Assembly: GCA_030612835.1 (NCBI GenBank)
Contig: JAUWND010000003.1
Span: forward strand, 1 to 40,802
Reading direction: 5' to 3'
DNA length: 40,802 nucleotides
From: Candidatus Methanophagales archaeon
GTDB lineage: Archaea; Halobacteriota; Syntropharchaeia; Alkanophagales; Methanospirareceae
The position numbers and the translations under genes were made by a program. Position 1 is the first letter of the stretch. The number at the start of each line of letters is the position of its first letter. Under the pieces are notes generated by a model. That model saw nothing but the letters and a program-made list of their open reading frames with translations. It was not told where the DNA came from and did not search any database. Below are positions 1-40,802 of the stretch, one piece after another.

Positions 1-492
1 GAATTATTAGCCGGACCCGGGTGTGACTGTCATAGGGTAAATACAACTGGTGTTGCTGTAGGTGGTTACGGCGGTAAAGCACCTGAGCCTGGTACCACAT
101 CTCACGCTGCGGAAACCATAGCCTGTATGATCTGTCATGAAGAGGGCACAGCGTATCCTTTCGCAGGTGGATTCAGTCAGACCGCGGTTGAGAAGTCAGC
201 AGGTGGAAGCACTACGCCATACACTTACAGTAGTGGTGGCATAGGTGGAGAGCATGCAGCTCACAATCAATTCATTGGACAAGCAATACACGACCCGTTG
301 ATGGAAGATTCGAACGAAGCGTGTATCGCATGCCACACAAGGGTCGGTGTGAACATCCAGTGGACGAAGAATACGATTATGAGCTTCGGGGCAGGTGAGG
401 ACGATCTTGGAGTCTGGACGGTCAGCGATTTCGCAGCGACAGGCGATGATATAACGAACGTGTCTTCTCCAAACGAATGGACAAATCAGTAA
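1..492 (+). CDS. Secreted multiheme cytochrome c, 5'-truncated by the window edge (paralog 1)
   Basis: Frame 1 is open from base 1: ELLAGPGCDCHR...HAAETIACMICH...AAH...EACIACHT. It aligns motif by motif with the next two genes. The ORF-track ATG at 127 lies inside the CMICH motif, so it is not the start. Confidence 0.9.
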   Translation, partial: ELLAGPGCDCHRVNTTGVAVGGYGGKAPEPGTTSHAAETIACMICHEEGTAYPFAGGFSQTAVEKSAGGSTTPYTYSSGGIGGEHAAHNQFIGQAIHDPLMEDSNEACIACHTRVGVNIQWTKNTIMSFGAGEDDLGVWTVSDFAATGDDITNVSSPNEWTNQ

Positions 493-504
493 ACCACAAC
501 CAAC

Positions 505-527
505 ATTTTTTTCTTTTTTATTTTTGG
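505..527 (+). terminator. Oligo-T tract, putative archaeal terminator
   Basis: T-rich run directly after the stop at 492. Confidence 0.4.
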
Positions 528-556
528 TATTGTGGGCAAAGTAGGGGGGCAAAGAT

Positions 557-1306
557 ATGAAGGGTAAAGGGATAGCATTACTGGCGATTGCGGTAGTCGC
601 AATCGGTATATTCGCACTGCCGAGTTCGGTTTCGCTCTTCAGCGGGCAGCATACGTGGTATGACGTTGGTGAATCTGTTGGTGGCACACCGGGGGCAAAT
701 AACGTGCCTTGTGAAAAGTGCCATGCTGAAATAGAGGAAGAGATGCTTAGTGACGATAACGGCGCACATGAGGGTTTGACCTGTTCTATGTGTCACAGGG
801 CTTACTTTACCGGTTATACATATGCCCTAGGCGGCTACAGCGTAGGTGCGACCGTGAAAGATCCAATACCTGGCCAAGAGGCGCATGCTGCATCCACGGT
901 CGAGTGCATGGATTGTCATGGCGCTTATGATCCAACGTCGTCTCACACGCAATACCCGGAATATGCCGGAAAGTGTGGGGATTGCCATCTTAATGGTAAT
1001 TATGGTGCGGAGTGCCTCGCAGCAGGCGGTTTTGGTTTGACACCTTATGTATCTGATACAGGCACAAAGGCGGCGCACAAGGTCTTCGTGGACGATTCGA
1101 TAAGCGAAACGCTGATGGAAGGTGCGAATGAAGCTTGTATCTCGTGCCACACGAGAATCGGTATGGACATCGAATGGACGAAGAGAGAGAATCTGAACTT
1201 CAATGCAAGTGAGAACCAGCATGGTACGTGGACGCTCAGCAACTTTGGGGCATCTGGTGATAACATGACACATGTGCGTACGCAGAATGCATGGACTAAC
1301 CCATAG
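557..1306 (+). CDS. Secreted pentahaem cytochrome c (paralog 2)
   Basis: Hydrophobic signal peptide followed by LPSSVSLFSGQHTWYD. Five CxxCH motifs: CEKCH, CSMCH, CMDCH, CGDCH, CISCH. Confidence 0.93.
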   Translation: MKGKGIALLAIAVVAIGIFALPSSVSLFSGQHTWYDVGESVGGTPGANNVPCEKCHAEIEEEMLSDDNGAHEGLTCSMCHRAYFTGYTYALGGYSVGATVKDPIPGQEAHAASTVECMDCHGAYDPTSSHTQYPEYAGKCGDCHLNGNYGAECLAAGGFGLTPYVSDTGTKAAHKVFVDDSISETLMEGANEACISCHTRIGMDIEWTKRENLNFNASENQHGTWTLSNFGASGDNMTHVRTQNAWTNP

Positions 1307-1427
1307 TAATTTATTTTATTTTATTTTGTTTTATATTATATTATATTATGTTATATTGCCCCAATCTTTTTTTTAAAAAAAATTGATCAAAATAAAACGG
1401 GCTAGATCTCCAAAAAGGTAAGAAGAA

Positions 1428-2189
1428 ATGAGTGGAAGTAAAATGGCTCTGATGCTGATAGCAGTAGTTGCAATAGGTATCTTCGCTCTTCCGAGCACGA
1501 TGTCCATATTGGGTGGACAGCATACCTGGTATGACATTGCAAGAGACGGTGTACCGTGTGTGAAGTGTCATGCCGACAAATATGAGGAGTTTTCTATGAC
1601 TGAGGTTCACTCGTCACTTGCAGGTAGACGTAGAGACTTGAGTTATGTTTGTTATGCGTGTCATAGGGCAGATCTGGATCTAACATATGCAGACGGAGGC
1701 GGCGGCGGTCCTCCCGGTGTACAGACACATGCTGCCTCTACAATTGCGTGTATGGCGTGTCATGAGTACGATGCACATGTACGCGACAATAATCAAGGAC
1801 CTTTTGCCGGTGGATTTGAGCAGCCCAGTGGCTCGCCGTTTAACTATGGTAGCGTAGGGGCTCCGCATCATGCAGCACATAACGCATACGTTCAGGGTGC
1901 GGTATATAGTGATTTGATGGAAGATTCAAACGAGGCATGCATTGCATGTCACACCGCCATTCCAATGGAAATAGACTGGAGGCTCGGGTACGCGATGCAC
2001 TCGCAATCGGTCGCTGACAGTTTAGGCGATTGGACAGTTGGACAGTTCAAGGCAGCAGGCACTTATGCTATAACTACATACAGTGATGGGTACGGCGATG
2101 ATCCAAGCACTACCGAGCCGTATATAGACCCTGATGTAACACCGTCCGTACCAGGGGGTAGTGGTGAGGATTGGTTGCTGCCACCGTGA
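1428..2189 (+). CDS. Secreted tetrahaem cytochrome c (paralog 3) with acidic Pro-rich C-terminal extension
   Basis: Signal peptide followed by LPSTMSILGGQHTWYD. Motifs CVKCH, CYACH, CMACH, CIACH. Confidence 0.93.
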   Translation: MSGSKMALMLIAVVAIGIFALPSTMSILGGQHTWYDIARDGVPCVKCHADKYEEFSMTEVHSSLAGRRRDLSYVCYACHRADLDLTYADGGGGGPPGVQTHAASTIACMACHEYDAHVRDNNQGPFAGGFEQPSGSPFNYGSVGAPHHAAHNAYVQGAVYSDLMEDSNEACIACHTAIPMEIDWRLGYAMHSQSVADSLGDWTVGQFKAAGTYAITTYSDGYGDDPSTTEPYIDPDVTPSVPGGSGEDWLLPP

Positions 2190-2301
2190 AGCCAATCCTG
2201 ATTCCGGAGCCTGAGGGGTTGTGGCGGGCCATCTAAGAACAAAACAAAACAAAAAATATTTATAAATGTAATACAATAGATAAATTAAGAAAGAGGAAAC
2301 A

Positions 2302-3063
2302 ATGGAACCATTTATAGAAGCGGTGATAACAGTTATTGCGGTTAGCGCATTCATAGCAGGGATTTTTTACGTTTTTTATTTGGCTGCGGTAAAGGGATCC
2401 GAATCGCCACTACGTTTGTATAACCGTTTTAAGAACGGCTACCGCGAGCATTCGCGTAATAAAAAGGTGAAAGAAAAGATGACCGAATACAAGACCTTTT
2501 CGGGCGTTGGAGCCCCCTCTTTTTTGCGATCTGCGCTACCATTCTGCGTGTTTATCGCTGTTATACTCATTCTTCTATTCAAGCTTGTCTTTCTCACTGC
2601 TATTGTCTCGAATAGCATGCAACCCACGTTCAAAAAGGGGGACCTTGTGCTCATGCAAAAAATAGCCACCGCGCCGGAAGAAGGTGACATAATCATGTTT
2701 ATGCACAAGGATATTATGCTCCCCGTTACGCATAGGGTTATCGCCGTAACTGATGAAGGAACAAAGACGGGGGGGGACGCGAGAGGGGTAACAGATCCCT
2801 GGATTGTGCAAAACGAAGCGATCATAGCTAAAGCAGTGCAGATGGGTGGCGGACCCATAGTACTGGAAGACGTTGGCAATTATTTCATTCTGGAGACAAG
2901 CAAAATGGGCTATGACCCCAAATATGGCTCGGAATATGCGTTTATGAGGAATATCTTTTCAATGCTGCGCTTGTATGGGTATATAGTGTGCGTTATTGCA
3001 GTCATGGGCTACGTGTTACTGTCTTTAAGTGAGAGGAAGAGGAGGGGAAATGTACAACTATAA
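2302..3063 (+). CDS. Signal peptidase I, S26 family (archaeal Sec11/SipW-like Ser-His type)
   Basis: Motifs IVSNSMQPTFKKGDLV (catalytic Ser), THRVI (His) and KTGGD, with flanking TM segments. Confidence 0.88.
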   Translation: MEPFIEAVITVIAVSAFIAGIFYVFYLAAVKGSESPLRLYNRFKNGYREHSRNKKVKEKMTEYKTFSGVGAPSFLRSALPFCVFIAVILILLFKLVFLTAIVSNSMQPTFKKGDLVLMQKIATAPEEGDIIMFMHKDIMLPVTHRVIAVTDEGTKTGGDARGVTDPWIVQNEAIIAKAVQMGGGPIVLEDVGNYFILETSKMGYDPKYGSEYAFMRNIFSMLRLYGYIVCVIAVMGYVLLSLSERKRRGNVQL

Positions 3064-3376
3064 GCGGATGCTTCTGTTTATTGGTCTCGTAGCCGCAATT
3101 ATCGCTGCCATGCCGAACACAATATCCTTGTTCGGTGGGGATCATACAATCCCACGTGAGGTCGCTTGTGAACGGTGTCATGAACCGCCCGAAGTGGGGT
3201 TATCAACTTTGGGCGGGTATCGGGGTGATGAATCCTGTGCTACCTGTCATCACTGTAATCTAGCCAATTACACAGCGATAAGAGAAAATGGCACGGGTGC
3301 ATGTACAGAATGCCATGAAATTGGCCTTGGGTGTCCACGTGTAGGGCGATTTACAAAAAATATACAAAATGACTGA
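3050..3376 (+). CDS. Small secreted trihaem cytochrome c
   Basis: ATG at 3050 follows a GAGGAGG-type RBS. Signal peptide followed by MPNTISLFGGDHT. Motifs CERCH, CATCH, CTECH. Overlaps both neighbours. Confidence 0.85.
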   Translation: MYNYKRMLLFIGLVAAIIAAMPNTISLFGGDHTIPREVACERCHEPPEVGLSTLGGYRGDESCATCHHCNLANYTAIRENGTGACTECHEIGLGCPRVGRFTKNIQND

Positions 3377-4184
3377 TGATATGCCACTAACCAGGATCAC
3401 AATGTCGATCGCGGAAAAAGTAGGCTTGGGTATTACAATAATCATAGCAATAATTCTAATTGGCTATGCCATTTTCTCTTTGCTAATAGACCTATTAATT
3501 TTGAATTTCGATTGGTTCGCCATTGCGATCGATTTATTATCGCTCGCTATTGGGATCGCACTTGGCTATTTCTCCATTCGTATATATAAGAAATCGGTAT
3601 ATTACGAGGGATTGGTGAATTCCGCGTTTGACGAGGGTGTATATGCGCGATTGGAACCGATACTGAGAAAAGTCGCGGAGACGCACGTTGAAATGGAAAG
3701 TTTAGGAAGTCGCTTAAATGTAATTGATCGTAAAGTTCAAACAGTCATAGACGAGCAGGTGAAATCGGAACCGCAAATAGAACTAGAAAAGGCGATTGCT
3801 CCTGGAACATCTATGGGTTTTATAATAAAAACCATCTTCTTAGCCATAATCACGATGTCCGGTTTTCTGTTCATGATATATACCTCAATTAGATATGCGC
3901 ATTTTGCTACACTTCTCTTTTTTATACTCTGGTGGTTGCTCATATCTTATGAATTTAAACTCGTTAATAACGCTACTGCATGGGTGATGGTCTTTGCCCC
4001 AATTCTTCTTATTCCCGTTAGCTTTATGGTACTTGGTACGCACGTTGACCCAAACAATCTGGTCGCTCTTTTTTATCTCGTCCTCGCATTATATGTGTTC
4101 TTATACTTCTGTTGGGCGGTATATGAGACAAAAGGGACGCTGCCTTTTAACCTCGACCTTAATAAATATTTAAAGCAGAAGTGA
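3369..4184 (+). CDS. Uncharacterised polytopic membrane protein (2 TM, coiled-coil loop, about 4 TM)
   Basis: 271-aa ORF with clear hydrophobic segments. Its start overlaps the stop of the upstream cytochrome. Confidence 0.8.
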   Translation: MTDDMPLTRITMSIAEKVGLGITIIIAIILIGYAIFSLLIDLLILNFDWFAIAIDLLSLAIGIALGYFSIRIYKKSVYYEGLVNSAFDEGVYARLEPILRKVAETHVEMESLGSRLNVIDRKVQTVIDEQVKSEPQIELEKAIAPGTSMGFIIKTIFLAIITMSGFLFMIYTSIRYAHFATLLFFILWWLLISYEFKLVNNATAWVMVFAPILLIPVSFMVLGTHVDPNNLVALFYLVLALYVFLYFCWAVYETKGTLPFNLDLNKYLKQK

Positions 4185-4236
4185 AAAACCGAAAAGTTTT
4201 TAAATAGATGTGTCACTATACAGATATAACGGAAAA

Positions 4237-4767
4237 ATGAACAAAAAATTAGTTTGTGCTGTTATAGCTATGGTAGCGGTAATAGGTGTAATAGCCGGCT
4301 GTGCTGAGGGACCAGCGTCGGAAGAGGCCACGCCTGCGCCGACTGTGGCACCAACCGCACCGCCGACTGTGGCACCAACCGCACCGCCGGGTATGGTAAT
4401 GGCGACAAGTTGTGAGATGTGCCATAAGATCGAATCGACAGCCAAGTTGGCTAAACATGTAAAGGGCGGGCAATTGGTCAATGGTAAACCAGGCTGTTTC
4501 GGCTACTGGGGCTGTCATGGCATGGGTAATGCTACCGTACATACGGTCCATCCACCAGGAGAAGTTGGATGCGCAGCATGTCATGGCACAGAGACACCTA
4601 CGATTCCACCGAAAGGTGCAGGCGGGACAACATGTGAGCTATGCCACGGATATCCAAAGCCATTAGAGCCAAGCGAAGGAAACCTCGTCTGGATACACCA
4701 GGATAGGGGCAAGGACTGCACAGTTTGTCATATCGGTGAGATCTCAGAGATACATGGGCTGGAATAA
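4237..4767 (+). CDS. Lipoprotein multiheme cytochrome c with Pro/Thr/Ala linker
   Basis: MNKK, hydrophobic core and lipobox IAGC. Motifs CEMCH, CAACH, CELCH, CTVCH plus extended CFGYWGCH. Confidence 0.9.
   Translation: MNKKLVCAVIAMVAVIGVIAGCAEGPASEEATPAPTVAPTAPPTVAPTAPPGMVMATSCEMCHKIESTAKLAKHVKGGQLVNGKPGCFGYWGCHGMGNATVHTVHPPGEVGCAACHGTETPTIPPKGAGGTTCELCHGYPKPLEPSEGNLVWIHQDRGKDCTVCHIGEISEIHGLE
4338..4389 (+). repeat. Perfect 24-bp tandem duplication encoding (PTVAPTAP)x2
   Basis: GCCGACTGTGGCACCAACCGCACC occurs twice, followed by GCCG. Confidence 0.95.
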
Positions 4768-4797
4768 AACAGCCCTCTATTTTTTTTCTTTTCTAAC

Positions 4798-4969
4798 GGC
4801 ACTGTCGAATTTTTCAGTAAAATCACTATAAGACTCTTCAAGTTTTACCGCAGAGTGCGCAGAGAACGCAGAGGCATCAGAAACCCCAAGCAATGGTTGG
4901 AACAGTCTTAAAACTCTGCGCCCTCTACGATCTCTGCGTTGATAAATCACTGGATTTTTGGACTGTGCC
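4798..4969. mobile_element. MITE copy A with IS6-family-like terminal inverted repeats
   Basis: Begins GGCACTGTC and ends GACTGTGCC (one mismatch). It is the diverged reverse complement of 16441-16607. Flanks TTTCTAAC and CTTCTACT match at 5/8 positions. Confidence 0.8.
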
Positions 4970-4984
4970 CTTCTACTTATTTGA

Positions 4985-5050
4985 TTTAGGACGCAGATTT
5001 ACACGGATTTAATTCCTTCTGCGTTAATCTGTGTTAATCTGTGTCAATAA
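4985..5050. repeat. REP-like periodic palindrome, family 1 copy
   Basis: TTTAGGACGCAGATTTACACGGATTT...TCTGCGTTAATCTGTGTTAATCTGTGTCAATAA; near-identical to 20328-20403. Confidence 0.88.
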
Positions 5051-5085
5051 TTATTTTAGTTGGATTTTATGATTTCTTGTCGTTT

Positions 5086-5125
5086 CTAACTAACTAACTA
5101 ACTAACGTAACGTAAAGTAACTAAC
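5086..5125. repeat. Degenerate (CTAA)n/(GTAAC)n microsatellite between convergent genes
   Basis: ctaactaactaactaactaacgtaacgtaaagtaactaac. Confidence 0.75.
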
Positions 5126-5170
5126 GGTAGAAAAGGTCAAAAGGTTTAGAACGAAAGCGCATCAGTGCTA

Positions 5171-6268
5171 TTATGGATATGGCAATTGCTGCGATAAAAT
5201 AAAAGCGATACTATAGGCCAGGTAAGCGAGGGCTAGGGCACCACCTGCTTCCGGCATCTTCGGCGCTGAGAAAGAAGATGTGGTATTCTCTGTTTCTTCT
5301 TCTCCGTAACGGTTGTCAACGAAAAGTTGTTTTACCAAGTCCGTACCTGGGATACTAACTTTATATTGTCCTGGAATGTCCTTTGTTACCTGATAAAAAA
5401 GTGTCTTTGATTCCTTATAGTCTAAAGTGACCGATTCCTCAAATTCTATCTTATCATTTAATGCCAGAGCAATCTTTTCTGTTCCCCTCATCCCGTCATT
5501 CTTTACGGTTACAGATATTGAGACGGTTTCATTGGGCTTGACCGTAGATGGGCTCATACGGAAATCAGTTACCGTGAATTTCGATTTTGGAGATATTTTC
5601 TTTTCTAGCTCTTCCCTCTCTTCCATCTCTTCTTCGCGAGCCACGAAAAAATTGAGGTATGTTATTTCCATTAACGAATCCTCATATCTTTTTATTACAC
5701 CTAAGTCCTCCAAATCGTCTTCATTGCCATCACACACGTTATTAAAGAGATCTTCTACGTCTTCAAAATCATATTCTTTATTCTTCTTCTCTTTATCCCT
5801 CTTGCCTTCATCCAACAGCTTATTAAGAGTGCTTGGCACAATCACTTCTCGCTCCCATTCATTTATTCTCGCCTTGTTAAGACAGTTGTACGCAGCTATC
5901 TTGATTCTATATTTGCCATACCGCCACCATGAGGGGATATCTTTTGTGTACTCTACATATACCGTGTAATTGCAATCCCGGCGTCTCACATCCATACGGC
6001 TAAGTGACATTATGTCACCCATGGAATTCTCAATGATAAAAACGAAATCAACAAGTACAAAGTCCTTATGATTTACGCCACTCATTTCCGTGTACACCTT
6101 GAGTGTATCCCCATGTGTGAATGTATTATCCCTGGGCACGTAATCATACAAACCAATGACGTCGGAAACTATCGCCGCCTTCTCCGCGCTTGCAACATTG
6201 ACGGCGGAAAAGCCGGCTAACAGCAATAGCACCAAAATAGCTAATATGCTTCTTTTACATCCCCTCAT
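5171..6268 (-). CDS. Secreted/surface protein with CARDB/Ig-like domain; C-terminal anchor probably frameshifted (true stop 5121)
   Basis: Signal peptide ending VASA. CARDB-like segment VKPNETVSISVTVKNDG...PGQYKVSI. The hydrophobic tail continues in another frame to a stop at 5121. Confidence 0.8.
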   Translation of the reverse strand: MRGCKRSILAILVLLLLAGFSAVNVASAEKAAIVSDVIGLYDYVPRDNTFTHGDTLKVYTEMSGVNHKDFVLVDFVFIIENSMGDIMSLSRMDVRRRDCNYTVYVEYTKDIPSWWRYGKYRIKIAAYNCLNKARINEWEREVIVPSTLNKLLDEGKRDKEKKNKEYDFEDVEDLFNNVCDGNEDDLEDLGVIKRYEDSLMEITYLNFFVAREEEMEEREELEKKISPKSKFTVTDFRMSPSTVKPNETVSISVTVKNDGMRGTEKIALALNDKIEFEESVTLDYKESKTLFYQVTKDIPGQYKVSIPGTDLVKQLFVDNRYGEEETENTTSSFSAPKMPEAGGALALAYLAYSIAFILSQQLPYP

Positions 6269-6406
6269 TTCTTCGTCCTTATGCTATCCATTAACACACA
6301 TAAAATTTATGCCTTTCTGTTCTAATTAATAAAGAAAATACATTTTACTTCTAATAAAGCTATAATATAATAGAAAAGAATAGAATAGAAAAAGAAGAAC
6401 TAAAAG

Positions 6407-7060
6407 ATGAAAATATTCGCATTGCTAGTCGTGGTATTCATTGCAGCAGTTGTATTCACCGGTATGGGCGGAGGGGAAGAGGTAATTCCACCAAATCCCA
6501 GGGGATTCATAGGGAGTTGGCATCCCGCGCCCGAGTGCGGACAGTGTCACGTCTCGCTTCTCTCAAAAGAGGCGTTGCTTGCAAAGCTTGGGTCTTGCAA
6601 CTGTCATCGAGAGGCATATACTTCTGCGGGTGCGATAGACGGAGATAAGATAAGAAAGAACGCACATGGTAGCATGGTCTGTATTGATTGCCATGTAGGG
6701 AGCGGAATAGCAACCAGCGGAGGTGAACTCCCATGTGATGATCTCCATAGGCTTCATAGTCCTGTTGACTGTCAGGCATGCCATGATGAAGGGGCGAACA
6801 TTTTGATACCGGCAAGTGGAAATTGCAATCTCTGTCATCGCGGTGATGCGCATGCAATTCATGGTGATAATACGGGCAATTTATGCGTTTCCTGTCACGG
6901 CTCGTTTGGGATAGAATATAAGGAGAAGGGGTATATATTAATAGAAGGCGTCCCGATGGAGCAGGAATCAGAAGAAATGACTTATCCTACTATAACTAAC
7001 ATATTTAAAGCCGTTATAAACTTGATTATAAAAGGGTCAGAAGAAGGAGGTGCGCAATGA
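6407..7060 (+). CDS. Exported multiheme cytochrome c
   Basis: N-terminal signal/anchor. Motifs CGQCH, CIDCH, CQACH, CNLCH, CVSCH plus CNCH and CDDLH variants. Confidence 0.9.
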   Translation: MKIFALLVVVFIAAVVFTGMGGGEEVIPPNPRGFIGSWHPAPECGQCHVSLLSKEALLAKLGSCNCHREAYTSAGAIDGDKIRKNAHGSMVCIDCHVGSGIATSGGELPCDDLHRLHSPVDCQACHDEGANILIPASGNCNLCHRGDAHAIHGDNTGNLCVSCHGSFGIEYKEKGYILIEGVPMEQESEEMTYPTITNIFKAVINLIIKGSEEGGAQ

Positions 7061-7482
7061 AGAAGAGTATTGTTATTGTGGTTTTTGTAGTTATTCTAAT
7101 TCTCGTAGGTCTTCTTGCGATTTCGTTTCTCGCAAAAGAAGTACCAATTCTTAACGTTCAGGCTGAGGTGACGGTGACTGATGACAAGCCTGCAATAGAA
7201 ATCGTGCAGTTGGAACAAGAGTACGTGCATCCATTGCAGAGCCCACGGGGCGGTCCTGATACTGGTTTTCCGGGTGTCGATGCAGTTGCAATAATCAACA
7301 ATTCAAAAATGAGCTACTGGCCTGCAAAGGATTATCATGGTAATGGCACCTATGATTTGGTAATCGGCTTTCATCGGGATGCCCTACCGAAAGAGGGCGA
7401 CATGGTAAAGGTGGTTGTAAAGGTAGTGGATGTGCGGGGGCGTACCTTGGCAACAGATGTAGAAGTTATGTTATGGGAGTAA
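7057..7482 (+). CDS. Uncharacterised N-terminally anchored beta-rich protein, coupled to ccmF
   Basis: ATGA overlap with the upstream gene, GGAGG RBS, and a 3-nt gap to ccmF. Confidence 0.78.
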   Translation: MKKSIVIVVFVVILILVGLLAISFLAKEVPILNVQAEVTVTDDKPAIEIVQLEQEYVHPLQSPRGGPDTGFPGVDAVAIINNSKMSYWPAKDYHGNGTYDLVIGFHRDALPKEGDMVKVVVKVVDVRGRTLATDVEVMLWE

Positions 7483-7485
7483 AAA

Positions 7486-9447
7486 ATGGAAATAGCAGGA
7501 CTCCTCATATCTTTCGCTTTGATCTTCCCCTGGCTCGTGCTGTCAGCTTGCATCTTACTGGTTCTTGATTTTATCATGTTGTTAAAGGCGAAGGCAAAGG
7601 GGAAGAAGATTTCGGAACTCGCATTTATCGCCTTTTCCATTGCTTGCGTGATCGTGGCAGCCACATACATCATGCTCACTCAATCATTCGTGAGTGACAT
7701 CTTTTCGTTGAAAGAGGTTTATACGTATAGCTCATCCGGCTTGACCCTCCCGTATAAAGTGGGCGGCCCGTGGATAGGGAGCAGCGGGTCAATGCTATTT
7801 GTAACTTTCTTCTTAGTGCTCGTATATTTCGTGTTCAGGTTTAAAGGATTAGGAAAAGAAAGCGAGTCTCGCACCACCACATACAAAATACTGGACCTCT
7901 TCCTCATCTTCCTCCTTCTCGTCACCTTACTTCAGAGCCCTTTTGAGCGCCTACCCATAGTGCCCCCGGACGGTGCAGGGCTCAATCCACTGTTGCAAAC
8001 GTTTTGGGTGCTTGTGCATCCGCCCGTGATCTTTTTAGGATACGTATTTGTCTTCTTCGCTTTCGCACTGACGCTGGCGGGGATGATAACAGGCGAGAAG
8101 GAAGAACTAAGAGCGCCACTAAAATGTTCCCTGTATGCAGCCTGGCTGTTTTTGGCGCTTGGGATTGCGCTCGGCGGGTGGTGGTCATACGAAGTTCTCG
8201 GCTGGGGTGGCTACTGGGCTTGGGACCCGGTGGAGACGGCATCGTTACTGCCCTGGTTCGCTCTTACGGCATATTTCCACTTGCCGCCTAAGAGCAAAGA
8301 TCTGGCGAAAGAGTTCACGCTCATGGTTTCGTTTGTTATGATCATCTTCGCAACCGCACTTACTCGGGGCGGGTTATTGGAGTCGGTTCATGCGTTTGGA
8401 AAATCTCCTGTCGGACCCGTACTTCTGGGCTTCGGGTTTTGCGTTCTATTATTCTTCGTCTATCTTGCGGTAAGGGCGAAAAAACCGCTTTATACCTTTG
8501 ATATTGACTTTTCTTCGCTTCATTCTGTATCTATCTTAGTCGCTTACTGGTCGCTGATGTTTTTGTTGATTATATGCTTCTTCGGCGATGCCGCACCAAT
8601 AGTAGGTGGCATTTTCAGCGAGAAGACCATGAGCGCAACCGGTGTAGAATTTTATAACCGATGGTGCTTCCCATTTACGCTCGCTTTTGTAGCCGCTTTA
8701 TTGGGTTGCAACGTCGCCCTGAAATTAGAGCGATGTCTTATGCTAATCATAGCTGTACTGGGTATTGGGCTAGTTTTAGCATTGCTCGGTGGGCCAACGC
8801 CGAATCCACTGATGAATTTCGGACTCCCGCTTCTGCTAGTCGCGGGATTTGCTATCGCTTATAATTCCGCTAAGGTAATGCAAAAGCGGAATTCATTGCA
8901 TTTATGGGGCAAAACCCTTATTCATCTCGCAGTCATCATAATACTATTAGGTGTTTTTTTCAGTGCAGTTGATGCTGCTAAGAACCCAAGAAGCTTTGTC
9001 GCAACGCCAAATTCCACTAAAGATATTTTAGGGACACAAATAGAATTTGGGAATTTTACTATCTATACCGGCATGGGGCGCGTTTTCTATCCACAGCATG
9101 TTTTCGTAGGCCCGGAATACTCAGCGCTAAAAATGGATGTTACGATTAAAGAAGGCGGGGATGTTCATCACAGAGCTCTCTGGATGTATCACTATGCAAA
9201 TCATGGGATCGTGTCTGAGCCTTTAATCATCTCCACTCTCGCGGGGGACATATATGCATCCATGCACCCCACCGCATCCAGCCATAATTCTTCCTTTTAT
9301 GCCATTATGGGCGTGGAAGTCCAGCCGGAAGATTTTGTCGTCAAGATAAAAAAGATCCCCCTGATATGGCTTCTCTGGTTCGGGATAGTTTTAATGGGAA
9401 TTGGGATGGTTGTACTGCTAGTCGGAGAACTAAAAAGTAAAAAATAA
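7486..9447 (+). CDS. ccmF: Cytochrome c biogenesis haem lyase CcmF/NrfE
   Basis: WWD motif WGGYWAWDPVETASL, plus GLNPLLQ...HPP and TRGG..SVHAF; many TM helices. Confidence 0.95.
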   Translation: MEIAGLLISFALIFPWLVLSACILLVLDFIMLLKAKAKGKKISELAFIAFSIACVIVAATYIMLTQSFVSDIFSLKEVYTYSSSGLTLPYKVGGPWIGSSGSMLFVTFFLVLVYFVFRFKGLGKESESRTTTYKILDLFLIFLLLVTLLQSPFERLPIVPPDGAGLNPLLQTFWVLVHPPVIFLGYVFVFFAFALTLAGMITGEKEELRAPLKCSLYAAWLFLALGIALGGWWSYEVLGWGGYWAWDPVETASLLPWFALTAYFHLPPKSKDLAKEFTLMVSFVMIIFATALTRGGLLESVHAFGKSPVGPVLLGFGFCVLLFFVYLAVRAKKPLYTFDIDFSSLHSVSILVAYWSLMFLLIICFFGDAAPIVGGIFSEKTMSATGVEFYNRWCFPFTLAFVAALLGCNVALKLERCLMLIIAVLGIGLVLALLGGPTPNPLMNFGLPLLLVAGFAIAYNSAKVMQKRNSLHLWGKTLIHLAVIIILLGVFFSAVDAAKNPRSFVATPNSTKDILGTQIEFGNFTIYTGMGRVFYPQHVFVGPEYSALKMDVTIKEGGDVHHRALWMYHYANHGIVSEPLIISTLAGDIYASMHPTASSHNSSFYAIMGVEVQPEDFVVKIKKIPLIWLLWFGIVLMGIGMVVLLVGELKSKK

Positions 9448-9471
9448 AAACCAGAGAAATCATTTATTTAT

Positions 9472-10089
9472 CTATTTGTGTTTCCCCGGTGGATGACAGA
9501 CAGTACAGGTTTCTTCCGTAACGTCTACATCGTGGTCGTTGTGACATGCCACACACTCGTGTCCCTCATAACTGGGGCTCTCGTGGCCGACGTATTCACT
9601 GATTCTATGTGTCGTGTGCTTGATTGTAGGATGGCATTTAAAGCACGAGATAGTGGGGTCAGCGATTTCTTCTGGCGGTGTTCTGTGCTTACTATGGCAC
9701 TCCATGCAATGTTCCACTTTTGGAGATGCCGGTGGCTCCTGTTCTATGTGATCTGCCAGCGCTTCAAGAGCTTCGTTTGTGTCGCTTCCCTCCATCATCG
9801 CTTCCGCTATCGCTTCCGCATGGTGCGTGGCATGCCCCATGTACATGAACATTTCTATCCCATGCGGGTGATGGCAATCGTGACAATCCTCTATGTGATT
9901 ATGCACTGAATTTTGATGGGAGATCAAAAAATACTCCATCTCATGACAGTTCGAAGCACAGCTCTCCGGTTTTTCCATCTCTTCCATCATTGCAGGCATT
10001 ATAAATACCGCGCCAATCGCCGCACCGATGATGACACCGAGAGTAACCACTACGACCAATCCAATAATCACCTTCTCACCAAGTTCCAT
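9472..10089 (-). CDS. Membrane-anchored multiheme cytochrome c, NapC/NirT-like N-terminus
   Basis: Single N-terminal TM, then CASNCHEM...SVH...CHDCH, then CMECH, CFKCH, CVACH, CTVCH. ATG at 10089 follows GGAGGAG. Confidence 0.87.
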   Translation of the reverse strand: MELGEKVIIGLVVVVTLGVIIGAAIGAVFIMPAMMEEMEKPESCASNCHEMEYFLISHQNSVHNHIEDCHDCHHPHGIEMFMYMGHATHHAEAIAEAMMEGSDTNEALEALADHIEQEPPASPKVEHCMECHSKHRTPPEEIADPTISCFKCHPTIKHTTHRISEYVGHESPSYEGHECVACHNDHDVDVTEETCTVCHPPGKHK

Positions 10090-10220
10090 ACGCACTCCTC
10101 CTAATTGTACTTTTCACTTTCATTTATTTTATATATCACTACTCCAAAAGGTGTTAATCACCTTTTAGCAAGGAGCACATATAAACTTTTCGCTTTTTTA
10201 TCACGAGAAAGAAAAATCAG

Positions 10221-10233
10221 AAAGCTTTATATA
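10221..10233 (+). promoter_or_regulatory. Putative BRE/TATA box
   Basis: Purine run followed by TTTATATA, about 35 nt upstream of the ATG at 10268. Confidence 0.5.
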
Positions 10234-10267
10234 TGTGGATCTATCTTTAGAGAAATGGTGATGTGTA

Positions 10268-10828
10268 ATGGAACTCGTAAAAAGAATACGCGGATTCGCA
10301 TTTAATCCGTCACAGGAATTCGCAGCGGCAAAGAAGGACACGCTCATGGATGCGTTCAAATATTATATCCTTTTGCTGGCTGTACTAGCGGCAATACTCG
10401 CAATTGTAGTGGCAGTAGCGGTGGCAGTAGCGGAGTCTATGGTTGAATTGCCGATGTTAGGGGGATTCGCTTTTCTGCTCGGTGCAGTGACTTTTGTGGA
10501 TATACTCATCATAGGATTCTTCGCCGCGCTCTACATCATAGTAGGGCTTCATATTTGGGTGTACTTGTTTGGCGGTAGAAAGGGGTTAAAGGAGACTGCA
10601 AAAGCGGTTACGTATGGTGCAACGCCGTGCTTGATATTAGGTTGGATTCCAGTAGCGAACGTCATCATCGGCCCGATATGGTCAGTTCTAGTGATAATTA
10701 ACGGTGTGATGCAGCTTCAAGAGCTTTCGCCTGGAATGGCTATTCTTGCTATAATCGTTGCAATCTTAGTGCCCGTGCTAGTAATTGCCGCAGTCCTTGC
10801 CGCGCTTGCTGTTCCAATGATGCTATAA
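10268..10828 (+). CDS. Yip1 family membrane protein
   Basis: NPSQEF start, GGRKGLKETAKAVTYGATP..LGWIP motif, about 5 TM. Confidence 0.85.
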   Translation: MELVKRIRGFAFNPSQEFAAAKKDTLMDAFKYYILLLAVLAAILAIVVAVAVAVAESMVELPMLGGFAFLLGAVTFVDILIIGFFAALYIIVGLHIWVYLFGGRKGLKETAKAVTYGATPCLILGWIPVANVIIGPIWSVLVIINGVMQLQELSPGMAILAIIVAILVPVLVIAAVLAALAVPMML

Positions 10829-10859
10829 ACTAAACTAAACTAAACTAAACTAAACTAAA
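10826..10859. repeat. (TAAAC)6 pentanucleotide microsatellite
   Basis: Six perfect units plus TAAA, starting at the Yip1 stop codon and filling the gap between convergent genes. Confidence 0.95.
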
Positions 10860-10864
10860 GGTGA

Positions 10865-11305
10865 TCAGAGCTTAACGTTAAGCTCTTCCTTTAGCGTCTT
10901 GAGTACAAGCTCTGAATCCACCCGTTCCACACCTGCGATCTCTTTTAATTTCTCTATAATAGAGCCACATTTACCATGTCCTGTGCACTTGGAGATGACG
11001 AGTAGGTCAAAATCACCAGTTACATGGTGAACGCAACAACTCGCTTCTATCTTCGCCATCTCTTTACCAACCTCTTCGATACTATATTCCTGCTTGATTT
11101 TTATCTTGGAGATTAGCGTAACCATGCCGATCTCAGAGGTATTAAGAGTCGTAGTATAGCCACAAATAATGCCTTTTTCCGTTAGCTTTTTCACTCTATC
11201 GCTTACAGTGGCAGTGCTTACGCCTATCTTCTGCGCAATCTTAGTGAAAGATTTACGAGAATCCAACTGCAGTTCCTCCAATATCCTCTTATCTAAATTA
11301 TCCAT
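10865..11305 (-). CDS. Lrp/AsnC family transcriptional regulator
   Basis: MDNLDKRILEELQLDSRKSFTKIAQKIGVS..TV..RVKKL HTH; VTGDFDL in the RAM domain. Confidence 0.95.
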   Translation of the reverse strand: MDNLDKRILEELQLDSRKSFTKIAQKIGVSTATVSDRVKKLTEKGIICGYTTTLNTSEIGMVTLISKIKIKQEYSIEEVGKEMAKIEASCCVHHVTGDFDLLVISKCTGHGKCGSIIEKLKEIAGVERVDSELVLKTLKEELNVKL

Positions 11306-11398
11306 GCTATCCTCCTTTAATTAAATGTGAGCAACAATGATTCCTATAATAGGTGTGCATAAATAGTTTTAATATATCTATGTATGTGGAATTCTAAG

Positions 11399-13081
11399 TT
11401 AATGTGTGAAATATGCTACTACCTCCGTTTTTGCAACAGAATCAATCATGACGAAACCGTATCGTTCGAACTGAACCACGTTTCCGAGTTCCGAAGCGAT
11501 CAACGGCTCGCCTATGCCTTCGTCTATCCCGTCTGGTCTCTTTACCCGGACTTTTATATTCTGTGTGGGCGCCCATTGGATAACCGGTACTTCGGGTTCG
11601 GGATCTATAACCTTGGCCTGTAATGGGTTAACGGACTCTATTTCCACAGTGCGGAGGTATTTCAGCCGTATTTTTTTTTGCCCCTCTTCTATCTTCGCGA
11701 AATCATCGCTACTTATGTAAACGGTATCGCCGGTTCTTATCTCACGGTAATCAGCTCTAGAAGGATGTTTCAAAGCCTTAGCTACGAAGGAATCGCCATC
11801 TTTTAGCTTCATCGCTTTCGGGTTACGCACAAAAAAATATCGCGATGCGAGCGCATCCACGGCTTTCCTGTTCTCCGCGTACAAATTCTTCATACTAACC
11901 GCTATGTCTGTTTGTGTAACGCCGATAGAGATAAAGAACTTACGAATTGCTTCTGACCGAAACCCTCTTCTACGTAGTGCTTTTAGCGTTGGGAGCTGTG
12001 GATCGTCCCAGCCGTCATATTCGCCGCTTTCTATCTGTTTCCTTAGCTCGGACGTGCTGAATTTACCGAATTCTTGCATCTTTATCCTACCCCAGAGTAT
12101 TGTTCTTGGATATCGCCAGCCGAGATAGTCATATATGAATTGCTGCCTCTGTCCCGATTTCATCAGGTCCTTGCCCCTTATTATATGCGTTACACCGAGT
12201 AGATGATCTTCTATCGCAGATTCAAAATCCAATGTTGGCCATACCACATATCTGCTGCCAACCCTGGGATGATCTTTTTTTAATATTCGGAATGCAACCC
12301 AATCTTTTAAAGCCGGGTCCGCACTTGCCATGTCCGTTTTTATCCTCAGAACCGCTTCCTTCTCTTCATAAGCGCCCGTTAGCATCTTCTCCCAATTGGC
12401 CATATTCGCCATAACGCTAACAGCTCTGTGAGGGCATGGTTCTTCCCGCTCTTTGTAGGCTTTGAACGCATCAGAACTGCAAAAGCAGACATAAGCCGCG
12501 CTCTTTTTTAGCAGTTCCTCTGCATATTTGTAATATATATCTATACGATCAGATGCCACTACCACTTCGTCTGGTTCGGCATCTAGCCATGCGCAGTCTT
12601 CAAGGTACCAGTCATAAGCCTCTAATAACGGGCGCTTTACGACAGGATCCGTATCATCAAACCGCAGAATGAATTTGCCTTTATACCGTTTCGCATATTC
12701 TGAATTTACTATTATGCCGCGGACACTGCCAAGCGTTGCAGCGCCGTTTGGATTGGGTGCGAATCGCATCACAACGCTTTCGCCTTCTGTAAGTTGCAGG
12801 TCAGGTAGTCTAACTTCCTGTTTCGCTTTCGCTTTCTCTTTTGGCTCTGCCACTAATTCCGGCGCTAGCTTGGTCAATTCCGCTATTCGATCATCCTTGC
12901 TCATTGATTCTATACGCGCTATCTCTTCTTTTACCAGTGCGTACACCTGTTTCGCATCCTTTCTCAATTCCGGATTCTCACCTAGGATCTTCTTCAGCAC
13001 GGAATCCACCTTAGGCGGTTTCTCATACCTTACCGCATTCTGCAGGGCGGATTTCCTTATCTTTGTTACTGTCTCTTCCAT
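11399..13081 (-). CDS. gltX: Glutamate--tRNA ligase (archaeal type)
   Basis: Motifs VMRFAPNPNG, LRFDDTDP, THIIRGKD, GWDDPQLPTL and QFERYGF. Confidence 0.97.
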   Translation of the reverse strand: MEETVTKIRKSALQNAVRYEKPPKVDSVLKKILGENPELRKDAKQVYALVKEEIARIESMSKDDRIAELTKLAPELVAEPKEKAKAKQEVRLPDLQLTEGESVVMRFAPNPNGAATLGSVRGIIVNSEYAKRYKGKFILRFDDTDPVVKRPLLEAYDWYLEDCAWLDAEPDEVVVASDRIDIYYKYAEELLKKSAAYVCFCSSDAFKAYKEREEPCPHRAVSVMANMANWEKMLTGAYEEKEAVLRIKTDMASADPALKDWVAFRILKKDHPRVGSRYVVWPTLDFESAIEDHLLGVTHIIRGKDLMKSGQRQQFIYDYLGWRYPRTILWGRIKMQEFGKFSTSELRKQIESGEYDGWDDPQLPTLKALRRRGFRSEAIRKFFISIGVTQTDIAVSMKNLYAENRKAVDALASRYFFVRNPKAMKLKDGDSFVAKALKHPSRADYREIRTGDTVYISSDDFAKIEEGQKKIRLKYLRTVEIESVNPLQAKVIDPEPEVPVIQWAPTQNIKVRVKRPDGIDEGIGEPLIASELGNVVQFERYGFVMIDSVAKTEVVAYFTH

Positions 13082-13240
13082 TGTTCGCTACTGATTCTTT
13101 TATAGTTTAATAATAAAAAACCACATTATGCAGCATAAAATTCTGTCATATCTCGAGAGTTCAAAACACTTTGCTATTCTATCCTTAACGCTTAAAGCTT
13201 AAAGACTCAAGCTTGCAACATCCTATCTTTGCCGTTAGAT

Positions 13241-13339
13241 TAACCGCAGAGTTCACAGAGAGCGCAGAGTCATTTACGAATCATTCGTAATTCGTAATTC
13301 TTAATTGAATTTTCTTTCGCCCCGCGTTCTCTGCGGTAA
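13241..13339. repeat. REP-like periodic palindrome (CGCAGAG units) with internal TTCGTAA repeats
   Basis: TAACCGCAGAGTTCACAGAGAGCGCAGAG ... GCGTTCTCTGCGGTAA; the arms resemble those inside the MITEs. Confidence 0.7.
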
Positions 13340-13778
13340 ATGAAATGAGACAAAGTCAAGCTAAATATTCAGCGCAATTTCTGCATCTGAAATGTCCTTC
13401 ACAATCTCTGTCGCCCCTTATCCCAAACAACTTTGTACCGCAAACCTTTATATAGTGCAAAGTATATTGTAGTAATCATGACTGAAAAAAATCGAGCGAA
13501 GCGGAAGCGAGCGGGAAGTTTACCGGGCAATTCAAAGCGATGGTCCGAATTGGTTTTTTACCGGTATTTCGCGCGCTATCATGGCCGTAATTCTCTTCGA
13601 CCATCGGTACGCAGGGGTAACAGGTTTATTGGTCTGTACACACCCTTTTTTGAAAAAACAGATCCGGCAGAGTGTTGTCTACCCGCGCGTTGGATGCGCC
13701 CCTTCCGTGGTGGTAAAAGTAAAGATATTCAGGGAGGCGCCTGTGGGATAACTCGCTACCTAAAAAGGAGGTTTTAAA

Positions 13779-14390
13779 ATGACACAAAACATCAATCTGA
13801 AAGAACTCGAGAAGAAGGCATGGACATCTACTTTTGAAGATGGTATTATGGACATTGGAATAGGTCTTATATTAGTTGTGACAACAATTTGCCAGACGTT
13901 CGATGATGCTCGTTTTTATCTGTATCCATTATTCATAGTACCGGTACTGTTTATCACGGCAGCAAAAAAATACATTACGACTCCCAGGATGGGGCTTGTC
14001 AAATTCAGCAGGGCACGCAACAGAAAAAGTTATGTGCTTTACTTAATCATGACAGCATCAATTGTTATTCTGCTGATACTGACAGTAAAAGGATTGTTTC
14101 AACAATTACCGATGACACCTGTGATAGTCGGAGCGATAGTATTCTTTATCCCCTGTTCAATTGCATATTTTTTGAATTTTGACAGGATGTATATTTATGC
14201 TATCTTGTTTACGTTATCCTTTGCACTTAATGAGATAACAATAGCAAATACAGGAGTCATTGCAAGCGGTGCATATGCATGGCTGATCTCAGGAATAATA
14301 ATGATAGTGATCGGGGTTGTATATTTGGTTAGATTCCTGAAGAAATATCCGCTGCCTGTGAAGGGGGTGTACAATGACAGCACAAATTGA
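13779..14390 (+). CDS. Hypothetical membrane protein (paralog A)
   Basis: GGAGG RBS. Motifs EKKAW...DGIMD, YITTPRMGLVKF and FLKKYPL; about 6 TM. Confidence 0.85.
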   Translation: MTQNINLKELEKKAWTSTFEDGIMDIGIGLILVVTTICQTFDDARFYLYPLFIVPVLFITAAKKYITTPRMGLVKFSRARNRKSYVLYLIMTASIVILLILTVKGLFQQLPMTPVIVGAIVFFIPCSIAYFLNFDRMYIYAILFTLSFALNEITIANTGVIASGAYAWLISGIIMIVIGVVYLVRFLKKYPLPVKGVYNDSTN

Positions 14391-14994
14391 TCTGAACAAG
14401 ATCGAGCAAAAAGCATATCGCGATTCACAGCAGGATGGCTTGATGGAACTCATGATGGGACTGATTCTCATGGCATTTGGTGGCTTTTTCTATTCCACCG
14501 TTTTTGTCTTCTATATATTGTTAATTTTATTTTCTGGCAGGATTGTGGAGTCTATTCGAAAACGGTACACATATCCCAGGATCGGGTTTGTCAAGTTCCC
14601 ACAGGAAAATCTCAAGCATAATTTGACCGGCGTTTTCCTTTTCGAGTTCGCAGTTATCGTGATTATATTCACCCTGATCTCTATTTTTGGCGACGTTAAG
14701 GATTATTCACAATGGGTGAAGTGGTCGCCATTGTTTTTCGGGATGATCCTAGTCGGACCCTTTGCCCACGCAGCATCCAAATCGGGAAACGTCCGTTATA
14801 CGGGATATGCAATCCTGTCAGTGATTCTTGGCGGTTTCTTCTCTTTGATAGAGTTTGGATCGGGATGTACGGGGTTGATACTCTATTTGGTTTTCATAGG
14901 CGGGTTCCTAGTCCTTAGTGGGTTGGTCATTTTCATCACGTTCCTGCGTAAGTATCCACTACTGGAAAAGGAGGCACCGGATGTCAGCAAGTGA
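14374..14994 (+). CDS. Hypothetical membrane protein (paralog B)
   Basis: Motifs EQKAY...DGLME, YTYPRIGFVKF and FLRKYPL mirror paralog A; the genes overlap. Confidence 0.85.
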   Translation: MTAQIDLNKIEQKAYRDSQQDGLMELMMGLILMAFGGFFYSTVFVFYILLILFSGRIVESIRKRYTYPRIGFVKFPQENLKHNLTGVFLFEFAVIVIIFTLISIFGDVKDYSQWVKWSPLFFGMILVGPFAHAASKSGNVRYTGYAILSVILGGFFSLIEFGSGCTGLILYLVFIGGFLVLSGLVIFITFLRKYPLLEKEAPDVSK

Positions 14995-15307
14995 TTCCGA
15001 CGGCGAAGACCACCACCCCATCGCTGAGATCGACCGTTTGATCCATGAACCTGCCCGGCTCATGATCATGGCATACCTATATGTCGTCGAGAGCGCCGAC
15101 TTCCTCTTTTTGATGCACCAGACCGGGCTGACACACGGCAACCTATCCTCGCACATGAGCAAGCTGGAAGCTGCAGGCTACATCGAGATCGTAAAGGAAT
15201 TTGTGGACAGAAAGCCGCATACCATGCTCCAGCTCACAGACAAAGGGCGAACGGCTTTTCAGAAGTACCGGCAGAGTATGATGCAGGTATTCGATGATCT
15301 GCCCTGA
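14981..15307 (+). CDS. Winged-helix transcriptional regulator (ArsR/MarR-like, HTH_34 type)
   Basis: ATG at 14981 follows GGAGG. IHEPARLMIM...TGLTHGNLSSHMSKLEAAGYI...LTDKGR. Confidence 0.9.
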   Translation: MSASDSDGEDHHPIAEIDRLIHEPARLMIMAYLYVVESADFLFLMHQTGLTHGNLSSHMSKLEAAGYIEIVKEFVDRKPHTMLQLTDKGRTAFQKYRQSMMQVFDDLP

Positions 15308-15439
15308 GCCAGCCACCCGGAGTAAAATCTATTTATCATCGTGACGTTTGAGACAACAACAAAATTAAAAACCTTTTTATATCCCTTTGTGCTTAGTAAT
15401 TTCACAGCCAGGTAAAATAGTGGCGAAAGGGTGTAATAA

Positions 15440-16453
15440 ATGACGGCTAAATGTATTTGGATTTGGAAGGGCTTCTCAGTCATTTTGGCATTATACGTTA
15501 TCTTGCTTCTGGTGTCGCCTTCTATTGCAGGTGCATGTCCCACGGGAGTTAGTTGTAGCTGCAGTGATGATGCCGCCTTTGGTGCGGCCCTTAGCGCAGG
15601 CATGAAAATCCCTAATGAAGAAGCAGGAATGCCGGCATACACAAATGTTAGTGAGATGTTGACATACACAAACGCGGAATACAACTTTTCAATTGGCTAT
15701 CCCCATGATTGGACAGTGCAAGAAAACCTTCTGGACACTGAGGTGATATTCTCCGGGCCGATAGAGGATAATTACACGATAAACGCGAACGTAAGAACAG
15801 TAGAACTACCAGACGACACAATTAATGGCGAACCTGTTTCGGGGCATATAATTAGAACCACAACGGATGAAGGGATTGACGTTAAACATATGCAAGCATG
15901 TTTCGTACGTAATAGAACAGCATATGTAATAGGATTCACTGCTGCATCGAGCACATTTGATACTGCAGAAACGGATTACTTTGTGCCCATGTTACAAAGC
16001 TTTAAGTTCATAGAAGAAGCGGTTGGAATAGAGATTTCAGTAACAAACCAGTCTAAAGTCTTGGAAGGTGGTAATTTCACTGCATTTGTAACAGTAAATG
16101 ATGCTACTAACTTCACAATATTTCTGTTTAAGCTGAACTATGATTCTTCGGTCATAGAGTTAATCGAAGTCGAAAAGGGATTTGATAGCCCAACATCTAG
16201 TAGCTCTACATGGCTGAGGTGGGGTGATAAGGAAAAAGGCACAGTGCAAATTATCGCTTACTCTGATCCATTTGGGACGCTAGTTAACGGATCCGCGGAA
16301 CTCGTAAGGTTTGAGTTCCATGTTGTTGGACGTGCAGGAGAAAAAAGCGTTCTTGATATTCAAGGGATTATTGGTGATTCCGCTATGGAATCAATAGAAA
16401 CGATATGGGTGGACTCGGAGGTTACAGTCACGTCTGGAGAGGCACTGTCTTAA
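15440..16453 (+). CDS. Secreted protein with PsbP-like and cohesin-like domains; last codons supplied by a MITE
   Basis: Signal peptide; YNFSIGYPHDW (PsbP-like); FKLNYDSSVIE...GSAELVRFEFHVVG (cohesin-like). Confidence 0.75.
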   Translation: MTAKCIWIWKGFSVILALYVILLLVSPSIAGACPTGVSCSCSDDAAFGAALSAGMKIPNEEAGMPAYTNVSEMLTYTNAEYNFSIGYPHDWTVQENLLDTEVIFSGPIEDNYTINANVRTVELPDDTINGEPVSGHIIRTTTDEGIDVKHMQACFVRNRTAYVIGFTAASSTFDTAETDYFVPMLQSFKFIEEAVGIEISVTNQSKVLEGGNFTAFVTVNDATNFTIFLFKLNYDSSVIELIEVEKGFDSPTSSSSTWLRWGDKEKGTVQIIAYSDPFGTLVNGSAELVRFEFHVVGRAGEKSVLDIQGIIGDSAMESIETIWVDSEVTVTSGEALS

Positions 16454-16607
16454 AAACTAGTGATTTATCAACGCGGAGATCGCAGAGGGCGCAGAGTTTA
16501 AGAGCGTTCCAATTCACGCTTGGTTTTTCTAATGCCTCTGCGTTCTCTGTGTGCTCTGCGGTGAAACTTGAGGATATAGTGATTTCACTGGAAAATTCGA
16601 CAGTGCC
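16441..16607. mobile_element. MITE copy B, IS6-like TIRs with perfect 8-bp target site duplication
   Basis: GGCACTGTC...GACAGTGCC flanked by TCTGGAGA at 16433-16440 and 16608-16615. Confidence 0.92.
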
Positions 16608-16660
16608 TCTGGAGAATAATCTTTCAGCAGTTTAGCTGGTTCTGAACTCGCGCGAATTAG

Positions 16661-18586
16661 TTATCCTTTAACCTCGCTCACTCCGGATTTCCCATACGCC
16701 TTCTGCACCACTATTACATGAACGCTTGGATCAGTTACGCTTAACTGGCTGGGCGTGATCAATAGACATTCCGATTCTTTCATTGATGAAATCATCATCT
16801 TATATATCTCTTCTCGATTCCTCGGGTCCATGTGTATATCGAATTCGTCCACCGCTCGGAAAGGAGACCGGAGCAGTTGCTGGATGGCTAAAAGAAACGC
16901 CATTATCAAAGATGTCTTCTCCCCTCCACTCTGCGTATAATAATCGAACAGGACAGGGGGGGAGCCTTTGAACCCAACAAAGAGTTCTAAACCCGCGTTT
17001 TCTAGAGTGCCATCATCGGTATTAACCACCCGTGCTAACCCCGTAGCACTTATACCGGCCAGGATTTGCTTAAATGAGGCGTTGATAGAATCTAAGAGGT
17101 CCGTGATCGCTTTACGCCATATTTCCCGCCTCGATTCGAGTTCCTTAAGACCCTCTCGTTTATTCGATGCTACAATCTCCGATTTCTCTTGCAATTCATC
17201 AAACAACTTCGAATAATTAGAATATATCTCTTCCGTCTCTTCCGGTATCTTGCCCAGAGCGTCTATTCTTGCTGCCACCAAATTCAGCTCATTCTCTATT
17301 TCGCTCTGTTTCCTTTCCGTATCTATTCGTTCACCCGCTTTCTTCTTCAACGATGCTAAATCCGCCAACTTCTGATTCGCTTTCTCCAGCTCCGATTTTA
17401 TCGCTTTTATCTCCATTTCTAGCATGTCGCGCTTAAACTTAAGGACCTCTCCCTTTACACGATAAGTAATATAATCATCCAGGTTAGATTCCAGACTTCG
17501 GTCAACGGCTCCGAGTCCACTTTGCACCTTCTTTATTGCTTCTTTTAGTTCTTTCGCTCGTATACCTATCTCTTTTTGTCTTTCCTTTAGTTCAGCCGCT
17601 TCTTCCTTCTTCCCTAGTTCGCGTAGCATCTGTTCTTTCTCGCGCAGATGGTCTGTTGAAAGTACAAATATCGCCTCTTCTTTCTCTAAATGTAAAAGTT
17701 CATAAAAGTGTTCCTTAGAGTTTATCTTCCACGAGTCGAGTTTTTCCCGCCATTGATTTATCTTCTCTCTTGTATCCTCCATCTCCTCTGAGCTAGACAG
17801 AACTGCATATTCCTTCACTTCGAGCCGTTCTTCGAGCTGCTTTGATGCCGCTTCCTGTTTTATTACACGAACCCATATCGCCTCTCTCTTCAGCCATTTT
17901 CTTCGCTCCTCCAGCTCGTCCCTCTGCATATACTTCTCGTGCATCTCTTTCCAGTAGCCAAGGCTCTCTTCTGCTCGTCCTAGCAATTCGGAAATAGACT
18001 CATCTTCACTTATGATAGATTCAAGCCGGTTCTTCGCTTCTACCACCTTCTCTCGATAAGAGCCGAAGCCAACAGCATCCTCTAAAAGCTTCAGCTTCTC
18101 CTGTGGTGATGTCAAGCAGAATTGTTCCATTGTGTTTTGATGCATTATTATCAACATATTATTTGGGTCTAGGCCAAAACCCTGGAACAGCCTGGCAACT
18201 TCTTCATAGCTCACCTGCTTGTAATCCGCTTCCCACCAGTAATTCCCATCGTTCTTCAGATACCGGGACAGCAGGAAAGTATCGGCATCAGAAAAGCTTA
18301 TTGGTCTCTTTCCGTTCTTCGCTTCGTTATCGAAGACTAAAGTAATCCTTCCGAGTTCCTTTCCCCGTCTTATCAAATCCCTCAGCCGTCTACTCCGTTC
18401 GGTATATATCTGACCCAAAGCGACAGAAATAGCCAATAGAATGGATGATTTGCCCGCTCCGTTAGGACCCGAAATCAGATTGATTCCCTGCTTCAGCGGT
18501 ATCCGCGCGTATTCGTACGACATGAAATTTTCTAATATTATCTCCTTCAGCCAGATGTCGGGCTCTGAGTCGGTGGATTTCGGCAT
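16661..18586 (-). CDS. Short SMC-family ATPase with Smc5/6-like head motifs
   Basis: Walker A GPNGAGKSS, long coiled coil, signature QSGGE, Walker B/D-loop PFRAVDEFDIHMDPRNRE; 641 aa. Confidence 0.9.
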   Translation of the reverse strand: MPKSTDSEPDIWLKEIILENFMSYEYARIPLKQGINLISGPNGAGKSSILLAISVALGQIYTERSRRLRDLIRRGKELGRITLVFDNEAKNGKRPISFSDADTFLLSRYLKNDGNYWWEADYKQVSYEEVARLFQGFGLDPNNMLIIMHQNTMEQFCLTSPQEKLKLLEDAVGFGSYREKVVEAKNRLESIISEDESISELLGRAEESLGYWKEMHEKYMQRDELEERRKWLKREAIWVRVIKQEAASKQLEERLEVKEYAVLSSSEEMEDTREKINQWREKLDSWKINSKEHFYELLHLEKEEAIFVLSTDHLREKEQMLRELGKKEEAAELKERQKEIGIRAKELKEAIKKVQSGLGAVDRSLESNLDDYITYRVKGEVLKFKRDMLEMEIKAIKSELEKANQKLADLASLKKKAGERIDTERKQSEIENELNLVAARIDALGKIPEETEEIYSNYSKLFDELQEKSEIVASNKREGLKELESRREIWRKAITDLLDSINASFKQILAGISATGLARVVNTDDGTLENAGLELFVGFKGSPPVLFDYYTQSGGEKTSLIMAFLLAIQQLLRSPFRAVDEFDIHMDPRNREEIYKMMISSMKESECLLITPSQLSVTDPSVHVIVVQKAYGKSGVSEVKG

Positions 18587-18670
18587 TTTTGCGGCTTTGC
18601 TGATATGACAATTTTACTTTATGGAAGTTAAAGGTTTTATTTAACCTAACTCTAATACCACAGGGATACA

Positions 18671-19519
18671 ATGAGCGAAGAAGAAGAAAAAGCAGAAGAA
18701 AAGAACTTGAGCATTTTTCTGTGCTTAGGTATGGCTGTTTTACTCGTGCTCACACAAGTAATAGCAGTACTGCTTGCAGCACCATTTGCAGCTTCGGGCA
18801 TAAAAGCTTTTCAAGATCCGGAGTCAATATGGAATACCGTATACTTCTTTATCCTTATTATAGGGTTCACCGCACTTATACTTCTAGTGCTCAAATTTGG
18901 GGGCGATAAACTTGTTCAGTTCATAATGCTCGCTGCGGTGGCAGTAACGATGTATTATGTAATGGCTGTTCTTGTTCCTTATGGCTATGTCCCGATAGTT
19001 ATCACTATCGCACTTACTGTTCTCCTCTATATATATCCGGAATGGTATATCCTCGATGCGACAGGATTGGTAATAGGGGGCGGTGCGGCAGCGATGTTTG
19101 GTATCTCGCTTAACATAATTCCTGTAATACTCTTGATGATACTATTGGCGATATATGATGCGATTTCGGTGTATAAGACGAAGCACATGGTATCATTGGC
19201 GGAATCCATCGTGGCTATGCGATTGCCGATCCTTTTTGTTCTGCCGCGGAAGCGGAATTTCTCTATTGTGAAGAATAGCGATATGGGGGAAGCGTTCTTC
19301 ATGGGACTTGGCGATGCGATTATACCGTCTATGTTAGTTGTGTCTGCGTTTGTGAACTACACAAGTGCAGCACCTGCGTTGGGTGCGGCACTAGGCACTT
19401 TAGCGGGTTATGCGGTACTGAGCAGAATTGCAGGCCGAGGGAAGCCGCATGCCGGACTGCCGTTTCTTAATTCCGGTGCGATAATTGGGTTTGTCATAGG
19501 ACTAGCTCTGCTTGTTTGA
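18671..19519 (+). CDS. Presenilin/SPP-like intramembrane aspartyl protease (PSH)
   Basis: YD motif (AIYDAISV), GLGD, and PHAGLPFLN (PAL equivalent). Confidence 0.93.
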   Translation: MSEEEEKAEEKNLSIFLCLGMAVLLVLTQVIAVLLAAPFAASGIKAFQDPESIWNTVYFFILIIGFTALILLVLKFGGDKLVQFIMLAAVAVTMYYVMAVLVPYGYVPIVITIALTVLLYIYPEWYILDATGLVIGGGAAAMFGISLNIIPVILLMILLAIYDAISVYKTKHMVSLAESIVAMRLPILFVLPRKRNFSIVKNSDMGEAFFMGLGDAIIPSMLVVSAFVNYTSAAPALGAALGTLAGYAVLSRIAGRGKPHAGLPFLNSGAIIGFVIGLALLV

Positions 19520-19786
19520 GCCAATCTTTAGTTCTTCTTGCCATTTTGAGTTTATTATATTTGTAGAGTTTTTTTTTAGCCCATCTACGAGTCCATGAGC
19601 ATAGTTTATACAGCCAAAAGCAGTGAAGAAGTCACCTTTTTTAAGGTAATATTTCGTGTCTTCATAGTATCTCTTTGCGTTATCTACCACCTCTTTCTCA
19701 TTGCCATCGAGCGATAGGGAATCTAGCTCAGCTACGCTATCTTCAAAAAGAGCTATGTCCTTCTTTATCCGGTCTGTTTCGCTCAT
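19502..19786 (-). CDS. DUF357 domain protein
   Basis: AKRYYEDTKYYLKKGDFFTAFGCINYAHGLVD is typical of DUF357. Confidence 0.85.
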   Translation of the reverse strand: MSETDRIKKDIALFEDSVAELDSLSLDGNEKEVVDNAKRYYEDTKYYLKKGDFFTAFGCINYAHGLVDGLKKNSTNIINSKWQEELKIGSNKQS

Positions 19787-19879
19787 CCGCTCATCGCCTT
19801 TTACAACCACAAACCTGTATAGTGGGCATTTCCCCGGAGTCTGACTTAAAGTTTTGGATATTTCTTATATACTATGGCG

Positions 19880-20092
19880 TTAGTTCTTCGTTCCCCACTC
19901 ACCATTTAGCAGTCTATTTAAGGTCTCTTCAATTGGTTCATCCGAATACGTTAGTGCCAATATGCCTAGCTCCGCCGGATCAATACCGATAAATTCTACG
20001 TATTCCTCGGGCGTTAAACTGCTCAGATCCGCCCACGCTTTCTCGAAAAGATAAGTTTGTCGGGCCCTCTCTTCATCTGTGCTCATGTTCAT
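19880..20092 (-). CDS. Small acidic hypothetical protein
   Basis: 70-aa ORF with protein-like composition; no family recognised. Confidence 0.5.
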   Translation of the reverse strand: MNMSTDEERARQTYLFEKAWADLSSLTPEEYVEFIGIDPAELGILALTYSDEPIEETLNRLLNGEWGTKN

Positions 20093-20327
20093 TTTATATG
20101 TTGGAACTGGATGTATATAATATCTTTGAATTATTCGTCTGGCTATACCTTATAAACACGAGATGATACTGACTTCTAGGCGAAAATGTGGATTAATACG
20201 GCTCGCTCTGTCTCTTGAATAATTTGGAGTTCTGCAGTTTCGACCAACTCTTCTTAAAGTTGCGCGATCTGGTTGCGGATACAACGAAACGAGCAATCGT
20301 TATTATAACTTCTAACTATAAATTTAA

Positions 20328-20403
20328 TTTAGGACGCAGATTTACACGGATTTACACTGATTTGATTTTTTCTGCGTTAATCTGCGTTAATCTGTGTCAA
20401 TAA
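20328..20403. repeat. REP-like periodic palindrome, family 1 copy
   Basis: TTTAGGACGCAGATTTACACGGATTTACACTGATTT...TCTGCGTTAATCTGCGTTAATCTGTGTCAATAA. Confidence 0.9.
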
Positions 20404-20515
20404 ATATTTGATTTTAGTTTGTTCTCACTATTCGCGGTCTCACGAGCATCGAATACCTCTTCCTGAGACGAGAACATCTTACTAAATCAAATAGATGTTG
20501 ATAAGGGGCAAACAC

Positions 20516-21304
20516 CTATTGACGTCCCAGGAATTCTAGGACGACTTGTGCTAGGACGGCGGGCTTTTCTATGTATATGTTGTGCCCCACCCCTTCGAGT
20601 ATCTTCCACTGTGAACTGTGTATAGATTGATGGATCTGTTCTGATATGGCGAGCGGTGTAAATATATCCTCTCTTCCGGAGATTATCAGGGTTGGAACTG
20701 AGATCTGGGAGATTCTGCTCTTCACATTGAACTTCATGCAGGCTTCGGTTGCATGTGCGATTGCAGCAGGAGAATTGATTTTGATCCCCATTGCTTTTAC
20801 CTCCTCCATGAAGTGGGCGTTAGCAGTGACAAAATCAGGGTTAAAGGCCAGTTTTACCATCTCATCAAAGAATGTAGAATATCCACCCCTATCCAGGCTC
20901 TTACGAAGCCTAATAAAAGCCTTGTGGAGATGGACGTCAGTGTGACTGAAGGTGGAAACCAGAATGAGCGATTTAACCCTTTCCGGATGGTCAAGGACAA
21001 ACTGCTGGGCTATTGCCGCACCCATAGAAAAGCCGAGCAGGTGTGCCTGACGGATCTCCAGTTTCTGAAAGAGCGCAAAAAGATCTGCAGAGAATTGTTG
21101 GATTGAATATGGCATGTCCGGTTTCCCTGAGTCTCCATGACCTCGAACATCGGGAGCTATGGTTCGATAGTGCTTGGAAAACTCCGGCATTACCCACACC
21201 CATCCGGCCTGATCTCCGCTAAGGCCATGTATCAAGACCAGGGGGAAACCTGTTCCTTCCTCATGGTAATTGATCTCGATATCACGCACATCAACCTTTG
21301 ACAT
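20516..21304 (-). CDS. Alpha/beta fold hydrolase
   Basis: LIHG oxyanion motif, DVRGHGDS, nucleophile GFSMG, GRED acid, GH His. Confidence 0.95.
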   Translation of the reverse strand: MSKVDVRDIEINYHEEGTGFPLVLIHGLSGDQAGWVWVMPEFSKHYRTIAPDVRGHGDSGKPDMPYSIQQFSADLFALFQKLEIRQAHLLGFSMGAAIAQQFVLDHPERVKSLILVSTFSHTDVHLHKAFIRLRKSLDRGGYSTFFDEMVKLAFNPDFVTANAHFMEEVKAMGIKINSPAAIAHATEACMKFNVKSRISQISVPTLIISGREDIFTPLAISEQIHQSIHSSQWKILEGVGHNIYIEKPAVLAQVVLEFLGRQ

Positions 21305-21377
21305 TTCTATCCTCTCCTTGTCCTGTGCTTGATTCTTTTATAACGTATACTAAATAAACAAGAAGGATACGGAGAGA

Positions 21378-21668
21378 ATGGATAGTGAAGAAAAGTACAA
21401 ATATATCTTTGAAGATACAAGTTTTGAAAATCGAACTCGTGTTGATTGGATTACTGATTGCTTATTAGGTGATATACGAACTTACTTGAAAGGCATTAAG
21501 AAGATCATTTGTGAAAGCAGTGATGGAACTTCTGAAAAACCACTTGGTGGCGGTAATTTATCCGTTCCTATTCTAATTAGCTCTGCTCTTGAATTTGTAT
21601 CTGAATTGTATGCAGGTAATACCAGTTATATATTATATTTTAGGCTCTTCGCTATTTCATGTGGGTAG
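21378..21668 (+). pseudogene. Probably 3'-truncated hypothetical gene
   Basis: Protein-like for about 80 aa after a good start, then drifts into an AT-rich tail and stops. Confidence 0.45.
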
Positions 21669-21818
21669 ATGTGGTTAAGTGGCTGTTAAAGAATCCCAAA
21701 TCAGGAGAAAAAAGCGGTAGTTACCCTAAATAAGTTTTTAAAATATTAATACTATGATACCCAAACATTTATAAATGGTGAGCACAATATTTTATCAACC
21801 GGCGATGATTTTCAACCA

Positions 21819-23510
21819 ATGAGAAAACAAGGATCAAAACCAACGAAATCACGATTTGAAATCTCGAAAATATCATCAACAGCAAAAGATAACAAAAAAT
21901 CTTCCCGCAGCGAATCCACAGAGACCACACAAAAAGAACACAACGAACGATGCCCTGATTGCAAGGATACAATTGAACGAATGCTCAAACAGATTTATGG
22001 CGATGTAAAACCGAATTACAAATTTAGAACTGGCACAAATCCAGAAGATTTCAGCGATAACCCATTTTATGACGATCTCCAGAGAATATATGAAAATCTC
22101 CAGAATTATAGGGGAAACAAAAACTTTGTGATTACGGATACACTACCCAACTGCGATTATTATGTTCCGGATCTAGGATTTGTTCTGGAATTTGATGAGT
22201 CTCAACATTTTACAATGCCACGAAAAATAGCACTGCTGAGCTATCCCTATAAATCACGATCTGGCTTTTCATTGGCACAATGGATTTCTACGTGCGATAA
22301 AATCAAAGCTCATGATCCGGATCCAATATACCGTGATGAGCAGCGTGCATGGTATGACACGCTAAGAGATTTTCTGCCTGAGTTCAAAGGTCTGGAACCC
22401 ACCGTAAGGCTTTATTCAAACGAGATGCAGTGGTGTAGCTTAAATCCTGATAATCGTGATGACATTGCACACTTCAAGGCCATTATTGAAGCCAGAAGAA
22501 GAGCGATAACTAACTGGATCGCCACAGTAGTCATCAAAAGCGGCTTTTGTAGCCTGGATGCTAAGTTTAAAGCGGACCTGAATATTAATCCAATCTCCGC
22601 TAATTTAAAAGCGGAATTAGATGCTAAGAAATTCACACTTACCGCAGCTGCAACAGTCACAGAGGAGCGAACGGATAAATGGACGATACACGATGGAAAT
22701 ACGATCTATAGCGCCTATAACGAAGATGAACGGCTGACTGTTTACAAATGCCATAACGAAGACCGGCTGAACGTTCTATCTAACGTTGTACAATCCATTG
22801 TGAAACGATCTACAGGCGATGGCGTCATTCTATTCCCCGCAGGCATGTTCTATACCGAAGAAAAACCGGCAAGCACATACTATAACAGAGTACAGGAAAC
22901 GCTCATACCCGTTCTCAAACAGACAACCAGCCATATCATTGTCTGCACAGGCGTAGATAGTGCCCGGGATCAGATCGCCTTAGCAATAGACAAAACCGGC
23001 ATCATCGCTAAAGGTCGTAAATTCTACACCGCGCCAGGTGAAGATCAAATAGAACTCGCACCGAATTATTCAACAGAAGAAGACGGTAAATCGCGTAGAT
23101 TCGAGCTGAACGACACCCGCTATTACATGTGCGTCTGCTACGACATCTTTGGGCTCCGGCATAAAGACCTGCACAATCCCGGAGTAGATGTCGTCCTGAA
23201 CCTGGTGCACTGTTTCTATCAGCCTGGAAAAGGCCCGTGTGGTTTAGCACTTTTTGCTAAACACGGCCTTGCAGGCGCATCGAAACAATGGAAATGCCCC
23301 GTATTTGCTGCAGTAATCTTTTTCAAACCGAACATCCCCACGCAGTGGCCTACTGGCGTATACTGGAACCAGGGCGATAAGAGCACCCGATTCTGGCGAT
23401 ATTCGGATAACCCGATCAAACCTGCGAATAACTTTGAAACAGAAATCGAAGAAGGTGTGGCTCTGGTTAGAATGTATAAACATCCGGGATTGGTGGCTCC
23501 GGCACAATAA
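21819..23510 (+). CDS. Fusion of a PD-(D/E)xK-like nuclease domain and a carbon-nitrogen hydrolase (nitrilase-fold) domain
   Basis: N half: CDYYVPDLGFVLEFDESQHF...QRAWYDTLRD. C half: VILFPAG, RKF, CVCYD. Confidence 0.7.
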   Translation: MRKQGSKPTKSRFEISKISSTAKDNKKSSRSESTETTQKEHNERCPDCKDTIERMLKQIYGDVKPNYKFRTGTNPEDFSDNPFYDDLQRIYENLQNYRGNKNFVITDTLPNCDYYVPDLGFVLEFDESQHFTMPRKIALLSYPYKSRSGFSLAQWISTCDKIKAHDPDPIYRDEQRAWYDTLRDFLPEFKGLEPTVRLYSNEMQWCSLNPDNRDDIAHFKAIIEARRRAITNWIATVVIKSGFCSLDAKFKADLNINPISANLKAELDAKKFTLTAAATVTEERTDKWTIHDGNTIYSAYNEDERLTVYKCHNEDRLNVLSNVVQSIVKRSTGDGVILFPAGMFYTEEKPASTYYNRVQETLIPVLKQTTSHIIVCTGVDSARDQIALAIDKTGIIAKGRKFYTAPGEDQIELAPNYSTEEDGKSRRFELNDTRYYMCVCYDIFGLRHKDLHNPGVDVVLNLVHCFYQPGKGPCGLALFAKHGLAGASKQWKCPVFAAVIFFKPNIPTQWPTGVYWNQGDKSTRFWRYSDNPIKPANNFETEIEEGVALVRMYKHPGLVAPAQ

Positions 23511-23511
23511 A

Positions 23512-23566
23512 TTGTTGACACCGATTAACGCAGAAGAAATTAAATCCGTGTAAATCTGCGTCTTAG
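23512..23566. repeat. REP-like periodic palindrome, family 1 copy in reverse orientation
   Basis: TTGACACCGATTAACGCAGAAG...AAATCCGTGTAAATCTGCGTCTTA is the reverse complement of the 4985 and 20328 copies. Confidence 0.85.
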
Positions 23567-23765
23567 TTGGTAGTTATACGTTATATATAATGAGAAATTG
23601 CAAAATAAGGAAACCGCGATCGCTGCTCTGGAACTTATAGAACAGCATTTGGGTATGACATCGCCAATATATCTCTTTAAAACTAGAGATTTGTCAAAAT
23701 CAGAAAATCACAAGATAGTAGATGCCATGTTCATGCCTACAACCCCCGCTTCTGAATCGCCCTCT

Positions 23766-24185
23766 TCACCTCGCTGATGCTTTCACCACCATCGTCAACA
23801 CATTCTTGCCATCCTTAAACTCATACTTGACCTCATCCACCAGCGTCTTCATGAAATATACCCCGAGTCCACCTATCTTCCGCTCTTCTAAACTCGCATC
23901 CAGATCTGGCGGAGGGACCGACGTGGGATCAAACGGCTTACCTCTGTCTTTGATGACCACTAGGACATCCTCACCACTTCTCCGGCAGGAGATATTAATC
24001 ATGCCCACATCTACGGTGTAGCCGTAGTTGATAATGTTAGTGCATGCCTCGTCAACAGCCATTTGAATCTCGAATATCTTACGATCCGCCAACCCAAATT
24101 CACGCATCGAATCAGTGATGAAATCACCTATCACCGCTAATTTCTCCAATTTCGATTCTATCTCGAGTTCAAACAGGTCTTCCAT
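23766..24185 (-). CDS. RsbW/SpoIIAB-like anti-sigma Ser kinase (HATPase_c)
   Basis: AVDEACTNIINYGY, IKDRGKPFDP and GGLGVYFMKTLVDEV. Confidence 0.93.
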   Translation of the reverse strand: MEDLFELEIESKLEKLAVIGDFITDSMREFGLADRKIFEIQMAVDEACTNIINYGYTVDVGMINISCRRSGEDVLVVIKDRGKPFDPTSVPPPDLDASLEERKIGGLGVYFMKTLVDEVKYEFKDGKNVLTMVVKASAR

Positions 24186-24194
24186 TTGTAATAT

Positions 24195-25559
24195 TCACTC
24201 TGCCTTCAATGCCATTAACGTAATATCATCAAATTGCGGCTCATCGCCACAGAAAGCTAACACTTCCCCCTTTATCTTCTCTATCATATCATCTGCAGAT
24301 AATTCATGATTCACCTTAATAGTCCTAATGAGTCGCTCTTCCCCAAACTGCTCCATGCTCTTATTTATCGCCTCGGTCACACCATCGGTATAGAAGACGA
24401 TTATATCACCACCGTCCAGTATGATCTTTCGCTCTTCCAGTTCTATATCCTCTATTGCGCCCAGCGCGATCCCTTTCGCATCGAGCCGCATTAGAGTTCT
24501 GGTCTTCGCTTTGAAGATCACCGGTGGGTTATGCCCTGCACTGACGTATGTCAACGTCCTCTCGCTCACATCTAATACCGCATAGAATAACGTAACGAAC
24601 ATACCTGATTTCGCATCTGCCGTGATCAAACTGTTCGCATCGCGTATTACCTCACTCACGCCAGAACTACGCGTTGCTTTCGCCCGGACTATCGTTCGTG
24701 ATAGCGCCATGAAAAGTGCGGCTGGAACGCCCTTGCCAGAGACATCAGCAATCGTGAGCCCGATCTTACCTTCCGAGATAGGGATGAAATCATAGAAATC
24801 TCCGCCAACCTCTTTCGCCGGAATATTCTGTGCTGCAAGCTCGAAACCCGGTAAATCTGGTATAGCATCAGGCAAAAAGCTCTGTTGTATGTCATGTGCC
24901 ATTTTTAATTCATACCGCTTTCGTTCCAGCTCAGCGGAGTATTTATCGCGCTCTTCCGCCGTCTCCAGCTCTCTTATCCGATTTGAAATGATGTATGCGA
25001 AGAAGAACATACCCAAAGAATTGGCGAAGATCATAGGTATGCTTACTTCCTCAACTACCTTAACCGCTTCTGAATATGGGTGCGCAAGGATAAGTGCAAG
25101 AATCATGTGGACTGATTCCATAAGGGCTGCAAATAGTACTGCTCCGGGAACGCCAATGAACTTGCCTCTTCTTAATATATATATAATACCCCCGAATAGT
25201 CCTGCAAGCACGGTGGCAAGTGAGCAGGGGACGCAGGTAAAGCCACCTAAGAAGTACCGATGTATGCCACCAATCAGTCCCGCACCCAAGCCGATCACAG
25301 GCCCACCAATTAATCCTGCGATCATCGGACCAAGGTCTCGGACGCTTGCAATCGCGCCGAATATCTCTATACCGGAGTAGGTGCCGAATATAGAGACCGC
25401 ACCGAAGATTAAAATAAAAATAGCACGATTTTTTAGCGTGAATTTTTTATCCAGGATCTCTCTGAAATATTTGGTGCGTGAGATCAGATAGGCGATTACC
25501 ACAATTACACATATCTTCTCGACCAGCACAAGTAAAAGCTCGATTATGGGATATGCCAT
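24195..25559 (-). CDS. 5TM-5TMR_LYT sensor fused to a SpoIIE/RsbU PP2C phosphatase
   Basis: LytS-type SIFGTYSG...RDLGPMIAGLIGGP...GGIHRY. PP2C motifs VGGDFYD, ADVSGKG, YTDGVTEA, DDIT. Confidence 0.93.
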   Translation of the reverse strand: MAYPIIELLLVLVEKICVIVVIAYLISRTKYFREILDKKFTLKNRAIFILIFGAVSIFGTYSGIEIFGAIASVRDLGPMIAGLIGGPVIGLGAGLIGGIHRYFLGGFTCVPCSLATVLAGLFGGIIYILRRGKFIGVPGAVLFAALMESVHMILALILAHPYSEAVKVVEEVSIPMIFANSLGMFFFAYIISNRIRELETAEERDKYSAELERKRYELKMAHDIQQSFLPDAIPDLPGFELAAQNIPAKEVGGDFYDFIPISEGKIGLTIADVSGKGVPAALFMALSRTIVRAKATRSSGVSEVIRDANSLITADAKSGMFVTLFYAVLDVSERTLTYVSAGHNPPVIFKAKTRTLMRLDAKGIALGAIEDIELEERKIILDGGDIIVFYTDGVTEAINKSMEQFGEERLIRTIKVNHELSADDMIEKIKGEVLAFCGDEPQFDDITLMALKAE

Positions 25560-25643
25560 TTAATTCACCTTATATAATATAATTGACCCATATTACATTT
25601 ATTCTATAATTGTATTACTAAAGCTAATGTCTTTAAAATTACA

Positions 25644-27365
25644 TCACAAATAATCTAACCGCGCACGAAGTTCGCCCACACCTTTTACCCAGCGGTCTAT
25701 CGGTGGCACTTCATCTGGATCTATAATGACATCAATCACGGTTGGCACGGCACGCTCGATCGCCTCCGGCAGTATCTCCAAAAGCTCGCCTGGACGTTCT
25801 ATTCTGTATCCTTTTGCACCGAGTCCTTCGGCAACCCGTGCAAGATTTACCTCCTTAAAAGTCGTGGATACTGTCTTATCCCCAAGAGCGAATCGCTGTA
25901 GCTCGTGCACCAATCCCAATTTCGCATTGTTCTGAACAATCCAAACAACGGGAATGTCATAGCTCACGGCAGTGGCTATCTCCATTCCGTTCATCAGGAA
26001 ACAGCCATCACCAACAATCGCAACTACTGGCCTATCAGGAGCGGCGAGTTTTCCGCCTATTGCTGCTGCTGTTGCATACCCCATTGTCAACATACCAAAG
26101 GCTGAAATAAAATTCGGCTTTTTGAATCGCATGTAATGAATCGCCCAGCATGTATGGTTGCCTGTATCCACGAAGACAATTGCATCTTCGGGCAAACACT
26201 CCTGAATCTCACGCATCATCGTCTGAGGTTTTATCGGTACCGATTCTGAGAACATCTTCTCCTCATCAACGCACATGCCCACGCTCTGCTTGAACTTAAC
26301 AATATCTTCGATTGGGCGATCCTCACTCGGGTCGTACTTTTGCAAAGCTCTTAAAACTCGAAATGAAATTTCGTCTAACACCGCACGACAATCTCCAACA
26401 AGACCAATGTCTGCCACATAGTTCTTCCCGATCTCTGATGGATCAATATTGATGTGGATTAACGAATCACTTGGTTTAAGTTTCGGGTCCCAGGAAAGGG
26501 TCGTCAGTTGATTCAGGCTGGCGCCAACCACTAACAATACATCTACATCACCCATGAGATATTCTTCTGCCGCGGGCGAACCACTAAATCCGAAAACACC
26601 CAACGAAAGAGCGTGGTCCTCAGGGAATGTACCTTTTGCCTTCGGTGTCGTCGCCACAGGAATGTTTAACAGCTCCGCTAATTCGAGGACTTCTAAAGTC
26701 GCATCGGATGCGATCACACCAGAGCCAACGAGCATTGCCGGCTTCTTTGCCGTTACGAGCTTTTCTGTTGCGTCTATCACTAATTTCCTGTCGAAATACT
26801 CTGATTTGACTTTATATCCGCCTGGCGGAAGTAGCGTATCTTCTATTTCCGCTTCCATAATGTCCTTGGGATAACTGATATGTACGGGACCTTTCTTACC
26901 GCTGAAAGCGATTCTGAATGCCTCTCTCAATGTCTCTGGCATTTTGTATCGGGATATTATCATCTCACTATATTTCGTTATCGGGTCGAACATAGCGACG
27001 GAATCAACACCCTCTTTTGTAGAATCTTGAAACGTACCTTTCCCATAGATACTCGTGGGAACCTGTCCTGTTATTACTAATAGAGGTATATTATCCATAT
27101 ACGCATTTGCGACTCCAGTAACAAGGTTTGTAGCGCCGGGCCCGGATGTTGCATAACATACACCGATCTTACCGCTTACCCGCGCGTATCCATCAGCCAT
27201 AAAAGCCGCACCTTCTTCATGTTTTGATAATATCGGCTTAATCGCATCCTGCTTGTTTATAGCATCGTAAAGCGGAACCAATGATGTACCCGGGACACCA
27301 AAGATGTATTCGACACCCTCACCTTCCAAATACCTTAATAACAGTTCTGCGGTCGTTATCTTCAT
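25644..27365 (-). CDS. Thiamine-pyrophosphate-dependent enzyme, acetolactate synthase-like
   Basis: FGVPG, HEEGAAFMADGYAR, TSGPGATN, and TPP motif GDG...NN. Confidence 0.92.
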   Translation of the reverse strand: MKITTAELLLRYLEGEGVEYIFGVPGTSLVPLYDAINKQDAIKPILSKHEEGAAFMADGYARVSGKIGVCYATSGPGATNLVTGVANAYMDNIPLLVITGQVPTSIYGKGTFQDSTKEGVDSVAMFDPITKYSEMIISRYKMPETLREAFRIAFSGKKGPVHISYPKDIMEAEIEDTLLPPGGYKVKSEYFDRKLVIDATEKLVTAKKPAMLVGSGVIASDATLEVLELAELLNIPVATTPKAKGTFPEDHALSLGVFGFSGSPAAEEYLMGDVDVLLVVGASLNQLTTLSWDPKLKPSDSLIHINIDPSEIGKNYVADIGLVGDCRAVLDEISFRVLRALQKYDPSEDRPIEDIVKFKQSVGMCVDEEKMFSESVPIKPQTMMREIQECLPEDAIVFVDTGNHTCWAIHYMRFKKPNFISAFGMLTMGYATAAAIGGKLAAPDRPVVAIVGDGCFLMNGMEIATAVSYDIPVVWIVQNNAKLGLVHELQRFALGDKTVSTTFKEVNLARVAEGLGAKGYRIERPGELLEILPEAIERAVPTVIDVIIDPDEVPPIDRWVKGVGELRARLDYL

Positions 27366-27371
27366 TTATAA

Positions 27372-27713
27372 TCACACGCCCCGGGAGCTATTTACAGCCT
27401 CTTCCTCTTGTTCATAGATCGCAAATAGCTGTGTAAAGCCCGCGATGTCGAAGACCTCTTTTACATATGGCTTTAAACACGCTAATTTCAAATCTCCTTC
27501 CGCCTTCTTCAACCGCTTCAGTGATGCAAGCATCACCCGCAATCCCGAGCTGCTGATATAGTCCACGCCATCGAAATTCACGACTATTCTCACACTGCCG
27601 TTATCAATCAGTGTGCTTATACTTCGCTCTAGCTCGTTTGATGAATATGCATCAAGCCTGCCGTTCAAGGTCAATATCGCCACATTACCCTCCTTTTTTT
27701 CTTCTAGTTTCAT
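27372..27713 (-). CDS. STAS anti-anti-sigma factor (RsbV/SpoIIAA-like)
   Basis: GRLDA and VDYISSSGLR (phosphorylatable Ser). Confidence 0.93.
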   Translation of the reverse strand: MKLEEKKEGNVAILTLNGRLDAYSSNELERSISTLIDNGSVRIVVNFDGVDYISSSGLRVMLASLKRLKKAEGDLKLACLKPYVKEVFDIAGFTQLFAIYEQEEEAVNSSRGV

Positions 27714-28657
27714 TTCGCCATTCCCGGACCCCCACCACCACGGATAGTATATCCCGTGCCGCGTGGTCTAACAATAGGACCTGAGCCAGGATGATCGTAC
27801 CTGTAAGGCGAGTAGTAGCCATAGCCACCATAGCCACAGACCCAAAAGAACCCCCAGGGGTAATATCTTGTTCGCTCTTGGACTACACGAGTTGCATTTA
27901 CCGCAGCAGTCTCATTATCCGCAGAGACATTGAAGAACTCATGCCGGAACGTTTCGTTCGCCGCTACTTTATCTTTCAGCGCAATCATCTCGCCATACGA
28001 TTTCCTCGCCTCTATGTTCACTACCGCATCCACAGGTCCACTAAATTTGTGTTGAGGATACGTAATCGCATATATAGTACCCGCAAGAGGGGCCACATGC
28101 TCTATCTCCGTGGGTTCCTCGGTTTTAGCCCGGACACCACTCGTTAGTGATACAAAATCACTCGCTTCTATACGGATCTTATATACGTCTTCCTCATAAT
28201 CATCGGAGCCCGCGGCTATACAGACATAATTGTTACGACCGTCAAAATACGTGGTGACATAAGCGATTATATCACCATTTGCAGCCGAGAACCACGAATA
28301 ATCCCAATACGGCTCCCAGCCACTGCTCTTCTCGCTTTCTATCGCAGTAGTGACAAAACCGATCTCTTCTAACTTATCGTGCACCGTATTTGCAATATCT
28401 CTTGACTCTCGCCCATATCTGTACATTATACCGGCAACGCCATTTTCATGCACCCGCTCTGCCGAGTAATGCTCTATTGAATCGCCACCAAGTGAGTAGT
28501 AGCTAAGGTAAGAAACCAAGGATAAGGCACTTTGTTGTCCCTCCGTATATTTCGGAGTTGCTAAAAGCGGTGCTATAACAAACGGCATAGAAGCCACTAT
28601 GAGTATCAAAATAACAACAAAAGCTACAATTGTGCCTATATCCTCTTTAGCTACCAT
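27710..28657 (-). CDS. Membrane-anchored protein with Tyr/Gly-rich tail ending RGGGGPGMAK (DUF4247-like tail)
   Basis: N-terminal TM; the C-terminus resembles the RGGGPGxGK tails found in DUF350/DUF4178 operons. Confidence 0.7.
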   Translation of the reverse strand: MVAKEDIGTIVAFVVILILIVASMPFVIAPLLATPKYTEGQQSALSLVSYLSYYSLGGDSIEHYSAERVHENGVAGIMYRYGRESRDIANTVHDKLEEIGFVTTAIESEKSSGWEPYWDYSWFSAANGDIIAYVTTYFDGRNNYVCIAAGSDDYEEDVYKIRIEASDFVSLTSGVRAKTEEPTEIEHVAPLAGTIYAITYPQHKFSGPVDAVVNIEARKSYGEMIALKDKVAANETFRHEFFNVSADNETAAVNATRVVQERTRYYPWGFFWVCGYGGYGYYSPYRYDHPGSGPIVRPRGTGYTIRGGGGPGMAK

Positions 28658-28681
28658 TTCTTCTCTTTTTCTTCCATTCTA

Positions 28682-28747
28682 TAACCACAAGATTACGCAG
28701 ATTTTCACGAGATTCTTCTGTGTTAATCTTGTGTAATCTCGTGGTTT
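28682..28747. repeat. REP-like periodic palindrome, family 2 copy
   Basis: TAACCACAAGATTACGCAGATTTTCACGAGA...TCTGTGTTAATCTTGTGTAATCTCGTGGTT. Confidence 0.87.
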
Positions 28748-28763
28748 CTTACCCAGAAGCCAT

Positions 28764-29249
28764 TCAAGACATTATCACCGCCATTGCCACTACCGAAACC
28801 GCAATGTACAAAACACCTGAAAGGATACCAACTGCGATGTTCCCTTTACTTATCTCCTCTTGCAATTTTATCTTCGGCACTAACACCTTATCAAACGCGA
28901 AGAAGAAGAGCGTAGCAACGAGCGAAGTCCCTATGCTCCAGCCAATTGTTGCGAGCATATCATAAAGTAGGCCCGTCCATAGCGACATACTCGCTGTCAC
29001 AACCACTAAGCCAGCCCCTGGTGACATAATCGTTGCCGCAACTACCAGTCCTATACCAAGCAGCATCAAACTGAAAAATATTGCAACCGCAGTATTATTC
29101 CCTTCCATCGCTTCCTGCAAATCGAACTTCCGGAACACGAGAATATCATATATCTTTACCAGCAGCATGCTAAGTCCTACACCTATTAACAGCCACAATA
29201 GTGCTCCACCCACCGTACCAATTATTATTTCTGCTATCGCCATATTCAT
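28764..29249 (-). CDS. Tandem DUF350 membrane protein
   Basis: Two repeats: DLQEAMEGNNTAVAI and KLQEEISKGNIAVGI. Confidence 0.85.
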   Translation of the reverse strand: MNMAIAEIIIGTVGGALLWLLIGVGLSMLLVKIYDILVFRKFDLQEAMEGNNTAVAIFFSLMLLGIGLVVAATIMSPGAGLVVVTASMSLWTGLLYDMLATIGWSIGTSLVATLFFFAFDKVLVPKIKLQEEISKGNIAVGILSGVLYIAVSVVAMAVIMS

Positions 29250-29587
29250 GCACCTCCTATTATTTTATCCATAACAATCTCCACTTTACCTTCCAGCATA
29301 TCGCCCATGAACTCCAAAGCCATTTTCGCATCCTTACACCCGCATGACGCCATCTCCACGAATATCATATTCTCTTCCGGATACGTATGGACTGCGATAT
29401 GGCTCTCGGCAAGCAATACAACCGCCGTCATACCCTGTGGCGAGAACTTATGGCTGACTGTTTCCAGTAACGTCAAATCCATCATCTTCGCCGCTTTCAT
29501 TAAAATCCCCTCTATCAACATAACATCTTCCATCTTTTCCACGCTGCAATGTGTTAATAGTCCTATAAGCACTTGAATCTTTGCCAT
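29246..29587 (-). CDS. speD: S-adenosylmethionine decarboxylase family pyruvoyl proenzyme
   Basis: HKFSPQGMTAVVLLAE-SHIAVHTYPE with self-cleavage site E/SH. Confidence 0.85.
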   Translation of the reverse strand: MAKIQVLIGLLTHCSVEKMEDVMLIEGILMKAAKMMDLTLLETVSHKFSPQGMTAVVLLAESHIAVHTYPEENMIFVEMASCGCKDAKMALEFMGDMLEGKVEIVMDKIIGGA

Positions 29588-29592
29588 TTTAT

Positions 29593-29946
29593 TTACCCGG
29601 GGATCAAACCCTCGCCCTTGAACAATGAATTTGCCTCCTCGTAATCTAAGTCCTCAGGCGGTAGAATCAAGTCAGGCGTTGGAAACGCTTCTTCTTCGTC
29701 CAGCACCTCGTCTATCTCGATGTCCTCTCCCACAAGCAGACCCCTTGACCGTATCAAATCAAATATCTGTGAGTAAAGCACATTGTATTTCGCTTCTGTA
29801 AGTTCGCCCCTTTCGTTAATAGCCGCAAGTTCATTGTCCGGCTCGTTTATCTTTTCTAATATCTCGTCCTTGTTCTCCGTCGGGAATGCCCAGGTACCAC
29901 CACCGGAAATGCTTATTAAGAAGTATGCTCGTGACATTGCAATCAC
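29593..29946 (-). CDS. Acidic hypothetical protein coupled to pspA (possible PspA-associated protein)
   Basis: GTGA overlap with the pspA stop; C-terminal PDLILPPEDL...LFKGEGLIPG. Confidence 0.75.
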   Translation of the reverse strand: MIAMSRAYFLISISGGGTWAFPTENKDEILEKINEPDNELAAINERGELTEAKYNVLYSQIFDLIRSRGLLVGEDIEIDEVLDEEEAFPTPDLILPPEDLDYEEANSLFKGEGLIPG

Positions 29947-30689
29947 TTCCTATCCAGCTCTTCGTCAAGCGCGGAAAGCGAGTCTGAAGTCTTTAACTCG
30001 CGCTCGATTTCGCTTAGCCCAAGGTCCGTAGTTCCTGCGGCAGTGCCGAGTTCTGCCGATGCCTCTGCCTTCGCCTCTTCCATCCTGATCTTCTCCGTCA
30101 TTCGCTGCACCGTTAAATCAACATCACCAATCTCGCCATCTATTCCTGAGAGCGCGTCATTAACTCTCTTGGATGCTTTTGCCATCGCATAATCTGATTT
30201 TAAATCAGTTCGCTTATCTGCAAATCGCTGTATCTTCGCCGTTAAATCTACCTGTTTGTCCTTCAGCATCCTCACTTTCTTCTCCATATCCGCAACGGAC
30301 TGCTGAAGCATCTGTGTCCGTTCTCTTGCTCTGTTCTCTTCCTCTAACAGTTGTGTTGCGGCACTGTTCAGTTGTTCCACTTGCATTTCCGCTTTCTCCA
30401 ATTTACCGCCCTCTAACTCCGGCAGTTTCTCCTCCAATGCCAGCGCCCGCTTTCTGTAGTCCAGTGCACTGTTATGCACAGATACCGCCTTCTTCTGCGC
30501 TTCATTCAATTCACGCTTTTTCAGGTTCTTCGCTGCTATCGAATCCCGCACTGCGACATCTACCTTCTTCTTCTCTTCTACTAGTTTCTCGTATGCGTAG
30601 TCAAGTTGTTCGTCAGGATCTTCAAATCGCCCTATCACTTTACTGGTCTTCGCTTTTGCCACATTAGAAAACCTATTAAACAATCCCAT
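29943..30689 (-). CDS. pspA: PspA/IM30 (ESCRT-III superfamily) protein
   Basis: MGLFNRFSNVAKAK amphipathic N-terminus, EDPDEQL motif, coiled coil, RMTEKIRMEEAKAEA. Confidence 0.9.
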   Translation of the reverse strand: MGLFNRFSNVAKAKTSKVIGRFEDPDEQLDYAYEKLVEEKKKVDVAVRDSIAAKNLKKRELNEAQKKAVSVHNSALDYRKRALALEEKLPELEGGKLEKAEMQVEQLNSAATQLLEEENRARERTQMLQQSVADMEKKVRMLKDKQVDLTAKIQRFADKRTDLKSDYAMAKASKRVNDALSGIDGEIGDVDLTVQRMTEKIRMEEAKAEASAELGTAAGTTDLGLSEIERELKTSDSLSALDEELDRK

Positions 30690-30705
30690 TTTTTATTTTA
30701 GCCCC

Positions 30706-31251
30706 CTAATAAAGTTCCAAACTTCTCCTTGATATTTCATTACCTTTATATACCTCCACCCTTGCCCCCGGATGCTTTTCTATGCTGAGTATTTCACCGG
30801 TTCGGTCAATCTCGCAGTCCGCATACGTTACCTGCGATCCCACAGTAATACTCCATGGGAAAGACCCTTTTACCAGGACAATCTGTGCTTTTCCTACTTC
30901 GTTCACTTTCACCTTTTCGCCTTGAAAGTCGAATACAGCGCCTTCTTTTAATTCCCCGGGGTCTGGCGCATCTGTAGACTCGACTTCGTCAAGTAACTCA
31001 AGTGTTGTCCCCTCCTTAGATAACCATTTGTGCTCTTCTGTGTCCGGAAACTCTAAATAGAACTCTTCCCACTGTCCACCACCCCAATCATATACCAGTT
31101 TTCCAAGCACGGTGAAATCTAATCCCTCTATCGTTCCAATACTACCTTCACTTAATTCTTCTGTTTTCGTATCTGAACTACCTTCTCGCTGTTTCTTCCT
31201 CTTTTCCTTCTTTATTTCCAGTATCCTCTTACTTCGTCCGAATAAACCCAT
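30706..31251 (-). CDS. DUF4178 domain protein
   Basis: FTVLGKLVYDWGGGQWEEFYL...WLS...GSFPW...LSIE...VYKG pattern. Confidence 0.8.
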   Translation of the reverse strand: MGLFGRSKRILEIKKEKRKKQREGSSDTKTEELSEGSIGTIEGLDFTVLGKLVYDWGGGQWEEFYLEFPDTEEHKWLSKEGTTLELLDEVESTDAPDPGELKEGAVFDFQGEKVKVNEVGKAQIVLVKGSFPWSITVGSQVTYADCEIDRTGEILSIEKHPGARVEVYKGNEISRRSLELY

Positions 31252-31361
31252 TGTCAACCTAAGCTATCTTTTAATTATATATTGTTTACCGGCTATAAAA
31301 ACTTACGTGTTGGTTTGAATGGCTGCATCACAAAAGACAGTATAGTTTGGAGTAACGGTAG

Positions 31362-31787
31362 TTACTTTGGCTTTCGACGCTTTCGCAACCTGTAGCTGTA
31401 GACTATTATCAAGATGGCTAAGACAAGGATTATCAAGGAGGACAACCATTCTACCCATTCTACTCCCCGTCCATATAAGTTGCTTGCACCGATGCAGATA
31501 GCAAATAAGCCGACAAGCAGTGTAAGTATAGTCTCTTTTGGTTCTGGTCTGCGATACACAGGCATAGCTTGACGAACAAGTTCGCCTATTATAACAAGTA
31601 CTCCTGCGCCTAATACGAGATAATTAAACGAGTGCCACCATTTCAGGTATCCCAGTGCGGCAAGCATTAATAAAATACCTGCAAAAACCACCACCACGCA
31701 TAATAGTATCACCTCAAATTTGTCTCTGCCGAACTTCATGCCTTTGCCTCCCGCTTTTTCACCCATCCCCCGCCTTTCTCTTGACAT
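31362..31787 (-). CDS. Hypothetical 4-TM membrane protein
   Basis: Four hydrophobic segments and a basic C-terminus. Confidence 0.7.
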   Translation of the reverse strand: MSRERRGMGEKAGGKGMKFGRDKFEVILLCVVVVFAGILLMLAALGYLKWWHSFNYLVLGAGVLVIIGELVRQAMPVYRRPEPKETILTLLVGLFAICIGASNLYGRGVEWVEWLSSLIILVLAILIIVYSYRLRKRRKPK

Positions 31788-32001
31788 AAAATTGAGTTGA
31801 TAAAGATTATAGATAAATAAAACATGCTTTTTCTTCTCGTGTCCCTTTTAGGTGTAGTATCTATGTGCATGTTGCAGTGAGTTGTATATAGCGTGGAGTT
31901 CCTAGGTCTCCTAAAGTTTTGGGATAAAGCAGGTTTGAAAACAAAAACGATGGGCTTTTATATCTTTAGCTACATAAACATAATATTGAGTGTGATTAAA
32001 C

Positions 32002-32835
32002 ATGCAAGTAGTAAAAATAGGATTTGTAAAACTAGGAAACATAGGCGCTTCAAGGATAGTCGATTTGTTGCTGGACGAGAGGGCGGATAGAGAAGATATA
32101 GATGCACGGGTGTTGGGGACAGGAGCGAAGATGACGCCCGAGCATGCTGCAGACACTTCTCGGTTGTTAGATTGGGACCCTGATTTAGTGGTGATAACCA
32201 GTCCCAATGCCGCACTTCCTGGGCCTAAGCGTGCACGTGAGATGGTAAAAGAGAAGGGTAAACCCTGCATCGTTATCTCTGATGCACCGGCAAAAAAAGC
32301 GGTGAATGATTTGAAGGAGAATGGGTACGGATACATAATAATACCCGGTGATCCGATGATAGGAGCGAGAAGAGAGTTCTTAGACCCCGTGGAGATGAGC
32401 CTGTTCAATGCCGATGTACTCTCAGTTCTAACGATAACAGGGGTAGTAAACTTGCTGCAGGAAGAGCTTGACGCTGTTATAAATGCAATAAAGAAAGGTG
32501 GCGATGTGAAACTACCTCAGCTTATAGCCACAGCGGAGAAATCGGTAGAAAGGGCTCAGTTCTCAAATCCGTATGCAAAAGCAAAAGCCATCGCCGCTTA
32601 TAGCATGGCCGAGAAAGTAGCCGAGCTGGATGTGAAAGGGTGCTTCATGATGAAGGATCCCAAAGAATACGTGCCAATAGTGGCGGCAGCGCATGAACTA
32701 TTAAGAGCAGCTGCAAAGCTCGCCTATGAAGCGCGCGATATGGAAAAGCAAACAGACTGCTTAGTTCGTATGCCTCATGCCAGAACAGGGGAGATATTGA
32801 AGAAGGTGAAGTTACTGGATAAGCCGAGTGCGTAA
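32002..32835 (+). CDS. mtd: F420-dependent methylenetetrahydromethanopterin dehydrogenase
   Basis: KLGNIG, LLDERADREDID, SPNAALPGP, MIGARREFLDPVEM, FSNPYAKAKA. Confidence 0.97.
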   Translation: MQVVKIGFVKLGNIGASRIVDLLLDERADREDIDARVLGTGAKMTPEHAADTSRLLDWDPDLVVITSPNAALPGPKRAREMVKEKGKPCIVISDAPAKKAVNDLKENGYGYIIIPGDPMIGARREFLDPVEMSLFNADVLSVLTITGVVNLLQEELDAVINAIKKGGDVKLPQLIATAEKSVERAQFSNPYAKAKAIAAYSMAEKVAELDVKGCFMMKDPKEYVPIVAAAHELLRAAAKLAYEARDMEKQTDCLVRMPHARTGEILKKVKLLDKPSA

Positions 32836-32840
32836 TACCC

Positions 32841-32868
32841 TTTTTTTTCTTTTTTTTTCTTTTCTTTT
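32841..32868 (+). terminator. Long oligo-T terminator after mtd
   Basis: T runs immediately after the stop codon. Confidence 0.55.
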
Positions 32869-32949
32869 GAATGTGCGCAATAAAGCGTAGAAAATATTAT
32901 TTCCGAATCTATTCCAAGATCGCGATAAGCAATTTTAAAAATTATATTA

Positions 32950-33023
32950 TGGGCCCGATGCGATTTGAACGCATGACCTTCGCCTCGTAAAGGCGACGTC
33001 ATAACCAACTAGACCACGGGCCC
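32950..33023 (-). tRNA. tRNA-Val(TAC)
   Basis: Acceptor GGGCCCG/CGGGCCC-A, anticodon arm TCGCC-TTTACGA-GGCGA, T loop GTTCAAATC; no encoded CCA. Confidence 0.97.
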
Positions 33024-33108
33024 ACTATAAAGATATTTTATTTTATATCTTTAGATACAATAAGTTATTAGATTAAAAAGTTACTTACGTCAGAGGATGT
33101 AAAGAAAA

Positions 33109-33474
33109 ATGCGAGGTGGATTTAGAAAAGGAATGGGCTTGAGTCCCAAGAAGTTGAACCAGATGATGAAACAAATGGGCATAAGTGTAGAAGAGATGGA
33201 CGATGTAGAGGAAGTAGTGATAAGGACAGCAGATGCGGAACTCGTTTTTGCGGAGCCTGAAGTTTCTGTTACGGATGCTCAGGGTTCGAAAGTGTATCAA
33301 ATAACAGGTACGCCGGTAGAACGCCCAAAGGCAGAATCTGAACTTGAAGTTTCGCAAGAGGATGTGGAAATTGTGATGGAAAAGGCTGGGTGTAGTGAAA
33401 CAGAAGCGAAAGCGGCGTTAACCGAAACAAAAGGTGATTTGGCAGAGGCAATATCCAAACTTTGTGTAGAATGA
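33109..33474 (+). CDS. nac: Nascent polypeptide-associated complex protein
   Basis: MMKQMGI...VEEVVI...YQITG, with C-terminal UBA-like EDVEIVMEKAG...GDLAEAI. Confidence 0.95.
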   Translation: MRGGFRKGMGLSPKKLNQMMKQMGISVEEMDDVEEVVIRTADAELVFAEPEVSVTDAQGSKVYQITGTPVERPKAESELEVSQEDVEIVMEKAGCSETEAKAALTETKGDLAEAISKLCVE

Positions 33475-34307
33475 ATTTAATTCAGCCGAAACGCATTGGA
33501 ATGGTATGCAAAGGCGAACCCCAAGCGGTATCCGTATTAAAGGACTTGATTGAGTGCGTTGAGGGCAGTGCAGAAGTCATACTTGGGGAAGAGATAGCGT
33601 ACAAGCTCAAAATGCAGGGTATGAGAATAGAAGATATGGATGTGGATTTCTTAATCTGTGTTGGTGGTGACGGTACGATATTAAGGGCACTGCATTCTTT
33701 GAAAAGCCCCATACCTGTGCTGGGTATAAATATGGGTGCTATCGGATTTTTAGCAGCGGTGCAGCCAAAAGATTGTATTCCAGTACTTACAGAGCTATTA
33801 GATGGGTTTGAGGTCGAGCGTAGGGAACGGCTTTCAGTGGAACTAAAAGGTAAGAAGGAGCGGATACCATATGCAATGAATGAAGCAGTGGTAATCACAT
33901 CTAAGCCAGGGAAGATGCTACATTTTGCCATCTTTTTGGATGATGGGGAGTTAGAAGAGTTAAGAGCGGACGGTGTTATTTTTGCAACTCCCACCGGGAG
34001 CACGGCGTATGCAATGTCCGCCGGCGGGCCCATTGTAGATCCAAAGGTGAATGCAACCCTAATAGTGCCAATTGCACCTTTCAAACTTTCCGCAAGGCCT
34101 ACGGTCGTTGATATAAAAAGAAGGATAGGCTTAGACCTTTTTGGTGTGAAAGATGCAGAATTAGTCATAGATGGGCAGTTCTACATGGGACTGGAGAAAG
34201 AAGACGAGATTAGCATTACGCGCGGTGAACCCGCTTTTTTTGTTAAAGTGCAGGATAATCATTTCTTAAAATTCAGTGATAAATTACGAAGCGAGGGCGG
34301 GAAATGA
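33471..34307 (+). CDS. nadK: NAD kinase
   Basis: GGDGT, NE and TPTGSTAY..SAGGP; ATGA overlap with nac. Confidence 0.96.
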   Translation: MNLIQPKRIGMVCKGEPQAVSVLKDLIECVEGSAEVILGEEIAYKLKMQGMRIEDMDVDFLICVGGDGTILRALHSLKSPIPVLGINMGAIGFLAAVQPKDCIPVLTELLDGFEVERRERLSVELKGKKERIPYAMNEAVVITSKPGKMLHFAIFLDDGELEELRADGVIFATPTGSTAYAMSAGGPIVDPKVNATLIVPIAPFKLSARPTVVDIKRRIGLDLFGVKDAELVIDGQFYMGLEKEDEISITRGEPAFFVKVQDNHFLKFSDKLRSEGGK

Positions 34308-34363
34308 AAAGATTATTATGCCTGGAAATTGAAGGTTTTTGTGTGTAAAGAAGAGGAATAAAA

Positions 34364-34654
34364 ATGAGGAAAATGTCATCCCTGATGTTGTGTGGTAAGA
34401 AGGTTGTGAACTTGGAGGGCGGGGAGATGGGAGTGTTACATAACCTAGTAGCAGATGCGGAAACCGGTATACTGACAGAACTCGTGGTTACGCCTGCTGC
34501 TGAGCTTGACACAAGCAAGTTAAAAACGGATGACGGTTATCTCTTTATACCTTTTGATACAGTTACAGCAATAAAGGATGTCATAGTAGTGAATATTAAG
34601 CAGATACGAGAACAGGCACGGGCGGCATCAGCTCAAAAATCAGTGGATTTTTGA
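34364..34654 (+). CDS. PRC-barrel domain protein
   Basis: GKKVVN..G..MG.L.NLV.D.ETG...IPFDTVTAIKDVIVV. Confidence 0.88.
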   Translation: MRKMSSLMLCGKKVVNLEGGEMGVLHNLVADAETGILTELVVTPAAELDTSKLKTDDGYLFIPFDTVTAIKDVIVVNIKQIREQARAASAQKSVDF

Positions 34655-34668
34655 GCATTTGCTTACTA

Positions 34669-34781
34669 CGGGCGTGACGGGATTTGAACCCGTGATTTGC
34701 AGCTTTCTCCCTTTTTTGATCGAACTTATGCGACAAATTTGTTAGGAGGCTGCCGCCATATCCTAGCTAGGCCACACGCCC
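34669..34781 (-). tRNA. tRNA-Arg(CCT) with 38-nt intron at canonical 37/38 (intron 34705-34742)
   Basis: Acceptor GGGCGTG/CACGCCC-G; anticodon stem GCAGC/GCTGC. BHB motif with central helix CTCC/GGAG and bulges TA|A and AA|A. Confidence 0.93.
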
Positions 34782-34898
34782 AACGGGAAGTTTCATCCTT
34801 AAGAGAAAGAAAAGTTTATTAAAGAAAAACCCTTTTCTTTTTTCTGTTAATGCTTTTCACTCAATGAATGCGATCAGCATTTCTTACTATATGTAGAT

Positions 34899-36281
34899 AT
34901 GACGGAGTTGCAAAAAAGCCTGGAAAAGGCAGCGGAGATAATAAAAAGGCATGAATATGCAAGAGTGATTTCGCATTACGATGCAGATGGGATAACATCC
35001 GTGGCGATTATTTGTACGGCCCTGCTTCGAAGAGGGATACAGTTCCATGCGACTATCGTAAATAAGGTAGAACTGTCACTCATACAAGACTTAAATGAGG
35101 GGCTCGTTATATTCTGCGACATGGGCACGGCACACACGGATTTGATATTAGAGCATCTTAAAGAGAAGGATGTGGTAATCATAGACCATCACGTACCATT
35201 AGCATCTGTCCCAGTTCCGACATCCCCTACATCATCCTTTGTACTCGTAAATCCGTATTGCTCTAGCGAGGAGAAAGAAGAAATAGGCGGTGATATTTGC
35301 GCCGCAGGTATCTCTTATCTTGTGGTAAGGTGCTTATCAACTGACGCTAATAATAACATAGATCTTGCAGGACTCGCGGTAGCGGGGTCATTAGGGGATA
35401 AGGTAGCGCTGGATAGCGGAATAAACAAATTGATTTTGGACGAGGGAATAAATGAGGGAGTTATCTCGGTTAAAAACGGGCTAAAGCTCGGCGACGGTAA
35501 AATACGTGATTTGATTATTTTCGCGACCGATCCATATATCCCACTTGCAGGTAGGGATGAGTGGGTGGATGCCTTTTTGGATAAGATAGGTATAGAAGGC
35601 GATAAGGATATAAACGATTTAGATGCGGACGTGGAAAGGCAATTAGCCGATGCTTTGTTGGCGCTATCAAAAGAATCATCAGCCGGCATCAGTGAGGATG
35701 CTCTGGTGGGAGAGACGTACATTTTAAATTCCGAGGTGGTGAAAAACAGCCTGGATTTTATGCGATTGGTGGATGCTTGTGGTCGGTTTGGAAAAGCAGG
35801 TATTGGGATAGGGCTGTGCCTACGAGATGCGAAACAGATAGAAGATGCAACTTCGCTACACATGCAGTTTCAAAGCAAACTTGTTTCCGAGTTGGGTAGA
35901 ATAGAAAGTGAGGCAGAAGTTCTAAAAGAGCTACAAAATATGTTCTATTTCTATGTGCACGAGACGGGCGTAACTGGCGTTTCATCTGGAATTCTAGCGG
36001 AATATCTATACACCGAGAAGCCGGTAATTGCGTTAAACAAGAAAGACGGAACAGAGGACGGTAAAAGGTCGGAAACGAAAATATCCGCGCGATGTAATAA
36101 AAAACTTGTTGCAAAAGAGGATGGAATAGACCTTTCTAAGGCGATGGAGCAAGCATCAAAAGAAGTAGGTGGCTTTGGTGGTGGACATCCGGTTGCCGCG
36201 GGTGCGTCCATTCCCAACGGGTCCGAAGGAGAGTTCATAGCTGCTCTCGATCGGATATTAGGCGAGCAAAACGCTAGCTGA
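34899..36281 (+). CDS. DHH/DHHA1 phosphoesterase, archaeal RecJ-like
   Basis: SHYDADG, DMG, IDHH, SAR and GGGHPVAAG. Confidence 0.93.
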   Translation: MTELQKSLEKAAEIIKRHEYARVISHYDADGITSVAIICTALLRRGIQFHATIVNKVELSLIQDLNEGLVIFCDMGTAHTDLILEHLKEKDVVIIDHHVPLASVPVPTSPTSSFVLVNPYCSSEEKEEIGGDICAAGISYLVVRCLSTDANNNIDLAGLAVAGSLGDKVALDSGINKLILDEGINEGVISVKNGLKLGDGKIRDLIIFATDPYIPLAGRDEWVDAFLDKIGIEGDKDINDLDADVERQLADALLALSKESSAGISEDALVGETYILNSEVVKNSLDFMRLVDACGRFGKAGIGIGLCLRDAKQIEDATSLHMQFQSKLVSELGRIESEAEVLKELQNMFYFYVHETGVTGVSSGILAEYLYTEKPVIALNKKDGTEDGKRSETKISARCNKKLVAKEDGIDLSKAMEQASKEVGGFGGGHPVAAGASIPNGSEGEFIAALDRILGEQNAS

Positions 36282-36367
36282 TTTTAGATGCCTTCCTTGT
36301 ATCTGCACAAAAATTGGTGGATCTTTTTTTGAACCGACAATGTAAAATGAAAAATAACATTATAGAA

Positions 36368-36505
36368 CCTTAACTTCGAATCGTTTTGGGGAACATAAGC
36401 AATCCCAGTGCTTCATCCAAGTCCATCACTTTCTTTGGAACCTCAGTGATCATGCCACGCCCTCGTATTTCAAGATGGTAGACCTTGCGGTATTTGTTTA
36501 GCCCC
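36368..36505 (-). mobile_element. Probable IS remnant (transposase C-terminus plus one end, IS1634-like)
   Basis: A start-less minus frame KYRKVYHLEIRGRGMITEVPKKVMDLDEALGLLMFPKTIRS* stops inside a CCTTAACTTCG end. The family is recalled from memory only. Confidence 0.4.
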
Positions 36506-36511
36506 TTTTTA

Positions 36512-36637
36512 TAACCACAAGATTACACTGATTTCCACAAGAAAAAGAATATTAATAACATAGTTTCAGTACACCATTAGCTACGTTATACCCAATATTC
36601 CCAAGTTCTTGTGTTAATCTTGTGAAATCTCGTGGTT
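36512..36637. repeat. REP-like periodic palindrome, family 2 copy with long spacer
   Basis: TAACCACAAGATTACACTGATTTCCACAAGAA...TTCTTGTGTTAATCTTGTGAAATCTCGTGGTT; arms match 28682-28747. Confidence 0.85.
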
Positions 36638-36745
36638 TTTTTATTCCGCTATCCGAATACAAAACGAAAACTTAAATAATAGAAAACGCCCTAAGTTAAC
36701 AGCAATACAATACAATACAATATATTAAAATTAAAATAAAGAAAA

Positions 36746-39091
36746 ATGAGCACTAACTCCTCACGAGCACAAGACCCACTAACTATTTTGAACTCCGTGT
36801 TCAATCACCACACTTTCCGCTCACGCCAGGAAGAAATAATTAGTAACGTATTAGTCCAAAAGAACACTTTAGCTATTTTACCCACGGGTGTTGGTAAATC
36901 CATCTGTTTTCAAATACCCGCATTGATATTTGACGGTTTAACAGTGGTTGTAAGTCCATTAATCGCCTTGATGAAGGATCAGGTAGACAATCTAAAGAAG
37001 CACGGCATCTTTGAAGCTGCATATATCAATTCCATGCTCGATCAAAACACGAAGGAACGGATACACAAGCTTTTAAAAGAATCAAAATTGAAGATGCTCT
37101 ATGTCGCTCCAGAAACATTCGTAGATAATAAACTGATGAGTATATTGAAGACATGCAATATCAGTTTAATAGCGATAGACGAGGTGCATTGCATTTCCGT
37201 CTGGGGACATAACTTCAGACCGGATTATTTACGGCTGCAGCAGGTGATCGCGGATTTACACAATCCACCACCACCCGTACTCGGATTGACCGCCACAGCC
37301 ACAAAAACAGTCGAAAACGACATACAAAAGCAATTGGGCATCAAATGTGACGTGTTTAAAGACAGTTTTGACCGAAAGAACCTGCTATTTTCCGTTGTTC
37401 CTATGATGAAGAATAATAGGAAAGAATTGAGTTTGAAACGACTTTTAGGACAACTCAAAGGCTCCACTATCGTTTACGTTAATTTCACAAAAACCGCGGA
37501 ATGGCTGGCCACATATTTGGCCGATTCGGGATTGAGTGCATCGTATTATCACGGTCAGATAAGGGATAGTGAAGAGCGGAAAAGGGTACAGAACGATTTT
37601 ATAAACGGGCGAACGCGAATCGTAGTCGCCACCAATGCCTTTGGTATGGGTATTGACAAAGAGGACATAAGGGCGATAATACATTATAATTTACCGAAAT
37701 CTATTGAGAACTATTATCAAGAGGTAGGTCGTGCAGGAAGAGACCAGAATATCTCTAATTGCATCTTGCTATACTCAAAAGGCGATGAAATACAGTTACG
37801 GAAGTTGATTCAGCGCAATACGCCATCTGCGGAGCAAATTAAAGCGGTGCTCGATCTGTTGACACAAGGAGAGGGCGATTTGATTTATGTGAATGTGAAG
37901 CGGCTAGCAAACGAGTTGACGCTGGACGAAGTCCCCATTAGATTGATTTTGCATAATCTTGAGCGGTTGGGCGCGCTAAAAACGTATTTCAAGATTTTTA
38001 AACGTGCAGTGGTGAGTGTGCAGCATGCTGATTTTGGATCGCTAAAATATCGCCTTGATACGGAGAAGATATATAAAAATGCGTATTTTAATGCGTCCTT
38101 AAATAGGTGGATGGACCTGGACATGTTGAGTAGTGCCGTTCAAATATCTGTTTCGCGGATAAACAATGTGTTGCGTGAGTTGAAGACCGCAGGCATGATA
38201 GAACTTGTAGAGCGTGATTTCTGCACGCCTGTTAAAGTCTATCCGGGCATAAAGGATGTCGACATAATGGATCTTCATCAAATCCTTCTCCGATTAGAGA
38301 CTAACAGCATGAAAAAGATAGACAAGATAGTGGAATATGTAGAGAGCAAAGAGTGCAAGAGGAAGTTCATTTTGAATTATTTCGGTGAAGACTATGACGG
38401 AGATTGCAATGCATGCAGTGTTTGCAATCCGCTTTTAAGTCTTATTGGCGATGGTTTTGAGCGTAGCACCGAGCCACAACCCGAATTGAGCCCCGCTACC
38501 GGAGAAGAGGAGTTATTAGATGAAAGTGCAACAATCGCTTTTAGTATCCTCGAATTAGTAAGAACTCTGGACTTTCACGTGGGTCGAACGTTCCTGGCCA
38601 ATATATTAATCGGCTCGAAATCAAAGCGGATATTGGAGCAGAATCTGCAAGAATCACGCTACTATGGTATCTTGAAAGGATATACCGCAGAGGAAGCAAG
38701 AACGATTATTGATCAGATGATAGCAAAAGGCTATTTGATTACTAAACAGGGTAGTTCGAGCTATCCAAGACCTCAATTATACCTTACCGAGTTGTCCGAG
38801 AAGGCGTTAAAAGAGCAGATGCCAATAGAGTTGCAGTTGCCCGTGAAGAAGGCGGAAATATGCGAAACGGGTAATTTGCGCGTGCTGGAAGCGTTGAAGG
38901 AGTGGCGGAAACGAATTGCCGCTGAGAACAGTATCCCCGCATATTGCGTTTTTCATGATAGCACGTTAATCGGTATAGCAAATCGCTTACCGAAGACAAC
39001 TCAGGAGTTGCAAACTATAAAAGGGATTGGTAAAAGGAAGATTGAGAATTATGGCGATGAAATATTGGAGATAGTGGAAGCAATAGAATAA
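36746..39091 (+). CDS. recQ: RecQ family ATP-dependent DNA helicase with Zn/RQC and HRDC domains
   Basis: PTGVGKS, DEVHC..WGHNFRPDY, LTATAT, QEVGRAGRD, C..CNACSVC, and HRDC IPAYCVFHDSTL. Confidence 0.95.
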   Translation: MSTNSSRAQDPLTILNSVFNHHTFRSRQEEIISNVLVQKNTLAILPTGVGKSICFQIPALIFDGLTVVVSPLIALMKDQVDNLKKHGIFEAAYINSMLDQNTKERIHKLLKESKLKMLYVAPETFVDNKLMSILKTCNISLIAIDEVHCISVWGHNFRPDYLRLQQVIADLHNPPPPVLGLTATATKTVENDIQKQLGIKCDVFKDSFDRKNLLFSVVPMMKNNRKELSLKRLLGQLKGSTIVYVNFTKTAEWLATYLADSGLSASYYHGQIRDSEERKRVQNDFINGRTRIVVATNAFGMGIDKEDIRAIIHYNLPKSIENYYQEVGRAGRDQNISNCILLYSKGDEIQLRKLIQRNTPSAEQIKAVLDLLTQGEGDLIYVNVKRLANELTLDEVPIRLILHNLERLGALKTYFKIFKRAVVSVQHADFGSLKYRLDTEKIYKNAYFNASLNRWMDLDMLSSAVQISVSRINNVLRELKTAGMIELVERDFCTPVKVYPGIKDVDIMDLHQILLRLETNSMKKIDKIVEYVESKECKRKFILNYFGEDYDGDCNACSVCNPLLSLIGDGFERSTEPQPELSPATGEEELLDESATIAFSILELVRTLDFHVGRTFLANILIGSKSKRILEQNLQESRYYGILKGYTAEEARTIIDQMIAKGYLITKQGSSSYPRPQLYLTELSEKALKEQMPIELQLPVKKAEICETGNLRVLEALKEWRKRIAAENSIPAYCVFHDSTLIGIANRLPKTTQELQTIKGIGKRKIENYGDEILEIVEAIE

Positions 39092-39157
39092 TAGACATGA
39101 AATATTTAAAGGGCGATGAATGGTACCCGTGGAAAAGATGCAGCGATAAGAAAAACG

Positions 39158-39979
39158 ATGAAAAAGTTAATCATATACACAGACGGTGCTTGTCGGGGTA
39201 ACCCAGGACCCGCGGGCATAGGCGTTGTGATCTGCAATGAATCGGGCAAGATAATAAAAGAAGATAAGGAATCCATAGGTAACGCAACCAACAACATTGC
39301 TGAATATCGGGCATTGATAAAAGCATTAGAGCTGGCAAGTGATTTTTCCGTAACCCGAGTTGAATGCTTTTCGGACAGCGAGTTGATGGTCAGACAACTT
39401 AATGGTGCATACAGAGTTAAAAACGAGAATTTACACGAATTGTTTCTTCTGGTAAAAGAAAAAGCGAGGCTGTTTGAAGAGGTAACATATAGTCACGTGT
39501 CGAGAGAGAAAGGGCTTATAAAAAGGGCAGATAAACTGGCTAATCTCGGAATAGATGAGGACAAATTGAGCGAGAGTGTCTATGACAAAGAGAAAGAGAG
39601 AAGAAAGGCAAAAGAATTAAAAGAAGATGGTTGGACTTATTTTGTAAAAGGCAAGGAGTTGTTCTCGAAATATAGGGACGATTTATCCTCTGGTCACGTT
39701 GAAGAAATCGAAATGTGCTTTAGAAAAGCAATAGAGTTAAAACCTAATCTATGGGCACCACATTACTATTTAGGTGAGCTATTCTATTCAATAGAGCAAT
39801 ATCCTGCTGCAAAAGTAGAATTTGAGATAGTTCTTGAGAATACGCAGGATAGTGAGCCGGCTAAGTACTATTTGGGGGAGATTAAACGATTTGAAGCCGG
39901 AAATACGCTTCCAAAAAAGTTAGAAGAAGTAAGAACGATGATAAATAATCCAATATTACTAAATTATGCATTGATATAA
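39158..39979 (+). CDS. rnhA: Ribonuclease HI fused to TPR repeats (5' part of an interrupted longer gene)
   Basis: YTDGACRGNPGPAGIG, TNNIAEY, DSELM, ADKLAN; TPR FRKAIELKP...HYYLGE. Confidence 0.88.
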   Translation: MKKLIIYTDGACRGNPGPAGIGVVICNESGKIIKEDKESIGNATNNIAEYRALIKALELASDFSVTRVECFSDSELMVRQLNGAYRVKNENLHELFLLVKEKARLFEEVTYSHVSREKGLIKRADKLANLGIDEDKLSESVYDKEKERRKAKELKEDGWTYFVKGKELFSKYRDDLSSGHVEEIEMCFRKAIELKPNLWAPHYYLGELFYSIEQYPAAKVEFEIVLENTQDSEPAKYYLGEIKRFEAGNTLPKKLEEVRTMINNPILLNYALI

Positions 39980-40381
39980 TGGCTTGAAAACGCTCTTAGG
40001 GTTCTAATTCAAGAAGTATTAAGCAGGAAGTATGGAGAGGAATGGTGGTGGGAAGGAGTTGATATCAATACACGAAAGGAATGTGCGGAGAGAAAGCAAG
40101 AAGCTCAACTAAAGGAAGAGAGGAAACTATCGGAATTGCTTTTTATTGACTTCCATACCTATGCAGAAATCATCGAGAAGAAAAAGAAAATCTTCACTCC
40201 TATCTTGGGGAAAACAGAAATAGATGAGTTGATAAATAGATTGAAAAAGCTCATACCAATCCGTAATGCAATAATGCATTGCAAAGGTCAATATCTCTCT
40301 GAGGAAAGAATTTCAAGACTGAAAGAAAGCTGCATTGAACTACAAAAATTGGTACAGAAAGTTGAACAAAGGGAAAAATAG
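39980..40381 (+). pseudogene. Swt1-like HEPN domain in frame with the RNase HI-TPR ORF, beyond a single TAA
   Basis: The same frame continues WLENALRVLIQEVLSRKYGEEWW...IRNAIMH (Rx4H) to the stop at 40381. Confidence 0.8.
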
Positions 40382-40391
40382 ATATTGACAC

Positions 40392-40626
40392 ATGGAGTGG
40401 AAGAAAGCTTTTTTGGATGTCGCTGTTAGTATCTGCCCTTATTGGGGAACACCATACGCAGATGCGAGCTGGTATGCCCTAGAATTGGGCTGTGATGTTG
40501 AATGTGAAGTGTGTGGAATGTGTTGAAACCCCCAAAACGTCAAATGCAGATAAGTTCCCACTCGAATTCCTGTTGAATGAGACTGGGAAAGTCATAGGGG
40601 TGAAAAAGAAAAAGCCAATAGATTGA
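40392..40626 (+). pseudogene. Degraded small zinc-ribbon protein gene
   Basis: MEWKKAFLDVAVSICPYWG...CEVCGMC*; a shifted frame then gives DKFPLEFLLNETGKVIGVKKK. Confidence 0.5.
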
Positions 40627-40667
40627 ATACCTCTTTACTTAGTTAGAAGAAGTTGGAGAATGACGAC

Positions 40668-40802
40668 TGTACTATAACAAGCACTTTTCCAGCATATAAT
40701 CCGCAGCAATGTCTAGAACATATTCCCAATATTTCCATCGCTTAATGAAAGCACCATTATGCCAAGCTTCCATCCCTCTCAATGTAACTTTCATTTCCAC
40801 AG
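40668..40802 (-). mobile_element. 3' end of a gene running off the window, possibly an IS481-like transposase with its terminus
   Basis: Minus frame ...VEMKVTLRGMEAWHNGAFIKRWKYWEYVLDIAADYMLEKCLL* stops 4 nt before a terminal ...TACA (TGT end on +). Confidence 0.35.

Follow-up and report, generated by a model that had tools for sequence, protein, structure and literature searches.

Gene content and layout of the locus

The window, which is the whole stretch of DNA that was analysed, comprises positions 1 to 40802 of contig C50 of genome G000. This ANME-1-type, methane-oxidising archaeon carries three relatives of the archaeal ECN genes, which encode a proven conductive cytochrome filament, beside a signal peptidase gene of their own and a gene for a membrane protein. 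The features are listed by position and strand.

1-492, + strand: ecnA, 3' 163 codons of an A-type ECN-family cytochrome; two CxxCH and a CxCH (GCDCH) at haem site 2
557-1306, + strand: ecnB, B-type ECN-family cytochrome, 249 aa, five CxxCH; N-terminal signal peptide
1428-2189, + strand: ecnC, C-type ECN-family tetrahaem cytochrome, 253 aa
2259-2266, + strand: putative TATA-box-like element TTTATAAA, 36 nt 5' of the pep start codon, read directly from the sequence
2302-3063, + strand: pep, second archaeal (ER/SipW-like) signal peptidase I, clade-specific, 253 aa
3050 (ATG) or 3029 (GTG) to 3376, + strand: small cytochrome, 108 aa (conserved ATG) or 115 aa (GTG), three CxxCH
3369-4184, + strand: memb, orphan polytopic membrane protein, 271 aa
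4210/4237-4767, + strand: cyt185, lipobox (IAGC), Pro/Thr-rich linker and multihaem domain with four CxxCH; last gene of the operon
~4773-4790, + strand: putative terminator, T-run TTTTTTTTCTTTTC, 3' of cyt185, read directly from the sequence
6407-7060, + strand: cyt217, context cytochrome, five CxxCH
7057-7482, + strand: p141, context gene between cyt217 and the CcmF gene
7486-9447, + strand: CcmF-type haem lyase, context gene for haem attachment
9472-10095: further non-ECN cytochrome gene of the cluster in the window

As originally noticed, three consecutive genes for paralogous secreted cytochromes are followed by overlapping genes for an S26 peptidase, a small trihaem cytochrome and a polytopic membrane protein. 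pep and the small cytochrome gene overlap by 35 nt (GTG start) or 14 nt (ATG start), and the latter overlaps memb by 8 nt. The locus had been taken to end at 4184, but it goes on with the lipobox cytochrome cyt185 to 4767, where the T-run follows. pep, the small cytochrome gene, memb and cyt185 form a tight accessory operon between the putative promoter and terminator. T-runs resembling that of cyt185 were also read directly from the sequence 3' of ecnA (~506-525) and ecnB (~1310-1375).

Since window position 1 is the end of the contig, the 5' end of ecnA is missing; its 5' part, with the same signal peptide, was found at the end of contig C157, and public contigs from three runs (X1, X3 and X4) extend beyond window position 1 into the ecnA signal-peptide sequence. 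Among the 27,529 stop-to-stop frames of at least 40 aa in the whole genome, ten have at least three CxxCH motifs, and six of these ten lie within 1-10.1 kb of the window; therefore, the cluster is not a product of chance.

Three paralogues related to AvECN

In a three-way alignment, EcnA, EcnB and EcnC were 45 to 47% identical to each other, with HAA, CMxCH, AAH and EACIxCHT among the invariant columns, which confirms the conserved core that had been noticed. Hydropathy analysis of EcnB and EcnC revealed one hydrophobic segment each, at residues 1 to 30, and no C-terminal hydrophobic segment in either, in line with the claimed lack of a membrane anchor. Kinship to archaeal ECN subunits had also been proposed, and indeed, a PDB sequence search with EcnB and EcnC gave 8e5g_A as the sole strong match. 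EcnC matched it with an E value of 4.6e-42 (41% identity over 198 aa), EcnB with 2.3e-30 (35% over 240 aa) and EcnA with 2e-27 (42% over 129 aa). 8E5G is described as the Archaeoglobus veneficus filament, AvECN, whose nanowire structure was reportedly presented by Baquero et al. in Cell in 2023. In a 22-member family alignment, four CxxCH motifs and H32, H61, H101 and H151 were invariant, and the 8e5g_A sequence retains all eight sites. Judged by sequence, the three proteins are clear homologues of AvECN and belong to its nanowire family, with which they share, besides this identity, the N-terminal signal sequence, the four CxxCH, the four extra histidines and the lack of a membrane anchor.

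There are also differences. EcnB was expected to have four CxxCH but has five, the fifth being an extra CGDCH within a loop insertion, and EcnA, assumed to have CxxCH throughout, has the CxCH at haem site 2, as do 11 of 11 A-type orthologues; AvECN has neither feature. The C-terminal 55 to 65 residues of the window's paralogues diverge from AvECN to the point of being unrelated, and therefore the interface between filament subunits may be different. For EcnC, AlphaFold2 gave a pLDDT of 42.8, too low for a fold comparison. The C-type paralogue is the gene immediately 5' of pep in relatives, and since A, B and C are old orthogroups, each conserved separately, it is plausible that they are alternative major subunits, as had been proposed.

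The motif P[SGNQA][STA]x[SACG][LIVM][FLM]xGxH around the end of the signal peptide occurred in 5 of the 27,529 frames of the genome, all of them ECN paralogues or the small cytochrome; the remaining cytochromes of the locus lacked it. Signal-peptide residues 8 to 27 had a majority-residue fraction of 0.79 in the family alignment, versus 0.60 for the mature core (0.55 once the haem motifs were removed). The signal-peptide motif is thus restricted to ECN paralogues and conserved above the mature core.

Peptidase, membrane protein and their distribution

Pep matched TIGR02228, archaeal signal peptidase I, with 65.7 bits (cut-off, 51.85) and also Pfam S26. It has three hydrophobic segments, the conserved catalytic residues Ser105, His144 and Asp159, and N- and C-terminal membrane extensions that are common to its clade. 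The genome encodes two archaeal signal peptidases I; the other, of 179 aa, is the housekeeping enzyme on contig C128, where its gene adjoins a ribosomal protein gene. For Memb, hydropathy indicated about six transmembrane helices and a charged helical insert at residues 76 to 148. It matched no family in Pfam or NCBIfam, and its relatives amounted to 75 cluster representatives among 1.84 billion. Alignments revealed an invariant WW; the large loop (residues 76 to 148) has no Trp and, by the positive-inside rule, is probably cytoplasmic. The cyt185 gene is immediately 3' of memb in 18 of 29 loci and is a conserved partner of it.

The order ECN-pep-small cytochrome-memb-cyt185 was found in 5 of 76 ECN loci, and 11 of the 76 had pep no more than 7 kb from an ECN gene. 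In a second archaeal class, pep and memb are convergently oriented neighbours in five complete-genome regions, three of which have ECN genes no more than 1.4 kb away. Other loci have cyt217-like genes next to their ECN genes; in the locus encoding 8e5g_A, such a gene follows immediately 3'. In several genera, pep and memb are on separate contigs. While the three paralogue types of the window lie directly 5' of the peptidase operon, genome G109, where 8e5g_A is encoded with no sequence difference, has pep and memb far from the subunit gene, the nearest at ~330 kb if the single 1.9-Mb contig is treated as a circle. Thus, physical linkage is not needed for filament formation.

Co-occurrence was surveyed in 175 genomes, 79 of the organism's own class and 96 of the second class. 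Of the own class, 39 genomes had ECN; pep was present in 34, every one ECN positive, and memb in 35, of which 34 were ECN positive. Among the 17 own-class genomes with PF01578 (Ccm) but without ECN, four of which belong to the window's own genus, none had pep and one had memb, as a weak partial match. In the second class, ECN was found in 34 genomes, memb in 35 and the strong pep clade in 36, with pep and memb each in 32 of the 34 ECN-positive genomes; in the Ccm-positive, ECN-negative genomes, pep was found in 4 of 59 and memb in 3 of 59. pep was not found in 5 of 39 own-class ECN-positive genomes (51 to 92% complete) and 2 of 34 of the second class. Over both classes, Ccm-positive, ECN-negative genomes had pep in 4 of 76 cases and memb in 3 of 76 plus the weak partial match, counts that span related genomes and hence are not independent evidence. 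The distribution of pep and memb follows that of the ECN family rather than that of cytochrome c maturation, and ECN presence may simply mark a wider electron-export gene set. As predicted, the linkage with the peptidase is conserved, in gene order as well as in genome-level co-occurrence; this peptidase is the second signal peptidase I of the genome and specific to its clade.

Chadwick et al. 2022 (PMC9012536) proposed the pair as general maturation factors for multihaem cytochromes. If pep and memb served maturation or haem handling of all exported multihaem cytochromes, the ECN-like proteins could be soluble or surface-bound shuttles rather than polymers. The unlinked pair in G109 is consistent with this, as are the non-ECN cytochromes (cyt185, cyt217 and the 9472-10095 gene) and CcmF in the cluster and the WW of Memb, a feature of haem-handling proteins. 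However, pep and memb are missing from nearly all Ccm-positive, ECN-negative genomes, the signal motif is confined to the ECN paralogues, the large loop of Memb lacks Trp and probably faces the cytoplasm, and the nearest solved relative is a filament. General maturation is, in our view, unlikely.

Small cytochrome, known systems and interpretation

The small cytochrome aligns to residues 5 to 85 of EcnC and retains the ECN signal motif, the N-terminal GxH and the first three haem sites, by which it is a truncated ECN paralogue. Its predicted mature part has five His and no Met, and with three haems, at least one haem must lack a ligand from its own chain. These features, together with a dN/dS of 0.20 to 0.49 that is similar to that of neighbouring genes within the genus-level group, would suit a minor tip or base subunit that caps one filament end via an ECN-type N-terminal His arm; all modelled filaments except OmcZ are reported to have one or more His ligands that come from a neighbouring subunit. 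However, in L014 the homologue no longer has haem site 2, and in L011 it is without sites 2 and 3; in other lineages, its place is taken by a full-length ECN-like gene plus an ECN-like gene for 360 to 450 aa and 6 to 10 haems. We therefore regard the small form as a recent truncation rather than a conserved component, and a tip or base function is very doubtful.

In Bacillus subtilis, a fibre subunit and its private ER-type signal peptidase I, which carries a membrane extension at its C terminus, share the operon tapA-sipW-tasA. The window would be alike in principle, with genes for fibre-type subunits beside a private signal peptidase I, but its subunits are cytochromes, not TasA-fold proteins, and Pep scored 39.8 bits against the SipW model (cut-off, 190). 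Nanowire clusters of Geobacter and Desulfuromonas (omcE, OmcZ) are likewise described as combining subunit and accessory genes, and OmcZ maturation is reported to require a protease; they differ in the folds of their subunits and in their accessory proteins (beta-propeller lipoproteins, beta-barrel), all unrelated to those of the window, and in their diderm envelope.

Novelty is lower than had been assumed, since the cluster is largely known from the literature: the pep/memb pair was published in 2022 (PMC9012536), and ECN membership of ANME-1 small cytochromes, within the AvECN clade, in 2024 (PMC11176372, Nat Commun 2024). Chadwick et al. 2022 (PMC9012536) described "signal peptidase" and "8x TMH" genes in ANME cytochrome clusters, and the ANME-1 fosmid cluster of Meyerdierks et al. 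2010 is given there. Pep and Memb of the window are 86% and 89% identical to the copies of L008, which carry RCV62946.1 and locus tag C5S53_16290; for this genome, the S2 Data of that paper have C5S53_16295 as "Peptidase" and C5S53_16290 as "8x TMH", the locus tag of pep being deduced from consecutive accessions. Matched by locus tag, pep and memb are orthologues of the published genes. The 2022 paper is older than the ECN structures and interprets the two proteins as general maturation factors, whereas the window's pair tracks ECN, not Ccm; moreover, we count about six transmembrane segments rather than eight, and the ANME-1 protein has no Trp-rich outer loop. PMC9012536 also reports that a small-MHC group of the same distribution ranks with the ANME genes of highest transcription. 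A relative of AvECN according to PMC11176372, MmcX of "Ca. Serpentinarchaeum aceticum" Met12, is placed there in a clade of cytochromes with three to five haems that includes Methanophagales (ANME-1); it is reported to be very highly expressed in situ and, when produced in a Shewanella mutant, to have restored electron uptake. It differs in being a single gene tested in Shewanella, and PMC11176372 has 0 occurrences of "peptidase".

Homology, gene order, co-occurrence and motif restriction are the observed basis on which we consider it probable that this is the form taken in ANME-1 by the archaeal AvECN-type cytochrome-nanowire locus. The three old paralogues, A with its CxCH variant, pentahaem B and tetrahaem C, are each followed by a T-rich spacer and probably transcribed separately; their products would be Sec-exported multihaem proteins with haem attached outside the membrane by the nearby-encoded Ccm system. 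Components of the latter are CcmF (7486-9447) and a CcmC-sized match on contig C87; the cyt217/p141/CcmF stretch provides for haem attachment and adds one more ECN-linked cytochrome. We infer that the unusually conserved signal peptide (...AIGIFALPSxxS/LFxGQH..., cut at the slash) is processed by Pep, not by the C128 enzyme, which would put the mature N-terminus six residues ahead of the invariant His. The accessory operon would supply processing and a membrane-proximal module, which may serve as an assembly platform, assist export or be the point where electrons enter. It is not "self-contained", as had been claimed, since Ccm is needed for haem attachment, the operon continues to 4767, and pep and memb are found elsewhere in several genera and in G109. 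A Nat Commun 2026 paper regards even the physiological role of the archaeal ECN filaments as unsettled.

New here are the tracking of ECN rather than Ccm by pep and memb across 175 genomes, an ECN-restricted signal motif whose conservation exceeds that of the mature core, the small cytochrome as a truncated ECN paralogue, and the conserved CxCH site of the A type. By homology with AvECN, the mature proteins would form extracellular filaments by polymerisation; the haem stack of these would be continuous, and the filaments would carry electrons from the methane-oxidising cell to its partner.

Gene layout of the cytochrome cluster

The window holds a real and coherent candidate cluster for filaments of the extracellular cytochrome nanowire (ECN) family. 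The cluster lies at the very start of contig C50, the first 40.8 kb of which make up the window, in a genome of 2.5 Mb that is 86% complete. Genome-wide, at least three CxxCH motifs are found in ten frames, and six of these ten lie within the first 10.1 kb of the window. The genes are arranged as follows.

Genes of the cluster and their downstream neighbors in the window
1-492 (+): ecnA, ECN cytochrome, 5' truncated at the contig end
557-1306 (+): ecnB, ECN cytochrome
1428-2189 (+): ecnC, ECN cytochrome
2302-3063 (+): pep, signal peptidase
3029 or 3050 to 3376 (+): small cytochrome
3369-4184 (+): memb, polytopic membrane protein
4210/4237-4767 (+): cyt185, lipobox multiheme cytochrome
downstream of cyt185: pentaheme cytochrome and small secreted protein
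7486-9447, downstream of cyt185: CcmF heme lyase
downstream of the CcmF region (-): one further cytochrome

The original prediction had placed three paralogues, a peptidase, a small cytochrome and a membrane protein here; this description is accurate, and the last three genes do overlap as had been stated. The operon end that it had put at 4184 has to be moved, since the gene set runs on through cyt185 to a T-run at about 4773-4790. When the spacers were read directly, T-runs were found after ecnA, ecnB and cyt185 and a TTTATAAA box was found 36 nt upstream of the peptidase start, which suggests that the ecn genes are each transcribed separately and that the accessory genes form one operon.

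The missing 5' end of ecnA, which encodes the same signal peptide, was located at the end of another contig of the genome, C157, with its start near base 203. Indeed, contigs from three public runs extend past window position 1 into the ecnA sequence of C157. Genes for IS66-family and DDE_Tnp_4 transposases (2436-3824 in L086, the C157 locus) are found about 2-3.5 kb upstream of where ecnA starts and may explain the assembly break near this gene.

A fused NirDL/AhbAB-like siroheme decarboxylase gene is located directly upstream of ecnA on C157 (L086, 636-1655, minus strand). The same gene is found upstream of ecnA in the two closest relatives (L008:3316-4335; L010:3525-4544), and split versions stand beside A-B pairs of ECN genes in six more loci. 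Decarboxylases of this type serve an alternative heme synthesis, and the gene order suggests a link between heme supply and the cytochrome genes. Between two cytochrome blocks, the window encodes a 365-aa secreted protein (5171-6268, minus strand) whose CARDB-like domain is weak and whose long, acidic middle part is rich in Glu, Asp and Lys; about 400 nt of noncoding DNA with short CTAA/CGTAA repeats (about 5088-5125) flank its gene. Farther along are a cohesin-domain protein (15440-16453, plus strand; PF00963, E 5e-11), a 563-aa open reading frame matching no Pfam family (21819-23510, plus strand) and a membrane stress cluster of PspA/IM30, a PspA-associated protein, DUF350 and DUF4178 (27372-31257, minus strand), which is adjoined by a partner-switching set resembling STAS, SpoIIE phosphatase and anti-sigma kinase (23766-27713). 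An Mtd gene is also present in the window; together with the closest relatives, which are Methanophagales/ANME-1, it places the organism in this lineage.

ECN cytochromes and their signal peptide

The three paralogues are 45 to 47% identical and share the predicted HAA/CMxCH/AAH/EACIxCHT core. As had also been predicted, they have no membrane anchor: the single hydrophobic segment is N terminal (residues 1 to 30), and none is found at the C terminus. Of the predicted heme motifs, the shared core was confirmed but the pattern does not hold throughout, since ecnB has five CxxCH motifs and ecnA has GCDCH, a CxCH motif, at the second heme site.

A search of all PDB chain sequences gave 8e5g_A as the sole strong entry for both ecnC (E 4.6e-42) and ecnB (E 2.3e-30). 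Two papers assign 8E5G to the filament of Archaeoglobus veneficus, and the exact sequence (262/262 residues) is an open reading frame of a genome in our set, G109. BLASTP identity to this chain was 41% for ecnC (198 aa), 35% for ecnB (240 aa) and 42% for the ecnA fragment (129 aa). The similarity spans the signal peptide and the entire heme core; the last 55 to 65 residues are unrelated. Moreover, four CxxCH motifs and H32, H61, H101 and H151 (ecnC numbering) are invariant in 22/22 family members and are all present in 8e5g_A, and four further histidines are the number required for four bis-His hemes. The window cytochromes thus belong, by sequence, to the ECN family, which comprises 490 clusters at E 1e-5 or better, and they presumably polymerize. 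An AlphaFold2 model of ecnC, built without heme from the 22-row alignment, had a pLDDT of 42.8, too low for the model to be of use.

In a tree of 134 ECN-like open reading frames, ecnA, ecnB and ecnC fell into separate, well-supported orthogroups of 14, 15 and 6 to 8 rows, respectively, which are common to ANME-1 genomes, and A-B gene pairs occur in at least six other loci. This argues that the paralogues are old and have been held distinct by selection. In 11/11 A-type orthologues (window 1-492, L008:5877-6581, L024:6983-7702, L027:6986-7711 and others), the second CxxCH is replaced by GCxCH or TCxCH, with one residue between the cysteines; a CxCH of any sort was found in 5 of the 92 other ECN-like frames. 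A whole-word literature search for CXCH as a heme c motif returned nothing relevant. Many other loci have, after an ECN gene and frequently overlapping it, a gene for an ECN-like protein of 360 to 450 aa that the window lacks. This protein has 6 to 10 CxxCH motifs, shares the N-terminal motif and ends in a conserved YTEPN or SEPSG sequence; it is possibly a conserved partner or anchor.

Genes for 360- to 450-aa ECN-like proteins in other loci
L015:9504-10655
L028:3225-4307 (-)
L038:4258-5517
L068:6710-7894
L041:7672-8946
L056:2122-3426
L069:1954-3309

The signal peptide itself is distinctive. The motif P[SGNQA][STA]x[SACG][LIVM][FLM]xGxH was found in only 5 of the 27,529 frames of the genome, namely, ecnB, ecnC, the small cytochrome, a paralogue on contig C93 and the ecnA fragment on C157, and it was absent from the other cytochromes of the locus. 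It is therefore restricted to the ECN paralogues and the small cytochrome. Residues 8 to 27, the hydrophobic and cleavage region, had a conservation of 0.79 in the family alignment, compared to 0.60 for the mature core (0.55 without the heme motifs). A signal peptide more conserved than the mature core is unusual among Sec signal peptides and would fit recognition by a private peptidase, although it is not proof of it. A class III (type IV pilin-like) signal was dropped, since the family consensus lacks a [KR][GAS] cleavage context. A signal peptidase-type site, LPSxxS, directly precedes LFxGQH, and cleavage after it would place the new N terminus six residues away from the invariant His. In a modeling preprint, His ligands from the adjacent subunit were needed in every filament treated except OmcZ.

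Accessory proteins and their linkage to ECN genes

The predicted assignment of pep to the S26 peptidases was borne out by Pfam S26 (32.4 bits versus a cutoff of 22.9) and by TIGR02228, archaeal signal peptidase I (65.7 bits versus a cutoff of 51.85). S105, H144, D159 and D165 are invariant across nine sequences, including the housekeeping paralogue, and pep thus keeps the catalytic Ser105, His144 and Asp159; its N- and C-terminal membrane extensions are common to its clade. A second, shorter signal peptidase I is encoded on contig C128 next to a ribosomal protein gene, and therefore, pep is an extra copy. This extra enzyme presumably cleaves the ECN precursors. It is not a member of the Bacillus TasA-specific SipW family (NF046067), for which it scored 39.8 bits against a cutoff of 190; at most, pep may work like SipW. 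A presenilin-type signal peptide peptidase (18671-19519, plus strand; PF06550, E 4.9e-73) is encoded 14 kb from the cluster; enzymes of this class clear cleaved signal peptides from the membrane.

Profile searches assigned memb to no Pfam or NCBIfam family, and 75 cluster representatives were found in 1.84 billion. The protein has about six transmembrane segments and a charged helical insert. A fold search with its AlphaFold2 model (pLDDT 53.5) returned only generic helical hairpins and bundles with Z scores of 9.4 or lower, which is below a meaningful level for helical proteins, and the ESM Atlas gave no usable match. With respect to CcmC/CcmF-like heme-handling features, memb has an invariant WW, which lies within a hydrophobic stretch, and not a single His is invariant in the wider-family alignment. 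Among memb relatives, fusions to TPR (3 of the 22 scanned), a beta-propeller (1) and Yip1 (1) pointed to no clear function. A cyt185 homologue follows memb in 18/29 loci.

The small cytochrome is a truncated ECN paralogue with the ECN signal motif, the N-terminal GxH and three heme sites; heme 4 and the remaining conserved His are missing. Heme sites have been lost from its homologues in loci L011 and L014, and other lineages have at its position a full-length ECN-like gene together with a 360- to 450-aa, 6- to 10-heme ECN-like gene. A decaying pseudogene is ruled out for the genus-level group, since among the close relatives of the window the dN/dS ratio of the small cytochrome is 0.20 to 0.49, compared to 0.30 to 0.46 for pep and memb. 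The roles of memb, cyt185 and the small cytochrome all are putative.

If the accessory proteins serve ECN filaments, their genes should be linked to ECN genes, as had been anticipated. Indeed, among 76 ECN loci of species-representative genomes, drawn from the best 80 of 158 matches, the full gene order of the window was conserved in 5 and pep lay within 7 kb of an ECN gene in 11; most of the remaining loci are additional arrays in genomes with several ECN arrays. The pattern is clearer at the level of genomes. In the window organism's own class (79 genomes, including that of the window), ECN was found in 39, memb in 35 and pep in 34 genomes (31 full-length, 2 contig end fragments and 1 weak match that may be a housekeeping enzyme), and ECN was present in 34/34 pep-positive and 34/35 memb-positive genomes. 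A second class of 96 genomes, reached from an Archaeoglobus locus, had ECN in 34, memb in 35 and a strong pep clade in 36 genomes; this clade (E 2.6e-34 or better) is sharply separate from housekeeping matches (E 5e-14 or worse). Here, 32 of the 34 ECN-positive genomes have pep and 32 have memb. In all five complete-genome regions compared, pep and memb lie side by side in convergent orientation, and in three of the five, ECN genes are within 1.4 kb of them.

Cytochrome c maturation (Ccm; PF01578), which is present in 55/79 and 92/96 genomes of the two classes, respectively, served as a control marker. In the 76 Ccm-positive, ECN-negative genomes, pep was found in only 4 and memb in only 3 (plus one weak partial match), and in the genus of the window organism, four Ccm-positive genomes lack ECN, pep and memb altogether. 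Hence, it is the ECN family, or something traveling with it, that pep and memb follow, not c-type cytochromes at large; this is a pattern rather than a statistic, since related genomes are not independent. In G109 (L127, C1:73500-78000), two genes come after the 8e5g_A gene on its strand, one for a 272-aa ECN-like protein with five CxxCH motifs and one for a 217-aa, five-CxxCH homologue (E 7e-25) of cyt217, a cytochrome farther downstream in the window, and thus, cyt217-type cytochromes are linked to ECN genes in both classes.

Earlier descriptions and a possible assembly machine

Homologues of ECN are reportedly carried by Methanoperedenaceae, Syntrophoarchaeales and Borgs, according to the abstract of the ECN paper in Cell (2023). 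In Chadwick et al. (2022; PMC9012536), conservation of a signal peptidase and an "8x TMH" membrane protein is described for every ANME group as well as for Syntrophoarchaeum, Argoarchaeum, Geoglobus and Ferroglobus. The authors note the same pair in an ANME-1 cytochrome cluster from a 2010 metagenome and read it as maturation factors. The window pep and memb are orthologues of the genes listed by these authors. For one genome, the S2 Data give C5S53_16295 as the peptidase and C5S53_16290 as the 8x TMH protein; the latter is RCV62945.1, the memb orthologue in L008, and the pep orthologue of that locus has the neighboring accession RCV62946.1. In addition, pep of L015 is PXF50407.1, the GB37 peptidase of that study. 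The same paper describes a group of small multiheme cytochromes that has exactly the distribution of the peptidase and 8x TMH pair and whose genes rank among the most highly transcribed in ANME, and it is plausible that ECN genes encode the highly transcribed four-heme cytochromes of GB37 and GB60. Cytochromes of Methanophagales (ANME-1) were placed in an MmcX and AvECN clade (PMC11176372), and a cluster of ECN homologues was drawn for an ANME-2d archaeon (Nat Commun 2026). Earlier work has thus already reported the gene families as well as their clustering and probable role. Literature searches for ECN genes and pep together in ANME-1 turned up no earlier description beyond the papers named in this text; the Cell paper and its supplements may cover gene neighborhoods.

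Taken jointly, the observations would be compatible with a dedicated machine of pep and memb for export and assembly of ECN filaments, a tentative reading that, with its sorting signal, His arm and A-B wires all included, we consider rather unlikely to be correct as a whole. In this model, pep and memb would recognize a family-specific sorting signal (AIGIFALPSxxS). Once cut, the precursor would have a free N-terminal arm (LFxGQH), and the invariant His of this arm could ligate a heme of the neighboring subunit. If so, removal of the signal peptide would be the step that licenses polymerization. The conserved A-B gene pairs of ANME-1 might build mixed or alternative wires, to which the A type would contribute a noncanonical CxCH heme site.

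Electron transfer from ANME-1 to sulfate-reducing partners is still an open problem, and so, according to a 2026 mBio paper, are the secretion and assembly of any cytochrome nanowire. The window locus alone does not alter the current picture. What it offers is a filament family, already proven as such, next to two accessory genes that accompany it through two archaeal classes, which makes pep and memb concrete candidates for a pathway of maturation and assembly.

Follow-up and report, generated by a model that had tools for sequence, protein, structure and literature searches.

Does a partner-switching module of the Rsb type, in an archaeon in which no sigma factor is found, control the metabolic enzyme whose gene lies within it? 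The question is raised by four consecutive genes in a 40,802-nt stretch of DNA (the whole of which is referred to here as the window) that belongs to the metagenome-assembled genome of an ANME-1 methane-oxidising archaeon. No Sigma70_r2 match was found in this genome, which is 86% complete, in agreement with the initial annotation of the locus in which the host was described as sigma-less. In order of transcription, the genes and their immediate surroundings are the following.

27710..28657, minus strand: membrane protein of 315 aa upstream of the STAS gene, given for context only
27372..27713, minus strand: STAS protein of 113 aa, single-domain and RsbV/SpoIIAA-like (Pfam STAS, 2.2e-22)
25644..27365, minus strand: ThDP enzyme of 573 aa, carboligase-like, acetolactate-synthase superfamily, BbmA-like clade, with three TPP_enzyme domains
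25560..25643: spacer of 84 nt between the enzyme and phosphatase genes, deduced from the ORF coordinates
24195..25559, minus strand: membrane sensor phosphatase of 454 aa, 5TM-LYT plus SpoIIE/PP2C (Pfam)
23766..24185, minus strand: RsbW/SpoIIAB-like GHKL serine kinase of 139 aa (HATPase_c_2, 1.9e-29)

The ORF list bears out the four consecutive genes that had been proposed, with gaps of 6 nt between the STAS and enzyme genes and of 9 nt between the phosphatase and kinase genes. The 84-nt gap that separates the enzyme and phosphatase genes was absent from the initial annotation, and no Rfam match was found in it. In a genome of the same genus (G001, locus L024), the gene map and Pfam matches reveal an opposite-strand methyltransferase gene occupying this spacer, so that the STAS-enzyme pair and the PP2C-RsbW pair can be transcribed separately. 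In the window, the stop of the next gene upstream, that of the 315-aa membrane protein, and the STAS start share 4 nt; the protein matches no Pfam or NCBIfam family and its linkage to the module was found within this genus only (L022/L024, L129, L108 and L109).

Parts of the RsbU/V/W type are present, namely a STAS antagonist with a conserved serine, a GHKL serine kinase and a SpoIIE/PP2C phosphatase. The STAS protein scores 89.5 bits against the NCBIfam model TIGR00377 (anti-sigma-factor antagonist superfamily; cut-off 53.45) and carries the motif Y-I-S-S-S-G-L-R-V, in which Y52, S54, S55, S56, G57 and L58 are invariant across 50 homologues; the SSSG reported earlier as intact (S54-S55-S56-G57) is thus confirmed. 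Alignment to SpoIIAA structures places S55 opposite the first Ser of the SpoIIAA 'DSSG', which we take to be the phospho-acceptor in proteins of this type, and, judging from the sequence, Ser55 is probably the phospho-acceptor of the STAS protein. In the phosphatase, a 5TM-5TMR_LYT domain (PF07694, 6.9e-49, aa 30-194) precedes a SpoIIE domain (2.2e-52, aa 263-452, profile positions 2-190 of 192), and family searches of the host genome found no other gene with either domain. The kinase, the only strong HATPase_c_2 match of this genome, spans positions 2-126 of the 127 of that profile and its translation shows the N-box and G-box residues; with RsbW models of NCBIfam it reaches 67.4 bits, under the equivalog cut-off of 145.

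The enzyme matches TPP_enzyme_N (4e-45), TPP_enzyme_M (3.9e-41) and TPP_enzyme_C (6.3e-43) and retains the catalytic Glu E50, F112-Q113 and the GDG...NN residues G452-D453-G454 and N479-N480. It remains under all NCBIfam equivalog cut-offs for ALS, AlsS, Gcl, PoxB and Xsc, with best scores of 495.5 versus 866 (NF004919) and 483.5 versus 538.35 (TIGR00118), and 332.8 versus 510 for AlsS. The Arg of 'RFxDR' and the Trp of 'QWQ', which we take to be acceptor-site residues in the AHAS of plants, yeast and E. coli, are replaced by L287 ('ASLNQL') and L489 ('HELQ'), whereas R and W occur at these positions in the host's own IlvB and in a Methanobacterium IlvB. The enzyme is 39% identical to the host IlvB and falls in a separate clade; ilvB, ilvN and ilvC occur together on another contig (C156), and neither ilvN, ilvC nor an ACT-domain small subunit was detected in the window by ORF list and Pfam. 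Both the absence of adjacent ilvN/ilvC and the view that this is not the housekeeping IlvB therefore stand. Among solved structures, BbmA is by far the nearest in the PDB, scoring 518.6 bits over residues 3-555 where E. coli ALS I scores 320.7; no natural reaction or publication was found for it in the literature. Where the enzyme is retained, its dN/dS is 0.06-0.13. In two loci only (L026 and L085), which represent one ANME-1 lineage, an acetolactate decarboxylase gene (TIGR01252, 236.2 bits versus 180.65) lies directly upstream of STAS-enzyme. Acetolactate decarboxylase is paired with the synthase in operons such as budA-budB and alsS-alsD, and this neighbour hints that the enzyme makes acetolactate; the host genome holds the decarboxylase only as a 97-aa remnant on another contig.

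The association of this enzyme with the switch was analysed in genome loci grouped by enzyme identity, at least 72% versus at most 48%. At 72% or more, all ten loci have STAS directly upstream of the enzyme and PP2C within 3 kb; RsbW is also within that distance in nine, the contig ending in the remaining one. These loci span ANME-1 and Dehalococcoidia/Chloroflexota, so that the search for conserved STAS-ThDP-PP2C-RsbW synteny that had been suggested was positive in two domains of life, and because the arrangement recurs in this way it is not a chance juxtaposition. At 48% or less, neither STAS nor RsbW was found near the enzyme homologues (0/33 loci); in a sister clade of Riflebacteria (45-48% identical), the neighbours are citrate-synthase-like genes and a histidine kinase/response regulator pair, with no STAS. 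Metagenome loci add STAS upstream in 13 of 14 evaluable cases and PP2C downstream in 7 of 9, a GNAT-like ORF taking the place of STAS in L069. Where both ORF ends could be read (10 loci), the STAS and enzyme genes overlap by up to 4 nt or lie at most 6 nt apart, one locus (L072) has STAS-enzyme with no PP2C or RsbW within 6 kb, and one natural STAS-enzyme fusion occurs (P0046), a targeted search for a second having found none. Overall, the enzyme-bearing form is a single clade common to ANME-1, other archaea and Dehalococcoidia/Chloroflexota, in which the genes of the enzyme and of STAS are closely coupled.

A second sampling, centred on STAS instead of the enzyme, presents the switch differently. 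A close STAS homologue occurs in 45 of 401 genomes in this phylum, where a complete Rsb-type module in a sigma-less archaeon is therefore not exceptional. Outside ANME-1, in other archaeal families, none of the 15 STAS-centred loci contains the enzyme and STAS is directly followed by PP2C in 10, while all eight of the extended loci are compact three-gene STAS-PP2C-RsbW units. The phosphatase of the enzyme-less unit is again of the 5TM-LYT-PP2C type. Of the 15 evaluable ANME-1 genomes, 6 have an intact enzyme gene, 1 has a broken copy and 8 have lost it by deletion, with at least four different scars; STAS joined directly to PP2C was also recovered on contigs from RNA-labelled libraries in two runs. 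The reading frames of STAS, PP2C and RsbW stay open in the ANME-1 genomes devoid of an intact enzyme, and the dN/dS of the switch genes, 0.07-0.39 in enzyme-loss genomes and thus similar to the values between enzyme-bearing ones (0.13-0.29), indicates that they are under purifying selection after enzyme loss. In several archaeal families the three-gene switch is thus autonomous, and it persists in ANME-1, where the enzyme is often lost. Since the switch outlives the enzyme in relatives, the latter is an optional add-on and not a fixed output, and the initial placement of the enzyme where an output would be expected is not supported (0/15 loci outside ANME-1; deleted or broken in 9/15 ANME-1 genomes).

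Taken together, the enzyme-less switches found elsewhere and the losses in ANME-1 lead us to regard the enzyme as an inserted and repeatedly lost client of an archaeal switch. A partner-switch operon widespread in archaea would here take a lineage-specific and horizontally mobile form, in which the inserted ThDP carboligase is either a client or coexpressed with STAS; we hold this reading tentatively, with a confidence that stops a little short of even. In such a scheme, RsbW would phosphorylate STAS on Ser55, and the membrane phosphatase would strip this phosphate when its LytS-type domain senses either a membrane signal or a small carboxylate, for instance pyruvate. Client proteins would then be bound by the dephosphorylated STAS or by the kinase so released, and in the enzyme-bearing clade the enzyme would be one of them, or would at least be co-expressed with STAS; it would probably serve as an overflow valve by condensing pyruvate into acetolactate, although it lacks the acceptor-site Arg and Trp of AHAS. 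STAS may regulate the enzyme, and we infer from gene arrangement that the switch may do so directly. Further clients are likely and would explain the survival of the switch after enzyme loss. Candidates are a CoA-transferase, since a cassette-type STAS is found 32 nt upstream of such a gene in G085 and STAS-X occurs ahead of one in L070, and a STAS-methyltransferase fusion that is encoded in the host genome.

A second reading, which we regard as a real possibility on the doubtful side, is that the enzyme is a passenger of the operon: its gene would belong to a mobile metabolic island that also comprises those of a CoA-transferase, a methyltransferase and, in some cases, acetolactate decarboxylase, with at most shared transcription and no protein-level control, the output of the switch being elsewhere. 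The autonomy of the three-gene switch in other archaea and its retention after enzyme loss fit this reading, as do the accessory genes that are found repeatedly, and in no fixed order, near the cassette (CoA-transferase in 9 loci, methyltransferase in 5, GNAT-like and STAS-X in 3 each), the permease gene that adjoins RsbW in three loci, and a patchy carriage, the enzyme being found in 3 of 41 ANME-1 relatives and STAS in 2 of 81 Chloroflexota relatives. A passenger would not, however, be expected to keep a constant slot, from the 4-nt overlap to the 6-nt gap, through cross-domain transfer and sensor swaps, nor to stay with STAS in a locus lacking both PP2C and RsbW, such as L072.

The link may also be metabolic and not physical, the sensor reading a small molecule, e.g. 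pyruvate, that the enzyme makes or uses up. ALS-like enzymes use pyruvate, and the decarboxylase that adjoins the module in L026 and L085 is consistent with this. The LytS/BtsS-type sensor proposed initially is supported by the PF07694 match and by the retention of three of the four pyruvate-binding residues of E. coli BtsS: in the alignments, R74, R101 and C112 correspond to BtsS R72, R99 and C110, and A115 occupies the position of S113. According to the BtsS paper (PMC10653868), S113 is replaced in some receptors and the arginines are highly conserved among LytS kinases. The same sensor signature is nevertheless found in modules without the enzyme, where the BtsS-type arginines are also retained, and therefore does not tie the sensor specifically to the enzyme. 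Moreover, STAS-enzyme is kept in L026 and L029 although the sensor has there been swapped to Cache/HAMP, and pyruvate is only a putative substrate of the enzyme. Feedback through the ligand, which would be compatible with the reading preferred above, is considered unlikely.

It is very improbable that the enzyme takes the place of the sigma factor as sole output, RsbW inhibiting it until it is released by STAS. Four-gene synteny is conserved, no sigma factor was found in the archaeon or near the bacterial cassettes (the closest sigma gene of five carriers is 18 kb off or on another contig) and the host has a single PP2C and a single RsbW, but the enzyme is missing from most STAS-sampled modules, purifying selection maintains the regulatory genes in its absence, and its constant neighbour is STAS and not RsbW, whose gene comes last in the operon. 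The interpretation originally given is thus supported for the linkage to Rsb genes, the non-housekeeping nature of the enzyme and the sensor residues, but not for the enzyme as the expected output, an optional client inserted in an archaeal switch being preferred.

Several known systems resemble parts of this locus. With IlvB/IlvN and AlsS/AlsD, the enzyme shares the three-domain ThDP fold, the catalytic Glu and the FQ and GDG...NN motifs. As in IlvB/IlvN, the catalytic gene directly adjoins that of a small protein, although the latter is STAS here and the ACT-domain IlvN there, and IlvB differs by the acceptor-site Arg and Trp that are replaced in the present enzyme; as in AlsS/AlsD, a decarboxylase adjoins the enzyme module, here in one lineage. 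The ThDP enzyme BbmA (PDB 8x3x, 8x3y and 8xod) has the 'LVH' acceptor-loop motif in common with the enzyme, and its engineered residue G484 aligns with L489. LytS/BtsS receptors possess the same PF07694 domain with the R72, R99 and C110 equivalents, but their output domain is a histidine kinase, in place of which a PP2C phosphatase occurs here. With RsbU/RsbV/RsbW and SpoIIE/SpoIIAA/SpoIIAB of Firmicutes, the module shares three protein families encoded by tightly linked genes; it differs in that no sigma factor was found in the organism or beside the bacterial copies, that the phosphatase bears a LytS-type sensor in the membrane, that the genes run STAS-enzyme-PP2C-RsbW and that scores are under the RsbW, SpoIIAA and SpoIIE equivalog cut-offs.

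A precedent for a switch acting on an enzyme is SiaABCD of Pseudomonas aeruginosa, in which, in the accounts cited here (PMC8457831, 10.1101/674879), the STAS-like protein SiaC binds the diguanylate cyclase SiaD and activates it. As described there, the design is the same, with a PP2C phosphatase, a kinase, a small phosphoprotein and an enzyme in one operon and no sigma factor. The SiaA model matches the phosphatase weakly (43.2 bits versus a cut-off of 700), and the enzyme is a ThDP carboligase in one case and a GGDEF cyclase in the other. In those accounts the operon enzyme of SiaABCD is the output of its switch, whereas in the present locus the relationship is known from gene linkage and one fusion, and the enzyme is dispensable to the module.

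Control of bacterial sigma factors is the textbook function of partner-switching modules and, to our knowledge, archaea have no such factors. The initial observation is borne out: four consecutive minus-strand ORFs sit exactly at the coordinates where the initial annotation had placed an Rsb module enclosing a TPP (ThDP) enzyme. In transcription order, these are:

27372-27713, minus strand: STAS protein of 113 aa (Pfam STAS, 2.2e-22)
25644-27365, minus strand: ThDP enzyme of 573 aa (TPP_enzyme_N/M/C, 4e-45, 3.9e-41 and 6.3e-43)
24195-25559, minus strand: PP2C phosphatase of 454 aa (5TM-5TMR_LYT, 6.9e-49, aa 30-194; SpoIIE, 2.2e-52, aa 263-452)
23766-24185, minus strand: RsbW-like kinase of 139 aa (HATPase_c_2, 1.9e-29)

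The intergenic gaps are 6, 84 and 9 nt, in that order. The STAS protein scores above the NCBIfam cut-off for the anti-sigma-factor-antagonist superfamily, the kinase and the phosphatase do not reach the RsbW and SpoIIE equivalog cut-offs, and the enzyme falls under all curated cut-offs for acetolactate synthase, pyruvate oxidase, glyoxylate carboligase and sulfoacetaldehyde acetyltransferase. Searches of the source genome (G000) returned a single SpoIIE gene, a single 5TM-LYT gene and a single strong RsbW-type gene, with no match to Sigma70_r2 in this 86% complete assembly. A separate ilvB, 39% identical to the enzyme gene product, occurs on contig C156 where it is followed by ilvN and ilvC. 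Base composition over the region (GC 0.44-0.47) gives no sign of foreign origin, and an Rfam scan of 22500-29500 at E<=1 returned no match.

A Psp-type membrane-stress cluster (28764-31257, minus strand; DUF4178, PspA/IM30, PspAA, an AdoMet_dc-like protein and DUF350) is located directly upstream and is followed by a 315-aa membrane protein (27710-28657, minus strand). The Psp cluster was considered as part of the switch system and rejected because the two are linked only within the genus of the window. A 563-aa ORF (21819-23510, plus strand) that belongs to no Pfam or NCBIfam family is also found beside RsbW in G006 and G005, with 76-84% identity. Two short dispersed repeats that look MITE-like flank the block running from the 315-aa protein to RsbW: the one at 23510-23575 has at least 40 genomic matches (192 candidates at first look) and the one at 28675-28760 at least 64 (224 candidates), often paired ca. 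100 nt apart. These repeats account for the depth spikes and loose ends seen in the placement of RNA-library reads.

The homologue sets comprise 709 STAS and 2999 enzyme sequences. The enzyme was searched for in 185,579 species genomes, which yielded 42 loci, and G021 was added by a further genome search. STAS was found immediately upstream in all 10 distinct loci whose enzyme is at least 72% identical, whether from ANME-1 (L024, L025, L026, L030 and L023) or from Dehalococcoidales, Chloroflexota or unclassified bacteria (L027, L028, L029, L035 and L062). A PP2C gene lies within 3 kb in 10/10 of these and RsbW in 9/10, the exception being L028 where the contig edge is reached. Neither STAS nor RsbW occurred in any of the 33 loci with an enzyme of 48% identity or less. 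In metagenome contigs, STAS precedes the enzyme in 13 of 14 evaluable loci (a GNAT-like ORF takes its place in L069) and PP2C follows in seven of nine (not in L072 and L073). Where both ORF ends were readable (10 loci), STAS and enzyme overlap by up to 4 nt or lie no more than 6 nt apart, and one natural STAS-enzyme fusion was detected (P0046, 687 aa); a search with its residues 1-125 against proteins of 377-1203 aa returned P0046 only. Phosphatase sensors vary among cassettes and can be swapped: that of L026 is dCache+HAMP, that of L029 Cache+HAMP. The five bacterial carriers possess sigma genes, none of which lies within 18 kb of the cassette. The objection that the TPP gene would stand apart from Rsb genes in other genomes thus fails, and the linkage is real and crosses domains. 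A predicted complex of enzyme and STAS, from alignments of 60 and 50 rows respectively, scored 0.02 and 0.01 where the mark is 0.32, a result that speaks neither for nor against binding.

The closest solved relative of the enzyme is BbmA (518.6 bits), with much lower scores for E. coli ALS I (320.7), CsmA (307.3) and plant AHAS (about 270-277); a literature search, also under CsmA and CBOA, found no relevant paper on BbmA. The alignment shows the FQ motif, GDG...NN and E50, the catalytic Glu, to be kept, with L287 and L489 replacing the 'RFxDR' Arg and 'QWQ' Trp of AHAS, acceptor-site residues that are both present in the genome's own IlvB. Residue G484 of BbmA, mutated in PDB entry 8xod, aligns with L489.

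The cassette enzymes of a 46-row tree all fall into a single clade (37 rows, support 100), whose sister is a Riflebacteria-type group. The cassette clade contains an archaeal subclade (14 rows, 98) that is sister to one of Chloroflexota (16 rows, 92), as well as a deeper 7-row group bearing bacterial names. The enzyme-bearing form is a single mobile clade, which has moved between archaea and Dehalococcoidia. Versions P0061 and P0186 are carried by long contigs of Methanobacteriaceae/Methanobacterium. In the sister clade (45-48% identity; Riflebacteria and unclassified bacteria; L031-L034, L036, L079 and L080), the enzyme is preceded by two ORFs, of the citrate-synthase family in L079 and of no Pfam family in L031, and genes for a GAF-PAS histidine kinase and a response regulator come after it.

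The sole clue to the chemistry of the enzyme, and only a hint, is an acetolactate decarboxylase gene directly upstream of STAS-enzyme in L026 and L085, both of one ANME-1 lineage, whose product scores above the TIGR01252 cut-off. In L026 (5202-5838) it occurs in two frames near the C-terminus, due to a frameshift or an assembly error. The source genome retains a 97-aa remnant only, with N- and C-terminal pieces joined (contig C170; L114 7132-8729), and the adjoining CoA-transferase is 80% identical to a Chloroflexota copy.

The role given to the enzyme changed once loci were collected from the STAS side. The STAS of the window was compared with 401 genomes of the phylum (E<=1e-25), 45 of which contain a close homologue, and the best 30 places were taken as loci and screened by tblastn. 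Among these, the enzyme was found in none of the 15 loci outside the ANME-1 family; STAS is directly followed by the 5TM-LYT-PP2C gene in 10 of them and lies within ORFs of 506-696 aa in the other five. All eight non-ANME-1 loci extended to 12-16 kb are compact STAS-PP2C-RsbW units with unrelated flanks. The three-gene switch is an autonomous and widespread archaeal unit, common in this phylum. An 18-row PP2C tree unites the phosphatases of enzyme-bearing ANME-1 and Chloroflexota modules in one clade (support 93), which is nested among those of enzyme-less archaeal modules; since the tree is midpoint-rooted and its enzyme-less rows are archaeal only, it does not settle the polarity between the two forms. 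In three modules from different archaeal families, RsbW is adjoined by a Xan_ur_permease-family transporter (L023 14702-15856, L168 9201-10907 and L171 9708-11477); in the two long forms (568 and 589 aa), the C-terminus is extended by sequence that matches no Pfam family.

Within the ANME-1 family, 15 genomes could be evaluated (G482 was left out). The enzyme is intact in six (G000, G001, G233, G413, G217 and G021), internally deleted in one (G187), and absent or reduced to a short remnant in eight, where STAS runs straight into PP2C (G002, G003, G004, G006, G441, G225, G179 and G472). Remnants differ from one deletion genome to another, corresponding to residues 452-511, 1-35 or 521-573 of the enzyme, or to a methyltransferase stub, which implies several independent losses. 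The phosphatase occurs in 7/7 other genomes of the same genus, the enzyme in G001 only. Reading frames of STAS, PP2C and RsbW are open in the deletion genomes, and their dN/dS is 0.07-0.39 in pairs that include these genomes versus 0.13-0.29 in enzyme-bearing pairs; that of the enzyme, where retained, is 0.06-0.13. The enzyme is dispensable to the switch. In G021, STAS occurs in two frames (L023 9367-9707; frameshift or assembly error) next to an intact enzyme, and the phosphatase is preceded by an additional free-standing 5TM-LYT gene (L023 12158-12811); the same extra piece is found in G472, which has no enzyme.

Contigs from RNA-labelled libraries were used for bridges only, because genes cannot be ranked by depth and some DNA may have been carried over. 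With this proviso, contigs of run X2 bridge STAS-enzyme and PP2C-RsbW, and in runs X3 and X7 STAS is joined directly to PP2C (joints 25603 to 27385 and 25943 to 27363); uncovered bins over the enzyme gene in X3 and X7 were not taken as evidence alone.

According to a study of E. coli BtsS (PMC10653868), this sensor binds pyruvate via R72, R99, C110 and S113, R72 tolerated no replacement, and LytS-type kinases show high conservation of both arginines. R74, R101, C112 and A115 of the sensor in the window align with these four positions. Because enzyme-less modules also keep the first three contact residues, as LytS-type kinases keep the arginines, the signature suggests a generic small-carboxylate site and demonstrates no specific tie to the enzyme. 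In a single case, the phosphatase of the enzyme-less ANME-1 genome G003 (L130), Gln occupies the Arg72 position.

Other enzymes are found next to this STAS family. A butyryl-CoA:acetate-type CoA-transferase adjoins the cassette in L027, L028, L030, L062 (two copies), L067, L070, L077 and G003; these copies are 72-88% identical across domains and score below the equivalog cut-off of the family. Only two of 81 Chloroflexota relatives have a cassette-type STAS, and in one of them (G085) it lies 32 nt upstream of the CoA-transferase, with enzyme, PP2C and RsbW all absent within 14 kb. In L070, the CoA-transferase is preceded by STAS-X (435-457 aa, N-terminal STAS domain); an ESM Atlas look-up with the C-terminal part of the 457-aa protein gave no usable match. 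An SAM methyltransferase recurs in L024, L026, L062, L070 and L083, and the source genome encodes a 387-aa STAS-SAM-methyltransferase fusion (contig C99; L176 1548-2711, minus strand), whose STAS is 39% identical to that of the cassette and keeps the Ser motif 'YISSAG'. This fusion is a possible second substrate of the only RsbW/PP2C pair of the genome. Taken together, STAS domains of this family repeatedly adjoin or fuse with enzymes.

In the enzyme-bearing clade, the enzyme could quite conceivably be a client of the switch, co-translated with STAS, probably controlled by binding of STAS or RsbW and probably acting on pyruvate, a reading nearly as likely as not. The main rival, which makes the enzyme a mere passenger on a mobile metabolic island and places the switch output elsewhere, is somewhat less likely. 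The linkage in other genomes bears out part of the initial interpretation; its strict version, with the enzyme as output in place of a sigma factor, is very improbable. A broader reading for these anaerobic archaea and Dehalococcoidia is doubtful: STAS proteins would be phospho-switchable regulatory subunits of metabolic enzymes (the ALS-like ThDP enzyme, where STAS would take the IlvN small-subunit role, the CoA-transferase and the methyltransferase), with a LytS-type sensor phosphatase and the RsbW kinase gating pyruvate/acetyl-CoA carbon flux directly, without transcription. If true, it would explain the role of partner switches where sigma factors are lacking.

A literature search, which did not extend to subscription papers and supplements, turned up neither a partner switch with linkage to an ALS-like enzyme nor an archaeal 5TM-LYT-PP2C module; on archaeal RsbW/RsbU, one article mentions REC-PP2C fusions in passing (PMC5847659). 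The question of partner-switch targets in sigma-less archaea is sharpened here by concrete, testable candidate outputs (ThDP enzyme, CoA-transferase and methyltransferase) and by the natural comparison set that presence and absence of the enzyme across ANME-1 provides. Should direct control not be demonstrated, the case would still document a signalling operon that gained a metabolic gene by insertion and lost it several times. The nearest functional precedent is SiaABCD, whose switch protein reportedly binds an enzyme (PMC8457831); direct control of the ThDP enzyme, if demonstrated, would widen this principle to include archaea and central carbon metabolism.
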